A stretch of 64,000 nucleotides of DNA, from positions 158,056 to 222,055 of IMG/VR virus record IMGVR_UViG_3300027747_002221. One strand, written 5' to 3'. The notes below the pieces were generated by a model. It was given only the letters and a program-made list of their open reading frames with translations, made no database searches and had not been told where the DNA came from. How positions within the stretch are numbered: the stretch's first letter is position 1; the number at the start of each line of letters is the position of its first letter. Of this stretch, positions 1 to 64,000 are shown piece after piece. The translations under genes and the position numbers were made by a program.

Positions 1-86
1 TAGGTGCCGTCAGTATACTCTGCTTCTATTGAGAATGCGCAAAGGCATACAAGATAAACAAAAATCCATAATAGTGATCTAAACAT
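1..86 (-). CDS. Small hypothetical membrane protein, partial (runs off window edge)
   Basis: Manual translation MFRSLLWIFVYLVCLCAFSIEAEYTDGT...; ATG overlaps the upstream TAA (TAATG). Confidence 0.55.
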   Translation of the reverse strand, partial: MFRSLLWIFVYLVCLCAFSIEAEYTDGT

Positions 87-268
87 TACATTTCACCTGC
101 TTGCTGTTGTCGAATATACTCTCCATATAAAAGATTGTATGCTTTTTGTATTTCATCAGATAGAATAGTTGCATCTTTTTCAATTTGATTAGCAATGGCA
201 TTTGCCAATGCTCTGGATAAAAAAATCTCTCGTGTATGCCCAGTAGGTTCGATTTCAACATTACTCAT
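86..268 (-). CDS. Hypothetical phage protein (60 aa)
   Basis: ORF 86..301; likely start MSNVEIEP at 268 after an AGGAAG SD-like sequence. Confidence 0.65.
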   Translation of the reverse strand: MSNVEIEPTGHTREIFLSRALANAIANQIEKDATILSDEIQKAYNLLYGEYIRQQQAGEM

Positions 269-677
269 ACTCTTCTTCCTCATAACTAGGAGTAGTTTCA
301 ATTACTACATGACCAAACTGAATTCTTCCGTCCCAATCAGATTCGCCTCGACCACCCACGGTCACAAAATCCTCATCAAATTCAAGAATAGCGCCTACAT
401 CTAAAAATTGGTCAAAATTATCAACATACTTGATATCGTCTAAAAGAATACAACCAATTGATCCTGAATCTACACTATATGAAAAGCCATAATGATCATG
501 GTATGTTCCATCACCATATGCTGTGCTGTACATTGCAAATCTACGACCATCTTTTAATTGAAATTCGCCTTCAAGGACTCGTGTACCCTGTATGGTGATA
601 TCACAAATATCTAGCCATTCATCATCGGCCATTACATAGCACAAGTCGCCAATATAATATTTTCCTGCTGGCATCAT
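261..677 (-). CDS. Conserved phage hypothetical protein
   Basis: 138 aa ORF, MPAGKYYIGDLCYV start typical of T4-like phage hypotheticals; acidic tail. Confidence 0.75.
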   Translation of the reverse strand: MMPAGKYYIGDLCYVMADDEWLDICDITIQGTRVLEGEFQLKDGRRFAMYSTAYGDGTYHDHYGFSYSVDSGSIGCILLDDIKYVDNFDQFLDVGAILEFDEDFVTVGGRGESDWDGRIQFGHVVIETTPSYEEEEYE

Positions 678-679
678 AA

Positions 680-913
680 TTACAACACTCCTAGTTGTTT
701 CTGAATAACGTAAACAATTTCTTCACGCATACCTGAAGTCATTTCAAGATATGCCCATGCTGGAAGATATTCATCTAAACGATGTATATCTAAGGGTTTT
801 GGTTGAGCCTGTTTAGTATATTCTTCTAGTTGATCCAGTGTAAATGCCCAGTTTGGTCCTTCGACCTCGGCACCCACACTCGATGCTAGTTTTACAATAT
901 CTAATCTATTCAA
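680..913 (-). CDS. Hypothetical protein
   Basis: ORF 680..949; likely TTG start at 913 after GGAGA, overlapping the upstream TGA. Confidence 0.6.
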   Translation of the reverse strand: MNRLDIVKLASSVGAEVEGPNWAFTLDQLEEYTKQAQPKPLDIHRLDEYLPAWAYLEMTSGMREEIVYVIQKQLGVL

Positions 914-1077
914 GAAGTTTCTCCGACTGATTCTACAATACGTTGCCACCGATATGCAACAACATTCTCAACCATAGTTACGGGGATATCCAAAACTGCA
1001 GCAATTTCATCAATCATAAGATTTGTGCTGCTAAGCAGATCATTAATCTCTGCATCCAATTCTGACATTTTACTCAT
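910..1077 (-). CDS. Small hypothetical protein
   Basis: MSKMSELDAEI..., AAGGAG SD upstream of ATG 1077. Confidence 0.65.
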   Translation of the reverse strand: MSKMSELDAEINDLLSSTNLMIDEIAAVLDIPVTMVENVVAYRWQRIVESVGETS

Positions 1078-1087
1078 AGTTTGCTCC

Positions 1088-1357
1088 TTAAAATAAATCA
1101 ACTTGAACTTGCTTACCTATTTGAGTCGTATTGTAACTGGTCATACCACAACCTGTTGGTAACGCCTCACCTTTTCTCTTTGCCTCATAACGCAAATGCG
1201 ACAAACGCAAAACACCATCGCACGCAGCCTGCCGAAGACTATGAGTGGCAAACACGCTGGCAACACCACCTACAGTTGTGTAGATTCCAAACCCATCAAT
1301 TATCACACGGATTTTCTGTGAGTTCTTAAAACCATCGATGAAAGTCTTTGTACGCAT
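1088..1357 (-). CDS. Hypothetical protein
   Basis: MRTKTFIDGF..., AAGGA SD upstream of ATG 1357. Confidence 0.65.
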   Translation of the reverse strand: MRTKTFIDGFKNSQKIRVIIDGFGIYTTVGGVASVFATHSLRQAACDGVLRLSHLRYEAKRKGEALPTGCGMTSYNTTQIGKQVQVDLF

Positions 1358-1358
1358 T

Positions 1359-1568
1359 TTAATCCTTCTTAGGGAAACGAGCAGTCGGGTCAACTAACTT
1401 CTTCATACCTGAATTTGATTTGCCTCGAGCTGAGACTGGCTTAGGATTTTTGCGACCTTTCAGAACTTCTACAGTTCCGCCGTTAGCTAAAAACTTTGCT
1501 AGTGCATCTTCTTGCATTTCTCGTGCTACATCCTTGGGGACTACTGGGAGATCTTTTACTTCTTGCAT
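1359..1568 (-). CDS. Hypothetical basic protein
   Basis: 69 aa ORF directly downstream of a consensus promoter, with an AGGAAA SD. Confidence 0.65.
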   Translation of the reverse strand: MQEVKDLPVVPKDVAREMQEDALAKFLANGGTVEVLKGRKNPKPVSARGKSNSGMKKLVDPTARFPKKD

Positions 1569-1594
1569 CTTGTTTCCTTTTTTGCTATGTGCTT

Positions 1595-1623
1595 ATTATA
1601 ACATCTAATGGAAAATTACTCAA
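1595..1623 (-). promoter_or_regulatory. Sigma70-type early promoter
   Basis: TTGAGT-17 nt-TATAAT on the minus strand. Confidence 0.8.
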
Positions 1624-1647
1624 GCAATAACCATTAGAGTTAACGGG

Positions 1648-1953
1648 TTACTGTGTATTTAATGTTGGTAAGCACTCACCAATAAGCTGACGCTCAATAG
1701 CATGTGCTGCAACTTTACCTCTCACTACAGCTAATTGCTGTGCCACGAATGATTCTGGACCAAAAGAGCGAATTGCTTCGCACAATGTCCAGGATTTGCC
1801 CTCAGTCAATGCCCGTCGTACATGCTTTTGCACACGTATTTTCAGATCACGCTGACGAAATCCCTGCGTAATGCCTATATAGAAATCGCCTGTGACACAA
1901 TTGGTCAGGCAATATACTATATGTCTACGATCAATTCTCTTTTTTCTTTTCAT
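1648..1953 (-). CDS. Minimal GIY-YIG family nuclease
   Basis: HIVYCLTNCVTGDFYIGIT motif followed by R..KH and E..LI; catalytic domain only. Confidence 0.75.
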   Translation of the reverse strand: MKRKKRIDRRHIVYCLTNCVTGDFYIGITQGFRQRDLKIRVQKHVRRALTEGKSWTLCEAIRSFGPESFVAQQLAVVRGKVAAHAIERQLIGECLPTLNTQ

Positions 1954-1959
1954 GCTATA

Positions 1960-1988
1960 ATTATAACACCTTTTGGCAAACTTGTCAA
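1960..1988 (-). promoter_or_regulatory. Sigma70-type early promoter (perfect consensus)
   Basis: TTGACA-17 nt-TATAAT; ATG follows 6 nt after the -10 box. Confidence 0.85.
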
Positions 1989-2032
1989 GTATAACCCGTC
2001 AGAGAGTAAGGGTAATAAAAAGGTTTTACCTT

Positions 2033-2251
2033 TTAGGTTTGTGTTCCAAACTTATCAGTTTCGTAAGCCCAGTGTACTGTGATCCAATCATCAATACACA
2101 TTCTTTCAGTTATTTTAGGATCTGCAGGTATATTTTTGCCCGCCTTTGCCATTAACTCATACCATTTTGGAAAGTATGAAGTTAGTATTGTGTTTTCTGA
2201 TAGTGTAACCGATACATCCATATCAGGTTCAGAATAAGACCAATATTTCAT
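2033..2251 (-). CDS. Conserved phage hypothetical protein
   Basis: 72 aa ORF, MKYWSYSEP...CIDDWITVHWA. Confidence 0.7.
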   Translation of the reverse strand: MKYWSYSEPDMDVSVTLSENTILTSYFPKWYELMAKAGKNIPADPKITERMCIDDWITVHWAYETDKFGTQT

Positions 2252-2508
2252 TAATCATTACTCTTTTCGTGCAGTTTAGGTTGATAGAATCTTTTTTCCT
2301 GAATAGTTAATTCTTTAAAGATTTTCCTAGGGCTTGCACACATAATACATTTAGGATTGCCACAGTCCAAAGCATGCTGTTTGACAAACTTGTGTGGTTC
2401 CTTTACATCTATACCGTGTGACTTGGCAATCTTTGTTTGCTTTTTGATATGGACTTCATCCTGATGAAGTCTTGAACTATGTTTTAGTTTGTCCTGTTCC
2501 GCGCTCAT
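2251..2508 (-). CDS. Hypothetical protein with a CGNPKCIMC motif
   Basis: ORF 2251..2583; likely start MSAEQ at 2508 after AAGGTG. Confidence 0.7.
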   Translation of the reverse strand: MSAEQDKLKHSSRLHQDEVHIKKQTKIAKSHGIDVKEPHKFVKQHALDCGNPKCIMCASPRKIFKELTIQEKRFYQPKLHEKSND

Positions 2509-2710
2509 TATTAGCACCTTTCTCATTTTCAATTTTAGTATTAACTTGTTCTGGATAAAAAATGGGTGCTGCCCATACACCAAATTGAATTGGCTTCCAA
2601 AACTTGTGGAAGAGATTATTTAGTAATATTAATATTACCCCAATCACAACAAACCCTAACCCAGATAAAATGCAGCCAATTAAAAAATTTGCTGCTTGAT
2701 CTATTGTCAT
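2477..2710 (-). CDS. Small membrane protein
   Basis: Hydrophobic N-terminal helix FLIGCILSGLGFVVIGVILILL. Confidence 0.6.
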   Translation of the reverse strand: MTIDQAANFLIGCILSGLGFVVIGVILILLNNLFHKFWKPIQFGVWAAPIFYPEQVNTKIENEKGANNERGTGQTKT

Positions 2711-2946
2711 AATCCTTTCTTTCTATATGCTTGCTTTTCTTCTAATCCCACTGTCATTTTTTCATAATCTTTTTTGGTAATTTCCTTAAAAGAATGTTCC
2801 TCCACCATCTCTAATGACTTTTCAAATTCTAATAAAGAATGTAGATTGTAACCTCTTGCAGGCACTTTAAATTTAAAGCCATCTACCAATACTACACTTA
2901 TTTGGTAATAGCCATCTCTACTTATCTTTTTAGTGGTTACAGTCAT
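2707..2946 (-). CDS. Hypothetical protein
   Basis: 79 aa ORF with ATGA coupling to the next gene. Confidence 0.65.
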   Translation of the reverse strand: MTVTTKKISRDGYYQISVVLVDGFKFKVPARGYNLHSLLEFEKSLEMVEEHSFKEITKKDYEKMTVGLEEKQAYRKKGL

Positions 2947-2971
2947 AACTTCTTAGGTATTTGAAATAGTA

Positions 2972-3214
2972 TCATAGCATGAATTGTTTAAGTAATGTCT
3001 TTGCTTGCGGAAACTTGTTTGTGTTTTCCCATTCTGAGTCTGCAACCTCAAGTATAATCAAGCGTTGTAATATATCGCAAGTGTTTTGTTCTTCTTTGGA
3101 TAATGTCTCATACCAATCGAAGAATTCATTCATGTCATCAAGAGACCACATCATATCGAGCATTTCAACTTGCTCATAGGTTAACCCGCTTATTTTGACA
3201 TCTCGGGGATTCAT
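2972..3214 (-). CDS. Conserved phage hypothetical protein
   Basis: 80 aa acidic ORF downstream of a promoter, AAGGA SD. Confidence 0.7.
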   Translation of the reverse strand: MNPRDVKISGLTYEQVEMLDMMWSLDDMNEFFDWYETLSKEEQNTCDILQRLIILEVADSEWENTNKFPQAKTLLKQFML

Positions 3215-3242
3215 AGGATTTCCTTTTGGTTGATATGTCTAT

Positions 3243-3271
3243 ATTATATAGTCTTTTGTATTAGTTGTCAA
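3243..3271 (-). promoter_or_regulatory. Sigma70-type early promoter (perfect consensus)
   Basis: TTGACA-17 nt-TATAAT; the -35 box overlaps the stop codon of the upstream ORF. Confidence 0.85.
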
Positions 3272-3441
3272 GTCTTTTTATACTGAGGGATTACAAGGGG
3301 GACAAAGGGGAGTTTTTGCTTTATGAGCATCTTATCCTCTTCAAAACCTTTACTTGTAGTCCAATATTTATTTTGATTGCTAGTTTTCTTTCTTGCAATC
3401 TCATACAGTTCTCGCAAGTAATCCCGGTTAATCTCAGTCAT
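3268..3441 (-). CDS. Small hypothetical protein (57 aa, not in ORF track)
   Basis: Manual translation MTEINRDYLRELYEIARKK...PQYKKT; ATGA coupling to the upstream ORF. Confidence 0.55.
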   Translation of the reverse strand: MTEINRDYLRELYEIARKKTSNQNKYWTTSKGFEEDKMLIKQKLPFVPLVIPQYKKT

Positions 3442-3581
3442 AGAAGATTATTTACCTGTAAGAATTTATATAGTTTTATATAATAGGAAAAGGATGCAGG
3501 ATACACTTCGGGATCGGGTAATTTCTCACCCCAGCGTTCCTGCATTTTGGTATAAAAATCAATTATTTCTTGATCTGTCAT
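3438..3581 (-). CDS. Small hypothetical protein (47 aa, not in ORF track)
   Basis: Manual translation MTDQEIIDFYTKMQERWGEKLPDPEVYPASFSYYIKLYKFLQVNNLL; ATGA coupling at both ends. Confidence 0.6.
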   Translation of the reverse strand: MTDQEIIDFYTKMQERWGEKLPDPEVYPASFSYYIKLYKFLQVNNLL

Positions 3582-4435
3582 ACATCAACATACTTTAAAG
3601 TAAATCTTTCAGCACGTTCTTCATAATTGTCATATCCTCTTGGATTGCATACAATACGAGTAGAACCAATCATATAATCAAAATCCTCGTGTGTATGTCC
3701 GTGAGTCCACAACTTAATCTGAGGATGATCTAATATGAATGCAGATAGATCTGAACTATAGCCACCGTTCATTATTTCTTCATCTTTGTATCGAGGATGA
3801 GTCGATAGTTTAGATGGTGCATGATGCCCGACAACTACAAACTTTTGATTAAATTTACCCTCAGTCATAATGCGAATGTATTCCAACATTTCTCTGTGGT
3901 CAACAACTGCATCTTCTGGTGCAAAACGACTTTTACGTTTATGAAATTTACCATCCTCATCTTTAAAGATTGTTACCCGATTACTATTTTGAACACAACG
4001 GAAGTCATTCATCATGCTTTTCATGTGAAGTAAGGTGATTGGATCTTCATTATTCATATCAGTCCACAAGGTGCCACCGATGAATGTAGTGTCATCAATA
4101 ACTTTAGTCTCCTTGTCTAGCAAATACACATTGCTTAACATATTAGAATCAAGCATTGATTGTAGTTTGTTTTTAGACTCACCAAAATCTCCGTTGTAAT
4201 GCTCATGGTTACCCATGATAAAGATTACGTGTGGAAATTCGAATGAACAACGCTTAAAGAAATCTGTAATGCGATTACTGCGAGAACCCTCAAGGAAATT
4301 GTGTGGATCAGGTTGACCGATATCGGCAGCAACACAGATATCACCGCCAAGAATTAATACATCGGCGTTGTCTGTGTTTTGTAAATTGATATCACCAAAC
4401 TCGAGGTGAATATCTGAGCAAATTGCTACTCTCAT
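3578..4435 (-). CDS. Calcineurin-like metallophosphoesterase
   Basis: Motifs SDIH, GDI, GNHE, GHH, HGHTH. Confidence 0.9.
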   Translation of the reverse strand: MRVAICSDIHLEFGDINLQNTDNADVLILGGDICVAADIGQPDPHNFLEGSRSNRITDFFKRCSFEFPHVIFIMGNHEHYNGDFGESKNKLQSMLDSNMLSNVYLLDKETKVIDDTTFIGGTLWTDMNNEDPITLLHMKSMMNDFRCVQNSNRVTIFKDEDGKFHKRKSRFAPEDAVVDHREMLEYIRIMTEGKFNQKFVVVGHHAPSKLSTHPRYKDEEIMNGGYSSDLSAFILDHPQIKLWTHGHTHEDFDYMIGSTRIVCNPRGYDNYEERAERFTLKYVDV

Positions 4436-4438
4436 AAA

Positions 4439-4744
4439 TTATTTGAATAAAATCAAAGCCATTAAAACTGCCTGTGCTATAAAACCTACACCTATAGTAA
4501 TTATATTGAGTGCATCTTTAAGTACAACTGCTCTTGTGAATAATAAAACCAATCCTGCCCACATCATTAACACCACATCAAGGCTGGGTGGTTTATCACT
4601 TAGTCCTGTAAGTAATGCTAGTAATGAAGGAAGTGTTGCGCAATGTATTACTATTACTGCCAGCCAACCCATAGTGTCGGCAGAAATTTTATATAGATGC
4701 TCATTTAAAAAATTTCTAACAGCATTGATGTTAAAGAAGTTCAT
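4439..4744 (-). CDS. Multi-pass membrane protein
   Basis: 101 aa with about three hydrophobic segments; coupled to the hydrolase gene. Confidence 0.7.
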   Translation of the reverse strand: MNFFNINAVRNFLNEHLYKISADTMGWLAVIVIHCATLPSLLALLTGLSDKPPSLDVVLMMWAGLVLLFTRAVVLKDALNIITIGVGFIAQAVLMALILFK

Positions 4745-5319
4745 GTTCTTTCTCCGTAAAAGATGTGTCTACCGATCTGTTCTATCTTTGGTTTTTTCCA
4801 ATTTGGATTTACATAATCCGCGTGATAATATAATGCGTTATTTAGAGAAGGTAATCTAAAATTCTCTAATAGAACTTTCTTTGCTACCAATTCACTTTCT
4901 TCCCATAGGGGTTTGTATATTGGTCTGATTTTGTGTGTATTCTCACAATACCAACTAAATTGACAAACTACCTTTGCATAAAAGATGTTTTTCTGATAAA
5001 CAACTTCGCATACTGAATTCGCAAACTTTCCAGAATTTACTCTGTTCATAGTTACTTGTGCCACGCCTACCTTGCCTTCAAACGGTTCGGATGCCGCTTC
5101 CCAATATATGTTTCTAGTTAGGCAATCCAATTCTTTCATTCTTGTGGATGCACTAATATAGTCGGGTGGCCATGATGATTGAGTTTCTTTGAGGTTGCCT
5201 AATTTGACTTTACATGTAATTGCCACGGCGGACACTACAAGTGCAAATCCTATTATTTTAAAGAATTTCGCGGCAAAATCAACAATGGTTGCACTGTTGG
5301 TTTTTAAACTAATATCCAT
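4741..5319 (-). CDS. Cell wall hydrolase, SleB/Hydrolase_2 family
   Basis: CLTRNIYWEAASEPFEGKVGVAQVTMNRV, CQFSW, ALYYHADYVNPNW, IGRHIFY; N-terminal TM anchor. Confidence 0.9.
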   Translation of the reverse strand: MDISLKTNSATIVDFAAKFFKIIGFALVVSAVAITCKVKLGNLKETQSSWPPDYISASTRMKELDCLTRNIYWEAASEPFEGKVGVAQVTMNRVNSGKFANSVCEVVYQKNIFYAKVVCQFSWYCENTHKIRPIYKPLWEESELVAKKVLLENFRLPSLNNALYYHADYVNPNWKKPKIEQIGRHIFYGERT

Positions 5320-5403
5320 TTTTTCTCCTATTTGGATCCCCTCTCAAAAACTGAGACAAAGAGTGCATAGGGCACTATTTTTCTAAGGGATTTATTTGGT
5401 CAC
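5320..5403 (-). ncRNA. Candidate structured 5' leader (cis-regulatory RNA) of the hydrolase gene
   Basis: Three stems (AUCCCU/GGGGAU, AGUGC/GCACU, UCUCA/UGAGA); loop CCUAU is complementary to AUAGG overlapping the SD. Confidence 0.4.
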
Positions 5404-5409
5404 AGGATA

Positions 5410-5438
5410 ATTATATAGGACTTGACTAGGTTTGTCAA
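5410..5438 (-). promoter_or_regulatory. Sigma70-type promoter (perfect consensus)
   Basis: TTGACA-17 nt-TATAAT. Confidence 0.85.
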
Positions 5439-5440
5439 GC

Positions 5441-5463
5441 GACCCGGACAACTAATCCGGGTC
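5441..5463. terminator. GC-rich hairpin, possible terminator or processing site
   Basis: GACCCGGA-7 nt-TCCGGGTC just after the 5481 stop; no U-tract on the minus strand. Confidence 0.35.
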
Positions 5464-5480
5464 TCTGCTAATCCGTAAGA

Positions 5481-5876
5481 TTAAGCTTGTGTTTCTAATT
5501 TTGGCACAGTAACTGCTGTCCAATTTAATATGGATTCATCCCATGTATAGAATGTTCCTTCTGTTTCTGTTGTTGGCATAACTGCCTCAGGTTGTGCAAC
5601 AGGCGGCTGCCAATAGCATGTGTTCTCATCCAAAATCCAGCTTGCAAAAGGTTGAGGTGCATAAAATGCATCTCTGCCTGCATCATATACATAACCAATG
5701 CCTGCGTAGTTTTTACGCAAAGGAGTGCCACCGTTGCGGTGTGTACCACCTTGGGTATTGTAACTTGTTTGAACCCAAGTGCCGGGGTCTCCTACAGCAC
5801 CTGTGTCAATAAAATCTTGATCAGCAACAATAACTTGTGTTACTGTTCCGTTTTCTACTTTAGCAAAATGTCCCAT
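5481..5876 (-). CDS. Conserved aquatic-phage protein (WVQTSYN / RKNYAGIGY family), function unknown
   Basis: MGHFAKV...WVQTSYN...LRKNYAGIGYVYDAGRDAFYAPQPFASWILDENTCYWQPP. Confidence 0.8.
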   Translation of the reverse strand: MGHFAKVENGTVTQVIVADQDFIDTGAVGDPGTWVQTSYNTQGGTHRNGGTPLRKNYAGIGYVYDAGRDAFYAPQPFASWILDENTCYWQPPVAQPEAVMPTTETEGTFYTWDESILNWTAVTVPKLETQA

Positions 5877-5925
5877 TTTTTCTCCTAAAAATTTACCATT
5901 GTTGGTAATTGCTACATTGTTTATT

Positions 5926-5933
5926 TATTTATA
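5926..5933 (-). promoter_or_regulatory. T4-type late promoter
   Basis: TATAAATA 50 nt upstream of ATG 5876. Confidence 0.7.
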
Positions 5934-5986
5934 TGCCTATTATATCTAAAGTGTGTTTTTGATGTTTGAAGTTATTCGGTCTTAGT

Positions 5987-8113
5987 TTACTGTGCAAATG
6001 CAATGTAGTAATATGTGCGCCCAGAGGTGTTCAAGGTTGTGCTTGATGCCAGTTGAAACCCGCCATTCACTTGAAGACAAACATCCCCAAGAACAGCATT
6101 TGCAACTGTTCCACTTAAATTCATACTGTAATTGTTGCCTGTGGTCATTCCTATAGCCTGGGTAAACATGAACATCCCCTCAGTAGCTTCAAAAATTATT
6201 ATTGCGCCAACGGTGAAGTTGGTAAAAATTGTTTGAGCCGCGCCTGCGCCAGCATATTTGCCCGTCACTTGCACGCCAGCGCTATCAGCCCACACCATCC
6301 ATGCCGACGCTTGGCCTGAAGTAAACCCATTTCCGTACGCAATCCAAGCCTCACCATCGGTATTCGGCGGGTTGTTCCAAGGGCTTGTTCCAGTCCTTGT
6401 AAAGGTACCTGAGCCAAGCGTGTAACGAGCACTTGGATCGTGCGCATGCCACAAATACCAAGTTGCGCCAGTTGTTTCCATGTTTTTGAGCATGAAAAAA
6501 GTTGGGCGTTGCTGTAGATTCCACGCTACTTGCCCACCATCAAGTACACTGCCAACCGTCGATCCATGATCAAACATATTGGGGTAATGATAATTTACCA
6601 ATACCGCATAATTTGTGGTTGAAACAAGGTTGTTTATCTGCAAATTTTCCCCGTCCCATCCACCTGTGTCTGTAGCAGTATTTGTGGCACCGTTTAGAGT
6701 CCATGCAAGCTGAGTGTTAGACCCTGATTGATTGTAGTATGAAAAATGACGGCTATAAATTTTGTTAGCAACCGCACCTGTTCCGTTTCCTGAGATAACC
6801 CAAATAGTTGCCATGTTCATTGGGTATCTGTTGGGGTTTATTGATATGGTGGCAGATGTTGCACCCGCAGTAATTTTTTGCTGTGATTTAAACCCAGCTT
6901 GAAATGGTCTGTACTTAGCCGCATTTACATAATAGTCAGAAACTGGCTGTAGAAAACTGTAGTAATAATAAGCAATTCCGCTCACATTCCAGCCCCCAGT
7001 TCCAGCGCTGTAAGAGTAAATGCTTGTAGGGTTAACGTACTGCACAACACTACCTGTGCCTGTGGTTAAAGCAAATGGATTGGGCGTAAGGGCACCTGCG
7101 GCACTGACTGCGGCGCTTGTTCCAAACCCATCCATAGTCCATCCCGTTGGGTGATTGGCAGCAGTGCGCGTGAACATCCCCATTGAAAGGCCGTGAGTCC
7201 ATAGTTGCGATGGCGTTATTGCAGTGGTTTTTGCGGTTCCATCACCAACGTAAAATGAACGATTGAATGCCTTTTGCGCCGCCTTGGCTCCATAACTTGC
7301 TGCCGAGTCAAACATCCAGACAACATAGGTGCTTGATGATTCGTTTGTAAACGTACCAGAGGCGTTGTAGCCAACGGTAATTGTATCAGCGCCGGCGCCA
7401 ACACCTGTCCCCCATATACTGGTTCGGGACGTGTCCATCTGCGCGACGGTTTGAACGCTTCCCGAATAACCTGTAAGCAACGTATGTGCGCTTCTAGACT
7501 GAGAGGAATTCCACCAAGACATGACGCCATCCGACTTCATAACCATTGCCATATTTGGTTGCCAAGCCACTGCAGGTCCAGCGCCAGCGATTGCTCTGTT
7601 TGTGGCGTTGTTACCACTATAATAGTTTCTTGTAAACCCAAATGAAGTATCGCCCGCGTGAAAAGCAAAATACTTCCAAACTACCTTAGTTGTTGCATTT
7701 CCCGAGGTAATGGCCGCAGTACCAAAATTAAAAATTAAATCGGTACCTGTGGTGCCGCCTCCATCAACTGAAGTAAGGGACTGTGCGTCAAACGATTGGC
7801 CTACTGCTCCATTTTGAATATAAGACCCGGCGCCGGGGCCAGAGTCAAAAATCAACATTGTTCCACTCTCATAACTGCGTGTCCCACTCACCACTTTACC
7901 AACCTTTATCAACATCAGGCCCCAGCCATTCGATGTGGTGACTTTGCCCGGCATCCCTGCGCAGGTAATGCTCCAAGCTGTTCCCAACCCTGTCATTACA
8001 GTGCCTGTTTGGAAAAAGTTTTCAATTGGCACACCCGAAAGAACAGCGGGTAACTTGAGATTTTGCCCAAGACCTTGCGCTGAACCTGATCCTGCTGTTG
8101 AGACAAATGGCAT
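5987..8113 (-). CDS. Putative tail fibre / adhesin (708 aa)
   Basis: G/A/S/T-rich beta-type protein with repeated Y.GDG/GN and W..W..H segments; visibly higher GC than its neighbours. Confidence 0.65.
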   Translation of the reverse strand: MPFVSTAGSGSAQGLGQNLKLPAVLSGVPIENFFQTGTVMTGLGTAWSITCAGMPGKVTTSNGWGLMLIKVGKVVSGTRSYESGTMLIFDSGPGAGSYIQNGAVGQSFDAQSLTSVDGGGTTGTDLIFNFGTAAITSGNATTKVVWKYFAFHAGDTSFGFTRNYYSGNNATNRAIAGAGPAVAWQPNMAMVMKSDGVMSWWNSSQSRSAHTLLTGYSGSVQTVAQMDTSRTSIWGTGVGAGADTITVGYNASGTFTNESSSTYVVWMFDSAASYGAKAAQKAFNRSFYVGDGTAKTTAITPSQLWTHGLSMGMFTRTAANHPTGWTMDGFGTSAAVSAAGALTPNPFALTTGTGSVVQYVNPTSIYSYSAGTGGWNVSGIAYYYYSFLQPVSDYYVNAAKYRPFQAGFKSQQKITAGATSATISINPNRYPMNMATIWVISGNGTGAVANKIYSRHFSYYNQSGSNTQLAWTLNGATNTATDTGGWDGENLQINNLVSTTNYAVLVNYHYPNMFDHGSTVGSVLDGGQVAWNLQQRPTFFMLKNMETTGATWYLWHAHDPSARYTLGSGTFTRTGTSPWNNPPNTDGEAWIAYGNGFTSGQASAWMVWADSAGVQVTGKYAGAGAAQTIFTNFTVGAIIIFEATEGMFMFTQAIGMTTGNNYSMNLSGTVANAVLGDVCLQVNGGFQLASSTTLNTSGRTYYYIAFAQ

Positions 8114-8117
8114 AATA

Positions 8118-8873
8118 CTAGGTGTAGTTGGTTCTAGATGCTAAAACGGTGTAGGTTGCTGAGGCTGTTTTCATAATTGTGTACACGTACATATCAATAC
8201 CAGTGCCAGCGCTGTTTGTTGGGGCTGTTCCAGTTGCCCATTTTGGGGTAACTGAAGTACCGTCAATCGAGAATGCTGATTGATAAAAAGTTATTGAATT
8301 TGCTGCTTGGGCGTGAGCAATTGTTATTGCGCTTCCAACAGACAATACTGAGTTCAATGTGGTTGTTGAATTAGCCCTGACGTTCAACGTCCAGTTGTTT
8401 ACGGCGTTAGCTGTATTGTACAAAACTGATTGCGTACTTACGTCGTAGTTGAATGTTGCTGTCGGCGCGGGTGATGAAATTGTTGCGGTTTCAATTAACG
8501 CAGTCACAACCGAATTATTTGCAATACTTCCACTTGCACTGTTACTTGTAACAGTAACTGCACTACCTACGACTGTAGCAGTTACTCCAGTACCTACAAA
8601 ATTAATACTTGTTGTGGCTGTGGATAAAATGTTACCCTCATCAGACACGGTTAACGCACTACCACCGCCCCCACTTACGTTGGCAGTTATTGTATTATTT
8701 GCAGAAATAAGAATATTATTACCTGCATTTAATACAACAGGAGAGTAATCATCCCACTGAACAGATGTTCCCCTCAATGCAATTAACTTATATAACTTAT
8801 TAGTTGTGGGATTATACCATTCATCCCCGAGAGCCCCATTTGGGGGCTGGGTTGTAGATACTATATGAGCCAT
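8118..8873 (-). CDS. Putative tail fibre-associated protein
   Basis: VSTTQPP..GDEWYNP N-terminus, central LTVSDEG segment, C-terminal NYDVSTQSVLY...PKWATGTAP...DMYVYTIMKT domain. Confidence 0.65.
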   Translation of the reverse strand: MAHIVSTTQPPNGALGDEWYNPTTNKLYKLIALRGTSVQWDDYSPVVLNAGNNILISANNTITANVSGGGGSALTVSDEGNILSTATTSINFVGTGVTATVVGSAVTVTSNSASGSIANNSVVTALIETATISSPAPTATFNYDVSTQSVLYNTANAVNNWTLNVRANSTTTLNSVLSVGSAITIAHAQAANSITFYQSAFSIDGTSVTPKWATGTAPTNSAGTGIDMYVYTIMKTASATYTVLASRTNYT

Positions 8874-8875
8874 TT

Positions 8876-11845
8876 TTATGCCTGTGCTTCTGTCCAGCTG
8901 ATACGAGCGTTAATGTTTGCTGGTACGCCTGCAGGAGACAAGTTTGTTGCACACAATGTAATCATATCAGGACCATCTGGATACTTACCTAGTAAAGTAT
9001 TAGCCAGTAAAGATGTACCACCACCTAAAATACTTGTACCAATATCTCTGGCCAATGACATATCCTGTTGAGTCGTACCTGAAGCATTCGTGAAGAATGA
9101 GAACATATTCTCACCGCCAACGATTGGAGTGGCATTAGCATGTAAAATATATTGTGCCAAGCTTGAACCACCGACGTTTTGCCAACGACCTTCTGCAGGA
9201 GTTCCGTTCAGAATAACCTCAATACGATAAGGTGATGTTGTCAACGCATCCATTTGGCGTAGAACCAACTGCATACGATTATTAATTTCTCTTGCACCCA
9301 TTAATCCTGTTAAACCGCTATCGACGCTAGGTGCAACTCGCAAGCTAATCATAGCATATCTGTTGTTTGTAGGTAAATTGGCAAGAGCAACGTTTTGACC
9401 AATGTTAAACACCAACGATTTATCGTCATCATATTTACCATCCATAATTACAGATGAACCCCAGTGACTCATTGTAGAAGCAACTTGAGGCGAATACAAT
9501 GATACTTGTGTTGGTGTATTTGAAGAATATGTAAATTGACTTGGAGTAATTGTGCCGCCAGCTGTTGCTCTGTTACCTATTGTTAATGCATTGCCTGTCT
9601 TTGCAGTATATGTGATATACTCAATATTAGCATTTCTATTTCCTGCCTGTTGTACAATTACTGTACCTACATTCGGGAAGTTATTTGCATCTAATACTGT
9701 TATAGTAGCACCTGTTGTAGCAGAGCTTGCTAATGTTGCGCCTAATATTGTATATGGTGCATATGTAGATGTTTCATATCTTGAAGCCATATTACCAGAA
9801 CGCATATAAGCTTCAGTATTAAAGTTATTATTAACAATACGATGGCAATATATTACCTCGCCTCTGTTATTTTTAACACCGAATCTAATAGCACCTGCAC
9901 CATACCATGAGAAGTCCATGTACCACATCTGCATTCTTGATAAATCAAGAGTGTATAAACTATGTCCTGTACCGTCTAATTTATCTATGTTCCATATGCT
10001 TTGCGGATACTTGGTATCTATTGTTTTACTTACTAAAGAGTTAATTACGTTAACTCCTCTGTATTCTGGGAATATATTTAGAACAGTATCAGATTCAATA
10101 GATTGAATTTTATAACTTGTTCCTCTGATTACAATCATATCGCCAGGTTGTAGTTGAGTACCAAATTTAGTAGCATTACCTGTAACGATTATGTTACCTG
10201 TGTTGGCAGAAACCGTTCCAGTAATTTGTTGTGTACTAGATCTCTTAACACAATATATTTGTTGTCCATCATACTCAAAGAAGAAACCATTTTGTTCGTC
10301 AAACATACCTAATCTATTTCTTGAACCATACCATGAGTATGGAGAAACAACGATTGGGAATCCTGTTGTCGTTGTAGCACTTGGTGTAGTATTGCTTGTG
10401 TATGTTAGAGTCAATGGAGAAGGTGCACCTGTTACTGCCCATAAACCATTATATCCTGATTCATTTACACCACTTACTGTAATGTTTGCACCAACACCTA
10501 AACCGTGAGGTACTTTAGTTAAAACTGTTACTGTTGTACCTGATGATGTAATATTATCAGGTGTGATGGATGGTCTAAAAATAGAACCAGTACTAAATTG
10601 TACACCTTTACCTGATTGATAGCGGAAATATCTACGAGTTTGTCTTACAAACTGAGAGTTATGTGCTGGTAATTGATTTGTAAATTGAACACCACCGTCA
10701 AACGCTCTGTGCTGTACATAACCTGCTGGTCTCATATACAACGTATTTGCTGCGGTATTTAGAGTTGCTGCACCTGCAGTCCAAGTAGTTCCAATGTAGC
10801 CGTTAGCAATTAAAGTGTTACTTGTTGGTGTGTTTGCCACATTCCAAATACCATTTAAACCTGTACTTGCTAGAACACCGACGCCTGTAACGCTTGATGT
10901 ATTGGTAAGCATAATCTGATTGCCAGGTGTTAAACCGTGGGCATTGGTAGTGTTAACATAAATTACACCACCTGTAACTGATACGTTATTTACTGCAATC
11001 GCTGAATTAGAATAGAATGCACCTGCAAATACATATGTCTTAGTTGGGTCATATAAAATGTTAGATCCAACAACTGAACTTGGTAGACTCGTTACGGGAA
11101 TAGTTGTTGTTCTATAAGAGAAACTTACGTTACCTGTAATCTGTTCAATAACGAACCAACCATCTGCATTTGCTGTGTCAAGTGTACCTTGAACATAAAT
11201 TGGTTGACCAACATAAATGTTAGGAGAAATTGTATCTGCAATGCTAACAGTAATTTGTGTATTACCGCCACCTGAATGGAATACGTTAGAGATATTCAAT
11301 TGACCAGGTTGCGCACCCCAAGTTGTAGTTGGGAAGTTAGGTAAGCCACCGTTAGCAGGTGGAATTCCAGGAGCAGGGGCATTTAAAAAGAATGCTGTTG
11401 GTCTGTTATTCATTAGGGAAATACTTTCCCACTTTGTTGGCTGTGTGCCATATTCAAAGTCTGTATCAATTAATGACTGAGGTTCCGAAACTCTCATCTT
11501 ACCTACAGGATCAAGTTGTGATTCCGCAGGAGTTGTTTCTTGATATGTCTCTTCAACTAAAATCGACAACTTATCTGTACTGCTCATTGCAGTAGTATTA
11601 TACGCCAAAAGAATAGTTGTTGATTCTACGTTTGTACCTATACCAGGACCGCCTTGTGTAGCGGTCATGGCATTAACAAATGATGTAGCGGCCAAATTAG
11701 GATCGCTAAAGTTGTAGATTACAGTATTACGTGTTACGTTAGTAATTAATAATAATTGTTCTCTGCGGATATTCTTACCATTTACAACAACTGTTCTTGT
11801 TGCCGGTGTAAATGTGTAACCTTCTAATATTACGTGCTTTGCCAT
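8876..11845 (-). CDS. Large virion structural protein (989 aa)
   Basis: YTFTP...LLLITNVTRNTVIYNFSDP and RVSEPQSLIDTDFEYGTQPTKWE motifs; repeated T..HGL..G beta modules. Confidence 0.7.
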   Translation of the reverse strand: MAKHVILEGYTFTPATRTVVVNGKNIRREQLLLITNVTRNTVIYNFSDPNLAATSFVNAMTATQGGPGIGTNVESTTILLAYNTTAMSSTDKLSILVEETYQETTPAESQLDPVGKMRVSEPQSLIDTDFEYGTQPTKWESISLMNNRPTAFFLNAPAPGIPPANGGLPNFPTTTWGAQPGQLNISNVFHSGGGNTQITVSIADTISPNIYVGQPIYVQGTLDTANADGWFVIEQITGNVSFSYRTTTIPVTSLPSSVVGSNILYDPTKTYVFAGAFYSNSAIAVNNVSVTGGVIYVNTTNAHGLTPGNQIMLTNTSSVTGVGVLASTGLNGIWNVANTPTSNTLIANGYIGTTWTAGAATLNTAANTLYMRPAGYVQHRAFDGGVQFTNQLPAHNSQFVRQTRRYFRYQSGKGVQFSTGSIFRPSITPDNITSSGTTVTVLTKVPHGLGVGANITVSGVNESGYNGLWAVTGAPSPLTLTYTSNTTPSATTTTGFPIVVSPYSWYGSRNRLGMFDEQNGFFFEYDGQQIYCVKRSSTQQITGTVSANTGNIIVTGNATKFGTQLQPGDMIVIRGTSYKIQSIESDTVLNIFPEYRGVNVINSLVSKTIDTKYPQSIWNIDKLDGTGHSLYTLDLSRMQMWYMDFSWYGAGAIRFGVKNNRGEVIYCHRIVNNNFNTEAYMRSGNMASRYETSTYAPYTILGATLASSATTGATITVLDANNFPNVGTVIVQQAGNRNANIEYITYTAKTGNALTIGNRATAGGTITPSQFTYSSNTPTQVSLYSPQVASTMSHWGSSVIMDGKYDDDKSLVFNIGQNVALANLPTNNRYAMISLRVAPSVDSGLTGLMGAREINNRMQLVLRQMDALTTSPYRIEVILNGTPAEGRWQNVGGSSLAQYILHANATPIVGGENMFSFFTNASGTTQQDMSLARDIGTSILGGGTSLLANTLLGKYPDGPDMITLCATNLSPAGVPANINARISWTEAQA

Positions 11846-11849
11846 TTCT

Positions 11850-12317
11850 TTAGTCTCCTAATACGACTCCACCCGCCGTAAACGGGTAACGTCTTGTTTG
11901 AATTGATCTACTGATGTTTCTGATAATTATTGAGCAATCGCTTCCCGGTGAAGGCGCTATGTAAAATACAATATTGTCATTTTCTACTCTATAACCTTGT
12001 CTAAATGAATCATATGGTGTTATCCAGGGCCAAGTTGTTTGCCCTATATAAGGTTTAACGAGCTGACCTCCCATTGAAACATCTAAATCTTTTGAATCTA
12101 ATATTGAAGTATTTATAACATTAGAAACAGTCGTTGTATCGACTGCTAATGTAAAAACTGTTTTATCTCCATCAAATTGAGGAGAGATATCATCCATTAC
12201 TAAGGGTAATGCAAATCCATTTGCAGCAAGTGTACCGTCTGCTTGGACAGTTACAACTGCACCAACACTTGCCGTGTTGGGTACTTTAATTTGCGATAGT
12301 ATTATTTGTGTTGACAT
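11850..12317 (-). CDS. Virion structural protein
   Basis: DDISPQFDGDKTVFTL...Y.V....IVF..AP..G domain, also seen at the C-terminus of the 2560 aa protein. Confidence 0.65.
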   Translation of the reverse strand: MSTQIILSQIKVPNTASVGAVVTVQADGTLAANGFALPLVMDDISPQFDGDKTVFTLAVDTTTVSNVINTSILDSKDLDVSMGGQLVKPYIGQTTWPWITPYDSFRQGYRVENDNIVFYIAPSPGSDCSIIIRNISRSIQTRRYPFTAGGVVLGD

Positions 12318-12344
12318 AATAGTCTTCCGTTATTCTAATACTTA

Positions 12345-13241
12345 TTAGAATGTGATTGTACCTGAGCTATAGAATTTATATACAACATATCCGCCTGAAG
12401 ATGTTACGACTACATTAGATCCTGTGGTACTTGCAGCAGAAAATTCTGTAGGATGACGTAAAACAACTATACCAGAACCACCTTGTCCAAATTGCCCAGC
12501 ACCCGATTGTCCGCCACCTCCACCTCCACCTCCGCCGGTGTTAGTTAAACCATTATTAACTGCGCCGCCGCTTGAAGGTTGTCCTCGGCCACCGCCCCCC
12601 GCACCGCCATTTCCTCCGGGTGTGCCGTCGCCACTTCCCCCGCCGCCGCCGGCATAGGCAACATTTGCACCTGTAATTAAACTATATCTTCCGTCCCCAC
12701 CGTTACCCACCGTTACACCGTTGCTACCTACAGCACCTGCGCCCCCTCCCCCGGCGCCAAAGCCGGCGGCGGTTCCACCTGCAAATCCTTCTACCGGAGT
12801 ATAGCTACCTGCATTGCCCGGACCTGCCTGCCCAATAGTTTGATCGCCTGCTGATACATAACCGCCACCGCCGCCGCCGGATCCGCCTGATCTACCATGT
12901 CTGTTTGCAGGTGTGACAGAATATGTTCCTCCACCTCCACCTCCAGATGCGGTTATTGTGGAAAATACAGAATTTGTTCCGTTAGCTCCAAAAGTGGCTG
13001 CAGTAGTTCCCCCGGCACCTACGGTGACCGTTATTGGGGTTCCCGGGGTGAAATCACTATAACCTGTATTAGTTCTGTAGCCGCCGCCCCCACCTCCGCC
13101 ACCTGCTGAATTACCGCCTGAGCCGCCCCCAGCAACAACTAAATATTCTAATGTGAGGACAGAACGGAGAGGAACATTTGCCGAATTTAATCGGTTGTTA
13201 ACATTATTAAAATTTCTTGCCGTATGGCGTTTTGTTGACAT
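12345..13241 (-). CDS. Glycine-rich (polyglycine II-type) domain protein
   Basis: EYLVVAGGGSGG ... GGSGIVVLRHP ... FYSSGTITF; basic N-terminus. Confidence 0.8.
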   Translation of the reverse strand: MSTKRHTARNFNNVNNRLNSANVPLRSVLTLEYLVVAGGGSGGNSAGGGGGGGGYRTNTGYSDFTPGTPITVTVGAGGTTAATFGANGTNSVFSTITASGGGGGGTYSVTPANRHGRSGGSGGGGGGYVSAGDQTIGQAGPGNAGSYTPVEGFAGGTAAGFGAGGGGAGAVGSNGVTVGNGGDGRYSLITGANVAYAGGGGGSGDGTPGGNGGAGGGGRGQPSSGGAVNNGLTNTGGGGGGGGGQSGAGQFGQGGSGIVVLRHPTEFSAASTTGSNVVVTSSGGYVVYKFYSSGTITF

Positions 13242-13573
13242 TAGTATATCTCTGAACCAAACAGATTAAAGGTTACGTTACCTTGTAACGAGTAAACTTG
13301 CACAGTATCTGTTGCATCCAAAGTCATACCAAGTGTTAATGCAATTGCATCCTGTGCAGGTAATGCGGTATCATATGCAATATAGGCATTAGATGGTGTT
13401 GGGCTGGTACCTCTGGGAATTACTGCAATCCTAAATGTTACATTGGATTGAGATAAACTACATATATTTAATGTGGAAATAACTGCACTATTTCCTGCAG
13501 GTACGGTATATAATGTTGCATTTGCATTTGCTGCAGGAAAAGCCTGTCCTAGAATTTTATATTTAATTGTCAT
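13241..13573 (-). CDS. Conserved 110 aa virion protein (YKILGQ...LYTVP family)
   Basis: Clear paralogue of 37726..38055; TAATG coupling to the glycine-rich gene. Confidence 0.8.
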   Translation of the reverse strand: MTIKYKILGQAFPAANANATLYTVPAGNSAVISTLNICSLSQSNVTFRIAVIPRGTSPTPSNAYIAYDTALPAQDAIALTLGMTLDATDTVQVYSLQGNVTFNLFGSEIY

Positions 13574-13583
13574 TTTTTTTTCC

Positions 13584-13739
13584 TTACATTCCCGCCAATA
13601 GGAATGGACTTAGTGTTTCTATTACAAGAACGGTTTGTCCTGAAGAATTAATGGTTACAGAGCCTCCACTAATTGTTGCATGAACCGCAGTAATTGCGTT
13701 TGCCGATAGTCCATCTTGTTGAATTTGTGTTAGAGCCAT
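13584..13739 (-). CDS. 51 aa protein ending in SPFLLAGM (not in ORF track)
   Basis: MALTQIQQDGLSANAITAVHATISGGSVTINSSGQTVLVIETLSPFLLAGM; directly behind a late promoter with a GAGA SD-like sequence. Confidence 0.7.
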   Translation of the reverse strand: MALTQIQQDGLSANAITAVHATISGGSVTINSSGQTVLVIETLSPFLLAGM

Positions 13740-13762
13740 TGTTTTCTCTTATGTTATACTTA

Positions 13763-13770
13763 TATTTATA
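13763..13770 (-). promoter_or_regulatory. T4-type late promoter
   Basis: TATAAATA immediately after the 13771 stop. Confidence 0.75.
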
Positions 13771-14607
13771 TTAATTCAAATCTTTGTTCTTGATGGAAAA
13801 GACCGAACCTTTGTCTATTTCTATTGAATTCCTCAAATTTCTAATTTTTGGTCTCCTTTTTTCGCTCTGTAGCATAGAGTTTGCCCCTATTACTAATAGA
13901 ATAGCTAACGGATCAAACACTATGATTATGAGTAAAATCATCCATGATACTGCTTTTTCCAATATACTTGTGTCCGTTGCCCCATACATAAATGCTGCAA
14001 TATACTTTATAGGACCTACTTCGGCCTCGACCTTTCGTACTTCAGCTGCGATTGGCGCACGCTCCTCGCTAATGGCAGCAACAATTTTCTGTTCGGCTTG
14101 GATCTCAGACTGAAGCCTTGCACGTTCTTTCTGCTGGGCACGTCTAATAGTAACTGCCTTCTCCGCACCCGTTTCTGAACTGCTTCTTGCCATGACTTGG
14201 TCCACTGCCTCATCCATTTGTTTAAGAGCTTTACGGTTCGCATCAATATTATCCTTTGCTGCTTTAATCTTTTCGTCATATATGGATATTTTTGCCAGCA
14301 CGTCACCTGACACTAAATTTTGATCGCTATGGGCTTTGGATAAGAATCCGAATATACCCATGGATGTTAGTAGGGATAAAACTACAACACTGGTAATAAA
14401 ATACGTTTTCATCAATGTGTTTATTTTGTTCCATTGTCTATATACGTAGGATGCTGTTACAAGTTTGCCCACTTCAAGAGCTGCGCCCATTATTAGAATA
14501 GGAGTTGGGCTAGCTGAAAAGATATAGGTCAATCCCATGATTGAAAAATATCCTGCTATACCTGAAATAGCTAAAGCTGTTCCCAATAATATAGCTGCAA
14601 AAATCAT
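13771..14607 (-). CDS. Membrane-anchored coiled-coil protein, conserved in T4-like phages
   Basis: Three N-terminal TM helices (LEVGKLVTAS), central coiled coil, EVGPIKYIA then FDPLAILL TM. Confidence 0.75.
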   Translation of the reverse strand: MIFAAILLGTALAISGIAGYFSIMGLTYIFSASPTPILIMGAALEVGKLVTASYVYRQWNKINTLMKTYFITSVVVLSLLTSMGIFGFLSKAHSDQNLVSGDVLAKISIYDEKIKAAKDNIDANRKALKQMDEAVDQVMARSSSETGAEKAVTIRRAQQKERARLQSEIQAEQKIVAAISEERAPIAAEVRKVEAEVGPIKYIAAFMYGATDTSILEKAVSWMILLIIIVFDPLAILLVIGANSMLQSEKRRPKIRNLRNSIEIDKGSVFSIKNKDLN

Positions 14608-15245
14608 TGAGCCATTAACCTATCTACAAAATTTAACAGTAAGGCGTGATGCTCACCGTTATGGTATTTTCCTTTTAGCCAACTGTAACTATCATACCAA
14701 AATTGTTCGCTTTCAGGATGGCAACCTATAAGTCCTATGTTCTTTTGAATAATCGCCATCGCATCACCGTTTGCATAAGTAGCGATTGTTTTGTAGTTTC
14801 CATTACCAACCAGAGCACAACCATCGTAAAAAAACATCTTTGTGTCAATTCCATCCCAGTTGATTTCAATATTCTTAGCATGAGGTCTCCTTGTGTCAGT
14901 TTTTGGTTGCGTGATATATTGTACTGCATCCACTTTATTTAATATGTTAAGATAATGACTACCTGCCCAATAGGCACCCATACAGATGCCTAGATATTTG
15001 CCGCCACGATTGACAAAATCAATAACACTAGTTTCGTTATGTTTGAATAAATTTTTGTAACTATTGCTATCCCCAATGCCGCCAGGAACAGCTATCATAT
15101 CTACATCGTCAAAGAAATTATTTTCTAGTTTATTTTTGGAAAATAGTTTAAAACTATACTTATTCCCTAACGATTTCATAATACCATTGCCACTCTGCAC
15201 TGAGCATTTTGGGTCATGGATAAATAATGCTATAGTTTTTTGCAT
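14604..15245 (-). CDS. BPL_N-like class I glutamine amidotransferase-fold protein
   Basis: PGGIGD, GGKYLGICMGAYWA nucleophile elbow, CHPE. Confidence 0.75.
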   Translation of the reverse strand: MQKTIALFIHDPKCSVQSGNGIMKSLGNKYSFKLFSKNKLENNFFDDVDMIAVPGGIGDSNSYKNLFKHNETSVIDFVNRGGKYLGICMGAYWAGSHYLNILNKVDAVQYITQPKTDTRRPHAKNIEINWDGIDTKMFFYDGCALVGNGNYKTIATYANGDAMAIIQKNIGLIGCHPESEQFWYDSYSWLKGKYHNGEHHALLLNFVDRLMAQ

Positions 15246-15246
15246 T

Positions 15247-16002
15247 TTAAAATGGTTTCGTTGCGCTCTGTGTCACTGTGCCGTTGTTGGTGACAGTTTG
15301 TGTACTTGATGAATCTGTAGTAACAGCTGCACCCAACATTAAATATTCAGTATATGCATCAATCGTTAGTTCTATACTGGGAGCTGATACTGTACTATTA
15401 TTCGTATCATATCTTGCTTCACCTATAGTAACTCTAAAATTAGTTATGTAACCGGGAAAATATCCACCATAGTATCTACCCACTTGATCAGATGAACCAT
15501 ACCAATCATACGAATCTATACAAGTTCCTGCAGGAAAACTAGTAGGATCAAAATTACCTGCTGCAAATGATGCACGATAGCATGTAACAGGTGCACCTGG
15601 ACTACCCAATGTGCCTACATACATTGTTTCTAAACCATTGGGGTTGCGGTTTAAAATAATATATTGCCATGTGTTTGTTTGTAATGTTCCAGGAGACCAA
15701 GTATAAGTTATTGTGCCATGTCCGCCAGATACATCTAACATGATATTATAATCATCAGTTGTAAATAGATGCATACCATATTCATTGGTAGTACCTAACC
15801 ATCCCCTGGAAGTAAAATCGCTATTATTATAAAACCAGCCTTCTATTGTAAAAGCTCCAGCGCTCATAGTTAAACCTGGATTTAAACTCAAATATTGATT
15901 GGTGCCGTTAAAACTTAAACTACCTCGTAGTGTGGGACCAGGGAGAGGCGGGGGAGGAGAAACTGTTATTCCTCCGTTAATTCTTGTCCCATTTATTAGC
16001 AT
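15247..16002 (-). CDS. LamG / concanavalin A-like domain protein with polyproline linker
   Basis: GSLSFNGTNQYL, FTIEGWFY, W..I.L.R, F.GYITNFRVTIG..RY. Confidence 0.75.
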   Translation of the reverse strand: MLINGTRINGGITVSPPPPLPGPTLRGSLSFNGTNQYLSLNPGLTMSAGAFTIEGWFYNNSDFTSRGWLGTTNEYGMHLFTTDDYNIMLDVSGGHGTITYTWSPGTLQTNTWQYIILNRNPNGLETMYVGTLGSPGAPVTCYRASFAAGNFDPTSFPAGTCIDSYDWYGSSDQVGRYYGGYFPGYITNFRVTIGEARYDTNNSTVSAPSIELTIDAYTEYLMLGAAVTTDSSSTQTVTNNGTVTQSATKPF

Positions 16003-16010
16003 ATATTTCC

Positions 16011-16691
16011 TTAGAACGGATTCAATGAAGAACTTGTTACAGCACCATTATTAGTAATTGTTATATTATTTGTTGACGAATCTTTTAGGAAATTAGCATC
16101 ATTCGAGGTGTTTAATAATAATTGGGTACCCCCGATTGCACTCAATGGTGAGGTAGGGACAGTAATTGTTGATCCGATGTAAAGTGCTGTGCCGCTAACA
16201 ATTCTAAAATTGCTTATACGACCATTAAAATAACCATTACCTTGCACCGCACTATATGCAATATCAATTGATCTATTTGCTGTACTATTATATCCTATGC
16301 CACTTTGGGACATTACAGAAACTCCGTTTACATAAAGTGTAAGAGTTCCACTTGCTCTTACTAATGCAATATGATGCCAGGTCCCTACAGTTATTACTGT
16401 ATTAGTAGCACTATTGCGTATACCGCCTTCACCAAAGTAGTAAATACCCCCATTACCATTAAGATCTACATTATCACGATCAGAACTAAAATACCACAAA
16501 CGCCCAGAAAGATTATTGGGGTAAATCCAGGTTTCCATAGTAAAATCGTTTGTTCCAAAAGCAAACGCAGAACTTGACGGGGTATTTAAATATTGACTTG
16601 TGCCATTAAAGGATAAACTACCCTGCAATACGGGGGCTGCCGGAGGAGAAATTGTCATTCCACCTTGTTGTCTCATTCCTGTTATTATCAT
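16011..16691 (-). CDS. LamG / concanavalin A-like domain protein
   Basis: FGTNDFTMETWIYP, WHHIALVRASGTLTLYVNG, FNGRISNFRIVSGTALY. Confidence 0.8.
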   Translation of the reverse strand: MIITGMRQQGGMTISPPAAPVLQGSLSFNGTSQYLNTPSSSAFAFGTNDFTMETWIYPNNLSGRLWYFSSDRDNVDLNGNGGIYYFGEGGIRNSATNTVITVGTWHHIALVRASGTLTLYVNGVSVMSQSGIGYNSTANRSIDIAYSAVQGNGYFNGRISNFRIVSGTALYIGSTITVPTSPLSAIGGTQLLLNTSNDANFLKDSSTNNITITNNGAVTSSSLNPF

Positions 16692-16695
16692 ACGG

Positions 16696-17640
16696 TTATC
16701 CGGTAAATGTTATCGTTCCTGGTCCAGTAAATGTATAATATACATTGCCATTTGAAGTAGTAACAGTGTTACTACCTGTAATATTAGATGTTGCAGTAAA
16801 ATATGCAGGATGTGCAAAAATAGCCACGCCTGATCCGCCAGCTCCGCTTGCCGATGTGGCGGTGTGTGCACCAGCACCACCTCCACCGCCGGTATTTACG
16901 TTACCGGCAACAGCCTGGAATGCTGTACCTGGCGGATTCTCTCCGCCGCTCCGTCCGCCTCCGCCGAGGCCACCGGGACTAGGAGCAACGGGAGAAAAAC
17001 TATAATCTGCAGCTCCACCGCCGCCGCCGGCATAATAATTACCATTTACCCATGCATTACCATCGCCGCCATATCCTTGTAATGTTCCAGTTTTTCCTGT
17101 AGTACCAGCGCCACCGCCCCCACCGCCATACTGTCCGCCACCTGTTCTTGAATTTCCTGGGGCGCCAGGATTTCCCTGTCCTGCTGTACCTGTACCGCCC
17201 GTATTGTTTGGGCCTCCACTACCTGCTGAATTTCCTGCACCTCCGCCCGATCCCCCGGGACGACCATTGTACTGTGGTGAGAAGTATCCTGTGCCGCCAC
17301 CGCCACCGCCTGCAGCAGTTAATGTGCCTGTTAACGGAGAAGCTAAGATTGAGGGTGTACCGGGTTCGCCCCAGTTACCGCCATATGGCGCGCCAGCATT
17401 TCCTGCACCACCGCCACCTATTTGTGTAACGGCAAAGCTAGCAAACACTCCTGTTGATAATACAAAACTGTTTGCAATATATCCACCTGCACCACCGCCG
17501 CCACCATAATAATTGGCACCTCCACCGCCGCCTCCGCCAACCAATAGATATGATAATGTAAAGGGCGGGGGTGGGGGTGGCGGTGGTTCGATGTATTGTG
17601 CGCCGCCAGATAATACTGCGCCGCCTGTTAAAATTAACAT
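16696..17640 (-). CDS. Glycine-rich domain protein (array member)
   Basis: ILTGG..SGG + P8 linker + polyglycine domain; closest to 19834..20760. Confidence 0.8.
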   Translation of the reverse strand: MLILTGGAVLSGGAQYIEPPPPPPPPFTLSYLLVGGGGGGGANYYGGGGGAGGYIANSFVLSTGVFASFAVTQIGGGGAGNAGAPYGGNWGEPGTPSILASPLTGTLTAAGGGGGGTGYFSPQYNGRPGGSGGGAGNSAGSGGPNNTGGTGTAGQGNPGAPGNSRTGGGQYGGGGGGAGTTGKTGTLQGYGGDGNAWVNGNYYAGGGGGAADYSFSPVAPSPGGLGGGGRSGGENPPGTAFQAVAGNVNTGGGGGAGAHTATSASGAGGSGVAIFAHPAYFTATSNITGSNTVTTSNGNVYYTFTGPGTITFTG

Positions 17641-17649
17641 ATTATTTCC

Positions 17650-18792
17650 TTAAAATAAGATTGTACCTGAGCTGGTAAATTGATAAACTCTATATCCACC
17701 ACTTACTGTTATTGTAGGTGAGCCGGTAGTTGTAGTAGCTGCTGTGTAAGTATCAGGATAACGTATAATTACTATACCTTTACCGCCTGCACCGCTTGGA
17801 CCACCGCCACCTCCGCCTCCACCGGTATTTTCTGCTCCGTCTAATATGCAGTTTGCAATGGCATTAGTTTGCCCTGGTTTTGCACCACCGCCGCCTGCGC
17901 CGCCATACCCTACTCTACGTCCTGCGCCGCCACCTGCATAATACCTACCTGTACTAGTAATTGCTACTCCTGTATTTGTAGCTGTACCGTTTACATTCAT
18001 GTAATAAATACCTGTACTACCTGTACCCGTACCTCTTGCAATTATATACGAATTAGCTGGAATTCCGGTACCAGTAACTTGTGTACCTACATCAATTATT
18101 CCATCACTAACTGCGGTTACAGTTAATGTATTATTTGAGGAAAATACTGATGCTGTTCCAGTGAAAGGAATTGTTGCATTGCTTTTTACCCCAATGCCAC
18201 CAAAGCCCTCTGTAGCGGCTGTGCCACCTTGACCACCTGCACCACCACCACCCGAACCGTTATCGTTACTATTATTTGTACCGCAATCATATCCCTGGCC
18301 GGTAGTTCCTAAACCTTGTACACCCATAATTTGGGCGGCACCTCCACCACTACCACCATTACCAACACCTTCTGTGTCATAACGGCGAGGCGAAGTGCCA
18401 GAGCTGTTTGGTCCGCCAGCGCCGCCACCAAGTGATGTAATTGTTGTTATACCACTACCAGATATGGACGAGTTACTACCTTTAAATCCGGAAGTTTCTT
18501 CACCATTTACGCTTGCACCACCTGCACCAACTGTAATAGTGTATGTTACATTTGAACTAATACCAGTTAAGACAGATTCTGCATTTGCACCTCTACCTGA
18601 AGATTCGCCGGCGATTGAAGAACGATATCCACCAGCACCACCGCCACCTGAGCCAATTGCATCATATCCTCCACCGGAGCCGCCGCCTGCAACAACTATA
18701 AATTCTAACGTAGTAGGGGGAGGAGGTGGGGGAGGAGGTATATATGTTGCGCCTCCAAATATTGTTGCTCCGCCTGTGATTGTAATTGGCAT
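17650..18792 (-). CDS. Glycine-rich domain protein with an inserted beta module
   Basis: ITITGG + P8; insertion SSNNTLTVTAVSDGIIDVGTQVTGTGIPANSYI...GTGSTGIYYMN. Confidence 0.8.
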   Translation of the reverse strand: MPITITGGATIFGGATYIPPPPPPPPTTLEFIVVAGGGSGGGYDAIGSGGGGAGGYRSSIAGESSGRGANAESVLTGISSNVTYTITVGAGGASVNGEETSGFKGSNSSISGSGITTITSLGGGAGGPNSSGTSPRRYDTEGVGNGGSGGGAAQIMGVQGLGTTGQGYDCGTNNSNDNGSGGGGAGGQGGTAATEGFGGIGVKSNATIPFTGTASVFSSNNTLTVTAVSDGIIDVGTQVTGTGIPANSYIIARGTGTGSTGIYYMNVNGTATNTGVAITSTGRYYAGGGAGRRVGYGGAGGGGAKPGQTNAIANCILDGAENTGGGGGGGGPSGAGGKGIVIIRYPDTYTAATTTTGSPTITVSGGYRVYQFTSSGTILF

Positions 18793-18804
18793 CTTATTTC
18801 CTAA

Positions 18805-19761
18805 TTAAAATGTGATTGTTCCTGAGCTGGTCCAAATATATATTCTATATCCACCTTCTATAATAACATTTGGACTGCCCGTAGTATTCGATGCGGCTGT
18901 GTATGTATCTGCATATCTAATAATAGCTACACCTTTTCCGCCGTTCCCTCCACTTGCTGATCCTGCTGGGTATGAAACTCCTCCACCACCACCGCCTGTG
19001 CCTGAAGTTCCATTTGTTCCTGGTATACTCGCGCCGGTGGCGCCTGCTCCGCCACCACCAGCTCCACCAGCTCCACCTGCGGCACTTGCTCCACCCCCAC
19101 CGCCGCCGCCGGCGAAATATACATTACTGCCAACAACATTTCCTATATTATAAGTTGTGGCTTGTGTTGTAGTAATGATTGTCGAAACTTTACCGATACC
19201 ACCCGCTTTGCCTGTAGTGCCAACGCTCGCCCCGTCCTCACCTGCAGCACCTGCTCCACCTCCGCCTCCGCCTGAATAAGCTCCGCCAGTACCACCACGA
19301 TTACCAAATCCTCCACTAGCACTAGTAGGTTGTAGTCCTGCCCCATATGTGGTATGATCGGCTCCGTTCCACGATGCTCCGCCACCTGAACCACCTGCTG
19401 TGGCATTTGTATATGGACCATAAAAACCACCCGTGCCTCCACCAATAGCTATAACATTACTCGAAGCCAAGATAGATGAGTTCGAACCATTATTGCCGCC
19501 GCCGCCGGTGCCGCTTACGCCTGTTCCACCTGCTCCAACAATTACTGTTATGAGAGACCCTATGGTAATAGGTAATGCAGTATTTGCTACATATCCTCCT
19601 GCACCACCACCACCGCACCCTAAATTAGGAGCACTTGCGCCCGAACCACCGCCAGCTACTACCAGATATTCTACTGAACTAAGTACCGGTGGAGGAGAAG
19701 GTGGAGGAGGTGTTAAATTAAATCCTGAAAGTGATACGCCGCCTGAGATTGTAATTGGCAT
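18805..19761 (-). CDS. Glycine-rich domain protein (array member)
   Basis: ITISGG + PPPPSPPP + VEYLVVAGGG. Confidence 0.8.
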   Translation of the reverse strand: MPITISGGVSLSGFNLTPPPPSPPPVLSSVEYLVVAGGGSGASAPNLGCGGGGAGGYVANTALPITIGSLITVIVGAGGTGVSGTGGGGNNGSNSSILASSNVIAIGGGTGGFYGPYTNATAGGSGGGASWNGADHTTYGAGLQPTSASGGFGNRGGTGGAYSGGGGGGAGAAGEDGASVGTTGKAGGIGKVSTIITTTQATTYNIGNVVGSNVYFAGGGGGGGASAAGGAGGAGGGGAGATGASIPGTNGTSGTGGGGGGVSYPAGSASGGNGGKGVAIIRYADTYTAASNTTGSPNVIIEGGYRIYIWTSSGTITF

Positions 19762-19769
19762 CTTATTTC

Positions 19770-19830
19770 CTACCTAAATGTAATTGTTCCAGATTGCCAG
19801 AATCTGAAAATGATGTTTTGCGTTTGCATA
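19770..19830 (-). pseudogene. 3' end remnant of a deleted glycine-rich paralogue
   Basis: Removing one A gives YANANIIFRFWQSGTITFR*, versus YANANIIYRFWQSGTIIFN* in 20769..21719. Confidence 0.75.
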
Positions 19831-19833
19831 AAT

Positions 19834-20760
19834 TTATCCAACGAATCTTATTGTGCCAGGACCAGTAAATGTATAATATACATTGCCATCTAAAGTAGTA
19901 ACAGTATTACTACCTGTAATATTAGATGTTGCGGTAAAGTACGAAGGATGTGCAAAAATAACTACCCCTGATCCTCCAGATCCTCCGGCAGTGGCTCCAC
20001 CTGCCGGATGGGAACCTGCGCCGCCACCGCCCCCAGTATTTACGTTGCCTGCAAGAGCAAGGAATGTTGTTCCCGGAGGATTTGCGCCGGATCCTCGACC
20101 GCCGCCGCCTAAACCACCAGGAGAAGGTGATAGGTTAGCAAAATTATAATCTTGCCCACCTCCTCCTCCGCCTGCATAGTAATTACCATTTATCCATGCA
20201 TTACCGTCACCACCTTGACCTTGCAAGGGACCTGTTCTTCCTGCAGTACCAGCACCACCGCCCCCACCTCCAGTTTGTCCAAGGGGTGGTCTTGAATTTG
20301 CAATTCCGCCAGGATTTCCTTGTCCAGCTGTACCTGCACCTCCAGTATTAGCTGGTCCTGAGTTGCCAGATGGATTTGCTGCTCCGCCACCCGATCCGCC
20401 AGATAGTCCATTAAAGTTAACGCCATCATTTGTACCGCCACCACCACCACCTACGGCAATAAGATTTGCACTAAATGCTGCAGAAGATAGGGTTGACGGG
20501 GTGCCACTTGCACCTGCTGCACCGCCCCCAGCACCCCCGCCCCCCAGTGTAAAATTAAAACTATACGAAGATAAGGTGGGCACCACAATACTATTGGCAA
20601 TATAGCCTCCAGCACCGCCGCCTCCAGCATAAAATGCCCCGCCGCCGCCACCCCCGCCTGCTACTAATAGATAACTTAATGTAAAGGGTGGTGGTGGCGG
20701 AGGTGGAGGGGTAAGGGTAAGCCCTGAAAATATTACACCGCCGCTAATTGTTAATGCCAT
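19834..20760 (-). CDS. Glycine-rich domain protein (array member)
   Basis: LTISGG + P8 + FTLSYLLVAGGG. Confidence 0.8.
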   Translation of the reverse strand: MALTISGGVIFSGLTLTPPPPPPPPFTLSYLLVAGGGGGGGAFYAGGGGAGGYIANSIVVPTLSSYSFNFTLGGGGAGGGAAGASGTPSTLSSAAFSANLIAVGGGGGGTNDGVNFNGLSGGSGGGAANPSGNSGPANTGGAGTAGQGNPGGIANSRPPLGQTGGGGGGAGTAGRTGPLQGQGGDGNAWINGNYYAGGGGGGQDYNFANLSPSPGGLGGGGRGSGANPPGTTFLALAGNVNTGGGGGAGSHPAGGATAGGSGGSGVVIFAHPSYFTATSNITGSNTVTTLDGNVYYTFTGPGTIRFVG

Positions 20761-20768
20761 ATTGTTTC

Positions 20769-21719
20769 CTAATTAAAAATAATTGTTCCGGATTGCCAGA
20801 ATCTGTAGATGATGTTGGCATTGGCATAGGTTACGTTTGGTGAACCTGTGGTTGTTGCAGTTGCAAATGTATTTGGATAACGAATAAACGCAATACCAGA
20901 ACCACCAGCAACACCATTAATAAATGGTGATCCGCTTGGGGAGGTTCCTCCACCGCCTGCACCACCTCCAGTATTTACGGTACCTACAGTACCCAAACCT
21001 GAGCCCACCGCCCCTGCGCCACCGCCACCTAAACCGCCTGTGCCTGCAGTTCCTCTACCGTTCCATGTGCCGCCACCACCACCGCCAGCATAATACACAT
21101 TAGCACCTGTTATTGTAGAGGGTGATCCGTCTCCGCCTGAACCAGCACCACCAGCTCCGCCAGATCCACCAACTGCTCCTGCACCACCTCCACCCCCACC
21201 TCCATAATTATTACCAGGTGAACCCGACCCACCAGGATTGCCTTGTCCAGGCGTCCCTGTTCCGGCAGCACCTGCCGTTGGAGCAGGACCATAGCCTCCA
21301 CCTCCACCTGATCCTCCAGGTTTTCCTGCATAACCAGTAGCAGAAGTTATACCGCCACCGCCACCGCCGCCAATGGCAATTACATTTGATGCATAGGATG
21401 CTGCAGTTATCGAAGTATTTGCGCCATTTGCACCTGCAAGAGTAGCTTCTACGTTAGCAGAACCTATACCTCCAGCACCACCTGCGCCAACTGTTATTGT
21501 ATATAACGTACCGGGAGTGACTGCCAATGCACTATTGGTTATTAATCCTCCTGCGCCAGCTCCAGCAACACCACCATCATTACCAACAGTGGCCCCTGAA
21601 CCACCGCCCCCCGCAACAACTAAATATTGTACTGAACTAAGTGGGACAGGTGGAGGTGGTTCAGATGCATATAACGCGCCGCCTACTAATGCCATTCCGC
21701 CTGTGATTGTAATTGACAT
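20769..21719 (-). CDS. Glycine-rich domain protein (array member)
   Basis: ITITGG..GG + EPPPPVP + VQYLVVAGGG. Confidence 0.8.
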   Translation of the reverse strand: MSITITGGMALVGGALYASEPPPPVPLSSVQYLVVAGGGGSGATVGNDGGVAGAGAGGLITNSALAVTPGTLYTITVGAGGAGGIGSANVEATLAGANGANTSITAASYASNVIAIGGGGGGGITSATGYAGKPGGSGGGGGYGPAPTAGAAGTGTPGQGNPGGSGSPGNNYGGGGGGGAGAVGGSGGAGGAGSGGDGSPSTITGANVYYAGGGGGGTWNGRGTAGTGGLGGGGAGAVGSGLGTVGTVNTGGGAGGGGTSPSGSPFINGVAGGSGIAFIRYPNTFATATTTGSPNVTYANANIIYRFWQSGTIIFN

Positions 21720-21728
21720 ATTATGTTC

Positions 21729-22646
21729 CTAACTAAATGTGATTGTTCCTGAGCTATAGAAGTTGTATACAACATTTCCACCTGAAGATGTTACAACTAC
21801 ATTAGCTCCTGTGGTATTTGCAGCAGAATATGCAGAAGGATGACGCAAAACAACTAATCCAGACCCGCCGGTTGCTCCCACCCCTCCATACGAACTAGCC
21901 CAACCGCCACCGCCACCGCCACCACCAGTATTAGTATTACCATCTATGCCGGCATTATTACTGAAATTACCAGCGCCACCGCCGCCTGTGCCACCTGTAC
22001 CTTGTGTACCTGGTCCATTTCTAGTTCCGCCTCCACCGCCGCCTGCGTAATTTAATCCAGTTATACTAGATGATGTGCCAGCTCCACCATTACCAGCAAC
22101 ACCCGGTGTTATCCCATTTGCATTTACACCTGCAGAAGCAGAGCCACCGCCACCGCCACCCAAATACGCGGGTGAAGTAGTGCCTGTGCCGCCTGCGTAT
22201 CCTTCTACCGGACTATAACTGCCTTCATTTCCTGTGCCTCCTAATGGGTGTCCTCCAGAACCACCTCCGCCGGATCCGCCATTTTGTCCCGGAAGCGTAC
22301 CTGGCCCTTGATCTGCGCCGACCCCGCCACCTCCGCCAGTAGTGGAAATACTAACCACACCGCCTATTAATGATGAATTGGCGCCTTTGCCGCCCTGTTG
22401 AAGAGCACCGGCATTGGCCTGCCCTGCAGAACCTCCGCTGCCAACAGTAATAGTATATGGGGTGCCTGGGGCAATAGTTACGGTAGATTGTCTTAATCCT
22501 CCAGCACCACCGCCTCCCCCGCTATTACCGGCACCTCCGCCCCCACCTGCAACTATTAGATAATCTATTAAACTAAGTGGGGGAAGCGGCACAAATACGG
22601 ATAGCCCGTTTGATATTGCCACTCCGCCTGTGAATATAACTGGCAT
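21729..22646 (-). CDS. Glycine-rich domain protein (array member)
   Basis: IFTGG + PLPP + IDYLIVAGGG; C-terminus nearly the same as 12345..13241. Confidence 0.8.
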   Translation of the reverse strand: MPVIFTGGVAISNGLSVFVPLPPLSLIDYLIVAGGGGGAGNSGGGGGAGGLRQSTVTIAPGTPYTITVGSGGSAGQANAGALQQGGKGANSSLIGGVVSISTTGGGGGVGADQGPGTLPGQNGGSGGGGSGGHPLGGTGNEGSYSPVEGYAGGTGTTSPAYLGGGGGGSASAGVNANGITPGVAGNGGAGTSSSITGLNYAGGGGGGTRNGPGTQGTGGTGGGGAGNFSNNAGIDGNTNTGGGGGGGGWASSYGGVGATGGSGLVVLRHPSAYSAANTTGANVVVTSSGGNVVYNFYSSGTITFS

Positions 22647-22647
22647 A

Positions 22648-23046
22648 TTATTTTCCTATTTTTATATGCGTTCTATGTACTCTGCATTGTATTTGGCCAT
22701 TATAATAATCTTCAGTTTCCAATACTCTGCGATCCATTTGTTCTCTTGCCTCAAGATAATTACAAGATCCCTTATTGGGACAAATATGTAATATCTCTCT
22801 TATAAATTTATCTGTTCCAACTGTCTCTACATCCTTTTTAACTTCTTCGGATGAGGACCAATAATCTCGCCAATCTGATTCGACCTTTATACGCTTCTTT
22901 TTGCCCTTAACCTGTTTAGTTTTACGAAACCAAAAAAGTTTTTTACCTATGTATTTCCGTCCAGTAACAGTATTTGTAATCAAATATACATAACCATACG
23001 CAGTTTCTGGTATTTCCTCAAAGGGAATATTATTATAAAGCCACAT
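22648..23046 (-). CDS. GIY-YIG endonuclease, T4 endonuclease II-like size
   Basis: GYVYLITNTVTGRKYIGKK, ESDW..Y.SS, REILHIC, YLEAREQ, YYNG; ATG 23046 after AGGTG. Confidence 0.75.
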   Translation of the reverse strand: MWLYNNIPFEEIPETAYGYVYLITNTVTGRKYIGKKLFWFRKTKQVKGKKKRIKVESDWRDYWSSSEEVKKDVETVGTDKFIREILHICPNKGSCNYLEAREQMDRRVLETEDYYNGQIQCRVHRTHIKIGK

Positions 23047-23065
23047 AAACACCTATCTAAATAAG

Positions 23066-23073
23066 TATTTATT
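23066..23073 (-). promoter_or_regulatory. Possible late promoter variant
   Basis: AATAAATA (one mismatch to TATAAATA) upstream of the endonuclease and the paralogue array. Confidence 0.4.
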
Positions 23074-23437
23074 GTTCTATAATTTCCCATATATCTCCAT
23101 CTTCGGAGTATCTGTCGGTATCCACACGGGGTGGGACTATGAAATAGTCCTCAGGATCCGTCATTACATCCTCGAGTCGCTCGGTTGCCAAACCTTTGCC
23201 CATTGTGCCAGTCTTAATGAACATGGATGTCTGTACAGATTTCTTATATCTGTGATATTCTGACTCATCCCGAGCCATATAATCTTTTTGCTTTTCAGAG
23301 AATACTTGTTTCTGTTCCTCCGACCATTGCCTTGAATTGGCACAAGCCCGGGTGCAAAATTTACCGGGCTTGTTGTGTTGTATCCCACACTTAGGACAGG
23401 TCTTCGTCGTCGTTGTCGAGATCTTCGTATTGCTCAT
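23069..23437 (-). CDS. Hypothetical protein with an N-terminal Cys4 zinc finger
   Basis: CPKCG...FCTRACAN. Confidence 0.7.
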   Translation of the reverse strand: MSNTKISTTTTKTCPKCGIQHNKPGKFCTRACANSRQWSEEQKQVFSEKQKDYMARDESEYHRYKKSVQTSMFIKTGTMGKGLATERLEDVMTDPEDYFIVPPRVDTDRYSEDGDIWEIIEQ

Positions 23438-23570
23438 CTATTTGATCTTCATCTATAGTGGCACCGCAGAATGGACAAAACCCTACATTATAATGACGTT
23501 CGTCAAGATCATGTTTTATCTTGAAGACGGCATCACATTCGATGCACTCGTGGTGTTTATTTTTTGCCAT
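23391..23570 (-). CDS. 59 aa zinc-ribbon protein with acidic tail (not in ORF track)
   Basis: MAKNKHHECIECDAVFKIKHDLDERHYNVGFCPFCGATIDEDQIDEQYEDLDNDDEDLS. Confidence 0.7.
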   Translation of the reverse strand: MAKNKHHECIECDAVFKIKHDLDERHYNVGFCPFCGATIDEDQIDEQYEDLDNDDEDLS

Positions 23571-24010
23571 GTGTCGATTCCTCTCTTCTTTGCTTCAGTT
23601 TCAAATACTCTTGTTCTTAGATCTGATGAACTAAAGTAATGATCTCGCTTGTTAAAATAAATGTCAATTTTTCTTTTCTCACAGATAACTTTGCCTGTGT
23701 ACTCAGTATCTCTATACTCTTCACCCAAGATACGAACATCAATAGGTAAAGACATAAAGATATCTTCAAGTTCTTTTTCTGTAGAATATACAATAATCTC
23801 ATCGACGTGTTTACAAGCTGCAACTTGTATTTGTCGTTCGATTATGGATTGTACGGGTTTGTTTTTACTTAACCTGTCGATTGTTGGGTCGACTTGGATT
23901 GCTGCGATTAAATGATCGCATTGTCTTTTTGCCTCTTCAAGCATGATAACATGACCAGCATGAAAGAGATCAAAAGTACTGCAAGTAATTCCTATAATTT
24001 TATTACTCAT
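23516..24010 (-). CDS. Cytidylyltransferase, glycerol-3-phosphate CT (TagD)-like
   Basis: GITCSTFDLFHAGH (HxGH), LGEEY, SSSDLR. Confidence 0.85.
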   Translation of the reverse strand: MSNKIIGITCSTFDLFHAGHVIMLEEAKRQCDHLIAAIQVDPTIDRLSKNKPVQSIIERQIQVAACKHVDEIIVYSTEKELEDIFMSLPIDVRILGEEYRDTEYTGKVICEKRKIDIYFNKRDHYFSSSDLRTRVFETEAKKRGIDTWQKINTTSASNVMPSSR

Positions 24011-24474
24011 ATTTGCTCCACTTCAATTTTACATTGATTTAAAAATTCTATACCATTAGTATTTCTATAAGGGGTACGATAGAATACTTTATTTATACCT
24101 GCCACATGAATCATTTTACTACATTCAAAACAAGGTGCATGGGTAATATACATTGTAGCGCCCTCGCCTGATTCTGTCGAACGAGCTAATTTACCTATAG
24201 CATTTGACTCAGCATGAATTACCTCAGCTTTAGTCTTTAATGTATAGTTTGCACCTTCGTATTCTTCGATGGATTGACCGACACCATAAGTAAAAGTTTC
24301 TCGTATTACATCTTCACAGTTGTTATCCCATCCCGCAGGAGTACCATTATAACCTATAGATATAACCCTATCATCTTTAGTTATAATAGCACCAACCTTT
24401 AATCTTCTCGCATAAGATAGATCTGCATATGCCTCCGCAGCCGTCATATGTGCATAATCAATTTTCTTCGGCAT
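24007..24474 (-). CDS. cd: dCMP deaminase
   Basis: RLKVGA, IGYNGTPAG, HAESNAI, THAPCFECSK. Confidence 0.9.
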   Translation of the reverse strand: MPKKIDYAHMTAAEAYADLSYARRLKVGAIITKDDRVISIGYNGTPAGWDNNCEDVIRETFTYGVGQSIEEYEGANYTLKTKAEVIHAESNAIGKLARSTESGEGATMYITHAPCFECSKMIHVAGINKVFYRTPYRNTNGIEFLNQCKIEVEQI

Positions 24475-24640
24475 TCCATTTACCTTCAGGGCATTTTTCC
24501 CATTTAATTAATGTCTTGCCCCATATGGCGCAACCGCACGAATCACAAAATTTTGCACCAATAATAATTTTTTTATGTTCACACGTATCACAAATTTGTC
24601 TGCGAACTATTACGTAGTTTGTTTTTTTATCGGAATCCAT
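24458..24640 (-). CDS. Small Cys-rich protein
   Basis: RRQICDTCEH...CDSCGC...KCPEGKW. Confidence 0.7.
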   Translation of the reverse strand: MDSDKKTNYVIVRRQICDTCEHKKIIIGAKFCDSCGCAIWGKTLIKWEKCPEGKWNAEEN

Positions 24641-24828
24641 TTTTTACACCAATAATTAGGTTTCACCTTAGCATCCCAGGTTTTACAATATTTTGTTCCT
24701 GGTACATATGCCCCACAATTTGCGCAATTTTCTTTACTATTACCTAAAGCATATGCAGGAGGTAATTTTTTATTAATTAAAGTACCATCAGGATACTTTC
24801 TTTCTCTTATCTCATCAAAATTTTTCAT
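24610..24828 (-). CDS. HiPIP-like 4-Cys protein
   Basis: ENCANCGAY-x6-C-x11-WCKKW; ATGA-coupled to nrdB. Confidence 0.6.
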   Translation of the reverse strand: MKNFDEIRERKYPDGTLINKKLPPAYALGNSKENCANCGAYVPGTKYCKTWDAKVKPNYWCKKWIPIKKQTT

Positions 24829-25808
24829 GCAGCCTTTCCCCACACATCATGCCAGTTTCCTGACAAGGCACCTTTTGCGTAGTCTGTTGCTCTGTTTTCA
24901 AAGAAATTAGTATGCGTTGGAGCATTGATCATTTCTTCAACCCATGGTAAAGGATTCTTTTTACGCTTAAAGATGCCTTTTAGTCCAAGACTAATTAGAC
25001 GTCTGTCAGCAATGTAACGAATATATTCCTTTACGTCGTTCTCTGTTAACCCTTCGATAGCGCCAGATTTGAAAGACAGTTCAATAAACTTATCTTCAAG
25101 ACTAACCATCTTCTCCGCAATCGAGTAGATCTTTTCTTTGAGAGTATCATTCCATATCTCCTTATTTTCTTCGATGTAGTTACGGAATAATTTAATCATG
25201 CCCTCGGCGTGTTGTGTCTCATCAACAATAGACCAAGTAACAATTTGTCCCATACCGCGCATCTTACCCATACGAGGGAAGTTAAGTAACATAATAAAGG
25301 AACTGAATAGTTGCATACCTTCAGTAAATGCGCTGAACACCGCAATATGTTCTGCGGTTGAAGCAATCGTACCATTCTTAGATGAAATATCAAGAACAAA
25401 GTCATGCTTATCTTTCATTTCTTGATATTCTAGAAATTGATTGTAAGTTGTTTCTGGTAATCCTAGTGTCTCAATTAAATGAGAATATGCCGCAATATGT
25501 AATGCCTCACGGGCTGCAAAACCCATAAGCATCATTCTTATTTCAGGTTGCGGAAAGTAAGGTAGATAATTTTTGACATATCCACCAGCGACATCAATAT
25601 CTCCCTGAGTAAAGAATCGGAAGATGTGCGTAAGGAATTGTTTTTCTTCATTTGATAATTTCTTTTTCCAATCTTTAACATCCTCATGCATGGGTACTTC
25701 GGTATGTAACCAATGGCTTTGTTCATGTTTTAACCATGCATCATATGCCCAGGGGTAATTAAAGGGTTTAAACGAATTTCTATCATCCGTCATTTTTGTC
25801 TTTTTCAT
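24825..25808 (-). CDS. nrdB: Ribonucleotide reductase class Ia beta subunit
   Basis: FFTQGDIDV, EALHIAAY, FTEGMQLFSSF, SIVDETQH, NFFENRATDY. Confidence 0.95.
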   Translation of the reverse strand: MKKTKMTDDRNSFKPFNYPWAYDAWLKHEQSHWLHTEVPMHEDVKDWKKKLSNEEKQFLTHIFRFFTQGDIDVAGGYVKNYLPYFPQPEIRMMLMGFAAREALHIAAYSHLIETLGLPETTYNQFLEYQEMKDKHDFVLDISSKNGTIASTAEHIAVFSAFTEGMQLFSSFIMLLNFPRMGKMRGMGQIVTWSIVDETQHAEGMIKLFRNYIEENKEIWNDTLKEKIYSIAEKMVSLEDKFIELSFKSGAIEGLTENDVKEYIRYIADRRLISLGLKGIFKRKKNPLPWVEEMINAPTHTNFFENRATDYAKGALSGNWHDVWGKAA

Positions 25809-25823
25809 TTTTGCCTATTCTTT

Positions 25824-26147
25824 TTATACAGAAAAACTACTACCACAACCACAGGTTGTTTCCGCATTTGGATTTTTTATAACAAACTGTGAGCCTTGTA
25901 TATCTTCTTTGTAATCTATGCTTGCACCTTGTAGATACTGCATGCTCATAGCATCTATTAATATTTTAGTTTTTTCGAGAGGTATTTCAAAATCATCCTC
26001 ATTCATTACCTCATCAAATGTAAACCCATAGCTCATTCCACTACAACCACCACCTTGTACAAATGTCCTTAAACATAAATCGGGATTACCCTCTTCTATA
26101 AAAAGATCTAAAATTTTTGTCTTTGCTGATTCTGTTATGGTTATCAT
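25824..26147 (-). CDS. erpA: Fe-S cluster insertion protein, ErpA-like
   Basis: [26 protein letters not shown] ... [12 protein letters not shown]. Confidence 0.85.
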
Positions 26148-26779
26148 TTTTGTCCCTCGTACATTACTGTGTTAGTTTCGCCGAGTGCCCATTTTGAATC
26201 CGTTTCAACTGACCATTTCTTTGTTGCAACTTTAAAGTCTGGGTATTTTAGTTCTTTTGGATTACTACTTGGTTCTAATATGATTAAACGATTATTTGGC
26301 TGAGCAGCAAACTGACCATTATCACACTGGATGAAATTATAAGACTTGTGATCCTCGACATCCTCGCTAAAACCTGTATCAAGTGTGTTAAAATCAGGAT
26401 GAGCACTATCAACTGTAAAAAGATAAACACCATACATCCAATCTCCATTTTTTAATTTAAACTTACACTTCATTGATTGTAACTGTGCTTTCTTTATAAC
26501 AGCTATATCATATGAAAGGCAATCCCACAACTGAAGATAATCTAAAGGTAGAGGTTCTCCCTCAATTGGTTTCCAACAATATGCATGCAGAGGTAATTTA
26601 TCATACAATGCGCCATAATTATTTAGATATGATTCAATACGAAATGCTTGGCCTCTTAGAGACTTAACACTAACCCACCAGCAAGGTTCAAGTTCTCCGT
26701 GACCTTTTTCAAAATCATAAAGAAATTCTTTGCGAACAAAACATTTTACTGTAGGAAGATTTGCTACGATATGTGCCAT
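26144..26779 (-). CDS. Conserved hypothetical protein (211 aa)
   Basis: [48 protein letters not shown]; function unknown. Confidence 0.75.
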
Positions 26780-27106
26780 TTATACCCTAAAACTTTCTCC
26801 GCAACCACAGCGGTCTCGTTCGTTTGGATTTTTAAAATCGAATCCCTCGTTTAGACCATTTCTAACCCAATCCATGGTCAATCCTTTCAGATATATATCA
26901 CTTTTTATATCAACTAAAACTATAAAATCTTTATGTGCGTAATTAATTACACCTACGGTTTCTTCATACTTATCCACATATTCAAGTGTATATGCCAATC
27001 CACTACAACCTGTAGTTTTTACGCCTAGTTTAATACCAACACCCTTACCCCGTTTCTGAAGTTGAGTTTTAATTTTATCATATGCTTTTTCAGTTAACGA
27101 GATCAT
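26780..27106 (-). CDS. iscA: Fe-S cluster assembly protein IscA
   Basis: GVKTTGCSGLAYTLEY ... GLNEGFDFKNPNERDRCGCGESF. Confidence 0.9.
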   Translation of the reverse strand: MISLTEKAYDKIKTQLQKRGKGVGIKLGVKTTGCSGLAYTLEYVDKYEETVGVINYAHKDFIVLVDIKSDIYLKGLTMDWVRNGLNEGFDFKNPNERDRCGCGESFRV

Positions 27107-27473
27107 GTTTCTTCTTATAGTCTAATACTGCAGCCTTTATAGCATCTTCTGCTAAAATAGAACAATGTATTTTTACTGGCGGGAGAGCAAGTTCTTCAGC
27201 AATGGCACTATTTTTGATAGTGAATGCTTCATCCAATGTTTTCCCTTTGACCCATTCTGTAACGAGTGAACTAGAAGCGATTGCGGAACCACATCCATAT
27301 GTCTTGAAGCGAGCATCTCTAATAATACCATCTTCTACCTTTATTTGTAGTTTCATGACGTCGCCACAAGCAGGTGCCCCCACCATACCTGTGCCGATTG
27401 TGTCGTCTGTCTCAAACTTGCCTACATTCCGAGGGTTTTCGTAATGATCGATTACCTTATCTGAGTAGGCCAT
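27090..27473 (-). CDS. iscU: Fe-S cluster scaffold IscU
   Basis: YSDKVIDHYENPRNVG, GAPACGDVM, YGCGSAIAS, LPPVKIHCS. Confidence 0.95.
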   Translation of the reverse strand: MAYSDKVIDHYENPRNVGKFETDDTIGTGMVGAPACGDVMKLQIKVEDGIIRDARFKTYGCGSAIASSSLVTEWVKGKTLDEAFTIKNSAIAEELALPPVKIHCSILAEDAIKAAVLDYKKKHDLVN

Positions 27474-27476
27474 ATA

Positions 27477-27725
27477 TTACCAAGTTACTTCGCCGCTAGA
27501 AATCTTTCTTAGGCCCATATTAATAGCACCCATTAAAAGCATTTGATATTCCGCAGGAACTACAAAGCCATAATTTGTTTGTACTATTACTAATACACCT
27601 GCTACAATATTAGCCCAGAAAGTTTTACTATAGTACCACTTTTTGCCTGTTGCTTCGCTTACCATTGCTTCGTTAACTGCTTCAATAATTTTTTCGTTAA
27701 CTACTGTTTCTTTTTTCGTTGCCAT
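27477..27725 (-). CDS. Small two-TM membrane protein, possibly holin-like
   Basis: KKWYYSKTFWAN followed by two hydrophobic segments; holin role is a guess. Confidence 0.5.
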   Translation of the reverse strand: MATKKETVVNEKIIEAVNEAMVSEATGKKWYYSKTFWANIVAGVLVIVQTNYGFVVPAEYQMLLMGAINMGLRKISSGEVTW

Positions 27726-27783
27726 TTTATTTCCTTATTTTTAGATGTTTACCGCCGCATAATGGGCATTCTTCTTACATAAT

Positions 27784-27951
27784 TTAATTATTTCCCTTGA
27801 CAATATTATCGTCTTTATCTCGGCATTCCGCGCATTCGCACTTATTACAAGAACAAGGGTTAGAAGGGCAGGAGCCCTGACAATGAGCGTCGTGTCCACA
27901 CCTTTGGCATGTGTATCTGACGTATTGTTCATGTAAAAATGGTGTTTGCAT
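27784..27951 (-). CDS. 55 aa Cys/His-rich, metallothionein-like protein
   Basis: CQRCGHDAHCQGSCPSNPCSCNKCECAEC; ATG 27951 just after the nrdA stop. Confidence 0.65.
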   Translation of the reverse strand: MQTPFLHEQYVRYTCQRCGHDAHCQGSCPSNPCSCNKCECAECRDKDDNIVKGNN

Positions 27952-27953
27952 AT

Positions 27954-29765
27954 TTAACCTTCGCAAGCCAAACAAGTATCACCCTCAATTATTGCTTTCA
28001 TATCTAATTCTTTAATAACTTCTCTTTCAATTCTTTTAGAGACTTTATCTGCTTTGCCAATCTTTTCAGAGCGGCAATAGTAAAGGGTTTTCAATCCTTG
28101 CTTCCATGCCATAAAATGTACAGCATGCAAATACATAATATTTGCATCTGGTCTAAAGAACAGATTAACAGATTGTGCTTGATCTATATATTGCTGTCTA
28201 TCGGCGGCGTGTTGGATAACCCAGCGTTGGTCTATTTCCATAGATGTTTTAAATACATCTTTTGTCCAATCATTCATCCAAGTTAAGTGTTGTACTGACC
28301 CGTCATTCGCAATAATTGAAGACCAAATGTCATTATAATCATTTTGAGATATTGTTCCACTATCGCTAGATAAATGATCTTGAATAACTCTATCAAGCCA
28401 TTTATTTTTATTAAGCATAGAACCACTTAGTGTATCTTGTCTATAGGCGTTAGCACGTAATGGCTCAACGGAAGGAGAAGTATTTCCCATAATAATAGAA
28501 GAAGAAGCGTTAGGAGCAATAGCAAGCATATGAGAAAAACGTCTACCTGTACCTGCAGCATCGGGCGCCTCGCCCCTCTCATGTCCTAATTTAAGATTTG
28601 CTTCATCTAATCCTTTTCGAATATGCTTAAAAATTTGTAGGTTTCTTCCCACTGCCATGGACGATTCCCAAGGAATATTATTTTTTTGTAAAAAGGCGTG
28701 CCAGCCTAGGGCTCCAATACCAATGCTACGCTCATTCCGAGCAGAGTAAATAGCCCTGGAAATGGCACTAGGTGCATTATCAATAAAATACTGTAGAACA
28801 TTATCAAGCATTTCAGCAACATCAGCAAGGAAGAGAGGGTCAGATTTCCATTCATCGTAGTACTCCAAATTTAAAGATGACAAACAACATACCGCGGTGC
28901 GTTCTTTATCTGTAGGTAAAATAATCTCAGAACATAAATTAGATTGTTTGATACTTAAACCAAGCTTCTTCTGAAAATCTGGCATCGCTCTGTTACTGGT
29001 ATCAATAAAATGTAGATATGGTTCACCTGTTTGCATTCTCATTTCAATAATACGTTGCCATAATTCTCTAGCTGAAATAGTATCACGTACTTCTCCGGAA
29101 TGAGGATCTTTTAATTCCCATGTATCATCTGCATCTTTATCCAACATACATTTTTCAACTAATTGCATAAAGTTATCAGTAATATTAATACCGTGATGTA
29201 AATTAAGTGTCCTCATATTAGGATCACCTGTTGGTTTACGCATTTCTAAAAATATGAGAATATCCGGATGAGAAATATCAAGATAAGCGGCATAACTACC
29301 CCTACGAGTCCTACCTTGTCTATAAGCGAGAGATGATGCGTCATATGTGCGAAGGTGGGGCATAACTCCAACCGACTTATCATCCGCTGAACGAATTCCA
29401 ATACCAATTCCAACTCCTCCGCCCAGCATACTGAGCCAATTTACTTCCGCCAAACAATCAACCAAGCCTTCAGCACTATCATGTAGATAAGGGAGAAAGC
29501 AAGAAATAGGAAGACCACGCTTACTGCGACCAAAGCTAAGAATGGGAGTAGAATAAGAAAGCCAATGCTTGGATGAGTACTCATAAAGTCTCTGTGAATG
29601 CTTCTCATTAGTGCCAAACGCTTTGGATACATATGCGAACCTTTCCTGAGGAGAAACCTCATCTTCTGTCATATAACTTTCTTTTAATCTTTTAATTCCC
29701 AATTCATCAAATAAACTATCTCTAGTATAATTGACATTAATCCCATGGACTACATCTTTAGTCAT
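27954..29765 (-). CDS. nrdA: Ribonucleotide reductase class Ia alpha subunit, no ATP cone
   Basis: PISCFL, QSNLCSEI, AIAPNASSS, KTLYYCRS, C-terminal CLACEG. Confidence 0.95.
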   Translation of the reverse strand: MTKDVVHGINVNYTRDSLFDELGIKRLKESYMTEDEVSPQERFAYVSKAFGTNEKHSQRLYEYSSKHWLSYSTPILSFGRSKRGLPISCFLPYLHDSAEGLVDCLAEVNWLSMLGGGVGIGIGIRSADDKSVGVMPHLRTYDASSLAYRQGRTRRGSYAAYLDISHPDILIFLEMRKPTGDPNMRTLNLHHGINITDNFMQLVEKCMLDKDADDTWELKDPHSGEVRDTISARELWQRIIEMRMQTGEPYLHFIDTSNRAMPDFQKKLGLSIKQSNLCSEIILPTDKERTAVCCLSSLNLEYYDEWKSDPLFLADVAEMLDNVLQYFIDNAPSAISRAIYSARNERSIGIGALGWHAFLQKNNIPWESSMAVGRNLQIFKHIRKGLDEANLKLGHERGEAPDAAGTGRRFSHMLAIAPNASSSIIMGNTSPSVEPLRANAYRQDTLSGSMLNKNKWLDRVIQDHLSSDSGTISQNDYNDIWSSIIANDGSVQHLTWMNDWTKDVFKTSMEIDQRWVIQHAADRQQYIDQAQSVNLFFRPDANIMYLHAVHFMAWKQGLKTLYYCRSEKIGKADKVSKRIEREVIKELDMKAIIEGDTCLACEG

Positions 29766-29782
29766 TCTTACTCCAATTTTTA

Positions 29783-30058
29783 TTATTTTACTGATTCAAA
29801 AATTTGTTTTTGAATTCGATACCATTCAACCCATGCATCATTTTTGACTGCACATTCATAATATGTCGTATAATTTATTGCTACTGTTTTAGATATATCA
29901 CTTAGCTTAGCATCTTCTTTTAATTTTTCAAGTTGAGGACACTTATTTAAAAGGCTTTCGGGTACATCTGGAAATTTTGCAGTAACAGGAACTGTTGTAG
30001 AACAGGCTGTTAATGTAACAGAAAATAAAACTAAAGTAAAATACTTAAATATATTCAT
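29783..30058 (-). CDS. Putative o-spanin (Rz1-like lipoprotein)
   Basis: Lipobox LTAC, Pro-rich segment, CPQL...YYEC...W; coupled to the upstream TM/coiled-coil gene. Confidence 0.6.
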   Translation of the reverse strand: MNIFKYFTLVLFSVTLTACSTTVPVTAKFPDVPESLLNKCPQLEKLKEDAKLSDISKTVAINYTTYYECAVKNDAWVEWYRIQKQIFESVK

Positions 30059-30501
30059 TTTGGTTGGTCTGCAGCATCATTATGTGCTTTGATAAATTCT
30101 TTAGGGATCTCACAAATACCACCTGGTGCAAATTTTGTATCATATTTAACTATCTCTCTGTCCACATATGTAACAATATCATTACCTCGTCTAGTAATGT
30201 ATTCGGTTTTCCTTACAATCTTTTCCACAATTTTTATATTTTCTTTTGCAGATTCTACCTCGGCTTTTGCTACTTTTTCTTCCATTTCTCTTACTCTAGC
30301 TTCCCATACAGCATTATTTACTAAACCGCCCTCAAGGAAAAGACCTAGTGCTACAAGTATATAGCCTATTATTTTTGCGGGGATTGCGTAGGTTCGAATG
30401 AAGGGAAGGAACCCAAGAAAAGTACTCGCAATTACGGTTATTATACCTGTTGCGAGTATTGCATGAAAAATCCAATTAGGAAGAAAAGATAGTATCCACA
30501 T
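30055..30501 (-). CDS. Putative i-spanin (Rz-like)
   Basis: N-terminal TM segments, coiled coil, C-terminal C.IP..FI..HN.A. Confidence 0.6.
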   Translation of the reverse strand: MWILSFLPNWIFHAILATGIITVIASTFLGFLPFIRTYAIPAKIIGYILVALGLFLEGGLVNNAVWEARVREMEEKVAKAEVESAKENIKIVEKIVRKTEYITRRGNDIVTYVDREIVKYDTKFAPGGICEIPKEFIKAHNDAADQPK

Positions 30502-30504
30502 AAC

Positions 30505-31179
30505 TTATATATCTAATTGCAAATCTTTAGTTAGCGGAAAAATCTTAGAAATAGCCTCAGCGCATGCTTTTGCAACTTTAATATGTTCTTTTTGTGTGCC
30601 GTTTTCGGACCTGAGCTGAATATAGTGTATCCAACTACGTAAAGTCCCAGCCATATAAAGACGACTTTCCATATTACCCTCGGGTAATACCGCCCTTGCT
30701 TGTTCTTTTGCAATACCGTTACTGATAGCCCATTTATATGCATCCATAGATGCTTTTATTACACCTTGTTGTTTTTCTTTCCATAAACGGTCTAATTCTC
30801 TATCCTCTGAATTGGTATAATCTAAATCTACAGAATTTTGTCTGTTTTTCTGATCCTGTTTACGAGCATCACGTACGACAAAATTTAAATCTTTTGTTGG
30901 ATCAGCATATCGTTGACTATATTCCTGAAATGAAAACGACCTATGCCGTAACATTTGTCTTGCAATGTCTCTTGTTGTTTCAATCTCAAGGGTAAGAGAA
31001 ACCATTTCCAAAGGAGACCAATGCTTATTGGCAATAAGATATTTAATTAACTTTTCAGAAGTTTCCTTATTGCCTTGATTAGATGGATTTGAAACTCTAG
31101 CACAAAATGCTACGAGTTCTGTCATATTCTCTGCAAAGTATTCTGCGGGTTGGGAGTATGAGTGTAATTTAACTTTCAA
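30505..31179 (-). CDS. thyX: Flavin-dependent thymidylate synthase
   Basis: HWSPLEM, RQMLRHRSFSFQEYSQRY, EQARAVLP, LRSWIHY; likely TTG start at 31179. Confidence 0.95.
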   Translation of the reverse strand: MKVKLHSYSQPAEYFAENMTELVAFCARVSNPSNQGNKETSEKLIKYLIANKHWSPLEMVSLTLEIETTRDIARQMLRHRSFSFQEYSQRYADPTKDLNFVVRDARKQDQKNRQNSVDLDYTNSEDRELDRLWKEKQQGVIKASMDAYKWAISNGIAKEQARAVLPEGNMESRLYMAGTLRSWIHYIQLRSENGTQKEHIKVAKACAEAISKIFPLTKDLQLDI

Positions 31180-31346
31180 CGCAAAACACCATCCCATCTA
31201 TATGTTCTCATTGGTTTATCTTGTTCATATTTTATTGCAGCTTGCCATGCCTGCCATAGTAATTCTCTAACTTTGGCAGTTGGTATTTCTCTTAATTCAA
31301 AGGTATCAAATAACCAAGTATCAAATGCTTGTTTATTGTTATCCAT
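31176..31346 (-). CDS. Small hypothetical protein (56 aa, not in ORF track)
   Basis: MDNNKQAFDTWLFDTFEL...WQAWQAAIKYEQ...YRWDGVLR; fills the gap and couples to thyX. Confidence 0.6.
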   Translation of the reverse strand: MDNNKQAFDTWLFDTFELREIPTAKVRELLWQAWQAAIKYEQDKPMRTYRWDGVLR

Positions 31347-32021
31347 TTAATCCCACAATCCTTCGTAGTATTTACCAAACAATCTAAAGCCATTTTTTAT
31401 TCTATCATGCTGCACTTTCATGCCTTCATAGTCACACGTATAAGTGTCCTTAGGGCCTTTATCCATTTTAAAAAACTTGTGATCGCCTTTTGGCACTTCA
31501 TTCCCGTCCTTGTCCACCGGCACCCACTTAATATCGTGTTCACCTGAAGAAAATTTATCGTCTGAATGATCGTCATTTTTACATTCAAATGCAAAAATCA
31601 TTTCATCCATTACCCAGTCCCACCGTTTGAAGTGGTTAGCATCGGTATCCCATTCATTTTCTTTAGGCGGGGCTGATGTACTTTTCAATTCGTCTGGCAC
31701 ATCCTCGTCATCGACAAAGGGTGCACCATGTTTATCTTTTTTAAGTTGTTTTAGCATTGGCAAAATGATATATGCCAATGTGTGATCCATCGACCAAGTA
31801 TCCCAACGATCAATTTTTACATAATTAATTTTAGGATCAACGATATCAAGAAACTTTTGTACCAATGTCATTGGCTTTACTAACCAATTGGTATAGTGTT
31901 CATTTCCATCATCGTATAAATCAAATTTTGGATCGGTCCACTTCTTCCAGAAAAGAACTTTCTCCATAATTATATATGGAGAAAGCCAGTGACCCTTGTA
32001 ATTGTTTATGTAAACTTTCAT
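31347..32021 (-). CDS. Conserved T4-like phage hypothetical protein
   Basis: DRWDTWSMDHTLAYIILPMLKQLK, WDWVMDEMIFAF, GFRLFGKYYEGLWD. Confidence 0.8.
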   Translation of the reverse strand: MKVYINNYKGHWLSPYIIMEKVLFWKKWTDPKFDLYDDGNEHYTNWLVKPMTLVQKFLDIVDPKINYVKIDRWDTWSMDHTLAYIILPMLKQLKKDKHGAPFVDDEDVPDELKSTSAPPKENEWDTDANHFKRWDWVMDEMIFAFECKNDDHSDDKFSSGEHDIKWVPVDKDGNEVPKGDHKFFKMDKGPKDTYTCDYEGMKVQHDRIKNGFRLFGKYYEGLWD

Positions 32022-32455
32022 ATTTCCTGTTCTCCCTCTTTGGTAAAGAATGTATTGATCTTATGCTCATCGCTCCATGCTCTTGCATAATCATTGTCCT
32101 CATCGCACATTTTTAATGCATCTTCCTCGGACACAACCCGATGATTAACAATTTGTTCGCCTAAGTGTTCTTGACTGAATTCCTTTGCTTCATGCATGAC
32201 CACGGTGTCCATAGCCCATTCTTTTTTACCCTTTGGTACTTGAACCATATAGCGTTGACGGAATGTACTAACACATTCAACTAATACCCATTCTTTTTCT
32301 TGTTTCCTCAACAACCAAGAACCATCTTTTTGGTCTATCCATTCTAAAGTGTCGCCAATTTCCCAACCTGTCTCATCAAAAATTTCGTTATCTAATGGTA
32401 AAATTAATTCACCTGTTTCTGGATCTGTAACTACTGTAACAATCGCGGATTTCAT
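32018..32455 (-). CDS. Hypothetical protein with an AbrB/MazE-like N-terminal domain
   Basis: GELILPL..EI...TGWEIGDTLEW pattern; second domain unknown. Confidence 0.6.
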   Translation of the reverse strand: MKSAIVTVVTDPETGELILPLDNEIFDETGWEIGDTLEWIDQKDGSWLLRKQEKEWVLVECVSTFRQRYMVQVPKGKKEWAMDTVVMHEAKEFSQEHLGEQIVNHRVVSEEDALKMCDEDNDYARAWSDEHKINTFFTKEGEQEI

Positions 32456-32457
32456 AT

Positions 32458-33480
32458 TTAGCACCTTTTCCATTCTGTAAATTTCATTTTAGCTTCCAAA
32501 CCTGAAAATATATTTTTTGCTACAATTTTGGCAGCATCAATACCATTTTCAACCATTTCATTTATGTCCTTTTCTTCAATGTTCTGAGGCCATATAACCA
32601 CATTATAATGCCGTTCTATAACCTTGTCAAGCACTCGGACAACATCCTTATTCCTCGGTTGGTTATCAATAATCATAACCAATTTATCTTTTGGCAAATC
32701 TAATAATTCCATTTTACCGAAAGATGTACCACCTACTGCGATTGCATTTGGTAAAAACAAACTATCCAATGGACCCTCAGTTACATAAATTGGTTTGTTT
32801 TTATCAACCTCATTCATTCCAAATATCAAGGCATCGTCCTCTTTAATTTTAATAACCAAATATCTTAAGGATTCTCCTCGCAATCCTCTGCAAGTTACTC
32901 CTGAGAGTTGACCAATATTATTATAAAAAGGAATAACTAACCTAGGTTCTTCTGTTGTTATTTTGTCTTTATATTTATCAGAAAGTTGCACGATGTGCTT
33001 TATGTTGGAAATAAAGTACAAACGGTTGAACATTGCCTTTGGAATTTTTCTTTTAAGACAGAACTGAACTGCTTCATTGTCTTCGGGTAAAGTATCAAGC
33101 CTATCCAATATTTTATCTAATAATGTCTCTTCCTTCTTCTCAAAAACAGGCTCTTCCTTTCTAAATTTGTCCTCAATCTTTTGATGTGGCTTGTTCATTG
33201 GCAAGCCTTCATTATATCGTTCCATTACATATTGGTTATACTGAAAACTATCTAGTTGTTTTAGGAATGAACCAAAGTGCATGGAAACACTACAATTATG
33301 ACACTTATAATACAAATCATTTTTAGCAACATAAAAATAACCACGTGTTTTACTTTGTTTTTTTGATGAGTCTCCGCAAAGAATACATCTGCAGTTGTAA
33401 AGGCGTTCGCTCTTTTGTTTGAACAGAGGCAAGCGGTTACTTATTAGTTTGAGATATTTAAGATCAGTGAATAAAGACAA
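32458..33480 (-). CDS. DNA primase, T4 gp61-like
   Basis: Zn finger CRCILCGDS...CHNC; TOPRIM YVTEGPLDSLF, DNQPRN, KDINEM. Confidence 0.92.
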   Translation of the reverse strand: MSLFTDLKYLKLISNRLPLFKQKSERLYNCRCILCGDSSKKQSKTRGYFYVAKNDLYYKCHNCSVSMHFGSFLKQLDSFQYNQYVMERYNEGLPMNKPHQKIEDKFRKEEPVFEKKEETLLDKILDRLDTLPEDNEAVQFCLKRKIPKAMFNRLYFISNIKHIVQLSDKYKDKITTEEPRLVIPFYNNIGQLSGVTCRGLRGESLRYLVIKIKEDDALIFGMNEVDKNKPIYVTEGPLDSLFLPNAIAVGGTSFGKMELLDLPKDKLVMIIDNQPRNKDVVRVLDKVIERHYNVVIWPQNIEEKDINEMVENGIDAAKIVAKNIFSGLEAKMKFTEWKRC

Positions 33481-33504
33481 AACGAGACTCCCATTAGAGT
33501 CTTT

Positions 33505-33533
33505 ATTATAATATAATTTTAGGGAGAAGTCAA
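33505..33533 (-). promoter_or_regulatory. Sigma70-type promoter for primase
   Basis: TTGACT-17 nt-TATAAT. Confidence 0.8.
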
Positions 33534-33537
33534 GTGT

Positions 33538-33876
33538 TTAGAACAACTTTTCCAATTTAATATGAGCCAAAACGTAGCCTGCAGCAATAGCGCCGCCCAT
33601 TACCATCCAGCGCCATTTTTCGATGGCAGCCATTTTATCTGAAATAGCTTTATGTTGATCTGTACTAGCCTTGGTTTGTTCATCGAGTTTTTCCATAACC
33701 TTGTCATGTTTGGTTTCAATATTGGTAATCATGTCATCGCGCATTTCACTTATGCGATGATGTAGAGTAGAATAATTGGAATCAATCCTACCTTCAAGCT
33801 TTTCCACAGTTCGGGTAATTCCCTTAACTTCTGTTTCTAATACTGTTATGCGTTGTAATTCTTCTTGTTCAGGCAT
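33538..33876 (-). CDS. Coiled-coil protein with C-terminal TM helix
   Basis: RITVLET... coiled coil; EKWRWMVMGGAIAAG. Confidence 0.7.
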   Translation of the reverse strand: MPEQEELQRITVLETEVKGITRTVEKLEGRIDSNYSTLHHRISEMRDDMITNIETKHDKVMEKLDEQTKASTDQHKAISDKMAAIEKWRWMVMGGAIAAGYVLAHIKLEKLF

Positions 33877-34426
33877 TCGGTTTTCCTCTTTTGAACATGC
33901 TATTAGTAGATGTCCATTTTCTTTGTGCTTTTTTATTTACTGGGGGATTTTTATCTAAGCCTGCCACACCTGCAGTTGCAGCCGCATTATTTGCGGGTGC
34001 ACCTTCACCTTCTTCTGAAACAAATTGTCTAAAAGATAAAATTTTACTTTTATCTAGTGCTGCATTTACTTCCATTAGTTCTATTGTTAGGTCCTCGTTA
34101 AGCTTTAATAAAAATTTCTCTTCAAGGTTAATTGACTCTTTACCGTTAGCAAGATCTTCTTTAATTAAAGCATATGCCGCAGCAAGTGACACTAATTTTT
34201 TATTTTCTATTGGTACTTTATTTATAATTCTTTTTAATCGGAAAACTAATCTGTGAAGCAGGGTGTAGGCATCTCTTTCTTCGACAGTATTAAGATCTCG
34301 CATCTTCATTAGTTCTTTACCCGTCTTATCGATTATGCCAAGACGAAAAGCTTCGGTGTTCTCAAAAGGAACAACCAACATATGTAGTATTCTAAATGCG
34401 ATGACTGAGTCTACAAATTTTCCCAT
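33869..34426 (-). CDS. Conserved T4-like hypothetical protein
   Basis: FRILHML..PFE.T.AFRLGIID, AYTLLHRLVFRLKRII. Confidence 0.75.
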   Translation of the reverse strand: MGKFVDSVIAFRILHMLVVPFENTEAFRLGIIDKTGKELMKMRDLNTVEERDAYTLLHRLVFRLKRIINKVPIENKKLVSLAAAYALIKEDLANGKESINLEEKFLLKLNEDLTIELMEVNAALDKSKILSFRQFVSEEGEGAPANNAAATAGVAGLDKNPPVNKKAQRKWTSTNSMFKRGKPNA

Positions 34427-34815
34427 TAAATCCTCTTTAAATCTTCTAGTATTGATTCATCTATAGGAATGTCTTTATCTAAGATCTCTATTCCAGGAGA
34501 CACTATTATCTTTAATGGCATATAGTTTAAAAACACAAGAAATGTTTTTACCTGAGGCCAAAATTTTTTCTCTAATTTATAAAACAACATCTTTGTTGTT
34601 GCTTCAACACCAAATAAATTACCAAGAACAATTATATGATTTAATATCAATCGTTCTTTTAATTCTTTACCTACATTATGTTTTCTTAACAATCGCTTAA
34701 TGTACTTAAATCTTTTCAAATCATCCAAAAATTCATCCATCCCAATGCAAGAAGGATTATCATAATTTTTAATGGCATACATCATAAAATTGTCTTCAGT
34801 CAATTCATTTATCAT
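34426..34815 (-). CDS. Conserved T4-like hypothetical protein
   Basis: ELTEDNF.MYAIKNYDNP.C....F.DDLKRFKYIKRLL, ERLILNH. Confidence 0.8.
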   Translation of the reverse strand: MINELTEDNFMMYAIKNYDNPSCIGMDEFLDDLKRFKYIKRLLRKHNVGKELKERLILNHIIVLGNLFGVEATTKMLFYKLEKKFWPQVKTFLVFLNYMPLKIIVSPGIEILDKDIPIDESILEDLKRI

Positions 34816-34816
34816 T

Positions 34817-36445
34817 TTAGGTCAGTGTTATAGTTCCATTTGTTAGTGTTAAGGGTCCTGTAAGACCAACTGCCCCGCCCGTTTGCGATGCTAATGCATT
34901 AAAGGGGTCGTATAAAAATTTATTTTTCGTACTTAATGATGATCGATTGTTTAGGTAATCGCTTAAATTAACATTCCCGGTATTATATATAACACCAGAA
35001 ATTGACGCTGTATTTGTCGCCCATATTTTTAATTGGTTGGGAGTAACTCCTGGATTCATTTGTAAAAATGTTGCCAACACACCGCATACCTGAGGTGCTG
35101 CTTGAGATGTACCACTTAAAACAACTTGTTTAAAACCACTATCCAAGTTATAACTTACTGCACTAAATCTATTTGTATTACTGCAGCAACTCATTATATT
35201 TGACCCAGGTGCCCATATGTCGATACCATTGCCCGAGGCGCTAAAATCTGCTTTTTGATCTAGGTTTGCGGCACGTACAGTTGAATCTATGCAACCCACC
35301 TTAAAGGCTTGATCATCTATTGGACTACTTCCCCTGTGCCAATAATATGTATCACCTGCAGTAATATAGTTATTATAATCTGCACCCGATGCGACATCTA
35401 TTTTTGTGTAATGATTACCACCCGCAATAATTACATGTACGCCTTCATCTATTAATTCTTGTATGTCTGTATCAACTGAGCCAATTTGTGTAGATGTGGT
35501 ATAGGATATCATATCTGTAGATAGGGCATTAATTACACCTACCGGATATAAACCAAAATACCATTTTTTAATATAACCAGATATTTGCGCACCCGAATAA
35601 CTATTGCCCCGGTAGTTTATTGCTGTTATATTTGAGGTTGTAATTGTAGTAGTATATCCCCAACTCATATTAACAATGGTTGGTCTTTTCTTTCCTGAGG
35701 AAGCCTCTACAGGTTTATTTCTATGCCACAATTTAATTACATCAAAGCAATCTGTAACGGATATACCTGTACCCGAATCTCCTGAACCTTCAAGCCCTGA
35801 TACTTTTATGGAAAAAACATTTGCATTCTTTGCCCAACCAAAAGTTTTACCTGCAACAATACCTGCAACATGAGTTCCGTGACCATCATAATCTCTGTAA
35901 TGGTTCCCGCTTTGAGTACCACCTAATCCGCTAGCAGTATACCAATCTATTTGTTGTACTCGAGAATTGCCTTTGGCATCTGTAAACTCAGGATGTGCCA
36001 CTTCTAATCCGCTATCCTGTATAACAACATCAACTCCTGTACCATCCAGAAAATAATCATAGCCTGGTACAGTAGGTGATAAATTAGCACCGAATACATT
36101 GTTATTGTTACTTACACGAACTAGGCCCCAATTTACATTTGCACCATTGGATGTAATTGGTTTATTAAAACTGCCCGTTTGTCTGGCTCTAATACCAATT
36201 TGGATATCTGTTCTTTGTTCTGGAGGAATCTCTACAGAATAGACTCTATCATCATTCTTTAATGTGTCGGCTTCTTCATCTGTAAGTGAGTAATGGCAGC
36301 TACGCAAACTGCCGTCTCTGTTGTTCACTATATCTACACGCCTATTAGGCACAAAAAGGAGTCCATCTGTCTCGGACTCCATTTGTGACCAAAATAAATT
36401 ATAATCTACGTCACGTTTTAAACTGACGATATATTCTTTTAACAT
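34817..36445 (-). CDS. Subtilisin-like S8 serine protease
   Basis: Catalytic triad VVIQDSG / HGTHVAG / SGTSQAAP; N-terminal propeptide-like region. Confidence 0.9.
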   Translation of the reverse strand: MLKEYIVSLKRDVDYNLFWSQMESETDGLLFVPNRRVDIVNNRDGSLRSCHYSLTDEEADTLKNDDRVYSVEIPPEQRTDIQIGIRARQTGSFNKPITSNGANVNWGLVRVSNNNNVFGANLSPTVPGYDYFLDGTGVDVVIQDSGLEVAHPEFTDAKGNSRVQQIDWYTASGLGGTQSGNHYRDYDGHGTHVAGIVAGKTFGWAKNANVFSIKVSGLEGSGDSGTGISVTDCFDVIKLWHRNKPVEASSGKKRPTIVNMSWGYTTTITTSNITAINYRGNSYSGAQISGYIKKWYFGLYPVGVINALSTDMISYTTSTQIGSVDTDIQELIDEGVHVIIAGGNHYTKIDVASGADYNNYITAGDTYYWHRGSSPIDDQAFKVGCIDSTVRAANLDQKADFSASGNGIDIWAPGSNIMSCCSNTNRFSAVSYNLDSGFKQVVLSGTSQAAPQVCGVLATFLQMNPGVTPNQLKIWATNTASISGVIYNTGNVNLSDYLNNRSSLSTKNKFLYDPFNALASQTGGAVGLTGPLTLTNGTITLT

Positions 36446-36446
36446 A

Positions 36447-36740
36447 CTAGTGTAGGTTTATCCAACCGCCCGAAGCATAAACTTGTAATTTATTTGTTTG
36501 TGAATTGAAGATAATTGTGCCATTGGACACAGTAAGTGCATTGGCTTGGGAAGAATTATAACTTGGTGCTATAATAGTATTGGCTGTAATACTACCAGTA
36601 ACTCTAACATTGCCGTTGATATTACCCAGTAAGTCTTGTGCAGTAACTGCCTTACTGGTATTTGATTGGACAACATACATCAAATCTGTAAGATTAATAG
36701 ATGTTGCTCTTTGTAATTCTGATACTTTTAATTTTGACAT
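36447..36740 (-). CDS. Small virion/fibre-associated protein
   Basis: KVSEL..ATS...TDLMYVVQ N-terminus; GTIIFNSQTNKLQVY..GGW C-terminus. Confidence 0.65.
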   Translation of the reverse strand: MSKLKVSELQRATSINLTDLMYVVQSNTSKAVTAQDLLGNINGNVRVTGSITANTIIAPSYNSSQANALTVSNGTIIFNSQTNKLQVYASGGWINLH

Positions 36741-36748
36741 AGTTTATT

Positions 36749-37726
36749 TTAAGCTGTATATGTGCCGGAACTTTGGAAAGTTAATACTGTTTTACCTGGC
36801 GCTGAAGGTGGATTAGATGCTGCAACATTAGAACCTGTAAATGTACCAGAATATGACGGAGTCGGTATGGCTAGTATAGCAACACCCGACCCACCTGCTG
36901 CTCCGGAAATAGTTGGTGACCCGACAATTTGAGATCTTCCCCCTCCGCCTGTTCCTGTATATATTGTGCCGGCAACCGCAGCAAGGTCTTTATTCCCGCC
37001 GGTGCCCCCAGAAACACTCACATTACCCCCGGCCGCAGTAGGAGGCGTGAGGGCGGGGTTAAAAGCAGTGTCAGTTCCGCCACCGCCACCGCAGCTATAT
37101 ATGATGCCGGTGCTTTGAACAAAGCTCCAAGAAGATCCATTACCTCCAGCGCCTCCACGGCCGCCTGGGGCTACTTTGTCCCCACCAGCGGTGGCGGCAC
37201 CACCGCCACCACCACCACCAAGGTATGACAAGCCACCGGGATTGCCTTGTCCAATTATAGCGTTGCCCCGTGTACCGACATTGGCTGTACCTGTACATGT
37301 ACCACCACCCGACCCACCTATATTTCCATCAAAAGTGTCGTTATTAGTTGGTGGGGCGGCACCACCGCCACTACCACCACCGTATGCAACAGTGGCTGTA
37401 AAAGTTGAGTTGCTAAGTGTTGTATTAGAACCGTTGGCTGCTCTTGCTAACCCCACGCCGGCTGGGCCACCCGCACCAACGGTAATCGTATATACTGAGT
37501 AACCGGTCAGGTTGGCGGACCCCTGGACAAAGCCACCAGCACCACCTCCGCTGCCGCAATAGCCGCCTGGTATTGTGCCACCGCCACCGCCACCGCCACC
37601 CACTAGTAAAAAATCCACCGCATAGGATGGTCTGGGATCGATCCCAGATATAATTGCAGGTATATTAGCTTGGGCGTTTAATCTAGATACTGACCCTTTT
37701 CTAGTAGAACCCAACTTAAATCCCAT
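36749..37726 (-). CDS. Glycine-rich (polyglycine II-type) domain protein
   Basis: VDFLLVGGGGGGG ... GGSGVAILAIP ... FQSSGTYTA; basic N-terminus. Confidence 0.8.
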   Translation of the reverse strand: MGFKLGSTRKGSVSRLNAQANIPAIISGIDPRPSYAVDFLLVGGGGGGGGTIPGGYCGSGGGAGGFVQGSANLTGYSVYTITVGAGGPAGVGLARAANGSNTTLSNSTFTATVAYGGGSGGGAAPPTNNDTFDGNIGGSGGGTCTGTANVGTRGNAIIGQGNPGGLSYLGGGGGGGAATAGGDKVAPGGRGGAGGNGSSWSFVQSTGIIYSCGGGGGTDTAFNPALTPPTAAGGNVSVSGGTGGNKDLAAVAGTIYTGTGGGGRSQIVGSPTISGAAGGSGVAILAIPTPSYSGTFTGSNVAASNPPSAPGKTVLTFQSSGTYTA

Positions 37727-38055
37727 TAGGTAATCTCCGTACCAAATACTGCAAAACTTACGTTGCCTTGAAATGAATACCCTGTAATAACATCAGTATT
37801 ACCTAAAGACATACCTAGCGATAGTGCAATAGTATCTTGTGCAGGAATAGGTGAATCAAATACAATGTAATGTTTAGATGTGCCCGTTACACCTGCTGGT
37901 CTAATAGCTATTCTAAATGTAACATTTGATTGCGATTGATTACATACATTTAGAGTAGAGATAATTGCGCTCGCACCTGCGGGAACAGTATACAAATCCA
38001 CGTTTGCATTTGCCCCCGACATTGCCTGCCCTAAAACTTTATATGAATACGCCAT
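37726..38055 (-). CDS. Conserved 109 aa virion protein (YKVLGQ...LYTVP family)
   Basis: Paralogue of 13241..13573. Confidence 0.8.
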   Translation of the reverse strand: MAYSYKVLGQAMSGANANVDLYTVPAGASAIISTLNVCNQSQSNVTFRIAIRPAGVTGTSKHYIVFDSPIPAQDTIALSLGMSLGNTDVITGYSFQGNVSFAVFGTEIT

Positions 38056-38065
38056 TTAATTTTCC

Positions 38066-41000
38066 TTATAATAGAGATAACAGAAACGGATGTATCTGTT
38101 CCTGCACAATTGCGTTAATTTGTCCATTGGCCGAAATTGTTAAATTTTGTCCAACAGTTATATTACTATTTATTTGTCCGTTAGGCAGAACTTCAGTATT
38201 TTTTCCACCAAGATATGTTCCTGTGCCATTTAATGTTGGTAGCTCTCTTATTTCTACAGTTACACCTGTTCTTGGAGGAGTTGTAAATCTTAATAATCCG
38301 TTGTTTACGGAGTAATCTATTCCTGGAACTTGGGCTACGCCGTTTTCAAATACTAAAATACTCGAATCTGTAAAATTATTACTAATAAGTGTAGTATTTG
38401 CTACGCTATTACCGTAAAATAATCTACTGTTAAAATCTTTAGCTAAAACTTGAGCTACATCTAATATTCTAACATCTATATCCGCATTTGTTGCAGGGGC
38501 ACCACTTAAAGTAATTACATTGCCGCTTAGAGTATATGCATTAGATAATTGTGTAACACCATTAATAATAACAGTTACATAGTTATTATTTACAGGAGTA
38601 ACAGGAAGATTCAAAGTTATTACTTGAGCATTACCCCTAAATGTAGCAATGTATGGTTTAAATACTGCCCCAGGAGCCATTGCTGCATATACTCTGGCAT
38701 TTGAGAAGTATAGGTTTGCACCACCTTCAGCTAAATTAGCAGTTGTAAGTCCAGCTAATGATACTGTACCTGCTGAAGTATTGGATCTAATCTGACCATT
38801 TGCCGCAATTACGATAGTTGCATCTGTAGATAACGCAGATATTACTCTTGAATTAGTATAGTAAAGATTAGATCCTTCAGCAACATTTGATGTTGTTAAG
38901 TATGGTGTTAATACAGATACAACACGAGCATTAGTATAATATAAATTAGATGCAGATTCAATTACGTTTGCTGTATACAATCCTAACCAGCTATTGGCTT
39001 GAATATTATTAGCAGATATCAAATTGGCGCCGGTCATAGAACCGCCGGTGCCTGAACCAAAGAATGCGGTGTTTGCTACTACACTACCTATAGTGGCATT
39101 GCCAATAACAATATTACCTGTTAAAGCTGATAATACTCTTGTATTAGTATAGTAAAGGTTTGAGCCTTCTGTTAAATTAGCAGTTGTAAAATTACTAATA
39201 CTTAAAACAGTATTTGCCACATTGGATGTTGATGCAAATCCCGATGTTGCGGATGCTGTTGCATTAATTTGTCCGTTGGCTTGAATCTGTATACCTGATC
39301 CTGCCAATGTTGGCAATAATGCAATTACATTAGCAAATACTCTAGCGTTGGTAAAATATAAATTACCTGTCGTTTCTATTACATTGGCTGTATAAAGCCC
39401 CAACCAACTATTAGCTTGTATATTTGTGGCAGATATCAAATTGGCGCCGGTCATAGAACCGCCGGTGCCTGAACCAAAGAATGCCGTATTTGCTACAATA
39501 TTATTAGCAGATATCAAATTGGCGCCTGTTACAGAACCACCGACCCCTGAACCAAAGAATGCCGTATTTGCTACTACACTACCTATAGTGGCATTGCCTA
39601 TGGTAATATTACCTGTTAATGCTGATAGAACACGAGTATTAGTATAATAAAGATTAGAACCTTCTGCTAAATTAGCAGTAGTAAAATTACTTAAAGTTAA
39701 AACAGTATTTGCCACATTGGATGTTGATGCAAATCCCGATGTTGCTGATGCTGTTGCATTAATTTGACCATTAGCCTGAATCTGTATACCAGAGCCAGCT
39801 AAGCTAGGTAATAATGCAATTACATTTGAGTATACTCTAGCATTGGTAAAATATAGGTTTGTATTTTCAATTACGTTAGATGTATACAATCCTAACCAAC
39901 TATTAGCTTGTATATTTGTGGCAGATATTAAATTTGCACCTGTTACAGAACCGCCGGTGCCAGAACCAAAGGATGCTGTATTTGCTATTACATTACCTGT
40001 GGTAACATTAACTGCAGTAATATTATTAGTTTGAATATTATTTGCGGATATTAAGTTTGCCCCAGCTATTATTCCGCCTGTGCCTGTTCCAAATAGTAAT
40101 GTGCCTGTTGCTATTACATTGCCCGCTGTAACATTTCCTGAGGTAACATAGCTATTGGATACAGAAGTGCCTGTAACTAAATTACCTACTACAAGATTAC
40201 CTGTTAATGCAGATAATACTCTGGCGTTAGTGTAGTAAAGATTCGAACCCTCAGAAACATTGGATGTTGTTAAGAATGGTGCAAGTGTTGCTAGAGATAA
40301 TGATTGGGCGTTTGCGTTAATTTGTCCGTTGGCTTGAATCTGTATACCTGATCCTGCCAATGTTGGCAATAATGCGATTACATTGGAATAAACTCTAGCA
40401 TTGGTAAAATAAAGGTTTATATTTTCGATTACATTAGATGTATACAATCCTAACCAACTATTAGCTTGTATATTATTTGCGGATATTAAGTTTGCACCTG
40501 TTACAGAACCGCCGGTGCCTGAACCAAAGAATGCAATGCCAGTTGCTATTACATTACCTGCGGTTACATTACCTGTGGTAACATAACTATTAGATACAGA
40601 AGTGCCTGTAACTAGATTACCAATAGTAACATTACCTGTTAACGCTGATATAACACGCGCATTTGTATAATAAAGGTTCGATCCTTCAGATACATTTGAT
40701 GTTGTTAAGAATGGTGCAAGAGTTGCCAGGGATATTGATTGAGCGCTTGCATTAATTTGACCATTGGCTTGAATCTGTATACCTGATCCAGCTAATGAGG
40801 GTAATAGTGCGATTACATTTGAATAAACTCTTGCATTTGTAAAATATAAATTACCTGCTGTTTCTATTACGTTTGCTGTATATAAACCTAACCAAGTAAT
40901 ACCTTGTATATTATTTGCGGATAACAAATTAGCGCCAACTATAGAACCGCCGGCACCTGAACCAAAGACTGCCCCAGTTGCTATCACATTACCTATAGTG

Positions 41001-44000
41001 GCGTTGCCTATAGCAACGTTGCCCGCCAATGCAGCTATAACATTTGAATAAACTCTTGCATTTGTAAAATATAAATTACCTGCTGTTTCTATTACGTTTG
41101 CTGTATATAAACCTAACCAAGTAATACCTTGTATATTATTTGCGGATATTAAGTTTGCCCCTGCTATTACTCCGCCGGCACCTGAACCAAATAATAGTGT
41201 GCCTGTTGCTATTACATTGCCTGCGGTTACATTACCTGCAGTAACATAGCTATTGGATACAGAAGTGCCTGTAACCAGATTACCAATAGTAACATTACCT
41301 GTTAACGCCGACAATACTCTAGCGTTTGTATAGTAAAGATTGGATCCCTCTGATACATTTGAGGTACTTGTTATCGAAACACCAGAAGCAGTGGCATTGA
41401 TTTGACCATTAGCCTGAATCTGTATACCTGATCCAGCTAATGAGGGTAATAGTGCAATTACATTGGAATAAACTCTAGCGTTGGTAAAATAAAGGTTTGT
41501 ATTTTCAATTACATTTGCTGAATACAGGCCTAACCAATTAATACTCTGTATATTATTTGCGGATATTAAGTTTGCACCTGTTACAGAACCGCCGGTGCCT
41601 GCACCAAAGACTGCAATACCGGTTGCTATTACATTGCCTGCTGTAACATTTCCTGAGGTAACATAACTATTAGATACAGATGTGCCTGTAACTAAATTAC
41701 CTACTACAAGATTGCCTGATAGTGCTGATAAAACACGAGCATTAGTATAATAAAGATTAGACCCCTCTGATACATTAGATGTGGTTAAGAATGGTGCAAG
41801 TGTTGCTAGAGATAATGATTGGGCATTTGCATTAATTTGACCATTGGCTTGAATCTGTATACCTGATCCAGCTAATGAGGGTAATAGTGCGATTACATTT
41901 GAATATACTCTAGCGTTTGTGAAGTATTGATTAATCCCTTCAATTACATTAGATGTATACAACCCTAACCAATTAATACCTTGTATATTATTAGCAGATA
42001 TCAAATTAGCGCCAACTATAGAACCGCCGCCACCTGAACCAAATAATACTGTACCGGTTGCTATTATATTACCAGCTGTAACATTTCCGGCGGTAACATA
42101 ACTATTGGATACAGAAGTGCCTGTAACCAGATTGCCTATGGTAACATTGCCGGTCAATGCTGACAATACCCTAGCGTTTGTATAGTAAAGATTAGAACCC
42201 TCAGATACATTTGAGGTACTTGTTATCGAAGCACCAGAAGCAGTGGCATTGATTTGACCATTGGCTTGAATCTGTATGCCTGATCCTGCCAATGTTGGCA
42301 ATAATGCGATTACATTTGAATATACTCTAGCGTTTGTGAAGTATTGATTAATCCCTTCAATTACGTTAGACGTGTATAAACCTATCCAATTAATACCTTG
42401 TATATTATTTGCGGATAATAAATTGGCGCCTGTTATGGAATTACCTGTAGCAGACCCGAATACTATATTAGTAGCTGATATTAAGTTTAGACCCGTTAAA
42501 GATCCACCTGATGCAGATCCTATTATTAACGTATTTGCTATTACAACATTGCCTGCAGTAACATTACCTGCGGTAACATAACTATTAGATACTGAAGTAC
42601 CGGTAACAAGATTACCAATGGCAACATTGCCTGTTAAAGCTGATAATACTCTAGCATTGGTATAATATAGATTGGAATTGGATTCTGCAACATTGGCAGT
42701 TGTAAGGAATTGAGATACCGCTCCAATAGATATAGTTTGTGTATTAGCATTAATCTGACCATTGGCGGCAATGGTAATATTTTGACCAGCTAAGCTAGGT
42801 AAGAATGCAATAACATTACTATTAACACGCACATTAGTATAGTATAAATTAATACCTTCAGCTAAATTAGCAGTTGTAAAGTTACTTAAAGTACCTACGG
42901 TACCTGTTACATTGCCAAAGAATGTTGTTGCTGCAATGTTAGCTAATCTAAATGAGGCGTGTGCTGTATCAATAAAGATATTAGCATCAGGTTCTGGAGA
43001 ATAATTATCAAATACTTTGAATGTACCGTTATCGGATGCGTCTCTGAAGAAACCACCATGTCGATATACACCATCATTATAATTAAATGCAAAACCAATA
43101 TCAGGATTCGAAACAGTAGAATTCGAATTCAAGTAAATCATATTATCCGAAACGGATATATTATTTGCACCGTATGTAGTTACACCACCATATACTGTTA
43201 AGTTGTTTGTAATACTAACATTCTGGAATGTTACGTCAGCAGTTGCTGCTACATTTTGTCCAATTGATATTGCACCTGTAACAGAATTATAACTTACACC
43301 AGTTCCGCTGCTTAAAGTAGATCTTACTCTAGAATTGGTATAGTAAAGATTATTTAATTCTGTTACATTGGCAGTTGTTAGGTATGGTTGTACGAAAGAA
43401 TTTACTCTTGTATTTGTATAATATAATGCGCTACTTGATTCTATTACATTGGCTGTATAAAGTCCTATCCAAGAATTACCTTGGATGAATGTTGCAGATA
43501 ATAAATTGGCACCAGTAAAGGAACCACCAGTGCCTGCACCAAATGTAGTACTACCCGATACACTAATATTGCCTACAGTTGCATTACCGATAGCAATATT
43601 ACCTGCCAACAACGCTGTAACGTTAGAGTAAACGCGATTATTAGTGTAATATAGATTGGAACCTTCGGCAACATTTGAAGTAGTTAAATACGGTGCTAAT
43701 ACTGATATAACACGAGCATTTGTATAATATAAATTTTGATTGCCTTCAGCTACATTATTTGTAGTTATATTGGCAATAGTTGCATTAAGATTTGCAAATT
43801 CAAGACTTACGTTTGCACTAATTCTACCATTGGCTTCAATTATAATACTTTGCCCGGCAGTAAATGCGGATCTTACTCTTGAATTAGTATAATATAAATT
43901 GGCATTTGATTCTGCTAAATTTGCAGTTGTAAAGTTACTTAAAGATAATACAGAATTAGCTACATTTGACCTATCTGAAGTATTGGCATGGTCTGCTTGA

Positions 44001-45748
44001 TATGCAAACAATGCGGTGTTTGCAGCTGTTCCGGAATCTATAGTACCAGATACAAATTTTGTACCATTCCAAATTAATATACCGTTGGTTGTAATGCCTG
44101 TTATATCTACATCTGCAAATACATTAACACTTTGCTGCTCTAAATTAGCAGTAACTCTCGCATTAGTAAAGTAAAGATTTGAACTTGATTCTAATACGTT
44201 GGCAGTAGTTAGATATGATGTAAGAGCAGATATTACTCTTGCATTAGTAAAGTATAGATTAGTACCTTCTATTAAATTGGATGTAGTAAAATTAGATAAT
44301 GAACTTACTGTACCTGTTATATTACCTACGAATGATCTGGTAACTACAAGATTACCTGTAGTAATATTTGAGGCCGTAAGAGTAACTAAGCTTAAACCTG
44401 TCTGATTATTTCCTGATAATTTTTGTCCACCTACATATAATGACTCTGCACTTAGGTAAAAGTCTTTCCATTGTTTATCTGCAGAACCAAAATTAAATCT
44501 GGTGTCTTCGGAAGGAATAATATTACCGGCAATAATTATATTGCCAGATGAGGAAATTAATTTACCTGTTTGAATATTGTCTGAAGATACTAAATTGGCG
44601 CCTGTCAAAGAACCACCCGCACCAGCACCAAATGTAGTACTACCCGATACACTAATATTGCCCACACTTGCATTACCTAGTAAGATATTACCTGCAAGTG
44701 TAGTTATAACATTAGAATAAACGCGAGCATTAGTATAATATAGATTGGAACCTTCAGCAACATTTGAAGTAGTTAGATAAGGCAAAACTACGGATATTAC
44801 TCGGGCATTTGTATAATATAATGCGCTACTTGATTCTATTACATTGGCTGTATAAAGTCCCAACCAAGAATTGCCCCGAATAAAGGCACCAGATAATAAA
44901 TTAGCTCCTGTTATAGAACCACCAAAACCAGAACCAAATAAAGCACTATCTGCTATTACATTGCCAGCGGTAACATTGCCTGAGGTAACATAACTATTAG
45001 ATATAGAAGTGCCTGTAACTAGATTACCTATTGTAACATTACCTGTTAAAGCCGTCAATACTCTTGCATTAGTATAGTATAAATTACTACCTTCAGCAAC
45101 ATTTGAAGTAGTTAGATAAGGTAATACTACGGATATTACGCGAGCATTAGTATAATATAAATTATTTAATTCTGTTACGTTAGCTGTCGTTAAATCTGTT
45201 ACATTAGCCTTTGCTGCTAAATTACCCTGAATAGCAGCGTAAACTCTCGCATTAGTATAATATAAATTAGAACTTGATTCTAATATATTAGCAGTAGTCA
45301 AATAAGGAGTAACTGCAGATATAACGCGAGCGTTGGTGTAGTATAAATTAGAACTTGATTCTAATATATTAGCAGTAGTCAAATAAGGAGTTACTGCAGA
45401 TATAACGCGAGCGTTGGTGTAGTATAAATTGATACCTTCAACCAAATTAGCAGTTGTAAAATTGTTTAAGGTTAAAACAGTATTAGCAATGTTTGCGGTT
45501 AAGGCAACATTTGCTATTAAGGCAACATTTGCTATTCCGGAAGTATTTGCAAAGTATGGTACACTGGATCCTGATGCAGGATCTACCCAAATTCTATTAC
45601 CATTAATATCGGATGAAAGTACGTATCCAGAAACGGCAGGCAGACCTAAGTCTGGTTCTGTTTCTGATAATCCAATAAATTGGTATCGGTCAGCGCTTAC
45701 ATTTGCGCTAGTAACTTTTGCAATTCTGCCCGAGATTAGTTTAGTCAT
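38066..45748 (-). CDS. Giant repetitive fibre-like protein (2560 aa)
   Basis: About 34 NLY(Y/F)TNARV repeats by manual count; C-terminus IHPFLLSLL. Confidence 0.8.
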   Translation of the reverse strand: MTKLISGRIAKVTSANVSADRYQFIGLSETEPDLGLPAVSGYVLSSDINGNRIWVDPASGSSVPYFANTSGIANVALIANVALTANIANTVLTLNNFTTANLVEGINLYYTNARVISAVTPYLTTANILESSSNLYYTNARVISAVTPYLTTANILESSSNLYYTNARVYAAIQGNLAAKANVTDLTTANVTELNNLYYTNARVISVVLPYLTTSNVAEGSNLYYTNARVLTALTGNVTIGNLVTGTSISNSYVTSGNVTAGNVIADSALFGSGFGGSITGANLLSGAFIRGNSWLGLYTANVIESSSALYYTNARVISVVLPYLTTSNVAEGSNLYYTNARVYSNVITTLAGNILLGNASVGNISVSGSTTFGAGAGGSLTGANLVSSDNIQTGKLISSSGNIIIAGNIIPSEDTRFNFGSADKQWKDFYLSAESLYVGGQKLSGNNQTGLSLVTLTASNITTGNLVVTRSFVGNITGTVSSLSNFTTSNLIEGTNLYFTNARVISALTSYLTTANVLESSSNLYFTNARVTANLEQQSVNVFADVDITGITTNGILIWNGTKFVSGTIDSGTAANTALFAYQADHANTSDRSNVANSVLSLSNFTTANLAESNANLYYTNSRVRSAFTAGQSIIIEANGRISANVSLEFANLNATIANITTNNVAEGNQNLYYTNARVISVLAPYLTTSNVAEGSNLYYTNNRVYSNVTALLAGNIAIGNATVGNISVSGSTTFGAGTGGSFTGANLLSATFIQGNSWIGLYTANVIESSSALYYTNTRVNSFVQPYLTTANVTELNNLYYTNSRVRSTLSSGTGVSYNSVTGAISIGQNVAATADVTFQNVSITNNLTVYGGVTTYGANNISVSDNMIYLNSNSTVSNPDIGFAFNYNDGVYRHGGFFRDASDNGTFKVFDNYSPEPDANIFIDTAHASFRLANIAATTFFGNVTGTVGTLSNFTTANLAEGINLYYTNVRVNSNVIAFLPSLAGQNITIAANGQINANTQTISIGAVSQFLTTANVAESNSNLYYTNARVLSALTGNVAIGNLVTGTSVSNSYVTAGNVTAGNVVIANTLIIGSASGGSLTGLNLISATNIVFGSATGNSITGANLLSANNIQGINWIGLYTSNVIEGINQYFTNARVYSNVIALLPTLAGSGIQIQANGQINATASGASITSTSNVSEGSNLYYTNARVLSALTGNVTIGNLVTGTSVSNSYVTAGNVTAGNIIATGTVLFGSGGGGSIVGANLISANNIQGINWLGLYTSNVIEGINQYFTNARVYSNVIALLPSLAGSGIQIQANGQINANAQSLSLATLAPFLTTSNVSEGSNLYYTNARVLSALSGNLVVGNLVTGTSVSNSYVTSGNVTAGNVIATGIAVFGAGTGGSVTGANLISANNIQSINWLGLYSANVIENTNLYFTNARVYSNVIALLPSLAGSGIQIQANGQINATASGVSITSTSNVSEGSNLYYTNARVLSALTGNVTIGNLVTGTSVSNSYVTAGNVTAGNVIATGTLLFGSGAGGVIAGANLISANNIQGITWLGLYTANVIETAGNLYFTNARVYSNVIAALAGNVAIGNATIGNVIATGAVFGSGAGGSIVGANLLSANNIQGITWLGLYTANVIETAGNLYFTNARVYSNVIALLPSLAGSGIQIQANGQINASAQSISLATLAPFLTTSNVSEGSNLYYTNARVISALTGNVTIGNLVTGTSVSNSYVTTGNVTAGNVIATGIAFFGSGTGGSVTGANLISANNIQANSWLGLYTSNVIENINLYFTNARVYSNVIALLPTLAGSGIQIQANGQINANAQSLSLATLAPFLTTSNVSEGSNLYYTNARVLSALTGNLVVGNLVTGTSVSNSYVTSGNVTAGNVIATGTLLFGTGTGGIIAGANLISANNIQTNNITAVNVTTGNVIANTASFGSGTGGSVTGANLISATNIQANSWLGLYTSNVIENTNLYFTNARVYSNVIALLPSLAGSGIQIQANGQINATASATSGFASTSNVANTVLTLSNFTTANLAEGSNLYYTNTRVLSALTGNITIGNATIGSVVANTAFFGSGVGGSVTGANLISANNIVANTAFFGSGTGGSMTGANLISATNIQANSWLGLYTANVIETTGNLYFTNARVFANVIALLPTLAGSGIQIQANGQINATASATSGFASTSNVANTVLSISNFTTANLTEGSNLYYTNTRVLSALTGNIVIGNATIGSVVANTAFFGSGTGGSMTGANLISANNIQANSWLGLYTANVIESASNLYYTNARVVSVLTPYLTTSNVAEGSNLYYTNSRVISALSTDATIVIAANGQIRSNTSAGTVSLAGLTTANLAEGGANLYFSNARVYAAMAPGAVFKPYIATFRGNAQVITLNLPVTPVNNNYVTVIINGVTQLSNAYTLSGNVITLSGAPATNADIDVRILDVAQVLAKDFNSRLFYGNSVANTTLISNNFTDSSILVFENGVAQVPGIDYSVNNGLLRFTTPPRTGVTVEIRELPTLNGTGTYLGGKNTEVLPNGQINSNITVGQNLTISANGQINAIVQEQIHPFLLSLL
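45262..45423. repeat. 81 bp in-frame tandem duplication
   Basis: Two copies, one mismatch, each encoding ISAVTPYLTTANILESSSNLYYTNARV. Confidence 0.85.
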
Positions 45749-46091
45749 TTGCTGATTCTAGTACGCTCATTAATAATTGAACTGAGTTGTTTGCACTTGC
45801 TGATGAATATACTTTTTGTCCTGTTTCGAGAACTAATTTTGCGCCAGCACTAATGACCGCCATAGCATCACCCGAAGGAATTTTAAAATTCTTTGCAAGA
45901 GCGGTTAGAGTATTACCCGCGGCAGAGTTGGCGCCGTGATAGAAATTAACCGTAACAACGTTGGCTGAGATATTAGTTGCTTGAACCGATAAGAATATGG
46001 CAGTTTTTCTTAATGGTGCCTGATATAAAAGTCTATCGGCTGTCGTTAAATCTGCTGTTACTGTTTTGAATGTGTTTAATGCTGTTGCCAT
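45741..46091 (-). CDS. Conserved 116 aa virion protein
   Basis: LNTFKTVT...LYQAP..KTAI.LSVQATN ... KLVLETG; size and pattern resemble the YKVLGQ family. Confidence 0.7.
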   Translation of the reverse strand: MATALNTFKTVTADLTTADRLLYQAPLRKTAIFLSVQATNISANVVTVNFYHGANSAAGNTLTALAKNFKIPSGDAMAVISAGAKLVLETGQKVYSSASANNSVQLLMSVLESAND

Positions 46092-46093
46092 TT

Positions 46094-49000
46094 TTATCCT
46101 TCGATTGCTAATATATATGGTGTCATAACTGAGAACAATGCCTTGTTGAATGTTCTACCAGAAATGGTACCGTCAACTCTATTAAATACTAGTTCTGTAC
46201 CAATTCTAAAGTCTCCTTGTTGATCGGTACTTGTGAAATAAACTCTTCCACCTTTTTCCTCAGTTACTTCATTGTCCTGTATTGGGAAACCGCCGTTATA
46301 TGGTAACGCTGTTTGAATACTTGTACCTGAACCGATATACTCAAATGTATATCCAAGAGCAGAGATGTAACTTGGTTGATGTAAAGTTAATGTGGAATTT
46401 GCCAATATTGTAGTATCCGTCACGCCCTCTAATAATGTAACATACGATACATTACCAACCATCGGAGTACTGTTTGCCACTGTATAGAATGCTACAGAAC
46501 CATTACTAATATTTGCCCATTCTTTACTAATGTAACCTAATACTTCAGCAGTAATATAATCTTTATTTGCAAGAACAATCTTTGCTGCATTATAGGAATT
46601 AGCTGCAACTGATACATTACCATTGATAGGTCTCTTTGGAGGTGCTACAGAAGGACCTTGGGAAACAATATTTGTAATAAGGTTTATGTTATTTATTATT
46701 AAGTTTGCCTCAGTATACGTTGCTGCAGATGCTGCTGTAGTATTTTGTCTGGCTAATATTTGATAAGGTGGATCAAATAAAACATCGTTAATATATGCAA
46801 TAGTCTCAGCCTTAATAAATTCTTTATTAGCAAGAATAATCTTTGTTGCATTAACTACATTAGCATTTGTGCTTGCATTTGCACCTATAGGTAATTTGGC
46901 TTTCGCAACGCTTGGACCATTAGTAATAATACTAGTAATTAAACTAATATCTGTTAAAATTGTTGCGGTTTCTGTAGATGTTGCTGCGGTTGCTGCAGTT
47001 GTATTTTGAGTAACATATGTTTGTCTAGTTGTTACTGGTAAATTTTGTATAATATTACCTATAATACTACCAATATAATCATACGCTTGACCTGTCTTAA
47101 CAATTTGATTGTTAATCTGAGTAGTGTTTGCATTATAGTTATAATAGTATGTTCCTGATTGAACCGATTGCTTATTGCCACCATGCTTCAAATCAAATAT
47201 AATACTATCTAAGAGATAACCAACATCGCGAGAACAAGTAGTCTGTGCATTTGCGGCATCCACAAAATTATTTGCGTTAGCAAAGAATCCGGGGTATGTT
47301 TGATTTACATAAGCAATAACTTCTGCCTGGATAAATGACTTATTATTAGTAATCAAATTAGCAGCGCGCGATACATTAACATTTGTATTTGATGGATATT
47401 GATTTGAAACAATTCTATCTGTTACACCGACTGTTCCATTAGCAATAATATCTTTAATTAATTCAAAATTTGTATCTACAACAGTTGTTTCTGCTTCTGT
47501 ACCTGCCAAACCTGTTAAACTTTGTGTTACGTTTGCTTGTTTAACTGAAGTAATTAAATTCTTCAAAACAACATTGGATGCTAATTGCTTAGCATAAGTA
47601 ATTGCTGCTAATGTTTCAGTATTTTGATTTTTAATTGCGGATTCGGTTTGTGACCAATATTGTAAACCTGCAAAATTAGCTTGGGTATTACCAGAATAAG
47701 CTAAGTCAAATGCCAATGCATCTACAATTAATCCAGTATCTCTTTCACATTTTTCTTGATTATATGCTGCAACCTTTTTATTTGTTACAATCTTACTTAT
47801 AATAGAACCAATGTAATTATATGCTGCACCTGTTTGTACAACTTGATTATTAATTTGCGTTGTATCTACACTATAATTATAGTAGTATGTTCCAGACATA
47901 ATTGCTTGACGATTGCCGCCATGCAATAAATCAAATGTAACGCTATCAATCATATAGCCTACATCGCGAGAACAAGTAATTTCAGAATTTGCTACGTCAA
48001 CAAAATTGTTGGCATTGCTAAAGAATCCAGGATAAGTTTGTCTTATATATGCAACAGTTTCTGCAGCAATAAAACTCTTATTGGATAATAATAGATTTGC
48101 TGTTCTATTTAAAGATACATTGGATGTAACATCTAATCCGTTAGGTATAATTCTATCTGTTACACCAACTGTTCCGCCAGTAATAATATTAGCAATTAAA
48201 TCAAATTCTGCATTTATATTTGCAGAAGAATTACCGCCAGGACCTCTTACTTGGAAAACGTTTGCTTGATAAGATTGTGTCGGAGTCACATTAGCAGTAA
48301 CATTTGCAGCTAAACTTTTTACAAATGAAATCGCTGCAACAGTTTGTGACTGTTCATTTGCAATAGCAGATGTAGATTGTCCCCAATATTGTAGACCAGC
48401 AAATGCAGATTGCGTGTTACTACCATATGCAAGATCTATTGCCAAGGAATCTAAAATTAACCCAGTATCTCTTGCACATTTATCTCTATTATAATTTGCG
48501 AATAGAACAGCATCACCATAATTTGGTCTTGCAGTTAAATTAGCAAAAATATATTGTGTTCCTGTATCTGTTTCAGTAGTACCTGTAAACACACCATATG
48601 TTAATGGAGTACTAACACCTCTTGCAACTAAACCTAATCTACCAAATGATGCGTTAGAATTTGTTATAGAACAGAAGCCACCATTCTCAGCAAGAATAGC
48701 AATATCACAACAAATTGTAAATACTGAAACTAATTGAGTGTAACCTCTGTTAAGCATATGTATACCAATACCACCCTCGTTGGTTTGTGTATACGAGTCA
48801 ACAACAACTGACCTTAATCCGCTTACATAGTCGCCGTTTACTCTTAAACCAGTACCTGTTGTAGTAATGGATGAAGAATTTTGAATATATGGGCTGGTTG
48901 TAATAAATCCTGCAGAACCATCTGGATTGTATGAAAATACTGCTGAAGGAGACTGATGATCTCTAAACGTAAATCCTGTTACATAACAAGCATTATTAAC

Positions 49001-51001
49001 ATAGAACATATCCTGAGTAACATTCGCAGGGCGAATTGTCGTTGTTCTTAAATTATCTCCAACCAAACCAACACGCTTTTTAATTGTTACTGGTTGTTGG
49101 TATAATGTATATTCGCCAGATTTAACAAATACGGTTGTCCAAGAATTTGCTCTGTTTAAAGCAGTGTGAATATTAGCCAATGCATTTGCTACAGAATTAC
49201 CAGAATTATTATCGTTACCACTCTTTGAAACATATAATACGTTACTTACAGGTGCTTCTATTTGTGATCTTAATAATGCTAAACTTTGATTTAATGGATT
49301 AAGCGTAATTGCTTGATCACCATTAACAAAAATATTACCTGTAGTATTTACTTCACCTGTTATATCTACTGGTTTGTTTATTACAAATTTATTGCCGGTA
49401 CTTGCATAAGTAATATTAGCATTTGCGCCTGCAATAGATATACCTGCACCATCAGCTGCGGCAGCATTTATTGCACCGTTTGCTAATAATAGATTCTTAT
49501 CTTCAATGTTTACTGTTGATGCATTTAATGTAACAGTATTTCCCTGAACTACTAAATCACCTGCAACAGTTAAGTTATTTACAGAAACATCGCTAGTAGC
49601 AAGATTGGCTAATACTCTTGCATTTGTATAATATAAATTAGTGCCTTCAACTACATTGGCAGTTGTCAAGTATGGAGTTACTGCGGATATAACACGAGCA
49701 TTTGTATAATATAATTTTGTGCCCTCTACTAAATTAGCAGTGGTGAAATTACTAATCGATAATACTGTATTTGCTATGTTTGCTGTATATGCAACATTGG
49801 CAATACTTGCTGTCTCGGCTGTTACAACTGTCGGAATAAACGCACTTCCATTCCATACTAAAGCATAACCATTCTGCACTCCAGTAATATCAACGTCTGT
49901 AAATACGTTAACACTCATTTGTGCTACATTAGCAAATACTCTAGCATTCGTAAAGTATAAATTACTACCCTCTGCTAAATTCGCAGTGGTAAAATTACTA
50001 ATCGATAATACAGAATTAGCTACATTTGAATTATCCGCAGTATTGGCATGGTCTGCTTGGAATGCAACTAACGCAGTATTAGATGTGGCAGCACCACCTA
50101 CTGTGCCTGCAACAAATGCAGTTCCATTCCAGGACAATATACCGTTCGTTTGAATACCCGTAATATCAACGTCTGATAATACGTTGATACTCATTTGAGA
50201 TACGTTAGCTAATACTCTAGCGTTTGTAAAGTATAAATTGGATGCCGTTTCTATTACATTAGCAGTATATAATCCATTCCAAATATTAGCAGTAATTTTT
50301 GTTACTGTTATATTGGCACCTTGCGCAGAACTGAATACTTCTACACCATTGATAACTAAAGAATTAGAAACTATTGAGTTTGCTGTTATGTTGCCTGTTG
50401 CTAAAATAGAAGTTAAGTTAGCATTTGAATCAGAAAGCAAAACATCTTTCCAGGCAGAACCATAAACTTGTACGGTGGCAGTATTAGAATTATATACTAA
50501 ATCTCCTGTAGAAGGAGTAAAAGTATCTCTTACTGTTTTAGTAACAGGATTTAATCTTAATGCCGAAGATTGGACAACAACTGCGCCACCGTTGATGCCG
50601 TTGGCAGCAAGGTTAATATTTGTGGCAGAAGATAATGTAGGTACACCTGTACCTGTGCTGATGAATGAATTTGCTGTAACAGTATTTGCCGTTAAGCCAT
50701 CCGTTAGGTTTAGATTACCCTGAACAGTAGAATTGGTTAGAGCAGTTAATACTCTTGCATTTGTGAAATAAAGATTAATGCCTTCAATTACGTTTGACGT
50801 GTATAAGTTATTCCAAATATTAGCAGTAATTTTTGTTACTGTTATATTAGCGCCCTGGCCAGAACTAAATATTTCTACGCCATTAACAACTAACGCATTT
50901 GTACTTATTGTTCCGTTGGCATTGACATTTCCGCCGACGTTGATAAAAGCATCAACGAACGCGTTGCCATAAATCCTTGTCCCACTTAGTAATTTTGCCA
51001 T
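46094..51001 (-). CDS. Large fibre / virion structural protein with a beta-helix-like domain (1635 aa)
   Basis: YVSKSGNDNNSG, VGDNLRTTTIRP, SPYIQN, DSYTQ.NEGG; duplicated KC.RDTGLI.D / TCSRDVG modules; about 5 TNARV repeats. Confidence 0.8.
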   Translation of the reverse strand: MAKLLSGTRIYGNAFVDAFINVGGNVNANGTISTNALVVNGVEIFSSGQGANITVTKITANIWNNLYTSNVIEGINLYFTNARVLTALTNSTVQGNLNLTDGLTANTVTANSFISTGTGVPTLSSATNINLAANGINGGAVVVQSSALRLNPVTKTVRDTFTPSTGDLVYNSNTATVQVYGSAWKDVLLSDSNANLTSILATGNITANSIVSNSLVINGVEVFSSAQGANITVTKITANIWNGLYTANVIETASNLYFTNARVLANVSQMSINVLSDVDITGIQTNGILSWNGTAFVAGTVGGAATSNTALVAFQADHANTADNSNVANSVLSISNFTTANLAEGSNLYFTNARVFANVAQMSVNVFTDVDITGVQNGYALVWNGSAFIPTVVTAETASIANVAYTANIANTVLSISNFTTANLVEGTKLYYTNARVISAVTPYLTTANVVEGTNLYYTNARVLANLATSDVSVNNLTVAGDLVVQGNTVTLNASTVNIEDKNLLLANGAINAAAADGAGISIAGANANITYASTGNKFVINKPVDITGEVNTTGNIFVNGDQAITLNPLNQSLALLRSQIEAPVSNVLYVSKSGNDNNSGNSVANALANIHTALNRANSWTTVFVKSGEYTLYQQPVTIKKRVGLVGDNLRTTTIRPANVTQDMFYVNNACYVTGFTFRDHQSPSAVFSYNPDGSAGFITTSPYIQNSSSITTTGTGLRVNGDYVSGLRSVVVDSYTQTNEGGIGIHMLNRGYTQLVSVFTICCDIAILAENGGFCSITNSNASFGRLGLVARGVSTPLTYGVFTGTTETDTGTQYIFANLTARPNYGDAVLFANYNRDKCARDTGLILDSLAIDLAYGSNTQSAFAGLQYWGQSTSAIANEQSQTVAAISFVKSLAANVTANVTPTQSYQANVFQVRGPGGNSSANINAEFDLIANIITGGTVGVTDRIIPNGLDVTSNVSLNRTANLLLSNKSFIAAETVAYIRQTYPGFFSNANNFVDVANSEITCSRDVGYMIDSVTFDLLHGGNRQAIMSGTYYYNYSVDTTQINNQVVQTGAAYNYIGSIISKIVTNKKVAAYNQEKCERDTGLIVDALAFDLAYSGNTQANFAGLQYWSQTESAIKNQNTETLAAITYAKQLASNVVLKNLITSVKQANVTQSLTGLAGTEAETTVVDTNFELIKDIIANGTVGVTDRIVSNQYPSNTNVNVSRAANLITNNKSFIQAEVIAYVNQTYPGFFANANNFVDAANAQTTCSRDVGYLLDSIIFDLKHGGNKQSVQSGTYYYNYNANTTQINNQIVKTGQAYDYIGSIIGNIIQNLPVTTRQTYVTQNTTAATAATSTETATILTDISLITSIITNGPSVAKAKLPIGANASTNANVVNATKIILANKEFIKAETIAYINDVLFDPPYQILARQNTTAASAATYTEANLIINNINLITNIVSQGPSVAPPKRPINGNVSVAANSYNAAKIVLANKDYITAEVLGYISKEWANISNGSVAFYTVANSTPMVGNVSYVTLLEGVTDTTILANSTLTLHQPSYISALGYTFEYIGSGTSIQTALPYNGGFPIQDNEVTEEKGGRVYFTSTDQQGDFRIGTELVFNRVDGTISGRTFNKALFSVMTPYILAIEG

Positions 51002-51026
51002 TTCTTATCTTTTTATTAATACTTAA

Positions 51027-51034
51027 TATTTATA
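51027..51034 (-). promoter_or_regulatory. T4-type late promoter
   Basis: TATAAATA 26 nt upstream of ATG 51001. Confidence 0.75.
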
Positions 51035-51038
51035 TTGC

Positions 51039-51257
51039 CTAAAACCCGGTATATTCGTCAAAATATCCTGCTACTTGGTATTTGCCATCTATATATTCTC
51101 TTTTAGCCAAACCATTTTGTATTGGATTAAGTGATACTTCATCAAATTCTGCAGCAAATAATGTGCTTCCGGTTTCACTTATTTTTGTTTGTGAGACTTC
51201 ATCGAGTCCATTCACATATAAAATACCTTGATTAGTTAATCTTGTTCCTGCTGTCAT
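51039..51257 (-). CDS. Small virion-associated hypothetical protein
   Basis: 72 aa, RLTNQGILYVNGLDEV...FDEVS...GYFDEYT. Confidence 0.65.
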   Translation of the reverse strand: MTAGTRLTNQGILYVNGLDEVSQTKISETGSTLFAAEFDEVSLNPIQNGLAKREYIDGKYQVAGYFDEYTGF

Positions 51258-54200
51258 AAGAATATAGTATCCAAACTAAGATTTGCTTCGTTATAGTATT
51301 GATATACTTTTACTACACCCGTAGTATTTGAATAATTTAATGCAGTTGATACTTTCAAATTACCAACAGTAATATTACCCGTTAATGCTGATAATACTCT
51401 TGCATTAGTATAATATAAATTATTACCTTCAACTAGATTGGCGGTTGTAAAATTACTTATACTTAAAACAGTATTTGCAATATTTGCATTATCTACTGCG
51501 CTTAACGGAGCACTTGCAACAAATGAAGATCCATTCCATACTAGGGAATATCCTGTTAACACCCCAGTAATATCTACATCAGCAAATACATTAACACTCA
51601 TTTGCGACACATTTGCAAATACTCTTGCATTAGTGAAATACTGATTCGTTAATTCTGTTACGTTAGCTGTTGTTAAATCTACAATGTTGGCTTTAGGTGA
51701 TAATAATCCAATTACATTTGCAAATACTCTTGCATTAGTGAAATACTGATTCGTTAATTCTGTTACGTTAGCTGTTGTTAAATCTACAATGTTGGCTTTA
51801 GGTGATAATAATCCAATTACATTTGCATATACTCTTGCATTCGTGAAATACTGATTCGTTAATTCTGTTACATTGGCCGTAGTTAAATAAGGGGTCAATG
51901 CAGATATTACGCGAGCATTGGTATAGTAAAGATTGTTTAATTCTGTTACGTTAGCTGTTGTTAAATCTACAATGTTGGCTTTAGGTGATAATAATCCAAT
52001 TACATTTGCATATACTCTTGCATTAGTAAAGTATTGGTTATTAACTTCTGTTACGTTTGCTGTTGTTAGATATGGTGTTATTGCAGATATAACACGAGCA
52101 TTAGTAAAATACTGATTCGTCAATTCTATTACATTAGCAGTCGTTAAATCAAATATATTAGCTTTTGAACCAATTAATCCAATTACGTTTGCGTATACTC
52201 TGGCATTAGTATAATAAAGATTTGAACCTTCAGCAACATTGGATGTTGTTAATAAGGGTGTAACTATTGATAATACTCTTGCATTCGTATAATATAAATT
52301 AGTAACTTCGGATACGTTAGCAGTATATAATCCATTCCAAGTATTAGAAGTAACAATATTGAATGCTGCAGATGGACCTGTAACTAATGTTGAGAATAGT
52401 AAACTATTTCTAGCATTAATATTACCTGCTACATCAAATTCTGCAATCGGTCTTGCAACATTAACACCGACGCCCCCTCCTGTAGTCTTTAAGTTAATAC
52501 TATCGCCAGCATTATTTGCAACACTAATTTCTAATATGGTATCATCATTAACCCCTATATTAGCAGCATAGTATTGTATCTTTGCTGTATCTCCAGTACC
52601 GCCTGCAGGATTATTTTTAAATTCAATACCTGTAGTAGTCTCCGCACCAGATCCAGAACTAATTGTCAATAAACCATTTGTTGTTAAATTATATAATGTT
52701 AAATTAGCAGTACCATCTGATAATGTAGAGATTACTCTTGCATTTGTAAAATATAGATTTGTTAATTCTACAACATTTGCTGTGGTTAATTTATTTGTGA
52801 GTGAGCTTGGTCTGAAAACGCGATCACTAGAATTCCATAGTAATAATTCATCGTTGTTTATACCAGATATATCTACATCTGCAAGTACATTAATACTTTG
52901 TAGTTGTAAATTAGCAACTACTCTTGCATTAGTGAAGTATTGATTATTAACTTCTGTTACGTTAGCTGTTGTTAAATATGGAGTTATTGCAACAACAGCT
53001 CTTGTATTAGTAAAGTATTGATTTGTACTTTCTATAACATTTGCTGAATATATACCTGTCCATGTATTAGCGCGAATGTCCCCAAGAATTTCAACATTTT
53101 TATTGATGTTAAATTTATCGCCAGAAACCAAATATGTTATATTTGCCTGAGCACCATCAATACTAATACCTGCGCCGTCAGCTTGTGCTGCGCTTGTTAA
53201 ACCTTTACCCAAGGTTATATTTTTATCTTCAATATTTAGTGTTGCCACATTTAATGTGGTAAACTCGCCTTGTACTGTTAAATTGCCTGCAGCATATAAA
53301 TCATTTACGTTAACATTTAAACCTGTTAAACCTATAGCAGCTCTTGCATTTGTAAAATATAAATTAGTACCTTCTAATAAATTAGAAGTTGTTAATCCTG
53401 TTAAAGATAAAACAGAATTAGCTACATTTGACCTATCTGAAGTATTGGCATGGTCTGCTTGATACGCAATCAACGCAACATTGGATGATGCTGCAGCACT
53501 TACTGTACCTGCAACAAAAGATGTCCCGTTCCAAATTAATATACCGCTAGTTTGTAATCCGGTCATATCAACGTCTGCAAATACGTTGATACTCATTTGC
53601 GCTACATTAGCAAATACTCTAGCATTTGTAAAGTATAAATTAGAACTTAATTCTAATACGTTAGCAGTAGTTAGATAAGGAGTAACTGCAGATATAACGC
53701 GAGCATTAGTATAGTAAAGATTGTTTAATTCTGTTACGTTAGCTGTTGTTAAATCTGTTACATTGGCCTTTGTTGCTAAATTACTTTGAATAGCAGAATA
53801 AACTCTCGCATTAGTATAATATAAATTGGAACTTGATTCTAATACGTTAGCAGTAGTTAGATAAGGAGTAACTGCAGATATAACACGAGCATTAGTATAA
53901 TATAAATTAGTGCCCTCTGCAACATTTGAAGTAGTTAGATAAGGCAAAACTACGGATATTACTCGGGCATTTGTATAATATAAATTAGTGCTCTCTGCAA
54001 CATTTGATGTTGTTAGAAAAGGAGTAACTACAGATATTACGCGAGCATTAGTATAGTAAAGATTGTTTAATTCCGTTACATTTGCTGTTGTTAAATCTGT
54101 TACATTAGCCTTTGTTGCTAAATTGCCTACAATAGCAGAATAAACTCTCGCATTAGTATAGTAAAGGTTTAGGCCTTCTGTTAAATTAGCAGTTGTAAAA

Positions 54201-55657
54201 TTACTAATACTTAAAACAGTATTTGCTATATTAGACGTCGATGCAAATCTAGAAGTGTCTGATGCCGTAGCATTAATTTGGCCGTTGGCTTGAATCTGTA
54301 TACCTGATCCAGCTAAGCTAGGTAATAATGCAATTACATTTGAGTAAACTCTAGCATTTGTATAGTAAAGATTTGAACCTTCAGAAACATTTGATGTTGT
54401 TAGATACGGAGTAACTGTAGATATCACGCGAGCATTAGTGTAATATAAATTAGTGCTCTCTGCAACATTTGATGTTGTTAGATAAGGGGTAACTATTGCT
54501 AATACTCTAGAATTAGTATAATATAAATTAATGTTTTCTGCTAAATTAGCAGTTGTAAAATTACTAATACTTAAAACAGTATTTGCCACATTGGATGTTG
54601 ATGCAAATCCCGATGTTGCGGATGCTGTTGCATTAATTTGACCATTAGCCTGAATCTGTATACCTGATCCAGCTAGAGCGGGCAATAATGCAATTACATT
54701 TGAATATACTCTTGTATTAGTATAGTAAAGATTTGAACCTTCACGTAAATTAGAAGTTGTAAAATTACTAATTGTTAATACTGAATTAGCTACATTTGAA
54801 TTATCAGAAGTATTAGCATGGTCTGCTTGATAGGCAATTAATGCAACATTAGATGTAGCGGCGCCGCCCACGGTACCTGCAACAAAAGATGTTCCATTCC
54901 ATGATAATATACCATTGGTTGTAATACCGGTTATGTCAACATCTGCAAATACATTAATGCTTTGTTGTGATAAATTAGCAGTAACTCTTGCATTTGTAAA
55001 GTATTGATTTGAGCCTTCTGTTAAATTAGCAGTTGTGAAATTACTTAAAGTTAAAACAGTATTTGCTATGTTCGCAGCGTATGCAACATTAGCTGTAGTT
55101 GCTGTAGTTGCATTTGTCTGAGATGTGATACCTATAGCACCTATATATCGGTAACCTGTAATGTATATAACTTTAGCTGCGGTTAGCGCTGCGGGTATTG
55201 TGCCGCCAATAAAGTTTAATACACCAGATTGATAATCAAAGTACCATTCGCCAGCATTACCTGCGCCTGCATCCGATAATGATATACCATTTGTTGGATT
55301 CGCATTTCCTGCAGTTTCTGCATATACTTTTACAAAGTATGTTGAACCAAATTCTGGAGAAATCCAATCCGTCGAATTAGTTTTCCATGTAGGATAAACA
55401 CCACCAACAGGAGTAGTTGTGGTATCTGCAGTACATTCTATACGATTTGTAGTTAAATATGATTGTACTATATTAGTTACATTGGCTGCGATTGCCGGTA
55501 TACTACCTGCATCCACCCAAATTTTGTCGCCTCGAACTAAGGCAGGACTTGCAATGGATTCATTACCAGCACCCTTATTCGTGGATGTATCTGTCTTGGT
55601 TACACCAAAGAGTTTCTTATAAAGTAAGTCTACTTTTGAGGAATCTGATACTGCCAT
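51254..55657 (-). CDS. Giant repetitive fibre-like protein (1467 aa)
   Basis: KVDLLYKKLFGVTKT N-terminal domain, EWYFDYQSGVLNF; about 25 TNARV repeats. Confidence 0.8.
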   Translation of the reverse strand: MAVSDSSKVDLLYKKLFGVTKTDTSTNKGAGNESIASPALVRGDKIWVDAGSIPAIAANVTNIVQSYLTTNRIECTADTTTTPVGGVYPTWKTNSTDWISPEFGSTYFVKVYAETAGNANPTNGISLSDAGAGNAGEWYFDYQSGVLNFIGGTIPAALTAAKVIYITGYRYIGAIGITSQTNATTATTANVAYAANIANTVLTLSNFTTANLTEGSNQYFTNARVTANLSQQSINVFADVDITGITTNGILSWNGTSFVAGTVGGAATSNVALIAYQADHANTSDNSNVANSVLTISNFTTSNLREGSNLYYTNTRVYSNVIALLPALAGSGIQIQANGQINATASATSGFASTSNVANTVLSISNFTTANLAENINLYYTNSRVLAIVTPYLTTSNVAESTNLYYTNARVISTVTPYLTTSNVSEGSNLYYTNARVYSNVIALLPSLAGSGIQIQANGQINATASDTSRFASTSNIANTVLSISNFTTANLTEGLNLYYTNARVYSAIVGNLATKANVTDLTTANVTELNNLYYTNARVISVVTPFLTTSNVAESTNLYYTNARVISVVLPYLTTSNVAEGTNLYYTNARVISAVTPYLTTANVLESSSNLYYTNARVYSAIQSNLATKANVTDLTTANVTELNNLYYTNARVISAVTPYLTTANVLELSSNLYFTNARVFANVAQMSINVFADVDMTGLQTSGILIWNGTSFVAGTVSAAASSNVALIAYQADHANTSDRSNVANSVLSLTGLTTSNLLEGTNLYFTNARAAIGLTGLNVNVNDLYAAGNLTVQGEFTTLNVATLNIEDKNITLGKGLTSAAQADGAGISIDGAQANITYLVSGDKFNINKNVEILGDIRANTWTGIYSANVIESTNQYFTNTRAVVAITPYLTTANVTEVNNQYFTNARVVANLQLQSINVLADVDISGINNDELLLWNSSDRVFRPSSLTNKLTTANVVELTNLYFTNARVISTLSDGTANLTLYNLTTNGLLTISSGSGAETTTGIEFKNNPAGGTGDTAKIQYYAANIGVNDDTILEISVANNAGDSINLKTTGGGVGVNVARPIAEFDVAGNINARNSLLFSTLVTGPSAAFNIVTSNTWNGLYTANVSEVTNLYYTNARVLSIVTPLLTTSNVAEGSNLYYTNARVYANVIGLIGSKANIFDLTTANVIELTNQYFTNARVISAITPYLTTANVTEVNNQYFTNARVYANVIGLLSPKANIVDLTTANVTELNNLYYTNARVISALTPYLTTANVTELTNQYFTNARVYANVIGLLSPKANIVDLTTANVTELTNQYFTNARVFANVIGLLSPKANIVDLTTANVTELTNQYFTNARVFANVSQMSVNVFADVDITGVLTGYSLVWNGSSFVASAPLSAVDNANIANTVLSISNFTTANLVEGNNLYYTNARVLSALTGNITVGNLKVSTALNYSNTTGVVKVYQYYNEANLSLDTIFL
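51611..51820. repeat. 105 bp perfect in-frame tandem duplication
   Basis: Two identical 35-codon units, with further degenerate copies to about 52030. Confidence 0.85.
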
Positions 55658-58600
55658 TTAATGTGACGCCGTTTCTAATGATAGAGCTGTTACACTCTGA
55701 CCTGTTGTAAGTTTAATTCTAACATATACTTCATTTGTAACTGTACTTGATGTTGATACTGTACCAAATGTGCACGTATTACTTGCAGCTGTTACTGATC
55801 TATTGACCCCTATTGCGCCGCCTAATGCGCAACCGTTCGTACCATTACCACCTGTGTTTGCGCCAGGAACACCCGAACCTCCATACGCTACGCTCATATC
55901 TAACCAACCATTTGCTGTAGATGCTGTATCTATAGTAGAACCAGGCATTGCTACCCACATACCTGCTATGTTACCTGTATATTTAATGTCAAATTTTGAT
56001 AAGGAAGTTCTTACTAATCTAAATGTAAAGTATTGAGATGAATCTTGGCCTGAAAGGTTAGGTCCGATTGTTGGCCAATATCCTGCACTATAATTTGTAG
56101 TATCATTTTTTAATACTGCACCAACAATTGCTGCATCATATGTCTGCAATGCTGTTGTTGATGTGTATAGATTTGCGTTTGCTGAATATGTAGGATTATC
56201 ACCTGCACCCGGATTAATTATTCTTGAAACTGTAGTTGAGCCTGTACCTACAGTAGAACCCACAGTAATTGCAGTTTCTTCCATAGTACTAGCTGTACCG
56301 GTCTTATATAATACATTACCTGTATATGGTATAACAACGGCAGAATTTGCTGTATAACCATTGTTAATTGTTAAAGTTGGTCCCACTCCAGTAGTAGCTC
56401 TACTAAAACCAGTTGCAATAGAAGAGGTTGTTGTTACTCGAATATTACCACTTGTTGCATATAAATTTCTTGCCAACGGAGTTGTTATACCTGCCGTAGA
56501 ATATGTAATAGATGCAGGTGTTTGGAACCCTGTTCCTGCGGCACCCGTAATAAATGTATCTGAAGAATGGTAAAAATCTCCACTTAATTTATTTACATTT
56601 GTTGCCAATGTCCAAACAGTTGAACTATTGAAGTGAGGAACATTGCTTGAATACGTATAGCTATTTGTTGTAGGTGCAAATGTTGTTGCAGTTGCGTTGG
56701 GTTGACCTAGATTACTTTGGTCGTTATACCATATAACAACATTACTTGAACTACCTAATGAATGTGTTATGTATACTTCATTCCATCCCGCAGGAGCAAC
56801 TGTAGAATTTGCTCTCAAGTCCATGCTTTCCCAGAACCCTGCAGTAACGGTTGGTACTACATTATTGTAATCTTGATTTTTAGCAATATATAGATTACCA
56901 TATATTCCATCATCGCTGCCTGTTGTTAATACTCTTGACCCTGAGTCAACCCCATTTACATATACTGCAACAATACCCGAGTCACCTGGGCCTACAGTAT
57001 TTGCCCAAGTTGTTGCCCAAGTATTTGTTCTTAAAACATTAGCCACTAAAGCACCCGCGGGAACTTGCGTTGCAGTAGGTCCATTTAATGTTTGCGTAAA
57101 ATTACATATTCTATATGAAGCTGCACCCACAATAGAAATATTACCTGTAGTAAGACTTAATGTGGGAGGTGAACGTGGAACTAATTTTCCTAAAATTTGA
57201 TTCATTAATGTGATACTATCTGTCACTGTTGTTCCTGTAGATAATGTGACTGCATTACTTGTTAATGATCCTTGTGCAGGTGTGCCTAATGTCAATCCTA
57301 GATTTGATTTTGCTGTTAGTGTACCTGTAACTGTAGCATTGCCTGTTGATAAAGTTGTAGCAGTTAATGTTGTTGCTGTTACACCACCCACCGTATTACC
57401 AAAGAATGTTGTAGCTTGAATATTTGCTAATCTAAATGAACTGTTAGAAGTATCAATAAAGATATTGGCATCTGGCTCTGGGTCATAATTATCATATACT
57501 TTAAATATACCATCCGATGCGTCTCTAAAGAATCCGCCGTGATGGTATGCACCGTCGTTATAATTGAATGCAAAGCCAATATCTGGATTAGAATATGCAG
57601 TGTTGGAGTTCAAATAAATCATATTATCTGAAATAATTAGATTATTTGAATTAACAGTTGTTACATTACCATATACAGTTAAATTATCAGTAATTATTAC
57701 TCTACGGAATGTGACATTTGCTGTTGTACTTACGTCTTGACCAATACTTATAATACCATTGGGTGAATCATATGTAACGCCAGTACCACTGCTTAGTGTG
57801 GATCTAACTCTTGCATTTGTGTAATATAAACTTGTGCCCTCGCGTAAGTTTGCTGTGGTATGATTGTCTAAAGTAGATACACGACCAGTAACATTACCTA
57901 CAAGATTTGCATATAATTTGCTACCCGAATCTTGGTATACGTTGCCGTATAATAATGTATTACCATCTCCAAGTACAGATATTCTAGCAACACTGCTATT
58001 TGTTAATTCATTATCATTGTATATAATAACATCACTACGAACATTGCCCGCAGCTTGCGTATCAGCATTAACGGTAATAGTGCCGCCCATTGATGCATCA
58101 TTTGCAGAATTATAGTAATATGTTCCCGGAACAACACCTGTAGTGTTCCATGTTATTGTGCCGTTGTCTGCACCATTATTAGTAATAAAGCCTGTCGTAA
58201 CACCCTGACCTGTGCCTGTCGTTTGCGCAGTCTTAATCCACATAGTATGGGTAGGAGCGGTGACATTGAATACAATAGTATCACCCGCAGTAATAGTAAT
58301 TGGTATATCATTGCCACTACTATATCCTGTAAATACATAATCTGTTGCAAACGAATTGGCAACATTCCACGTATATGTGGGATATGATGGCAAAGGTACT
58401 ATTCTAGTTTCTTGTACTCTTATACCTGCAAAATTATCCCATCTATTATTTTTCTTTATACCATAATAGATATTACCTGTTCTATTGGTTATAAATTGAG
58501 AAACATTGCCGCCAAAATATACATTTGCTTCTGTTAAACTATTCGCACCATTCGTAAATCTTGAAGCAGTTATATTTTCTACTGCTGCAAGATTTGCAAA

Positions 58601-60286
58601 ACTACCATCACTAGGAGCACCGCTAGCAGTTTTAACTTCCAATCCACCAGCTGCACTTTCACCTAAAGTAACATTTCCTAAAAAGATTGTCTGTGTGCCT
58701 AAATATAACGATAAAAATTTCTTTGAGGCAGAACCTAAATTAAATACGCCCGAAATACTTGGTAATATATTACCTGTTACTGTTATGTTTTTATTTACAT
58801 CTATAGATCTAGTAGAATCATTGTAAAGAATACTTGCATCCGCACCCTCAATATAAATTCCAGAACCAGATGCGGCCGAAGATGACCCAGCATTTTTAGA
58901 TAATACCAAACTCTTACTTGTTGTGACATTTTCTGTGGCATAGATGTTGCCTGTTACAGTCAAAAATTGCGTTGCAATATTACTAACTGCAATATTAGCC
59001 AATACTCTTGCATTGGTATAATATAATGCTGTATTTGATTCTAATACATTTGCTGTAGTTAAATACGGTTGTACAAAAGCATAAACTCTTGTATTAGTGT
59101 AATATAAATTACTGCCTTCCGATACATTCGAAGTAGTTAAATAAGGTAAGACTGCAGATACAACTCTTGCATTAGTGTAATATAAATTACTGCCTTCCGA
59201 TACATTCGAAGTAGTTAAATAAGGTAAGACTGCAGATACAACTCTTGCATTAGTGTAATATAAATTAGTTGTTTCTCTTACGTTAGCCGTAGTTAAATAA
59301 GGTATTACCGCTGCTAAAGTAACTGTAGCTTGCGCTCTTGCATTGGTAAAATATAGATTGGTGCCTTCGGCGACATTCGATGTTGTTATTTGCGTATTTC
59401 CGCCTGGCGAGAATAATGCAAGTACTCTTGTATTAGAGAAATAAGGATTTATGCCGTTTGGATCGGGATTTAAATCATATGTAGTAAAGTTTAACAGTGT
59501 TAAAACTGTATTTGCTACATTAGCTCTTTCTGCAAAATTAGATGTTGCCGCACCGGAACCTGCATTTGCAGTGGCGTTTGTCCAATAGCCTGCGGTAGAA
59601 TTCCAAGTTAATACTTGGTTGTTACTAGGGGTACCGGAATATACTACATCGCCAAGATCAACAAGATTAGCAAGTGATAATGCTGTTTGAACTCTTGCGT
59701 TTGTAAAATATAAACTATTGCCCAGTTCTCTTACATTAGCAGTGGTTAACCAAGGTTGAATAAATGCATTTACTCTCGCATTTGTAAAGTATTGATTTGT
59801 AAAACCTTCAGGCAATCCGTCTGTTGTATTTGCTGCACCCGATACTGCAGCAATATTTGCACGAATAGTACCAGCAACTACATCAATAATAATGGTTGGA
59901 TCGGCTGCAGTAAGTGCAGTTCTTGCCCTTGTATTAGTATAATATAGATTGGAATTGGATTCCGTTACATTAGCAGTTGTAAGAAATGGGGATAGTGTAT
60001 TTAATGTTAATGAGGTTGCTACATTACCTGGTGCCCAAACATTAGATGTGCTGTTCCAAATAAGAGCTTGCCCATTGCTGCTGTTCGCCGTATTTACATC
60101 GAGTAAGGCATCAATACTTGCAAGTTGCAGGTTAGCAAATACTCTAGCATTAGTAAAGTATAAGTTAGTTAATTCTACTACATTGGCGGTAGTTAAAAAT
60201 GGACTTAGAGTAGCTAGCGTAACATTGCTAGCAGCGACATTGCCTCCCCCTATCCCACTCTGCGAATATATCCGTGCTCTTGTCAT
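55658..60286 (-). CDS. Giant fibre-like protein (1542 aa)
   Basis: About 11 TNARV repeats, a cupredoxin-like insert, C-terminal QYFTFRLVR..SKFDI domain. Confidence 0.8.
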   Translation of the reverse strand: MTRARIYSQSGIGGGNVAASNVTLATLSPFLTTANVVELTNLYFTNARVFANLQLASIDALLDVNTANSSNGQALIWNSTSNVWAPGNVATSLTLNTLSPFLTTANVTESNSNLYYTNTRARTALTAADPTIIIDVVAGTIRANIAAVSGAANTTDGLPEGFTNQYFTNARVNAFIQPWLTTANVRELGNSLYFTNARVQTALSLANLVDLGDVVYSGTPSNNQVLTWNSTAGYWTNATANAGSGAATSNFAERANVANTVLTLLNFTTYDLNPDPNGINPYFSNTRVLALFSPGGNTQITTSNVAEGTNLYFTNARAQATVTLAAVIPYLTTANVRETTNLYYTNARVVSAVLPYLTTSNVSEGSNLYYTNARVVSAVLPYLTTSNVSEGSNLYYTNTRVYAFVQPYLTTANVLESNTALYYTNARVLANIAVSNIATQFLTVTGNIYATENVTTSKSLVLSKNAGSSSAASGSGIYIEGADASILYNDSTRSIDVNKNITVTGNILPSISGVFNLGSASKKFLSLYLGTQTIFLGNVTLGESAAGGLEVKTASGAPSDGSFANLAAVENITASRFTNGANSLTEANVYFGGNVSQFITNRTGNIYYGIKKNNRWDNFAGIRVQETRIVPLPSYPTYTWNVANSFATDYVFTGYSSGNDIPITITAGDTIVFNVTAPTHTMWIKTAQTTGTGQGVTTGFITNNGADNGTITWNTTGVVPGTYYYNSANDASMGGTITVNADTQAAGNVRSDVIIYNDNELTNSSVARISVLGDGNTLLYGNVYQDSGSKLYANLVGNVTGRVSTLDNHTTANLREGTSLYYTNARVRSTLSSGTGVTYDSPNGIISIGQDVSTTANVTFRRVIITDNLTVYGNVTTVNSNNLIISDNMIYLNSNTAYSNPDIGFAFNYNDGAYHHGGFFRDASDGIFKVYDNYDPEPDANIFIDTSNSSFRLANIQATTFFGNTVGGVTATTLTATTLSTGNATVTGTLTAKSNLGLTLGTPAQGSLTSNAVTLSTGTTVTDSITLMNQILGKLVPRSPPTLSLTTGNISIVGAASYRICNFTQTLNGPTATQVPAGALVANVLRTNTWATTWANTVGPGDSGIVAVYVNGVDSGSRVLTTGSDDGIYGNLYIAKNQDYNNVVPTVTAGFWESMDLRANSTVAPAGWNEVYITHSLGSSSNVVIWYNDQSNLGQPNATATTFAPTTNSYTYSSNVPHFNSSTVWTLATNVNKLSGDFYHSSDTFITGAAGTGFQTPASITYSTAGITTPLARNLYATSGNIRVTTTSSIATGFSRATTGVGPTLTINNGYTANSAVVIPYTGNVLYKTGTASTMEETAITVGSTVGTGSTTVSRIINPGAGDNPTYSANANLYTSTTALQTYDAAIVGAVLKNDTTNYSAGYWPTIGPNLSGQDSSQYFTFRLVRTSLSKFDIKYTGNIAGMWVAMPGSTIDTASTANGWLDMSVAYGGSGVPGANTGGNGTNGCALGGAIGVNRSVTAASNTCTFGTVSTSSTVTNEVYVRIKLTTGQSVTALSLETASH
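59093..59266. repeat. 78 bp perfect in-frame tandem duplication
   Basis: Two identical 26-codon units plus a partial third. Confidence 0.85.
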
Positions 60287-60311
60287 TATTTTCCCAGATC
60301 TTTTTCTCTAT

Positions 60312-60319
60312 TATTTATA
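60312..60319 (-). promoter_or_regulatory. T4-type late promoter
   Basis: TATAAATA 26 nt upstream of ATG 60286. Confidence 0.75.
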
Positions 60320-60358
60320 ATAACAAGAATTTAGGTATTATGACCCTCAAAACCGAAT

Positions 60359-62032
60359 TTAGGTCATATTAAATATCATTACGTTGTTAACAAACCATCC
60401 CATATAAATGCCGTTTAACGTATATTTTATCAATTCTTTTTCCATTTCGGTGTTTCTTATCATATTTTTTTTCTCAAATTTTTCTTGCCAATATTCTTTT
60501 TCCTGACAATTTATATGACCAACGCCACCCTGCCCAGGAATTGCAGCAGTCCATATTAATATTCCCCCAGGTTTTATATTTCGTACAACGCTGTCAACAA
60601 CATTGTCAGATAATTCATTTTCTATATGTTCAGCTACTTCCATGCAAGTAACTAAATCTGCAGGATCGTTTAAATCAAATAAACTAACCTGTTTCAAATA
60701 TTCTTTATTGATTATTCTTTCATCAACATCATATCCAAATGCATCAATGCCTACTTCTCTCAAAGAATAAACTAACATTCCCGGACCACATCCGATATCA
60801 ACAACCTTTTTTGGAGAAATATTATTCTTTATCCAAATAGCTAATCTATCAGTACAAGGTTTTTCCTCTTGCCACATCAAATCATAGTCCATCTTAACCT
60901 CAAGAGCGGGATATGAAGGATATATTTTCTCACAAAAACCTAATCCATCTCTATATTTATTTTCTTCGTACCAACCGTTTCCTGTGTATACATTTAATAC
61001 ATTTTGAAAGTATTCCTCGTACATAGGAGCAATTTTATCCAAAGTAAAGTTTTCGCCCCATACCCTACAATTTTTTGGGTTAATTTTATCGATATTTTTT
61101 GCAGCAGTTACAAACTGATCAAAAGTATTACATCGGTAACCCGTTAATCCATTTAAATTATTTTCAGTAAAAGCACCCCAATCTGTAGTTATTGTCGGTG
61201 TCCCAGATAATAATAACTCTATTTGTACTCCGCCAAATGGCTCTATATACATTGAAGGAACAAATGCGGCTTTTGCCTTTGACATTAATTTTTTTCTAGT
61301 CTCAATGTCCGCATAACCTACAAATTCCACATTATTAGGAAATGTCATATTGTCGGGATTTTGCCCAGCAATAATTAATTTCTTTCCCAACTTCTCAGCA
61401 ACTTGCACTGCAATATGAACGCCCTTACCCTCGTATACTCTTCCCAGAAATAGAAAATAGTCTTCTTTTTCTTCAGAATATTCAAAATCCTCTAGATCAA
61501 AATAATTAGGAATAACAGTATTATACCAATCGGATTGACAATGTGCAACCCCATTCATTCCATAATTTGCATGCATTATTGCATAAGATTCCCATACCTT
61601 CCATCTTGCCCAATGCCCGCCGGCATATCCTATACCCGGCTCAACTACAATCATATCGTGGTCATGTACGTCACAAATAAATTTTACTCCGCTTCCCCAG
61701 AAAGGAAGTAAAAAATCATTCTTTTGTTTTCTTTTTGCTATTTCAATTGATGCATTAGTGTAGAATGTTTGATATGCATGATCGCCTATACTATATTTAA
61801 AGAAATTCTTTTTCCAATCATATCCACCATATGCAACTTCCCAATCTTCGTTGGTAATAACTGATACGTGCTCTGTACAAATGAGATCAGAATCTTCGTG
61901 ACCATAGTGTATAACAGTATGTCCTCGCTCTGTCATCATTTTGCCAAACTTAACTACTTTTTGCGTATATGCGCAGGCATTAAATTCTTTGGAACTTACT
62001 GTGTGGGGCAACCCTAATATATGAAAACGCAT
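60359..62032 (-). CDS. Glycosyltransferase (GT-B, GT4-like) fused to a SAM-dependent methyltransferase
   Basis: FLFLGRVYEGKG, PSMYIEPFGGVQIE...GTPTITTDWGAF; C-terminal VVDIGCGPG, CMEVAEH, FTAA-like WTAAIPGQGG.GHIN. Confidence 0.85.
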   Translation of the reverse strand: MRFHILGLPHTVSSKEFNACAYTQKVVKFGKMMTERGHTVIHYGHEDSDLICTEHVSVITNEDWEVAYGGYDWKKNFFKYSIGDHAYQTFYTNASIEIAKRKQKNDFLLPFWGSGVKFICDVHDHDMIVVEPGIGYAGGHWARWKVWESYAIMHANYGMNGVAHCQSDWYNTVIPNYFDLEDFEYSEEKEDYFLFLGRVYEGKGVHIAVQVAEKLGKKLIIAGQNPDNMTFPNNVEFVGYADIETRKKLMSKAKAAFVPSMYIEPFGGVQIELLLSGTPTITTDWGAFTENNLNGLTGYRCNTFDQFVTAAKNIDKINPKNCRVWGENFTLDKIAPMYEEYFQNVLNVYTGNGWYEENKYRDGLGFCEKIYPSYPALEVKMDYDLMWQEEKPCTDRLAIWIKNNISPKKVVDIGCGPGMLVYSLREVGIDAFGYDVDERIINKEYLKQVSLFDLNDPADLVTCMEVAEHIENELSDNVVDSVVRNIKPGGILIWTAAIPGQGGVGHINCQEKEYWQEKFEKKNMIRNTEMEKELIKYTLNGIYMGWFVNNVMIFNMT

Positions 62033-62040
62033 TATTTACC

Positions 62041-62625
62041 TTATAAAAATAAATCAACTGGCATTGCTAAACGAATAGAGCCATTGAAAGGAGTAGATTG
62101 GTGATATAAAAATCCAGGAAAAATTACATAATCGCCATCATGGGGCCGTATAGATTTATTTTCAAACAATTTATAGAATTCTTCTTTATATCCTCGATTT
62201 GCATTATTTCTAGGATCAAATAATAAAAGTTCACCCCCCGGTGCCTGTTTGTCTATTATCATATAAAATACTGAACTTAATGCTGCGCCAGAATGATTAT
62301 GATAGGGAATCATATAACCATTTAAAACTCCTGTTACCCAAGATTTTATATGTCTTTCAGGAAAATCTTTAAGAGAAATACCCATGTTATTTAAGTATTC
62401 CTCAAACGCCGGCCAGACCACCTCATCTCTGAACACTTGCATTGCTGGCGGCCCATGATTCAGTATATCATGTTCAGATTTTAAAAATTCACTACGAGGA
62501 GAACTAAAATTTATTTCTTGAAATAATGTTTGACACGCATTGTCTAATACTTCTTTATTTTTTGTATTGCCATATAGTACTTCTGTTGACCACAAAGGAT
62601 TGAAACCATAATTAATTTTTGTCAT
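62041..62625 (-). CDS. Putative 2OG-Fe(II) oxygenase
   Basis: SWV...YHNHSGAALSSVFY, GGELLLFDPR, VIFPGFLYH, R. Confidence 0.8.
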   Translation of the reverse strand: MTKINYGFNPLWSTEVLYGNTKNKEVLDNACQTLFQEINFSSPRSEFLKSEHDILNHGPPAMQVFRDEVVWPAFEEYLNNMGISLKDFPERHIKSWVTGVLNGYMIPYHNHSGAALSSVFYMIIDKQAPGGELLLFDPRNNANRGYKEEFYKLFENKSIRPHDGDYVIFPGFLYHQSTPFNGSIRLAMPVDLFL

Positions 62626-63019
62626 TTATCATAAACTCCTCTAAAAAATATTCTTTAACGTCTGGAACCATACCTATATTATTATCAAAATTCCAACTAA
62701 TAATATCTAGGATTTGATTATACGTTTTTGTATCTCGGCTATATTCAATAAAGTAAGGGTCGTTATTGTAAAGTAATTCGGGATCGTTTAAATATTCCAC
62801 TGGGCTTCCGCCAAAATATTCTGCTAACCATTTAGCATAACATATCCCAACCATATAACTTTTGGAAGGGTATATCCAACCAATATCTTTTTCGTGAAAA
62901 TATCTAATAGCGTCAAGAAGTATATCGTCACTTATTTGTATATTTTTAGTATTTAGATCATCATCATATTCTAATTTTAATCTATGATATACTTCTTGAC
63001 GTATTTTCCATTCTTTCAT
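62612..63019 (-). CDS. Conserved hypothetical protein, radical SAM cluster-associated
   Basis: WKIRQEVYHRL, GWIYPSKSYMVGICYAKWL, NDPYF; association is from recollection of similar phage loci. Confidence 0.65.
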   Translation of the reverse strand: MKEWKIRQEVYHRLKLEYDDDLNTKNIQISDDILLDAIRYFHEKDIGWIYPSKSYMVGICYAKWLAEYFGGSPVEYLNDPELLYNNDPYFIEYSRDTKTYNQILDIISWNFDNNIGMVPDVKEYFLEEFMINDKN

Positions 63020-63020
63020 A

Positions 63021-63545
63021 CTATTGAAACACCATATTTAATACTATTCTTTTTTTATTTGCAACTATTTTATCTACTTTATGTTTTATATCTGTTGTAT
63101 GATTTATTATCATTATGTCCCCATTTTTAGGATAATAGTGTCTTTCAATCTTGTCATAGCATTGTATTTGTAGACTACCGCCCTCTATTATTTGAAAATC
63201 CTCTTGATAACATAATGCCTGAATCGTAATATTTTCTCTTGCATCGGTGTGCCAAACTTCGGCTCCTTTTTCTATACCATAGTATAATGAGGAATTAGTT
63301 AATTTTAAATTCGGATATAAATTTTTGAATTTATTTAACTGAGTTTCTATAAAAAATTTAGTGTGCACATCACATTCACAAGACGCATATCCATCAATTT
63401 CATCTTCCCATATTATATCTTTTTTAGAAACAATATTAATTAAAGAATCATCGTGATAGCAATAATATCCATATATCAATAGATATTCATGCATTTTTTG
63501 TAAATCAAAATTACAATCTGCTATTATTAGTTCCATACCAATCAA
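63021..63545 (-). CDS. Putative 2OG-Fe(II) oxygenase (HxD...H)
   Basis: WHTD, EGGSLQI, YPKNGDIMII, KHKV, KRIV. Confidence 0.75.
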   Translation of the reverse strand: MIGMELIIADCNFDLQKMHEYLLIYGYYCYHDDSLINIVSKKDIIWEDEIDGYASCECDVHTKFFIETQLNKFKNLYPNLKLTNSSLYYGIEKGAEVWHTDARENITIQALCYQEDFQIIEGGSLQIQCYDKIERHYYPKNGDIMIINHTTDIKHKVDKIVANKKRIVLNMVFQ

Positions 63546-64000
63546 TCAAGTGTTTAAATCCATTGCAACTATTATCTAAATTCTTAACTTCTCGCAAATG
63601 CTCGGACAAACAATGCCCATAATAATTGCATTTAGAACAAATTTTATTTTTATTTACTTTATTCTTTTCTAGATCACACCATTTTAAATATTCATCAAAC
63701 GTATCATATTCTAAAAAATATTCGTTATCATTAAGATCAAATTCTAAAACCGCATATTTCCCAGAAGGAGTAATATAGACATGGTCATCAGAAAAACTAT
63801 TCTTTATATTATTTATACTATCTTTTATAAGGCCGGCATTCACAAAGTTAAATTTTTTTTTGATTGGACTTTCCAACCATTTTATTATAAAATTTTCATA
63901 ATCTTTAAAAGAAACATTTTTTTGATTTGCCTGGTTTGAACTATAAGGTTTTATTTCAACAGATTCTAATCTAGATAATAGATTAAAATTTAATATCATT
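63511..64000 (-). CDS. Radical SAM / SPASM-like protein, C-terminal part (5' end outside window)
   Basis: VEIKPYS.NQAN, DDHVYITPSGK, CSKCNYYGHCLSEH...SCNG auxiliary-cluster pattern; the CxxxCxxC motif is not in the window. Confidence 0.6.
   Translation of the reverse strand, partial: MILNFNLLSRLESVEIKPYSSNQANQKNVSFKDYENFIIKWLESPIKKKFNFVNAGLIKDSINNIKNSFSDDHVYITPSGKYAVLEFDLNDNEYFLEYDTFDEYLKWCDLEKNKVNKNKICSKCNYYGHCLSEHLREVKNLDNSCNGFKHLIDWYGTNNSRL

What the first reader, a model, noticed from the sequence alone, without database searches (positions are those of the whole stretch)
5320..5403. Riboswitch-like leader of the cell wall hydrolase, with a pseudoknot able to mask the SD
Seen on the minus strand between promoter and ATG (about 84 nt): P1 AUCCCU/GGGGAU enclosing an A-rich junction AGAAAAAU, P2 AGUGC-CCUAU-GCACU and P3 UCUCA-GUUUU-UGAGA. 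The P2 loop CCUAU is exactly complementary to AUAGG, which overlaps the SD (UAGGAG). Established: SD-occluding pseudoknots are a common riboswitch expression platform, and wall hydrolases are often under RNA control. I do not recognise c-di-GMP or c-di-AMP consensus here. Inference: an undescribed cis-regulatory RNA timing a lytic enzyme that sits behind an early-type promoter.
Basis: partly seen in the sequence, partly recalled or inferred. Interest (0 to 1): 0.62.

Follow-up and report, generated by a model that had tools for sequence, protein, structure and literature searches.

The report
Conserved phage lysis-gene leader, no riboswitch
The 84-base stretch is a real 5' leader, kept by selection, in front of a cell-wall hydrolase gene of an uncultured freshwater T4-like phage. 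Only its outer stem is conserved; the proposed riboswitch core and the pseudoknot that would hide the ribosome-binding site are not, so it is an ordinary structured leader of unknown detailed role.

Summary
The fold is no more stable than shuffled sequence (z -0.8 and -0.1). A 5-nt loop/SD complement arises in 4.5% of shuffles, and Rfam finds nothing.

I collected 28 distinct homologous leaders from lake metagenomes. The leader is under purifying selection: 69% identity against 42% at four-fold synonymous sites. Only a long-range lower stem is universal. It pairs a C-run plus A-tract with a U-tract plus G-run, and it beats shuffles in 27 of 28 leaders. P2 is 32% paired outside the window's own shallow clade. 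P3 is intact in 3 of 15 such leaders and the pseudoknot in 0 of 15. A 96%-identical relative already breaks the pseudoknot.

The SD is predicted open and is the phage's generic UAGGAGA site. The phage is T4-like (Gp23, RegA, TATAAATA late promoters).

Verdict: a clade-specific structured 5' UTR displaying a conserved pyrimidine-rich 18-mer upstream of an open RBS. It is most likely a docking, stability or processing element, not a ligand sensor. Interest is modest.

The parts
5410..5438 (-). Perfect sigma-70 promoter, TTGACA-17-TATAAT. The predicted start is G5403.
   Evidence: 12/12 match. It is one of about 35 such promoters in the 222-kb genome, all on this strand. It is conserved in all 28 homologous loci.
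5320..5403 (-).
   Evidence: Leader identity is 0.69 against 0.42 at four-fold synonymous sites of the gene behind it. There is no Rfam match.
5392..5403 (-). Single-stranded 5' tail, GUGA followed by an A-rich run. GUGA is invariant.
   Evidence: Alignments; unpaired in the folds.
5378..5391 (-).
   Evidence: An outer helix between this segment and 5336..5351 is in the MFE of all 20 leaders folded. Duplex energy beats shuffles in 27 of 28. The C/U variation lies opposite an invariant G (CG 12, UG 8).
5336..5351 (-).
   Evidence: In silico removal of the G-run lowers predicted SD accessibility in most leaders.
5362..5376 (-). It is specific to the window's clade.
   Evidence: Present in the window. 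32% of cells are paired and 0 of 15 are intact outside the window clade.
5342..5356 (-). It is present in some lineages only.
   Evidence: Intact in 3 of 15 outside the clade. There is one compensatory C-G to U-A change, in the L106 group. Rod-type relatives pair the same UCUCAG with an upstream ACUGA instead.
5349..5366 (-). Pyrimidine-rich 18-mer (GCACUCUUUGUCUCAGUU), the most conserved block of the leader. It lies inside the domain.
   Evidence: Conservation line. It is unique in the genome and has no antisense partner. In IMG/VR it is found as a leader only before this hydrolase. Its complementarity to the RBS is no better than that of shuffled versions.
5317..5331 (-). Open A-rich ribosome-binding site, AUAGGAGAAAAAAUG.
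   Evidence: Predicted mostly unpaired. The same UAGGAGA-type site stands before at least 10 other genes, and the 15-mer is identical at the gene starting at 5876.
4741..5319 (-). 192-aa Hydrolase_2 / SleB-CwlJ-like cell-wall hydrolase with an N-terminal hydrophobic segment.
   Evidence: PF07486, E 3.5e-24. phrog_938 endolysin. Cultured-phage relatives are annotated as endolysin. The N-terminal hydrophobic stretch FFKIIGFALVVSAVAITC is read; calling it a signal-anchor is inference.
4439..4744 (-). 101-aa protein with three hydrophobic segments whose start overlaps the hydrolase stop (ATGA). Holin-like by position and shape only.
   Evidence: sequence. No Pfam or PHROG hit. A 100-103-aa gene follows the hydrolase in most related loci for which called genes were listed.
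5421..5439 (-). Hairpin/palindrome cTTGAC-N7-GTCAAg spanning the -35 element and the spacer.
   Evidence: It is kept in all promoter variants. In L190 and L204 a different sequence stands at the same place (GACTTCT-N4-AGAAGTC). L189 and L133 have G-U wobbles.
5441..5463 (-). GC-rich hairpin after the upstream gene (GACCCGG-N9-CCGGGTC), terminator-like. Several relatives have a U-run after it.

Best explanation
The stretch is the 5' UTR of the first gene of a lysis-type cassette. The cassette holds a membrane-anchored SleB-like hydrolase, then a small three-hydrophobic-segment protein. It sits at the border between the late structural module and an early-gene block of an uncultured freshwater T4-like myovirus.

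Shown:
- It lies behind a consensus sigma-70 promoter.
- It is far longer than the leaders of the phage's other early-type promoters.
- It is under purifying selection.
- Its one universal structural feature is a long-range lower stem, pairing a C-run plus A-tract with a U-tract plus G-run. This stem closes an irregular domain of about 56 nt.
- The domain's interior folds in at least two different ways in different lineages: Y-shaped with P2 and P3 in the window, rod-shaped elsewhere. It always contains the same pyrimidine-rich 18-mer.
- The ribosome-binding site lies outside the domain, is the phage's generic strong site, and is predicted open.

Inferred:
- The domain is a constitutive cis element, not a ligand sensor.
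- It presents the conserved 18-mer on a structurally maintained stem as a docking site for a trans-acting protein or RNase, that is, an operator, stability or processing determinant.
- At the same time it folds the C-run and the pyrimidine tract away from the purine-rich RBS, so the default state is 'translatable'.
- Timing of the enzyme would then come from promoter use, from T4-type factors acting on the open A-rich start region (a RegA homologue is encoded), and from the membrane step, not from this RNA sensing a metabolite.
For: Promoter and leader length:
- Promoter and leader anatomy.
- The other early-type promoters have short leaders.

Selection:
- Leader identity 0.69 against 0.42 at four-fold sites, with protein identity 0.68, over 66 pairs of 12 lineages.

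The lower stem is universal:
- It is in the MFE of all 20 leaders folded.
- Alignment-free duplex energy is -9 to -19 kcal/mol against about -5 for shuffles, P <= 0.04 in 27 of 28.
- C/U varies opposite an invariant G.

The interior is not conserved:
-. Two architectures are seen.
- A sister lineage (L013, L014) keeps the promoter, 5' tail and RBS but replaces the domain with a 7-bp hairpin.

The SD is open and generic.

Removing the G-run in silico lets the C-run or the tract approach the SD in most leaders.

The 18-mer is unique in the genome and tied to this gene.

T4-like context:
- Gp23 E 3.6e-142; RegA E 4.7e-46.
- TATAAATA occurs 8 times, all on the coding strand, several directly before structural genes.
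- T4 RegA sites are unstructured and A+U-rich, with a 5' poly(A) tract and the AUG (PMC3014915). The window's start region has that composition.
Against: - No trans factor is identified and no binding can be tested here.
- The lower stem has no clear double-sided covariation in its G-C core. Its support is conservation, energy and one-sided C/U changes.
- Overall folding energy is only weakly below shuffles (mean z -0.93).
- The stem starts about 12 nt from the predicted 5' end. By established knowledge of RNase E entry, that is too far for a classic 5'-terminal stabiliser hairpin.
- The in-silico insulation effect is small in the window's own clade (0.63 to 0.57 and 0.33).
- The transcription start is predicted, not mapped. 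The RNA-library data available were contigs only.
Confidence: 0.4

Rival explanations
1. A metabolite-sensing riboswitch formed by a P1/P2/P3 three-way junction, whose P2 loop (CCUAU) pairs with AUAGG in a pseudoknot to hide the SD.
For: - The helices and the exact 5-nt complement exist in the window.
- The three-way junction is an MFE solution.
- The leader is conserved and is unknown to Rfam.
- The pseudoknot tolerates the CUUAU variant through a G-U pair in two close relatives.
Against: - P2 is 32% paired, and the pseudoknot is intact in 0 of 15 leaders outside the window clade.
- A relative whose hydrolase is 96% identical has loop CUCAU, with a central mismatch.
- Loop/SD pairing is at chance level in every lineage (P 0.10-0.98; 4.5% for exact Watson-Crick).
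- There is no consensus fold.
- There is no conserved junction core. The junctions are A- and U-runs.
- AUAGG belongs to a generic RBS.
- Using all five loop bases with zero-length linkers is sterically strained for an H-type pseudoknot. This rests on established pseudoknot geometry and was not computed here.
- L013 and L014 lack the whole domain.
Confidence: 0.04
2. A leader attenuator or pause site. The A-tract, a variable hairpin and the U-rich conserved tract would form a weak intrinsic terminator that trims output from a consensus-strength promoter.
For: - The scan flags P2 plus CTTTGTCTCA as terminator-like.
- A-tract, hairpin, U-rich tract is the usual terminator layout.
- In about half of the lineages a hairpin of different sequence ends just before the U-rich tract (win, L005, L204, L011, L106, L133, L087). 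That would explain conserved tracts around a variable stem.
Against: - The stems are only 4-5 bp, roughly -3 to -5 kcal/mol by my hand estimate from nearest-neighbour rules (not a tool result).
- The U-tract is interrupted by C and G.
- Five rod-type lineages have no hairpin next to the tract.
- Three terminator-like sites in 1.8 kb against 1.3 +/- 1.2 in shuffles is not an excess.
- No alternative antiterminator pairing was found.
Confidence: 0.15
3. The conserved 18-mer and the GUGA at the start are DNA-level signals, such as an operator for a roadblock repressor or a site for a phage transcription factor. The RNA folds would then be incidental.
For: - The block is conserved in primary sequence whatever its pairing partner.
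- The promoter region carries another conserved dyad.
Against: - The block is not a dyad and is not repeated anywhere else in the 222-kb genome.
- The C/U-opposite-G and A/G-opposite-U variation in the stems fits RNA pairing on the sense strand.
- The long-range complementarity is significant in 27 of 28 leaders.
Confidence: 0.1
4. T4 gene e-type control. Long read-through transcripts from the upstream late gene would mask the RBS, and transcripts from the proximal promoter would be translatable (or the reverse).
For: - The phage is T4-like.
- T4 e, soc, 49 and I-TevI use this logic (PMC3014915).
- An RNA-library contig runs unbroken from the upstream gene through the leader (5321..5890).
- SD accessibility falls in the longer RNAs.
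Against: - The fall is no greater than with shuffled upstream sequence.
- The candidate upstream anti-SD (UCCU) is not conserved.
- There is no TATAAATA late promoter between 5319 and 5480.
- The contig may be DNA carry-over and shows no single transcript.
Confidence: 0.03

Closest known systems
Inhibitory leader structures of T4 genes e (lysozyme), soc, 49 and I-TevI
   Same: A T4-type phage, a wall-degrading enzyme gene reachable from more than one promoter class, and a structured RNA just upstream of the start (PMC3014915).
   Different: In T4 the SD and/or AUG sit inside the helix, and late promoters lie within the helix-coding DNA. Here the SD is outside the domain and predicted open. No late promoter lies in the leader. 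Read-through masking is at chance level.
T4 protein-RNA translational operators (RegA sites; gp43 hairpin operator; gp32 5' pseudoknot plus an unstructured A/U-rich region)
   Same: A RegA homologue is encoded. The start region is A-rich, unstructured and includes a poly(A) tract before the AUG, as described for RegA sites. A stem presenting a conserved sequence upstream of an open RBS resembles the operator layout.
   Different: No binding protein is identified for the domain. RegA sites need no upstream hairpin. There is no sequence similarity to the T4 operators. RegB was not detected, though that search has no positive control.
SD-sequestering pseudoknot riboswitches (for example preQ1-II, SAM-II and SAM-V classes; from general knowledge)
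   Same: In the window alone, a hairpin loop is complementary to bases overlapping the SD.
   Different: Those classes have invariant ligand-pocket nucleotides and covarying helices across wide phylogeny. Here the loop, its stem and the pairing are lost within a shallow clade, and there is no Rfam hit.
ydaO/c-di-AMP and c-di-GMP riboswitches upstream of wall hydrolase genes
   Same: The same kind of downstream gene (a cell-wall hydrolase).
   Different: No match to any Rfam model, even at E <= 10. The leader is much shorter than ydaO-type aptamers.
T7-type RNase III processing hairpins between early genes (from general knowledge)
   Same: An irregular stem-loop of about 50-60 nt with internal loops, in an intergenic region just upstream of an RBS. 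The rod-type relatives look most like this.
   Different: The window's own fold is as good as a three-way junction. No cleavage data exist. T4-type phages are not known to rely on RNase III sites.

Membership tests
Riboswitch (any class) | Helices of the aptamer supported by conservation and covariation across homologues | tested here: not met
   Only the outer stem is kept. P2 is 32% paired and P3 64% paired outside the window clade. The RNAalifold consensus is -0.42 kcal/mol with 4 pairs.
Riboswitch (any class) | Invariant unpaired core nucleotides forming a ligand pocket | tested here: not met
   The junctions are A- or U-runs of variable length. The one conserved block (5366..5349) is paired differently in different lineages.
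Riboswitch (any class) | Expression platform: alternative pairing that hides the SD or forms a terminator | tested here: not met
   The SD is predicted mostly open. Loop/SD and block/SD complementarity are at chance level. There is no convincing terminator.
Riboswitch (any class) | Ligand binding | not testable with these tools
   Needs in-line probing or SHAPE with candidate ligands.
Known Rfam families, including c-di-GMP-I/II, ydaO/c-di-AMP and preQ1 | Covariance-model score at or above the gathering threshold | tested here: not met
   The best overlapping hit is STnc550 at 10.2 bits (gathering score 48), E = 10. There are no gathering-level hits in 14 related loci.
T4 gene e-type RBS-masking leader | SD or AUG inside a helix in the longer transcript | tested here: not met
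   Masking in read-through RNA equals that with shuffled upstream sequence.
T4 gene e-type RBS-masking leader | Late promoter (TATAAATA) inside the helix-coding DNA | tested here: not met
   There is none between 5319 and 5480. The nearest is 5926..5933, before the upstream gene.
RegA translational operator | Unstructured A+U-rich site with a 5' poly(A) tract, overlapping or just 5' of the AUG | tested here: met
   GGAGAAAAAAUGGAUAUU is predicted open. The criteria are quoted from PMC3014915. This is a loose criterion that many sites meet.
RegA translational operator | The phage encodes RegA, and RegA binds the site | tested here: inconclusive
   The RegA gene is present (PF01818, 153 bits). 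Binding is not testable here.
RNA thermometer (FourU/ROSE type) | SD paired with a U-rich or UYGCU strand in a hairpin of marginal stability | tested here: not met
   The SD is unpaired in the predicted ensembles.
Intrinsic terminator / leader attenuator | Stable GC-rich stem followed directly by a U-run, conserved in homologues | tested here: inconclusive
   There is a weak 5-bp stem plus an interrupted U-tract. The hairpin is present next to the tract in about half of the lineages.

The most novel reading that the evidence does not exclude
The C-run/G-run-closed domain with its invariant pyrimidine-rich 18-mer is a new, clade-specific RNA operator. A phage or host protein (or an RNase) would bind it to time or limit translation of a lysis cassette that is transcribed from an early promoter. 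More broadly, the different long, conserved leaders found before the homologous hydrolase genes of sister clades would be analogous devices, so post-transcriptional control of lysis genes would be a general trait of these freshwater T4-like phages. One of those sister-clade leaders ends in UGAGUAAGUAAAACUACC-AUG with no SD at all.
Probability: 0.15. Interest if true: 0.55.

Novelty: new member of a known kind. Interest (0 to 1): 0.27.

Why it matters
If the domain is a regulatory operator, it would show how a T4-like phage can place a wall-degrading enzyme behind a strong host-type early promoter without killing the cell too soon. That bears on lysis timing in abundant uncultured lake phages.

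As it stands, the result mainly clears a false lead. The attractive three-way junction and SD pseudoknot are features of one shallow clade and are at chance level, so the element should not be entered as a riboswitch candidate. What remains is a conserved, unannotated 5' UTR element with one well-supported stem. It is worth a reporter experiment but is not a surprise to specialists.

Tried and rejected
1. Rfam at E <= 10 on the region, and at gathering level on 14 related loci: nothing.
2. Close relatives among cultured phages: none at the DNA level. Protein hits are at most 43% identical.
3. A scan of IMG/VR for the conserved 18-mer, to find the leader before other genes: only the known hydrolase loci plus chance coding hits.
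4. It therefore gave the structure no extra support.
5. Averaging base-pair probabilities over the alignment: no column pair above 0.3 except a weak AUA/UAU hairpin around the SD. Indels blur the outer stem, so I switched to alignment-free tests.
6. 'Read-through RNA masks the SD': rejected by the shuffled-upstream control.
7. 'The conserved pyrimidine block is a selected anti-SD': rejected. The duplex with the RBS is no better than for shuffled blocks.
8. 'Some hairpin loop always complements the SD': rejected.
9. An antisense partner or a second copy of the block in the genome: none.
10. Leader peptide: the in-leader ATG is not conserved, and the GUG-initiated mini-frames vary from 2 to 17 codons (read).
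11. MotA-box middle promoter or late promoter inside the leader: no convincing match by eye. AsiA was not detected, but that search had no positive control.
12. Mapping RNA ends from metatranscriptomes: only assembled contigs were on offer, which cannot show starts or ends.
13. A consensus fold for the sister-clade 'group B' leaders: a simple alignment plus alifold gave only partial helices, because several subfamilies are mixed. I did not pursue it.

Full report
**Where we are.** The window is the last 64 kb of a 222,055-bp IMG/VR virus record.
- The genome is T4-like. It encodes a Gp23-type major capsid protein (PF07068, E 3.6e-142) and a RegA translational repressor (PF01818, E 4.7e-46).
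- The T4 late-promoter word TATAAATA occurs 8 times in the window, always on the coding (minus) strand, several times directly before structural genes.
- About 35 near-consensus sigma-70 promoters of one family (gcTTGACA ... AAAGGTGTTATAAT) drive short-leader early genes.
- Relatives come from lake metagenomes and lake metatranscriptomes.

**The gene.**
- ORF 4741..5319 (minus strand) is a 192-aa Hydrolase_2 / SleB-CwlJ-type wall hydrolase (PF07486, E 3.5e-24; phrog_938 'endolysin').
- Cultured-phage relatives are annotated as endolysin.
- It has an N-terminal hydrophobic segment, read. Calling it a signal-anchor is inference.
- Its stop overlaps the start of a 101-aa protein with three hydrophobic segments. 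This protein is holin-like by position only and has no family hit. A metallophosphoesterase gene follows.
- Upstream lies a late-type gene (5481..5876) with its own TATAAATA at 5926..5933. So the cassette sits at the border of the late structural module and an early block.

| Element | Sequence | Coordinates (minus strand) |
|---|---|---|
| P1 | AUCCCU / GGGGAU | 5391..5386 with 5341..5336 |
| P2 | AGUGC-CCUAU-GCACU | 5376..5362 |
| P3 | UCUCA-GUUUU-UGAGA | 5356..5342 |
| Pseudoknot partner | AUAGG | 5331..5327 |
| SD | AGGAG | 5329..5325 |
| Start codon | ATG | 5319 |

- The promoter is a 12/12 match at 5438..5410, and G5403 is 7 nt past the -10.
- The three-way junction is one MFE solution. 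A rod-like fold is the MFE when the RNA starts at G5403.
- The fold is not unusually stable: z = -0.78 and -0.12.
- An exact 5-nt complement of the SD region in a hairpin loop arises in 4.5% of shuffles.
- AUAGG belongs to the phage's standard RBS. UAGGAGA precedes at least 10 other genes, and the 15-mer TAGGAGAAAAAATGG is identical at the neighbouring gene.
- Rfam finds nothing.

**Homologous leaders.**
- Protein-guided scans of IMG/VR and JGI metagenomes, plus ten look-ups of encoding contigs, gave about 180 loci.
- Leaders alignable to the window's ('group A') occur in 28 distinct versions. Their hydrolases are 64-97% identical to the window's.
- Across 12 lineages, leader identity is 0.69, four-fold synonymous sites of the adjacent gene are at 0.42, and the protein is at 0.68. 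The leader is therefore under purifying selection.
- The conserved parts are GUGA at the start, a C-run, an A-tract, the 18-mer GCACUCUUUGUCUCAGUU, a G-run, and AGGAGAAAA..AUG.

- On the 20-sequence alignment A1, 64% of cells pair against 61% after shuffling.
- RNAalifold returns no consensus (-0.42 kcal/mol).
- Split by clade, all helices are intact in the five members of the window's own shallow clade, except that L083 breaks the pseudoknot. L083's hydrolase is 96% identical and its loop is CUCAU.
- In the other 15 leaders:

| Helix | Cells paired | Leaders with the helix intact |
|---|---|---|
| P2 | 32% | 0 of 15 |
| Pseudoknot | 57% | 0 of 15 |
| P3 | 64% | 3 of 15 |
| P1, column by column | 57% | 0 of 15 (register shifts) |

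- The pseudoknot figure of 57% comes mostly from the invariant SD bases.
- P3 shows one compensatory C-G to U-A change, in the L106 group.
- Alignment-free, the longest loop/SD pairing is at chance level in every lineage (P 0.10-0.98).

**What is conserved structurally.**
- Every one of the 20 leaders folded has an outer helix joining the C-run region to the G-run region.
- The duplex between nt 8-30 and the 27 nt before the SD scores -9 to -19 kcal/mol, against about -5 for shuffled 3' segments. P is at most 0.04 in 27 of 28 leaders.
- The variable position in the stem is C or U opposite an invariant G. This fits RNA pairing on the sense strand.
- Inside the domain two architectures occur. 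The Y type has P2 and P3 (window, L005, L006, L106). In the rod type the same UCUCAG pairs with an upstream ACUGA (L011, L088, L089, L133, L190).
- L013 and L014 keep the promoter, 5' tail and RBS but carry a 7-bp hairpin in place of the whole domain.

**The RBS.**
- It is predicted mostly open in promoter-initiated RNA.
- It is less open in read-through RNA, but no more so than with shuffled upstream sequence.
- The pyrimidine 18-mer looks anti-SD-like, but its duplex with the RBS is no better than that of shuffled versions.
- Deleting the G-run in silico lets the C-run or the tract reach the SD in most leaders. The effect is weak in the window's clade.

**Interpretation.**
- The data fit a constitutive structured 5' UTR. 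A maintained lower stem presents a sequence-conserved 18-mer and keeps pyrimidine-rich segments off an open, generic RBS.
- The 18-mer is unique in the genome, has no antisense partner, and occurs as a leader only before this gene.
- I take it as a docking, stability or processing element for a trans factor (confidence about 0.4).
- Timing would then be supplied elsewhere: by promoter class, by RegA-type repression at the A-rich start (criteria in PMC3014915), and by the membrane step.

**Expression.**
- Lake metatranscriptome assemblies hold pieces of the gene.
- In one run a 570-nt contig, 100% identical, runs from the upstream gene through the hairpins, promoter and leader to 5321.
- Contigs cannot show starts, strands or single transcripts, and DNA carry-over is possible.

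**Novelty.** The element has no described family, but it belongs to a familiar kind, the structured phage mRNA leader. It is not a riboswitch candidate on present evidence.

Noticed in passing
window 5421..5439 (minus strand); related loci L005, L011, L106, L133, L189, L190, L204: A hairpin/palindrome, cTTGAC-N7-GTCAAg, spans the -35 element and the promoter spacer. It is kept in all 24 promoter variants.
- The flanking pair covaries (c/g, g/c, a/t).
- L133 extends the stem to 11 bp.
- L189 and L133 have G-U wobbles, which pair only in sense-strand RNA.
- L190 and L204 carry a different sequence at the same place (GACTTCT-N4-AGAAGTC).
This looks like an RNA hairpin in read-through transcripts, perhaps a second terminator, rather than a protein operator. 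The N7 form is unique in the genome.
   Followed up: partly
L012, L015-L049, L095-L161 and others, the roughly 90 nt before the hydrolase ATG (for example L021:2410-2509): Most homologues at 56-68% identity ('group B', 77 distinct versions) carry a different, strongly conserved leader.
- It has two or three hairpins and ends in the nearly invariant UGAGUAAGUAAAACUACC-AUG.
- That ending has stop codons in all three frames and no Shine-Dalgarno sequence.
- In L051, L061, L058 and L070 a related word (UAAAACUAC) is followed by a normal AGGAG site.
There is no Rfam match. A simple alifold gave only partial helices. It may be a separate RNA or promoter motif worth its own study.
   Followed up: partly
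L013:2444-2509 and L014: A sister lineage (hydrolase 64% identical) keeps the same promoter type, GUGAGUAAA 5' tail and AAAUAGGAGAAA ribosome site. It replaces the 56-nt domain with a 7-bp hairpin (AAGAAUC-ACUCC-GAUUCUU).
   Followed up: partly
window 5316..5330 and 5873..5887 (minus strand): The 15-mer TAGGAGAAAAAATGG, covering the SD, spacer, start codon and next base, is identical at the hydrolase gene and at the gene just upstream. UAGGAGA is the favoured SD of at least 10 further genes.
   Followed up: yes
window 5468..5485 and 5441..5463 (minus strand): Two further conserved hairpins lie between the upstream gene and the promoter. One includes that gene's stop codon (CTTAATC...GATTAG). 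The other is GC-rich and terminator-like, and several relatives have a U-run after it.
   Followed up: partly
window 1960..1988, 3243..3271, 32602..32630, 33505..33533 (minus strand); genome-wide list: There is a family of about 35 near-consensus sigma-70 promoters with a shared extended motif (AAAGGTGTTATAAT). All are on the minus strand, mostly with 15-30-nt leaders. The hydrolase promoter lacks the shared spacer motif and has CTATATAATTA instead.
   Followed up: partly
window 5926, 12110, 13763, 24090, 34219, 51027, 60312, 63810 (minus strand): All 8 copies of the T4 late-promoter word TATAAATA lie on the coding strand and none on the other, several directly before structural genes. The total number is not above chance. 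The strand bias and the positions are what stand out.
   Followed up: partly
window 39052, 39469, 39547, 40519, 40957 (plus-strand coordinates), inside ORF 38066..45748: A 16-mer (CTGAACCAAAGAATGC, with a variant) with similar flanks recurs five times inside the 2,560-aa ORF. This indicates internal repeats in that giant protein.
   Followed up: no
genome G000:C1:46474-46830 (outside the window): A RegA translational-repressor homologue is encoded (153 bits). AsiA and RegB models found nothing, but those searches had no positive control.
   Followed up: partly
window 5321..5890: A lake metatranscriptome assembly holds a 570-nt contig, 100% identical, that spans the upstream gene, both hairpins, the promoter and the whole leader. 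It stops 2 nt before the ATG. It may be read-through RNA or DNA carry-over.
   Followed up: no

What the first reader, a model, noticed from the sequence alone, without database searches (positions are those of the whole stretch)
12345..13739. A three-gene docking module present twice: PFLL tail, YKxLGQ adaptor, glycine-rich head
Seen: the 51 aa gene ending ETLSPFLLAGM, then the 110 aa YKILGQ gene, then a TAATG-coupled glycine-rich gene (13739-12345). The order repeats at 45748-36749: the 2560 aa fibre ending EQIHPFLLSLL, the 109 aa YKVLGQ gene, and a TAATG-coupled glycine-rich gene. The carriers are 51 versus 2560 aa but share the C-terminal (H/S)PFLL. Both heads have basic N-termini, unlike the ITGG array members. 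Inference: PFLL is a portable peptide that recruits the adaptor, which mounts an adhesin, analogous to gp37-gp38 tip attachment.
Basis: partly seen in the sequence, partly recalled or inferred. Interest (0 to 1): 0.62.

Follow-up and report, generated by a model that had tools for sequence, protein, structure and literature searches.

The report
Phage tail-fibre docking joint module
A small jelly-roll protein encoded between fibre genes appears to clip a glycine-rich receptor-binding tip, or the next fibre segment, onto a short conserved peptide at the very end of the preceding protein; the arrangement is real, widespread in phages and apparently undescribed, but the binding itself is still inferred.

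Summary
The 222-kb phage genome holds four such junctions, three of them in the window. Each has a carrier protein with a conserved C-terminal peptide, then a ~110-aa gene, then a tightly coupled cargo gene.

There are two cognate dialects. Type A has a tail ending F-L-L-x-G-x, a YKxLGQ adaptor and a cargo that starts with a basic peptide. Type B has a tail TP(Y/F)ILA, an LNTFKT adaptor and a cargo that starts LSGR…DRY…EPNLG.

In 118 related viral loci, 29 of 30 distinct type A tails and 24 of 24 distinct type B tails carry the matching motif. Background ORF ends match at 6 and 0 of 2590, and no cross-pairing was seen. Carriers range from 51 to more than 3000 aa and are otherwise unrelated.

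The adaptor is an eight-stranded jelly roll with no Pfam family and about 4900 clusters. In other phages it is often fused to the N-terminus of the same glycine-rich domain. The head is a polyglycine-II domain like Pam3 gp24 and a Bxb1 tail-tip chain. A type B homologue is annotated as a virion protein in Synechococcus phage S-SCSM1.

My reading is that the adaptor is the split-off anchor domain of the distal protein and docks on the carrier's tail. Physical binding is untested.

The parts
13584..13739 (-). 51-aa mini-carrier: one fibre-like repeat plus the type A C-terminal tail. The last 8 residues, SPFLLAGM, are encoded at 13587-13610.
   Evidence: conserved in a diverged relative with synonymous changes; weak similarity to the fibre repeats and to the C-terminus of the 2560-aa fibre.
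13241..13573 (-). Type A adaptor, 110 aa, an eight-stranded jelly roll.
   Evidence: phrog_1276 at E 1.3e-8 and no Pfam hit. AF2 model with pLDDT 91.8. Fold searches.
12345..13241 (-). Glycine-rich head 1, 298 aa, joined to the adaptor by a TAATG overlap. Residues 1-27 (13161-13241) form a basic peptide predicted to be disordered; the rest is a polyglycine-II domain plus a beta-sandwich.
   Evidence: PF21722 at 75.7 bits. AF2 pLDDT 87.3 overall, with residues 1-10 and 15-20 below 50 and 21-30 averaging 59. Z 13.1 to Bxb1 tail tip chain 9d93_Qa and Z 12.9 to Pam3 fibre 7ypx_A.
46094..51001 (-). 1635-aa fibre protein, the carrier of a type B tail. TPYILAIEG is encoded at 46097-46123.
45741..46091 (-). 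Type B adaptor, 116 aa. It lies 2 nt after the 1635-aa gene and overlaps the start of the 2560-aa gene by 8 nt.
   Evidence: phrog_1276 at E 1.9e-9. Profile-profile match to type A at 95.9% probability, E 6e-9. 85 phage records with homologues.
38066..45748 (-). 2560-aa repetitive fibre. It is the cargo of the type B joint (N-terminus LISGR...DRY.F..LS..EP.LGLP) and the carrier of a type A tail (HPFLLSLL, encoded at 38069-38092).
37726..38055 (-). Type A adaptor, 109 aa, 62% identical to the first.
36749..37726 (-). Glycine-rich head 2, 325 aa, TAATG-coupled, with a basic N-terminal peptide (about 37637-37726).
   Evidence: PF21722 at 67.1 bits..

Best explanation
These are modular joints of a multi-protein tail fibre.

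The ~110-aa jelly-roll protein is the N-terminal anchor domain of the distal component. In many phages it is part of that component's polypeptide. Here it is split off as its own gene.

It attaches the distal component to the preceding protein by capturing that protein's extreme C-terminal hydrophobic peptide. Type A tails read F-L-L-x-G-x at the C-terminus and type B tails read TP(Y/F)ILA followed by 2-4 residues.

When the adaptor is split from its cargo, the cargo holds on through its own conserved N-terminal segment. In type A this is a basic peptide of about 25 residues that is disordered on its own. In type B it is the LSGR...DRY...EPNLG segment.

In this phage the result would be a five-protein chain: the 1635-aa fibre, a type B adaptor, the 2560-aa fibre, a type A adaptor and a 325-aa polyglycine-II tip. 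There would also be a second, minimal unit of a 51-aa stub, a type A adaptor and a 298-aa tip.

Shown:
- gene order and translational coupling
- the motifs and their fixed position at the C-terminus
- the two cognate dialects
- the folds of adaptor and head
- natural adaptor-head fusions
- virion annotation of a type B homologue

Inferred:
- that tail and adaptor touch
- how they touch; strand addition to, or a hydrophobic groove on, the jelly roll is my guess
- the stoichiometry
- that the tip binds a host receptor
For: (1) In the own genome there are 4 tails and 4 adaptors, always adjacent, among 1002 ORFs.

(2) Type A survey of 52 viral loci: 29 of 30 distinct upstream proteins end in the type A motif. 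Complete carriers range from 51 to 1100 aa and are otherwise unrelated in sequence (a 3193-aa one occurs in L061). The median gap from carrier stop to adaptor start is 8 nt. The cargo usually starts within the adaptor's stop codon.

(3) Type B survey of 66 loci: 24 of 24 distinct upstream tails are type B and none is type A. Nearly all cargos start with an (L)SGR-type segment, most continuing DRY...EPNLG.

(4) Among 2590 distinct background ORF ends in the same loci, 6 match type A and 0 match type B.

(5) The two adaptor types are homologous: hhalign 95.9%, E 6e-9. Both hit phrog_1276.

(6) Rosetta-stone fusions. Among the best 150 of 4913 relatives, 13 single-domain fusions carry the adaptor at the N-terminus. 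Five have adaptor plus Gly_rich_2 in one chain and lack the basic peptide; others have adaptor plus a LamG-like domain or plus Ig/RCC1-like repeats. A tandem adaptor pair precedes a collagen-like region.

(7) Fused adaptor-heads still follow a carrier ending FLLMGA. The tail's partner is therefore the adaptor domain, not the basic peptide.

(8) Residues 1-27 of the head are predicted disordered, as expected for a peptide that folds on a partner.

(9) In S-SCSM1 the homologue gp027 lies between genes annotated 'long tail fiber protein' and 'long tail fiber protein distal subunit' and is labelled 'virion protein'. That paper determined virion proteins by mass spectrometry of CsCl-purified particles. 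P-SSM2 has the same order, genes 293-294-295.

(10) The head fold matches Pam3 fibre gp24 and a Bxb1 tail-tip chain (literature).
Against: - There is no direct evidence of contact between tail and adaptor.
- The motif patterns were written after seeing the survey data. The loci were found by peptide-pattern scans and share ancestry, so the counts are not independent events.
- One type A tail, shared by two loci (L030 and L057), has an upstream gene without the tail.
- Stoichiometry is unclear. About 30 of the best 150 relatives are tandem double jelly rolls, and in L059 and L061 one carrier is followed by three or four adaptor-bearing heads.
- The 51-aa carrier has no evident way of being fixed to the virion.
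- Virion evidence is for a type B homologue in another phage and rests on the record's annotation. I did not see the peptide table.
Confidence: 0.6

Rival explanations
1. The ~110-aa protein is a tail-fibre assembly chaperone. It acts on the C-terminus of the upstream fibre, as Tfa proteins or T4 gp38 do, and is not a structural link. The conserved tail would be the chaperone's recognition site.
For: Chaperone genes typically follow fibre genes directly and act on fibre C-termini (general knowledge). The tail-adaptor adjacency fits this equally well.
Against: The homologue is labelled a virion protein in S-SCSM1. The domain is fused to the N-terminus of distal receptor-binding-type domains in many phages. 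It has no match to chaperone families in Pfam or PHROGs. Carriers of 51-82 aa leave little to be folded.
Confidence: 0.12
2. The jelly roll is a terminal knob or cap of the upstream protein only. The downstream gene product is mounted elsewhere, and the tight gene coupling merely reflects co-expression.
For: The jelly-roll fold resembles oligomeric knobs and cement proteins: KHP40 cement Z 10.1, TNF/C1q about 7. phiPsal1 and the P-SSM2 gene 302 locus have different downstream genes.
Against: Natural fusions join the adaptor to the downstream domain, not to the upstream protein: 13 single-domain fusions have it at the N-terminus. The 3 with it at the C-terminus have N-terminal extensions that do not look like fibres. 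The cargo N-termini are conserved in a dialect-specific way.
Confidence: 0.1
3. The C-terminal motif is an intrinsic trimerisation, folding or processing signal of fibre-like proteins. Its co-occurrence with the adaptor gene is inherited synteny without direct recognition.
For: Type B carriers share a longer homologous C-terminal region, so common descent explains part of that pattern. A subtilisin-like protease gene lies in the cluster.
Against: Type A carriers share nothing but the last 7-10 residues. The motif sits at a fixed distance from the C-terminus. The two dialects never cross-pair, even within one genome. In this genome the other large proteins of the fibre cluster, such as the 1467-aa and 1542-aa proteins, lack the motif.
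Confidence: 0.08

Closest known systems
T4 long tail fibre joints (gp34-gp35-gp36-gp37)
   Same: The fibre is built from serial gene products encoded in order. A small separate protein is encoded between the proximal and distal fibre genes. The homologues in S-SCSM1 and P-SSM2 sit between genes annotated as fibre proteins.
   Different: There is no sequence relation: the PHROG and Pfam scans give only phrog_1276 and tail-fibre PHROGs. The adaptor is a 110-aa jelly roll, against roughly 370 aa for gp35 (from memory). The same device is reused at two levels of one fibre and carries an explicit C-terminal peptide code.
T2/S16-type gp38 adhesin capping gp37
   Same: A separately encoded glycine-rich polyglycine-II tip sits at the distal end of a long fibre (literature).
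   Different: According to the Pam3 paper's description, gp38 caps the gp37 tip as a single folded protein. Here a separate jelly-roll gene and a disordered basic N-terminal peptide intervene. There is no Pfam GP38 match.
Cyanophage Pam3 fibre gp24 and the Bxb1 tail-tip chain 9d93_Qa (a paper places polyglycine-II bundles in the gp33 'brush' domains of that entry)
   Same: Head fold: Z 12.9 over 168 residues at 31% identity, and Z 13.1 over 171 residues at 36% identity. The next hit is Z 5.2. Pam3 gp24 also combines a jelly-roll (TNF-like) domain with the glycine-rich domain.
   Different: Pam3 gp24 is fixed to the baseplate wedge by an N-terminal helical domain and disulfides. The adaptor model did not retrieve gp24's TNF-like domain in particular.
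ExsF / F-Anchor peptide complex of Bacillus endospore appendages
   Same: A small jelly-roll protein captures a terminal peptide of a fibre protein. It appeared among the Foldseek matches (9h3d, 7r5i). Some cargos here are collagen-like.
   Different: The fold match is weak (TM about 0.42) and the system is unrelated. It is a mechanistic analogy only.

Membership tests
Pfam PF21722 Gly_rich_2 (the two heads) | HMM score above the gathering threshold | tested here: met
   75.7 and 67.1 bits against a cut-off of 24.3. Also phrog_2295 at E 3e-46 and 2e-27.
Polyglycine-II receptor-binding domains (Pam3 gp24, Bxb1 tail-tip chain, S16 gp38) | Glycine-rich polyglycine-II lattice fold covering most of the domain | tested here: met
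   Z 13.1 (9d93_Qa) and Z 12.9 (7ypx_A), far above the next hit at 5.2, which is the ALK glycine-rich domain.
Polyglycine-II receptor-binding domains (Pam3 gp24, Bxb1 tail-tip chain, S16 gp38) | Binds a host surface receptor | not testable with these tools
   Inferred from fold and position only.
T2/S16-type gp38 adhesin | Sequence family (Pfam GP38) and its own folded N-terminal attachment domain | tested here: not met
   No Pfam hit besides Gly_rich_2 at E <= 1. Residues 1-27 are predicted disordered.
PHROG 1276 (adaptors; function unknown) | HMM match | tested here: met
   E 1.3e-8, 1.2e-8 and 1.9e-9 for the three window copies.
T4 gp35-type hinge | Sequence similarity to gp35 | tested here: not met
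   PHROG and Pfam scans returned no hinge or connector family.
T4 gp35-type hinge | Small virion protein encoded between the proximal and distal fibre genes | tested here: met
   Window order 1635 aa, 116 aa, 2560 aa. S-SCSM1 gp026-027-028, with gp027 labelled 'virion protein'.
Tail fibre assembly chaperones (Tfa/Caudo_TAP, T4 gp38/gp57A type) | Sequence family membership | tested here: not met
   No such family in the Pfam, PHROG or NCBIfam scans.

The most novel reading that the evidence does not exclude
A general peptide-to-jelly-roll docking code with at least two orthogonal dialects lets very different phages bolt any distal module onto any carrier. These phages include T4-like cyanophages, an actinobacterial siphovirus and an Acidithiobacillus myovirus. 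A trimeric carrier with three identical tails could display up to three different heads at once, or alternative heads across the virion population. This would explain loci where one tail is followed by three or four adaptor-bearing heads.
Probability: 0.3. Interest if true: 0.75.

Novelty: new variant of a known kind. Interest (0 to 1): 0.6.

Why it matters
Host range in tailed phages is set at the fibre tip. For marine cyanophages the fibre architecture is essentially unassigned: these genes are annotated 'hypothetical' or 'virion protein'.

If the model holds, it does three things:
- It assigns a role to a very large uncharacterised protein family. The family has about 4900 clusters at 50% identity and no Pfam entry.
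- It gives a parts list for the long fibre of T4-like cyanophages.
- It defines a short, testable recognition code. The last 6-8 residues would explain how tips are exchanged between phages, and the code could be used to mount chosen receptor-binding domains in laboratory phage-host pairs.

Tried and rejected
**Complex prediction.** I submitted three copies of the adaptor plus three copies of the 51-aa carrier. The result was 'no answer' (score 0.01, mark 0.32, controls not run). The tool states that this is no evidence for or against binding, and I do not use it.

**Searches that found nothing useful**
- DNA-level search of the trio against phage records gave only a 78-nt match.
- A profile search of the adaptor against PDB sequences found nothing.
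- A profile search of the head against PDB sequences gave only marginal Pam3 hits at E 0.03. The fold search was needed.
- A full-text search for the motif strings gave 0 papers.
- A search for PF21722 / Gly_rich_2 gave 0 papers.
- The Bxb1 structure paper is not held, so I could not read how its glycine-rich chain is attached.
- NCBIfam gave no family for the adaptor, the head or the 51-aa protein.

**Ideas considered and rejected**
- That the 51-aa ORF is spurious. It is conserved with synonymous changes, and mini-carriers of 51-98 aa recur in 14 of the 27 complete distinct carriers.
- That the adaptor is fused to the upstream protein in some phages. The three proteins with the domain at the C-terminus have N-terminal extensions that do not look like fibres.

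Full report
**What is in the window.** All genes of the window lie on the minus strand. The six ORFs named in the finding exist as described.
- First trio: a 51-aa gene ending SPFLLAGM (13584-13739), a 110-aa gene (13241-13573), and a 298-aa glycine-rich gene (12345-13241) whose ATG overlaps the adaptor's stop codon as TAATG.
- Second trio: a 2560-aa repetitive fibre ending HPFLLSLL (38066-45748), a 109-aa gene (37726-38055), and a 325-aa glycine-rich gene (36749-37726), joined in the same way.

The two small proteins are 62% identical. Both heads start with a basic segment. The six paralogous glycine-rich genes at 16696-22646 start with an M.I.I(T/S)GG element and a poly-Pro run instead.

**Genome context.** The window is the last 64 kb of a 222,055-bp viral record rated complete. 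Ribonucleotide reductase, primase and structural PHROGs, together with the relatives found later, place it among T4-like cyanophage-type myoviruses.

I scanned all 1002 ORFs of at least 40 aa for a P-aromatic-aliphatic-aliphatic motif in the last ten residues. That gave four plausible genes and two short plus-strand ORFs. All four genes are followed directly by a homologue of the small protein.

- the 1635-aa fibre (46094-51001, ending TPYILAIEG), then a 116-aa gene (45741-46091), then the 2560-aa fibre;
- outside the window, a 968-aa protein ending TPYILALQ, then a 120-aa gene, then a 556-aa collagen-like protein.

The genes therefore spell a chain: 1635 aa, 116 aa, 2560 aa, 109 aa, 325 aa.

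**Is the association general? Type A.** An alignment of adaptors retrieved 52 viral loci. I took the ORF ending just upstream and the ORF starting just downstream of each adaptor.
- Of 30 distinct upstream C-termini, 29 end in a motif with F at -6, L at -5, L or T at -4 and G at -2. Examples are FLLMGA, FLLAGM, FLLSLL and FLTSGM.
- Complete carriers range from 51 to 1100 aa (a 3193-aa one appears in L061), and 14 of 27 are under 100 aa. Apart from the last 7-10 residues their C-terminal 51 residues are unrelated.
- The downstream gene usually starts inside the adaptor's stop codon and begins with a basic, Ser/Thr-rich peptide.
- That gene is most often a ~300-aa Gly_rich_2 protein. It can also be a protein of more than 1300 aa or a collagen-like protein.

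**Type B.** The 116-aa and 120-aa proteins retrieved 66 loci.
- All 24 distinct upstream tails read ...S(L/I)F...TP(Y/F/L)(I/L)(L/I)A... near the end. None is type A.
- Nearly all downstream proteins begin with an (L)SGR-type segment, and most continue with DRY.F..L..AEP.LG.
- Among 2590 other distinct ORF ends in the same loci, 6 match the type A pattern and none matches type B.
- The two adaptor types are homologous: hhalign 95.9%, E 6e-9. Both hit phrog_1276.

The patterns were written after looking at the data, and the loci are related to each other. The figures therefore measure strength of association, not independent events.

**The adaptor.**
- It has no Pfam or NCBIfam family.
- AF2 gives a confident eight-stranded jelly roll with pLDDT 91.8.
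- Its nearest solved folds are small oligomeric jelly rolls: a nucleoplasmin-like core and the trimeric cement protein of phage KHP40 (both Z 10.1), the HFTV1 turret, and Ena pilins. Foldseek also lists ExsF, which binds a fibre's terminal peptide. None of these assigns a function.
- Among predicted viral structures the same fold appears in many ~110-aa uncharacterised phage proteins, in the S-SCSM1 'virion protein', and inside 'tail fiber-like' proteins of S-CAM1 and P-SSM2.
- An exhaustive profile search found 4913 clusters at E <= 1e-3 and 1989 at E <= 1e-10.

**Fusions.** Most relatives are stand-alone proteins of about 109 aa. About 30 of the best 150 are tandem doubles. Thirteen are longer proteins with a single copy of the domain at the N-terminus.

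Reading the longer ones:
- Five are adaptor plus Gly_rich_2 in a single chain. A short linker stands where the split heads have their basic peptide.
- Others are adaptor plus a LamG-like domain, or adaptor plus Ig and RCC1-like repeats.
- A further protein has two adaptors followed by a collagen-like region.

This is the strongest evidence that adaptor and cargo are one functional unit.

In the contigs that encode the fused forms, the gene upstream still ends in FLLMGA. The tail's partner is therefore the adaptor domain, and the basic peptide is needed only when the unit is split. In line with that, residues 1-27 of head 1 are predicted disordered while the rest of the model is confident.

**The head.** The model has pLDDT 87.3. 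It matches a chain of the Bxb1 tail tip (Z 13.1, 171 residues, 36% identity) and the Pam3 fibre gp24 (Z 12.9, 168 residues, 31% identity). The next hit is the ALK glycine-rich domain at Z 5.2.

The Pam3 paper describes gp24 as a helical anchor, a TNF-like domain and a polyglycine-II domain, and compares it with the S16 gp38 adhesin that caps gp37 (PMC9942802). Another paper places polyglycine-II bundles in the Bxb1 'brush' domains (PMC13243192).

**Is the adaptor structural?** In Synechococcus phage S-SCSM1 the type B homologue gp027 lies between genes annotated 'long tail fiber protein' and 'long tail fiber protein distal subunit', and its product is named 'virion protein'. The flanking proteins carry the type B tail and an SGR-type N-terminus.

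The S-SCSM1 paper determined virion proteins by mass spectrometry of CsCl-purified particles (PMC9602691). I did not see the peptide table, so this evidence rests on the record's label. P-SSM2 has the same order in genes 293-295. Type A-like relatives occur in Pontimonas phage phiPsal1 ('putative virion structural protein'), in P-SSM2 gene 302 and in Acidithiobacillus phage AcaML1. Each follows a gene with a short hydrophobic C-terminus.

**Interpretation.** The best reading, at about 0.6, is a modular fibre joint. The jelly roll is the anchor domain of the distal protein. It recognises the preceding protein's C-terminal peptide in a dialect-specific way. When encoded separately, it is held to its cargo by the cargo's N-terminal segment. 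In T4 terms, type B behaves like the gp34-gp35-gp36 knee and type A like the mounting of a gp38-type tip.

The rivals are:
- a chaperone for the upstream fibre (0.12);
- a cap of the carrier that is unrelated to the downstream gene (0.10);
- a folding or processing signal with merely inherited synteny (0.08).

All three are weakened by the fusions, the virion label, the mini-carriers and the absence of cross-pairing. None is excluded without a binding experiment.

**Open points.**
- The stoichiometry is unknown. Tandem doubles exist, and some loci have several heads per tail.
- It is unclear what fixes the 51-aa stub to the particle.
- One type A tail, shared by two loci, lacks the motif.
- It is unclear whether the tail is retained or processed; a subtilisin-like protease gene lies in the cluster.

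**Novelty.** Multi-protein fibres, small joint proteins and polyglycine-II tips are all known. New, as far as the searched literature and family libraries show, are three things: this jelly-roll family as the joint, the terminal-peptide code with two dialects, and its breadth.

The single complex prediction allowed gave no answer and is reported only under things tried.

Noticed in passing
window 15247-22646 (-): Eight consecutive genes share an N-terminal element, M.I.(I/L)(T/S)GG....GG followed by a proline run. Two are LamG-like (251 and 226 aa) and six are Gly_rich_2 (305-380 aa). None has an adaptor gene or an FLL tail nearby. This looks like a second, different anchoring module for the same kind of head.
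   Followed up: partly
window 34817-36445 (-) and 36447-36740 (-): A subtilisin-like S8 protease gene (phrog_9158/3677) and a 97-aa fibre-like gene follow head 2. P-SSM2 has the same order, with gene 297 containing PF00082. The protease might process fibre proteins.
   Followed up: no
L059:899-6474 and L061:1-7133: One carrier ending FLLMGA is followed by three or four adaptor-bearing glycine-rich heads in a row. Two are fused and one is split; L061 adds a further head without an adaptor. This suggests mixed or alternative tips on one fibre.
   Followed up: partly
proteins P0121, P0122 and about 30 others; P0163, P0181: Many relatives are tandem double jelly rolls of 212-245 aa. Two ~130-aa relatives carry N-termini that look like signal peptides, so they may be cellular rather than viral.
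   Followed up: no
window 13771-14607 (-): A 278-aa protein with predicted membrane segments and a coiled-coil region lies directly upstream of the 51-aa carrier. It has weak sub-threshold hits to DUF4407 and Tetraspanin. Its relation to the module is unknown.
   Followed up: no
G000:C1:13178-18128 (L006:2179-7129, -): The fourth junction of the genome lies outside the window. It is a 968-aa carrier ending TPYILALQ, a 120-aa type B adaptor, and a 556-aa collagen-like cargo (NCBIfam collagen-like adhesin models at E 6e-20, below cut-off).
   Followed up: partly

What the first reader, a model, noticed from the sequence alone, without database searches (positions are those of the whole stretch)
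24825..29765. Fe-S assembly cassette (iscU, iscA, erpA) inserted between nrdA and nrdB
Seen: nrdA, Cys/His mini-protein, TM protein, iscU, iscA, unknown, erpA, nrdB, HiPIP-like, Cys-rich gene, with minimal gaps. All cluster-ligand residues and the LPPVK chaperone motif are intact; no iscS or hscAB in the window. Established: single Fe-S carrier genes occur in phages, and class Ia RNR uses a di-iron centre, not Fe-S. Inference: a scaffold plus two carriers redirects host IscS output and iron to phage clients (radical SAM, HiPIP-like, NrdB, 2OG-Fe oxygenases) during infection.
Basis: partly seen in the sequence, partly recalled or inferred. Interest (0 to 1): 0.6.

Follow-up and report, generated by a model that had tools for sequence, protein, structure and literature searches.

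The report
Phage Fe-S assembly genes inside RNR operon
A freshwater T4-like phage carries working-looking copies of an iron-sulfur scaffold (IscU) and two carriers (IscA-like, ErpA) in a variable slot between its two ribonucleotide reductase genes; phage Fe-S helper genes are already known, but their repeated placement beside reductase genes and a small HiPIP-like protein is not described in the papers I searched.

Summary
On the minus strand the order is nrdA, a 55-aa Cys-rich protein, an 82-aa membrane protein, iscU, an iscA-like gene, a 211-aa protein, erpA, nrdB, a HiPIP-like gene, a zinc-ribbon-like gene and dCMP deaminase. All are tightly packed. IscU and ErpA pass NCBIfam equivalog cut-offs and all ligand residues are intact.

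The whole 222-kb phage genome has no IscS, HscA/B or Fdx. It does encode about 6 radical-SAM candidates and 6 2OG-Fe(II) oxygenases.

It is not one inserted cassette. The 211-aa protein and the Cys-rich mini-protein are resident RNR neighbours. iscU-iscA and erpA come and go independently among close relatives.

Viral IscU, IscA and ErpA each group apart from bacterial ones, are under strong purifying selection, and occur in at least 598 IMG/VR contigs, never beside iscS in 80 examined.

Two things appear new. Fe-S genes lie in or beside class I RNR operons in two unrelated phage lineages. A conserved HiPIP-like gene is start/stop-coupled to nrdB, at the position of E. coli yfaE.

Verdict: a new variant of a known kind, of moderate interest.

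The parts
27954..29765 (-). nrdA, class I ribonucleotide reductase alpha subunit (603 aa, short form)
   Evidence: NF006577 734 bits over its cut-off; Pfam Ribonuc_red_lgC/lgN
27784..27951 (-). 55-aa Cys/His-rich mini-protein (9 Cys). It is the resident occupant of the nrdA-nrdB slot.
   Evidence: ORF seen. Relatives at 45-88% identity keep the Cys pattern. In L220 and L216 it is the only gene between nrdA and nrdB. No family match.
27477..27725 (-). 82-aa predicted membrane protein of unknown role
   Evidence: ORF with a Shine-Dalgarno-like AAGGA upstream. Found only in 9 close relatives that also carry iscU.
27090..27473 (-). iscU, Fe-S cluster scaffold
   Evidence: TIGR01999 212 bits against 192.4. 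All cluster ligands and LPPVK are present. The ligands are identical in 80 of 80 viral loci. dN/dS is 0.02-0.07.
26780..27106 (-). iscA-like A-type carrier (type II)
   Evidence: TIGR00049 passed; TIGR02011 below its cut-off. Three Cys are present. It falls in a clade of 67 viral sequences, SH-aLRT 99.
26144..26779 (-). p211, phrog_3704 family. Predicted as two Tudor/SH3-like beta-barrels. It is an RNR neighbour, not an Fe-S protein.
   Evidence: phrog_3704 E 2e-81. Model pLDDT 92.6. Only Tudor-like matches, Z about 6. No conserved Cys or His. It lies between nrdA and nrdB in HTVC008M and in L177/L178, which have no Fe-S genes.
25824..26147 (-). erpA, A-type carrier (type I)
   Evidence: NF010147 161 bits against 117. 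Three Cys are present. It falls in a viral clade of 15, SH-aLRT 100.
24825..25808 (-). nrdB, class I RNR beta subunit with a di-metal site and radical Tyr
   Evidence: NF007186 444 bits. Ligands and Tyr108 read from the sequence.
24610..24828 (-). HiPIP-like 72-aa protein with four Cys, start/stop-coupled (ATGA) to nrdB
   Evidence: Family profile against PDB HiPIP 3h31, E 7e-5. 15 of 31 family members hit PF01355. The top four Foldseek rows are HiPIPs, though weak. The four Cys are identical in 80 of 80 loci. It lies within 400 nt after nrdB in 53 of 71 loci. ATGA overlap seen.
24458..24640 (-). 60-aa CxxC...CxxC zinc-ribbon-like protein
   Evidence: phrog_13558. Follows the HiPIP-like gene in 64 of 80 loci. 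The homologue in L183 hits a double zinc ribbon weakly.
24007..24474 (-). dCMP deaminase, downstream end of the nucleotide-metabolism module
   Evidence: PF00383 E 3.7e-21
30505..31197 (-). thyX, upstream part of the same module
   Evidence: PF02511 E 1.2e-45
22648..23052 (-). SegE-like GIY-YIG homing endonuclease near the module, a possible driver of local mosaicism
   Evidence: PF19835 131 bits

Best explanation
The three genes are functional viral auxiliary genes: an IscU scaffold, an IscA-like type II carrier and an ErpA type I carrier.

The phage has no cysteine desulfurase, HscA/B or ferredoxin. The phage IscU must therefore receive sulfur from the host's IscS. It keeps the LPPVK motif through which IscU is released by the host Hsc chaperones. 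The two carriers would then pass clusters to apo-proteins. This raises or redirects Fe-S supply during infection towards the phage's own Fe-S proteins: the HiPIP-like protein in the same module and five or six radical-SAM enzymes elsewhere in the genome.

The genes sit in a variable accessory slot of the phage's class I RNR operon. In related phages the slot holds thioredoxin, erpA alone, iscU alone, the trio, or nothing beyond a resident Cys-rich mini-protein. They are packed for co-expression with the nucleotide-metabolism genes.

Shown: gene identities, intact ligands, purifying selection, viral clades, absence of IscS in the genome, presence of phage clients, and the modular gain and loss of the genes.

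Inferred: use of host IscS and HscBA, the direction of cluster flow, and co-transcription.
For: - Family scores and ligands are.
- The ligands are identical in every viral copy examined.
- dN/dS is 0.02-0.2 despite high (often saturating) dS of 0.8-4.5.
- 0 of 80 viral loci have iscS or hscA beside iscU, against 80 of 80 bacterial loci with iscS as a control.
- The virus/bacteria label needs only 3 changes on the IscU tree, against 54 for shuffled labels.
- Viral IscA and ErpA each fall in a viral-only clade with SH-aLRT 99-100.
- The 222-kb genome has no PF00266, HscA, HscB, Fdx, IscR, Grx or Trx.
- It has 6 Radical_SAM candidates (2 over the cut-off) and 6 2OG-Fe(II) oxygenase hits.
- The slot contents vary among 80 related loci. 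On an nrdB tree erpA needs at least 4 changes and iscU at least 3.
- Population variants lacking parts of the slot appear in run X16.
- The same interpretation was published for marine T4-like viral genomes (PMC5332604).
Against: - There is no experimental evidence for cluster binding or transfer.
- Transcription is not shown. RNA-library contigs cover pieces at 95-97% identity, but DNA carry-over is not excluded.
- The promoter and terminator scan was no better than shuffles.
- The host is unknown, so it is not shown that the host has an ISC system with IscS and HscBA.
- The recurrent placement beside RNR genes in an unrelated lineage hints at a more specific role than general supply.
Confidence: 0.55

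Rival explanations
1. RNR-cofactor module. The HiPIP-like protein coupled to nrdB plays the part of E. coli YfaE. It would give the electron needed to build or restore the di-iron tyrosyl-radical cofactor of NrdB. IscU, IscA and ErpA are kept in the operon mainly to mature that small Fe-S protein, and perhaps the Cys-rich mini-protein, so that phage dNTP synthesis does not stall.
For: - The HiPIP-like gene overlaps the nrdB stop (ATGA) and follows nrdB in 53 of 71 related loci. This is the position yfaE holds in the E. coli nrdAB operon (Wu et al. 2007, cited in PMC8463856).
- In L195 and L196 iscA-erpA run straight into the HiPIP-like gene, with iscU a few genes upstream and no nrdB in between.
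- Fe-S genes lie inside or beside class I RNR operons in a second lineage whose NrdA is only 22% identical: L038, L039, L050 and L075. There they sit with glutaredoxin (L038, L039, L050, L075) and, in L050, a superoxide dismutase.
- An RNR gene lies within the flank, on the same strand, in 29 of 80 IscU loci.
Against: - HiPIPs have high potentials and are poor reductants of a diferric centre (general knowledge).
- The second lineage has no HiPIP-like gene.
- L027 and L047 carry the trio away from nrdA and nrdB.
- 11 HiPIP-like loci sit in another context.
- Many relatives have the HiPIP-like gene but no Fe-S assembly genes (46 of 80).
- The related loci are largely one lineage, so the counts are not independent events.
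Confidence: 0.25
2. Iron chaperone. The A-type carriers, and perhaps IscU, bind mononuclear iron and load it directly into apo-NrdB.
For: erpA alone sits between nrdA and nrdB in 13 related loci. IscA has been proposed as an iron donor (Ding et al. 2004, cited in PMC8226683).
Against: The iron-chaperone role of A-type carriers is contested, and no link to NrdB metallation is established. All three cluster-ligand Cys are conserved, as expected for cluster carriers.
Confidence: 0.07
3. Takeover decoy. The phage IscU titrates host IscS or HscA to starve host Fe-S proteins rather than to build clusters.
For: There is no phage IscS. IscU is 82-88% identical to Burkholderiales IscU, so it would fit the host partners.
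Against: A decoy would not need every cluster ligand, nor two downstream carriers. All of these are conserved under strong purifying selection.
Confidence: 0.05
4. Artefact: host DNA, recent capture or a chimeric assembly.
For: IscU is very like bacterial IscU. Some 'phage' database records with iscU are really bacterial chromosome.
Against: - The genes are flanked by phage genes on both sides.
- The arrangement is collinear in independent assemblies at 93.6-99.7% identity.
- The sequences fall in viral clades.
- There is no iscS or hscBA beside iscU.
Confidence: 0.01

Closest known systems
Viral Fe-S assembly auxiliary genes (IscU and A-type carriers) in marine T4-like and HMO-2011-type viral genomes (Nishimura et al. 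2017, PMC5332604; ISME J 2022, PMC9038755)
   Same: IscU and/or A-type carrier genes occur in tailed phages without iscS. They co-occur with phage radical-SAM genes. The same proposed role was given: feeding host and viral Fe-S proteins.
   Different: Here the scaffold and both carrier types are together, in a freshwater phage, inside the nrdA-nrdB slot and next to a HiPIP-like gene. Neither the RNR placement nor a HiPIP-like partner turned up in my term searches of those papers or of the paper library.
Proteobacterial isc operon (iscR-iscS-iscU-iscA-hscB-hscA-fdx)
   Same: IscU is 82-88% identical to Burkholderiales IscU. An iscA-like gene follows iscU directly. LPPVK and all ligands are kept.
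   Different: IscS, IscR, HscB, HscA and Fdx are absent from the whole genome. ErpA, which is unlinked in bacteria, is adjacent here. The viral sequences cluster almost entirely apart from the bacterial ones (3 label changes on the IscU tree against 54 when shuffled; viral-only IscA and ErpA clades with SH-aLRT 99-100).
E. coli nrdA-nrdB-yfaE operon (YfaE [2Fe-2S] ferredoxin maintains the NrdB cofactor; Wu et al. 2007)
   Same: A small Cys-ligated Fe-S-type protein gene lies immediately after nrdB.
   Different: The phage protein is HiPIP-like (four Cys, [4Fe-4S] type), not a plant-type 2Fe-2S ferredoxin. No sequence relation to YfaE was tested, and the function is untested.
T4 nrdA-nrdB intergenic region (nrdA.1, nrdA.2, mobE), from my own knowledge
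   Same: The gap between nrdA and nrdB is a variable region in T4-like phages. A homing endonuclease is nearby (SegE-like at 22648-23052).
   Different: Here the slot holds redox and metal-cofactor helper genes rather than a homing endonuclease.
phrog_3704 / cyanomyophage 'PurM' or 'ferredoxin' (T4-like gene cluster 171)
   Same: p211 is 48-52% identical to the cyanophage and HTVC008M proteins.
   Different: Neither annotation holds. It has no Pfam match, no conserved Cys or His, and a predicted double Tudor/SH3-like barrel fold.

Membership tests
IscU scaffold (TIGR01999) | Score over the curated equivalog cut-off | tested here: met
   212 bits against 192.4
IscU scaffold (TIGR01999) | Three Cys, Asp and His cluster ligands, and the LPPVK chaperone motif | tested here: met
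   C36, D38, C61, H103, C104 and LPPVK at 97-101; identical in 80 of 80 viral loci
IscU scaffold (TIGR01999) | Assembles a cluster with IscS and is released by HscA/HscB | not testable with these tools
   Needs biochemistry. No partner is encoded by the phage.
IscA (TIGR02011 equivalog) | Score over the curated cut-off | tested here: not met
   127.9 bits against 150.6. It passes only the A-type-carrier subfamily TIGR00049, 96.6 against 58.8. I therefore call it IscA-like.
A-type carrier (TIGR00049 / PF01521) | The C-x(n)-C-G-C ligand triad | tested here: met
   IscA-like C34, C100, C102; ErpA C35, C99, C101
ErpA (NF010147 equivalog) | Score over the curated cut-off | tested here: met
   161 bits against 117
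HiPIP (PF01355) | Score over Pfam's gathering cut-off | tested here: not met
   16.7 bits against 22 for the window protein. 15 of 31 family members match at E up to 0.1, best 5.3e-5.
HiPIP (PF01355) | Four Cys in the HiPIP spacing, and the HiPIP fold | tested here: inconclusive
   Profile against PDB 3h31, E 7e-5, with all four Cys aligned. The model has pLDDT 74. The top four Foldseek rows are HiPIPs, but E is 0.26-8 and TM 0.29-0.5.
Complete ISC system | A cysteine desulfurase (IscS) with the scaffold | tested here: not met
   No PF00266 match in the 222-kb genome, while the control found it in 14 of 14 genomes. tblastn with IscS, HscA, HscB, Fdx and IscR was blank.
Class I RNR beta subunit with di-metal tyrosyl radical | Six carboxylate/His metal ligands and the radical Tyr | tested here: met
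   NF007186 444 bits. D70, E101, H104, Y108, E163, E197 and H200 read from the sequence. The metal identity was not tested.
Ferredoxin / PurM (database labels of p211) | Cluster-binding Cys, or the PurM fold or family match | tested here: not met
   No Pfam or NCBIfam match. No conserved Cys. The fold is a double Tudor/SH3-like barrel.

The most novel reading that the evidence does not exclude
Phages of at least two unrelated lineages keep Fe-S assembly genes inside their class I RNR operons because RNR activation in the infected cell depends on a small Fe-S electron carrier. Here that carrier would be a HiPIP-like protein translationally coupled to nrdB, acting as a functional analogue of YfaE. 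The phage would then encode a self-contained cofactor-maintenance pathway for RNR: scaffold, carriers, electron donor, NrdB.
Probability: 0.2. Interest if true: 0.7.

Novelty: new variant of a known kind. Interest (0 to 1): 0.4.

Why it matters
How class Ia RNR gets and keeps its di-iron tyrosyl-radical cofactor in vivo is only partly understood. YfaE in E. coli and the Fe-S-dependent Dre2/Grx pathway in yeast are the known cases. A phage operon that puts a scaffold, two carriers and a HiPIP-like protein around nrdB would give a compact, testable system for that question. More modestly, the data show that IscU plus an A-type carrier is a widespread and long-standing viral gene set: at least 598 IMG/VR contigs, distinct viral clades and strong purifying selection. 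That bears on how phages of nutrient-poor lake bacteria cope with iron and Fe-S limitation.

Tried and rejected
- Megablast of the region against GenBank phages gave no match.
- The sigma-70 promoter scan gave 35 sites against 31 expected; the terminator scan gave 10 against 3.9, but none of the minus-strand hits falls in an intergenic gap. It says nothing on co-transcription.
- Complex prediction of NrdB with the HiPIP-like protein gave no verdict. It is no evidence either way.
- The word search for the Cys-rich mini-protein was blank. tblastn on related loci then found homologues at 45-88% identity, so the blank was a limit of sensitivity.
- A profile of the p211 family against PDB sequences gave nothing meaningful. 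Foldseek and VIA gave only generic Tudor/SH3-like barrels at Z about 6, within the range of chance-level fold matches. The database labels 'ferredoxin' and 'PurM' are rejected.
- 'Acinetobacter phage MD-2021a' hits to IscU and ErpA are bacterial chromosome carrying the full isc operon, so I discarded them as phage evidence.
- Host contamination or a chimera was considered and rejected.
- RNA-library contigs cover parts of the region. They cannot show transcription, strand or operon structure.
- The host was not identified.

Full report
**What is there.**
The window is the last 64 kb of a 222,055-bp IMG/VR virus record rated complete by CheckV. The gene content is that of a T4-like myophage related to pelagimyophage HTVC008M and the Kyanoviridae. 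In 24458-31197 all genes lie on the minus strand. Their order is:
- thyX and two spanin-like genes
- nrdA
- a 55-aa Cys-rich protein
- an 82-aa membrane protein
- iscU
- an iscA-like gene
- a 211-aa protein (p211)
- erpA
- nrdB
- a HiPIP-like gene
- a 60-aa zinc-ribbon-like gene
- dCMP deaminase

IscU (TIGR01999), ErpA (NF010147), NrdA and NrdB pass curated equivalog cut-offs. The iscA-like protein passes only the A-type-carrier subfamily model and falls short of the IscA equivalog. All cluster ligands, the LPPVK motif and the NrdB metal and tyrosyl residues are present. Genes abut or overlap, and nrdB and the HiPIP-like gene share an ATGA. Independent assemblies from other samples are collinear at 93.6-99.7% identity.

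**The phage depends on the host for sulfur and chaperones, and has its own clients.**
No aminotransferase class V (IscS) domain is found in the whole genome, while the control found it in 14 of 14 reference genomes. tblastn with IscS, IscR, HscB, HscA and Fdx finds nothing, nor with glutaredoxin, thioredoxin or SOD. The genome has six Radical_SAM matches, two of them over the cut-off. Five of the six lie at genome positions 0.3-12.7 kb. It also has six 2OG-Fe(II) oxygenase matches.

**These are old viral genes, not recent host captures.**
At least 598 IMG/VR contigs encode an IscU 82-92% identical to this one.
- Of 80 loci fetched, none has iscS or hscA beside iscU.
- Of those 80, 58 have iscU plus iscA, 10 have the full trio, 5 have iscU plus erpA, and 7 have iscU alone.
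- The 80 nearest bacterial IscU loci are almost all Burkholderiales or other Betaproteobacteria at 82-88% identity. All 80 have iscS alongside.
- On a tree of the 161 IscU sequences the virus/bacteria label needs only three changes, against a shuffled mean of 54.
- Viral IscA forms a clade of 67 (SH-aLRT 99) and viral ErpA a clade of 15 (SH-aLRT 100).
- The ligands are identical in every copy.
- dN/dS is 0.02-0.2 at high (often saturating) synonymous divergence (dS 0.8-4.5).

One caveat applies. Both sequence sets were chosen by similarity to the same query, and the proteins are short, so the deep branching order is not resolved.

**It is a variable slot, not one cassette.**
Close relatives without any Fe-S gene have nrdA-p211-nrdB (L177, L178, and HTVC008M) or nrdA-nrdB-p211 (L175). 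The Cys-rich mini-protein is the sole gene between nrdA and nrdB in L216 and L220. It is conserved at 45-88% identity with its Cys pattern intact.

I also examined 80 IMG/VR loci that carry the HiPIP-like gene. The slot contents found were:
- nothing further
- thioredoxin
- erpA alone (13 loci)
- iscU alone
- iscU-erpA
- iscU-iscA-p211-erpA, the window's form (9 loci)
- iscU-iscA-erpA-thioredoxin (7 loci)

On an nrdB tree of 39 loci whose whole slot is visible, erpA needs at least 4 changes and iscU at least 3. Contigs in one lake run show joints that skip the mini-protein, p211, or the whole slot. A SegE-like GIY-YIG endonuclease lies 1.4 kb downstream of the dCMP deaminase gene.

**p211 is neither ferredoxin nor PurM.**
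It has no Pfam or NCBIfam match and no conserved Cys or His. A confident model (pLDDT 92.6) shows two Tudor/SH3-like barrels with only generic structural matches. Its function stays unknown. Its steady neighbourhood is RNR.

**The HiPIP-like gene.**
The family has four invariant Cys. Its profile matches a solved HiPIP at E 7e-5 with all four Cys aligned. Half of its members hit PF01355. The top four Foldseek rows for a medium-confidence model are HiPIPs, though weakly. It follows nrdB within 400 nt in 53 of 71 loci that have room upstream. In L195 and L196 iscA-erpA run directly into it, with iscU a few genes upstream and no nrdB in between. Eleven loci have it in another context. Among isolates, only two pelagiphage podoviruses have weak homologues, annotated as hypothetical.

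**A second lineage shows the same linkage.**
Some large uncultured phages have an NrdA of about 780 aa that is only 22% identical to this one. In them, Fe-S genes again lie inside or beside the RNR operon:
- L038: nrdA-erpA-iscU-aldolase-nrdB-glutaredoxin
- L050: nrdA-erpA-iscU-iscA-Fe/Mn SOD-nrdB
- L075: nrdA-iscU-nrdB-glutaredoxin
- L039: nrdB-iscU-iscA-glutaredoxin

In the commonest synteny, iscU-iscA lies about 3 kb upstream of nrdA. In all, 29 of 80 IscU loci have an RNR gene within the fetched flank, always on the same strand. Many loci are too short to tell. These counts are not corrected for relatedness, so the excess is suggestive only.

**Mechanism.**
The best-supported reading is the published one for viral IscU and A-type carriers (PMC5332604). 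The phage adds scaffold and carrier capacity on top of host IscS and HscBA to mature Fe-S proteins, including its own. The slot is a plastic site that is co-expressed with nucleotide metabolism.

A more specific and more novel reading is that the module serves RNR itself. In that reading the HiPIP-like protein stands where E. coli has yfaE. The ferredoxin YfaE maintains the NrdB cofactor (Wu et al. 2007, cited in PMC8463856). I give this about 0.2-0.25. The reasons for caution are these:
- HiPIPs are poor reductants.
- The second lineage lacks the HiPIP-like gene.
- The trio also occurs away from RNR, in L027 and L047.

**Ecology and expression.**
The region is near-identical in at least seven freshwater metagenome runs. 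Lake metatranscriptome libraries contain contigs 95-97% identical to parts of it. That shows presence in RNA libraries, not transcription.

**Novelty.**
Phage IscU, sufA/iscA-type carriers and erpA have been reported (PMC5332604, PMC9038755, PMC8226683). Searches of the paper library found nothing on their placement in RNR operons or on a HiPIP-like RNR neighbour. I rate it a new variant of a known kind, with interest 0.4.

Noticed in passing
window 26144-26779 (-); L179 4501-5148; L180 4501-5145: The p211 family (phrog_3704, T4-like gene cluster 171) is labelled 'ferredoxin' in RefSeq and 'PurM / phosphoribosylaminoimidazole synthetase' in GenBank for over 100 cyanophage and pelagiphage records. 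Neither label fits. It has no conserved Cys, and the confident model shows two Tudor/SH3-like barrels. In HTVC008M and this lineage it sits between nrdA and nrdB.
   Followed up: yes
window 27784-27951 (-); L216 3547-3717; L220 3829-4026; L223 3175-3351: A 55-aa protein with nine Cys is a conserved resident of the nrdA-nrdB gap at 45-88% identity. It has no family, and a word search of 5.8 billion proteins did not find it. It may be a metal-binding RNR accessory protein.
   Followed up: partly
window about 16696-22646 (-) (G000 174751-180701): Six tandem paralogous genes of 305-380 aa encode proteins with an N-terminal poly-proline stretch and long glycine-rich runs. GC rises to 52%, against about 36% elsewhere. 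They are probably fibre or collagen-like structural proteins.
   Followed up: no
G000 0.3-12.7 kb (outside the window, adjoining its end if the genome is circularly permuted): A cluster of five radical-SAM-like genes is interleaved with four small 2OG-Fe(II) oxygenase genes. It looks like a peptide- or nucleotide-modification island and is a likely major Fe-S client.
   Followed up: partly
L050 4105-4656; L038 6375-7031: In a second phage lineage the nrdA-nrdB gap also holds an Fe/Mn superoxide dismutase (L050) or a class II aldolase-family protein (L038) next to erpA and iscU.
   Followed up: partly
L002 (CAKLQF020000009.1) and related records: Records named 'Acinetobacter phage MD-2021a' in the phage collection carry a full bacterial isc operon together with ppiD, hupB and mfd. 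They are bacterial chromosome, not phage. Several short 'phage' records with IscU or ErpA hits look like the same kind of contamination.
   Followed up: partly
window 25773-27987, 26148-26786, 27737-27959: Contigs in lake RNA-library run X16 join across these spans. Related strains therefore lack the whole slot, p211 alone, or the mini-protein alone. The sides are short (24-150 nt), so the first two joints are weak.
   Followed up: no
window 22648-23052 (-): A SegE-like GIY-YIG homing endonuclease (131 bits) lies at the downstream edge of the nucleotide-metabolism module. Homologues lie in the same relative place in L175, L177, L181 and L182.
   Followed up: partly
L196 300-1013; L198 1724-2425: In some relatives a 233-237-aa ORF of unknown function is inserted between iscU and iscA.
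   Followed up: no
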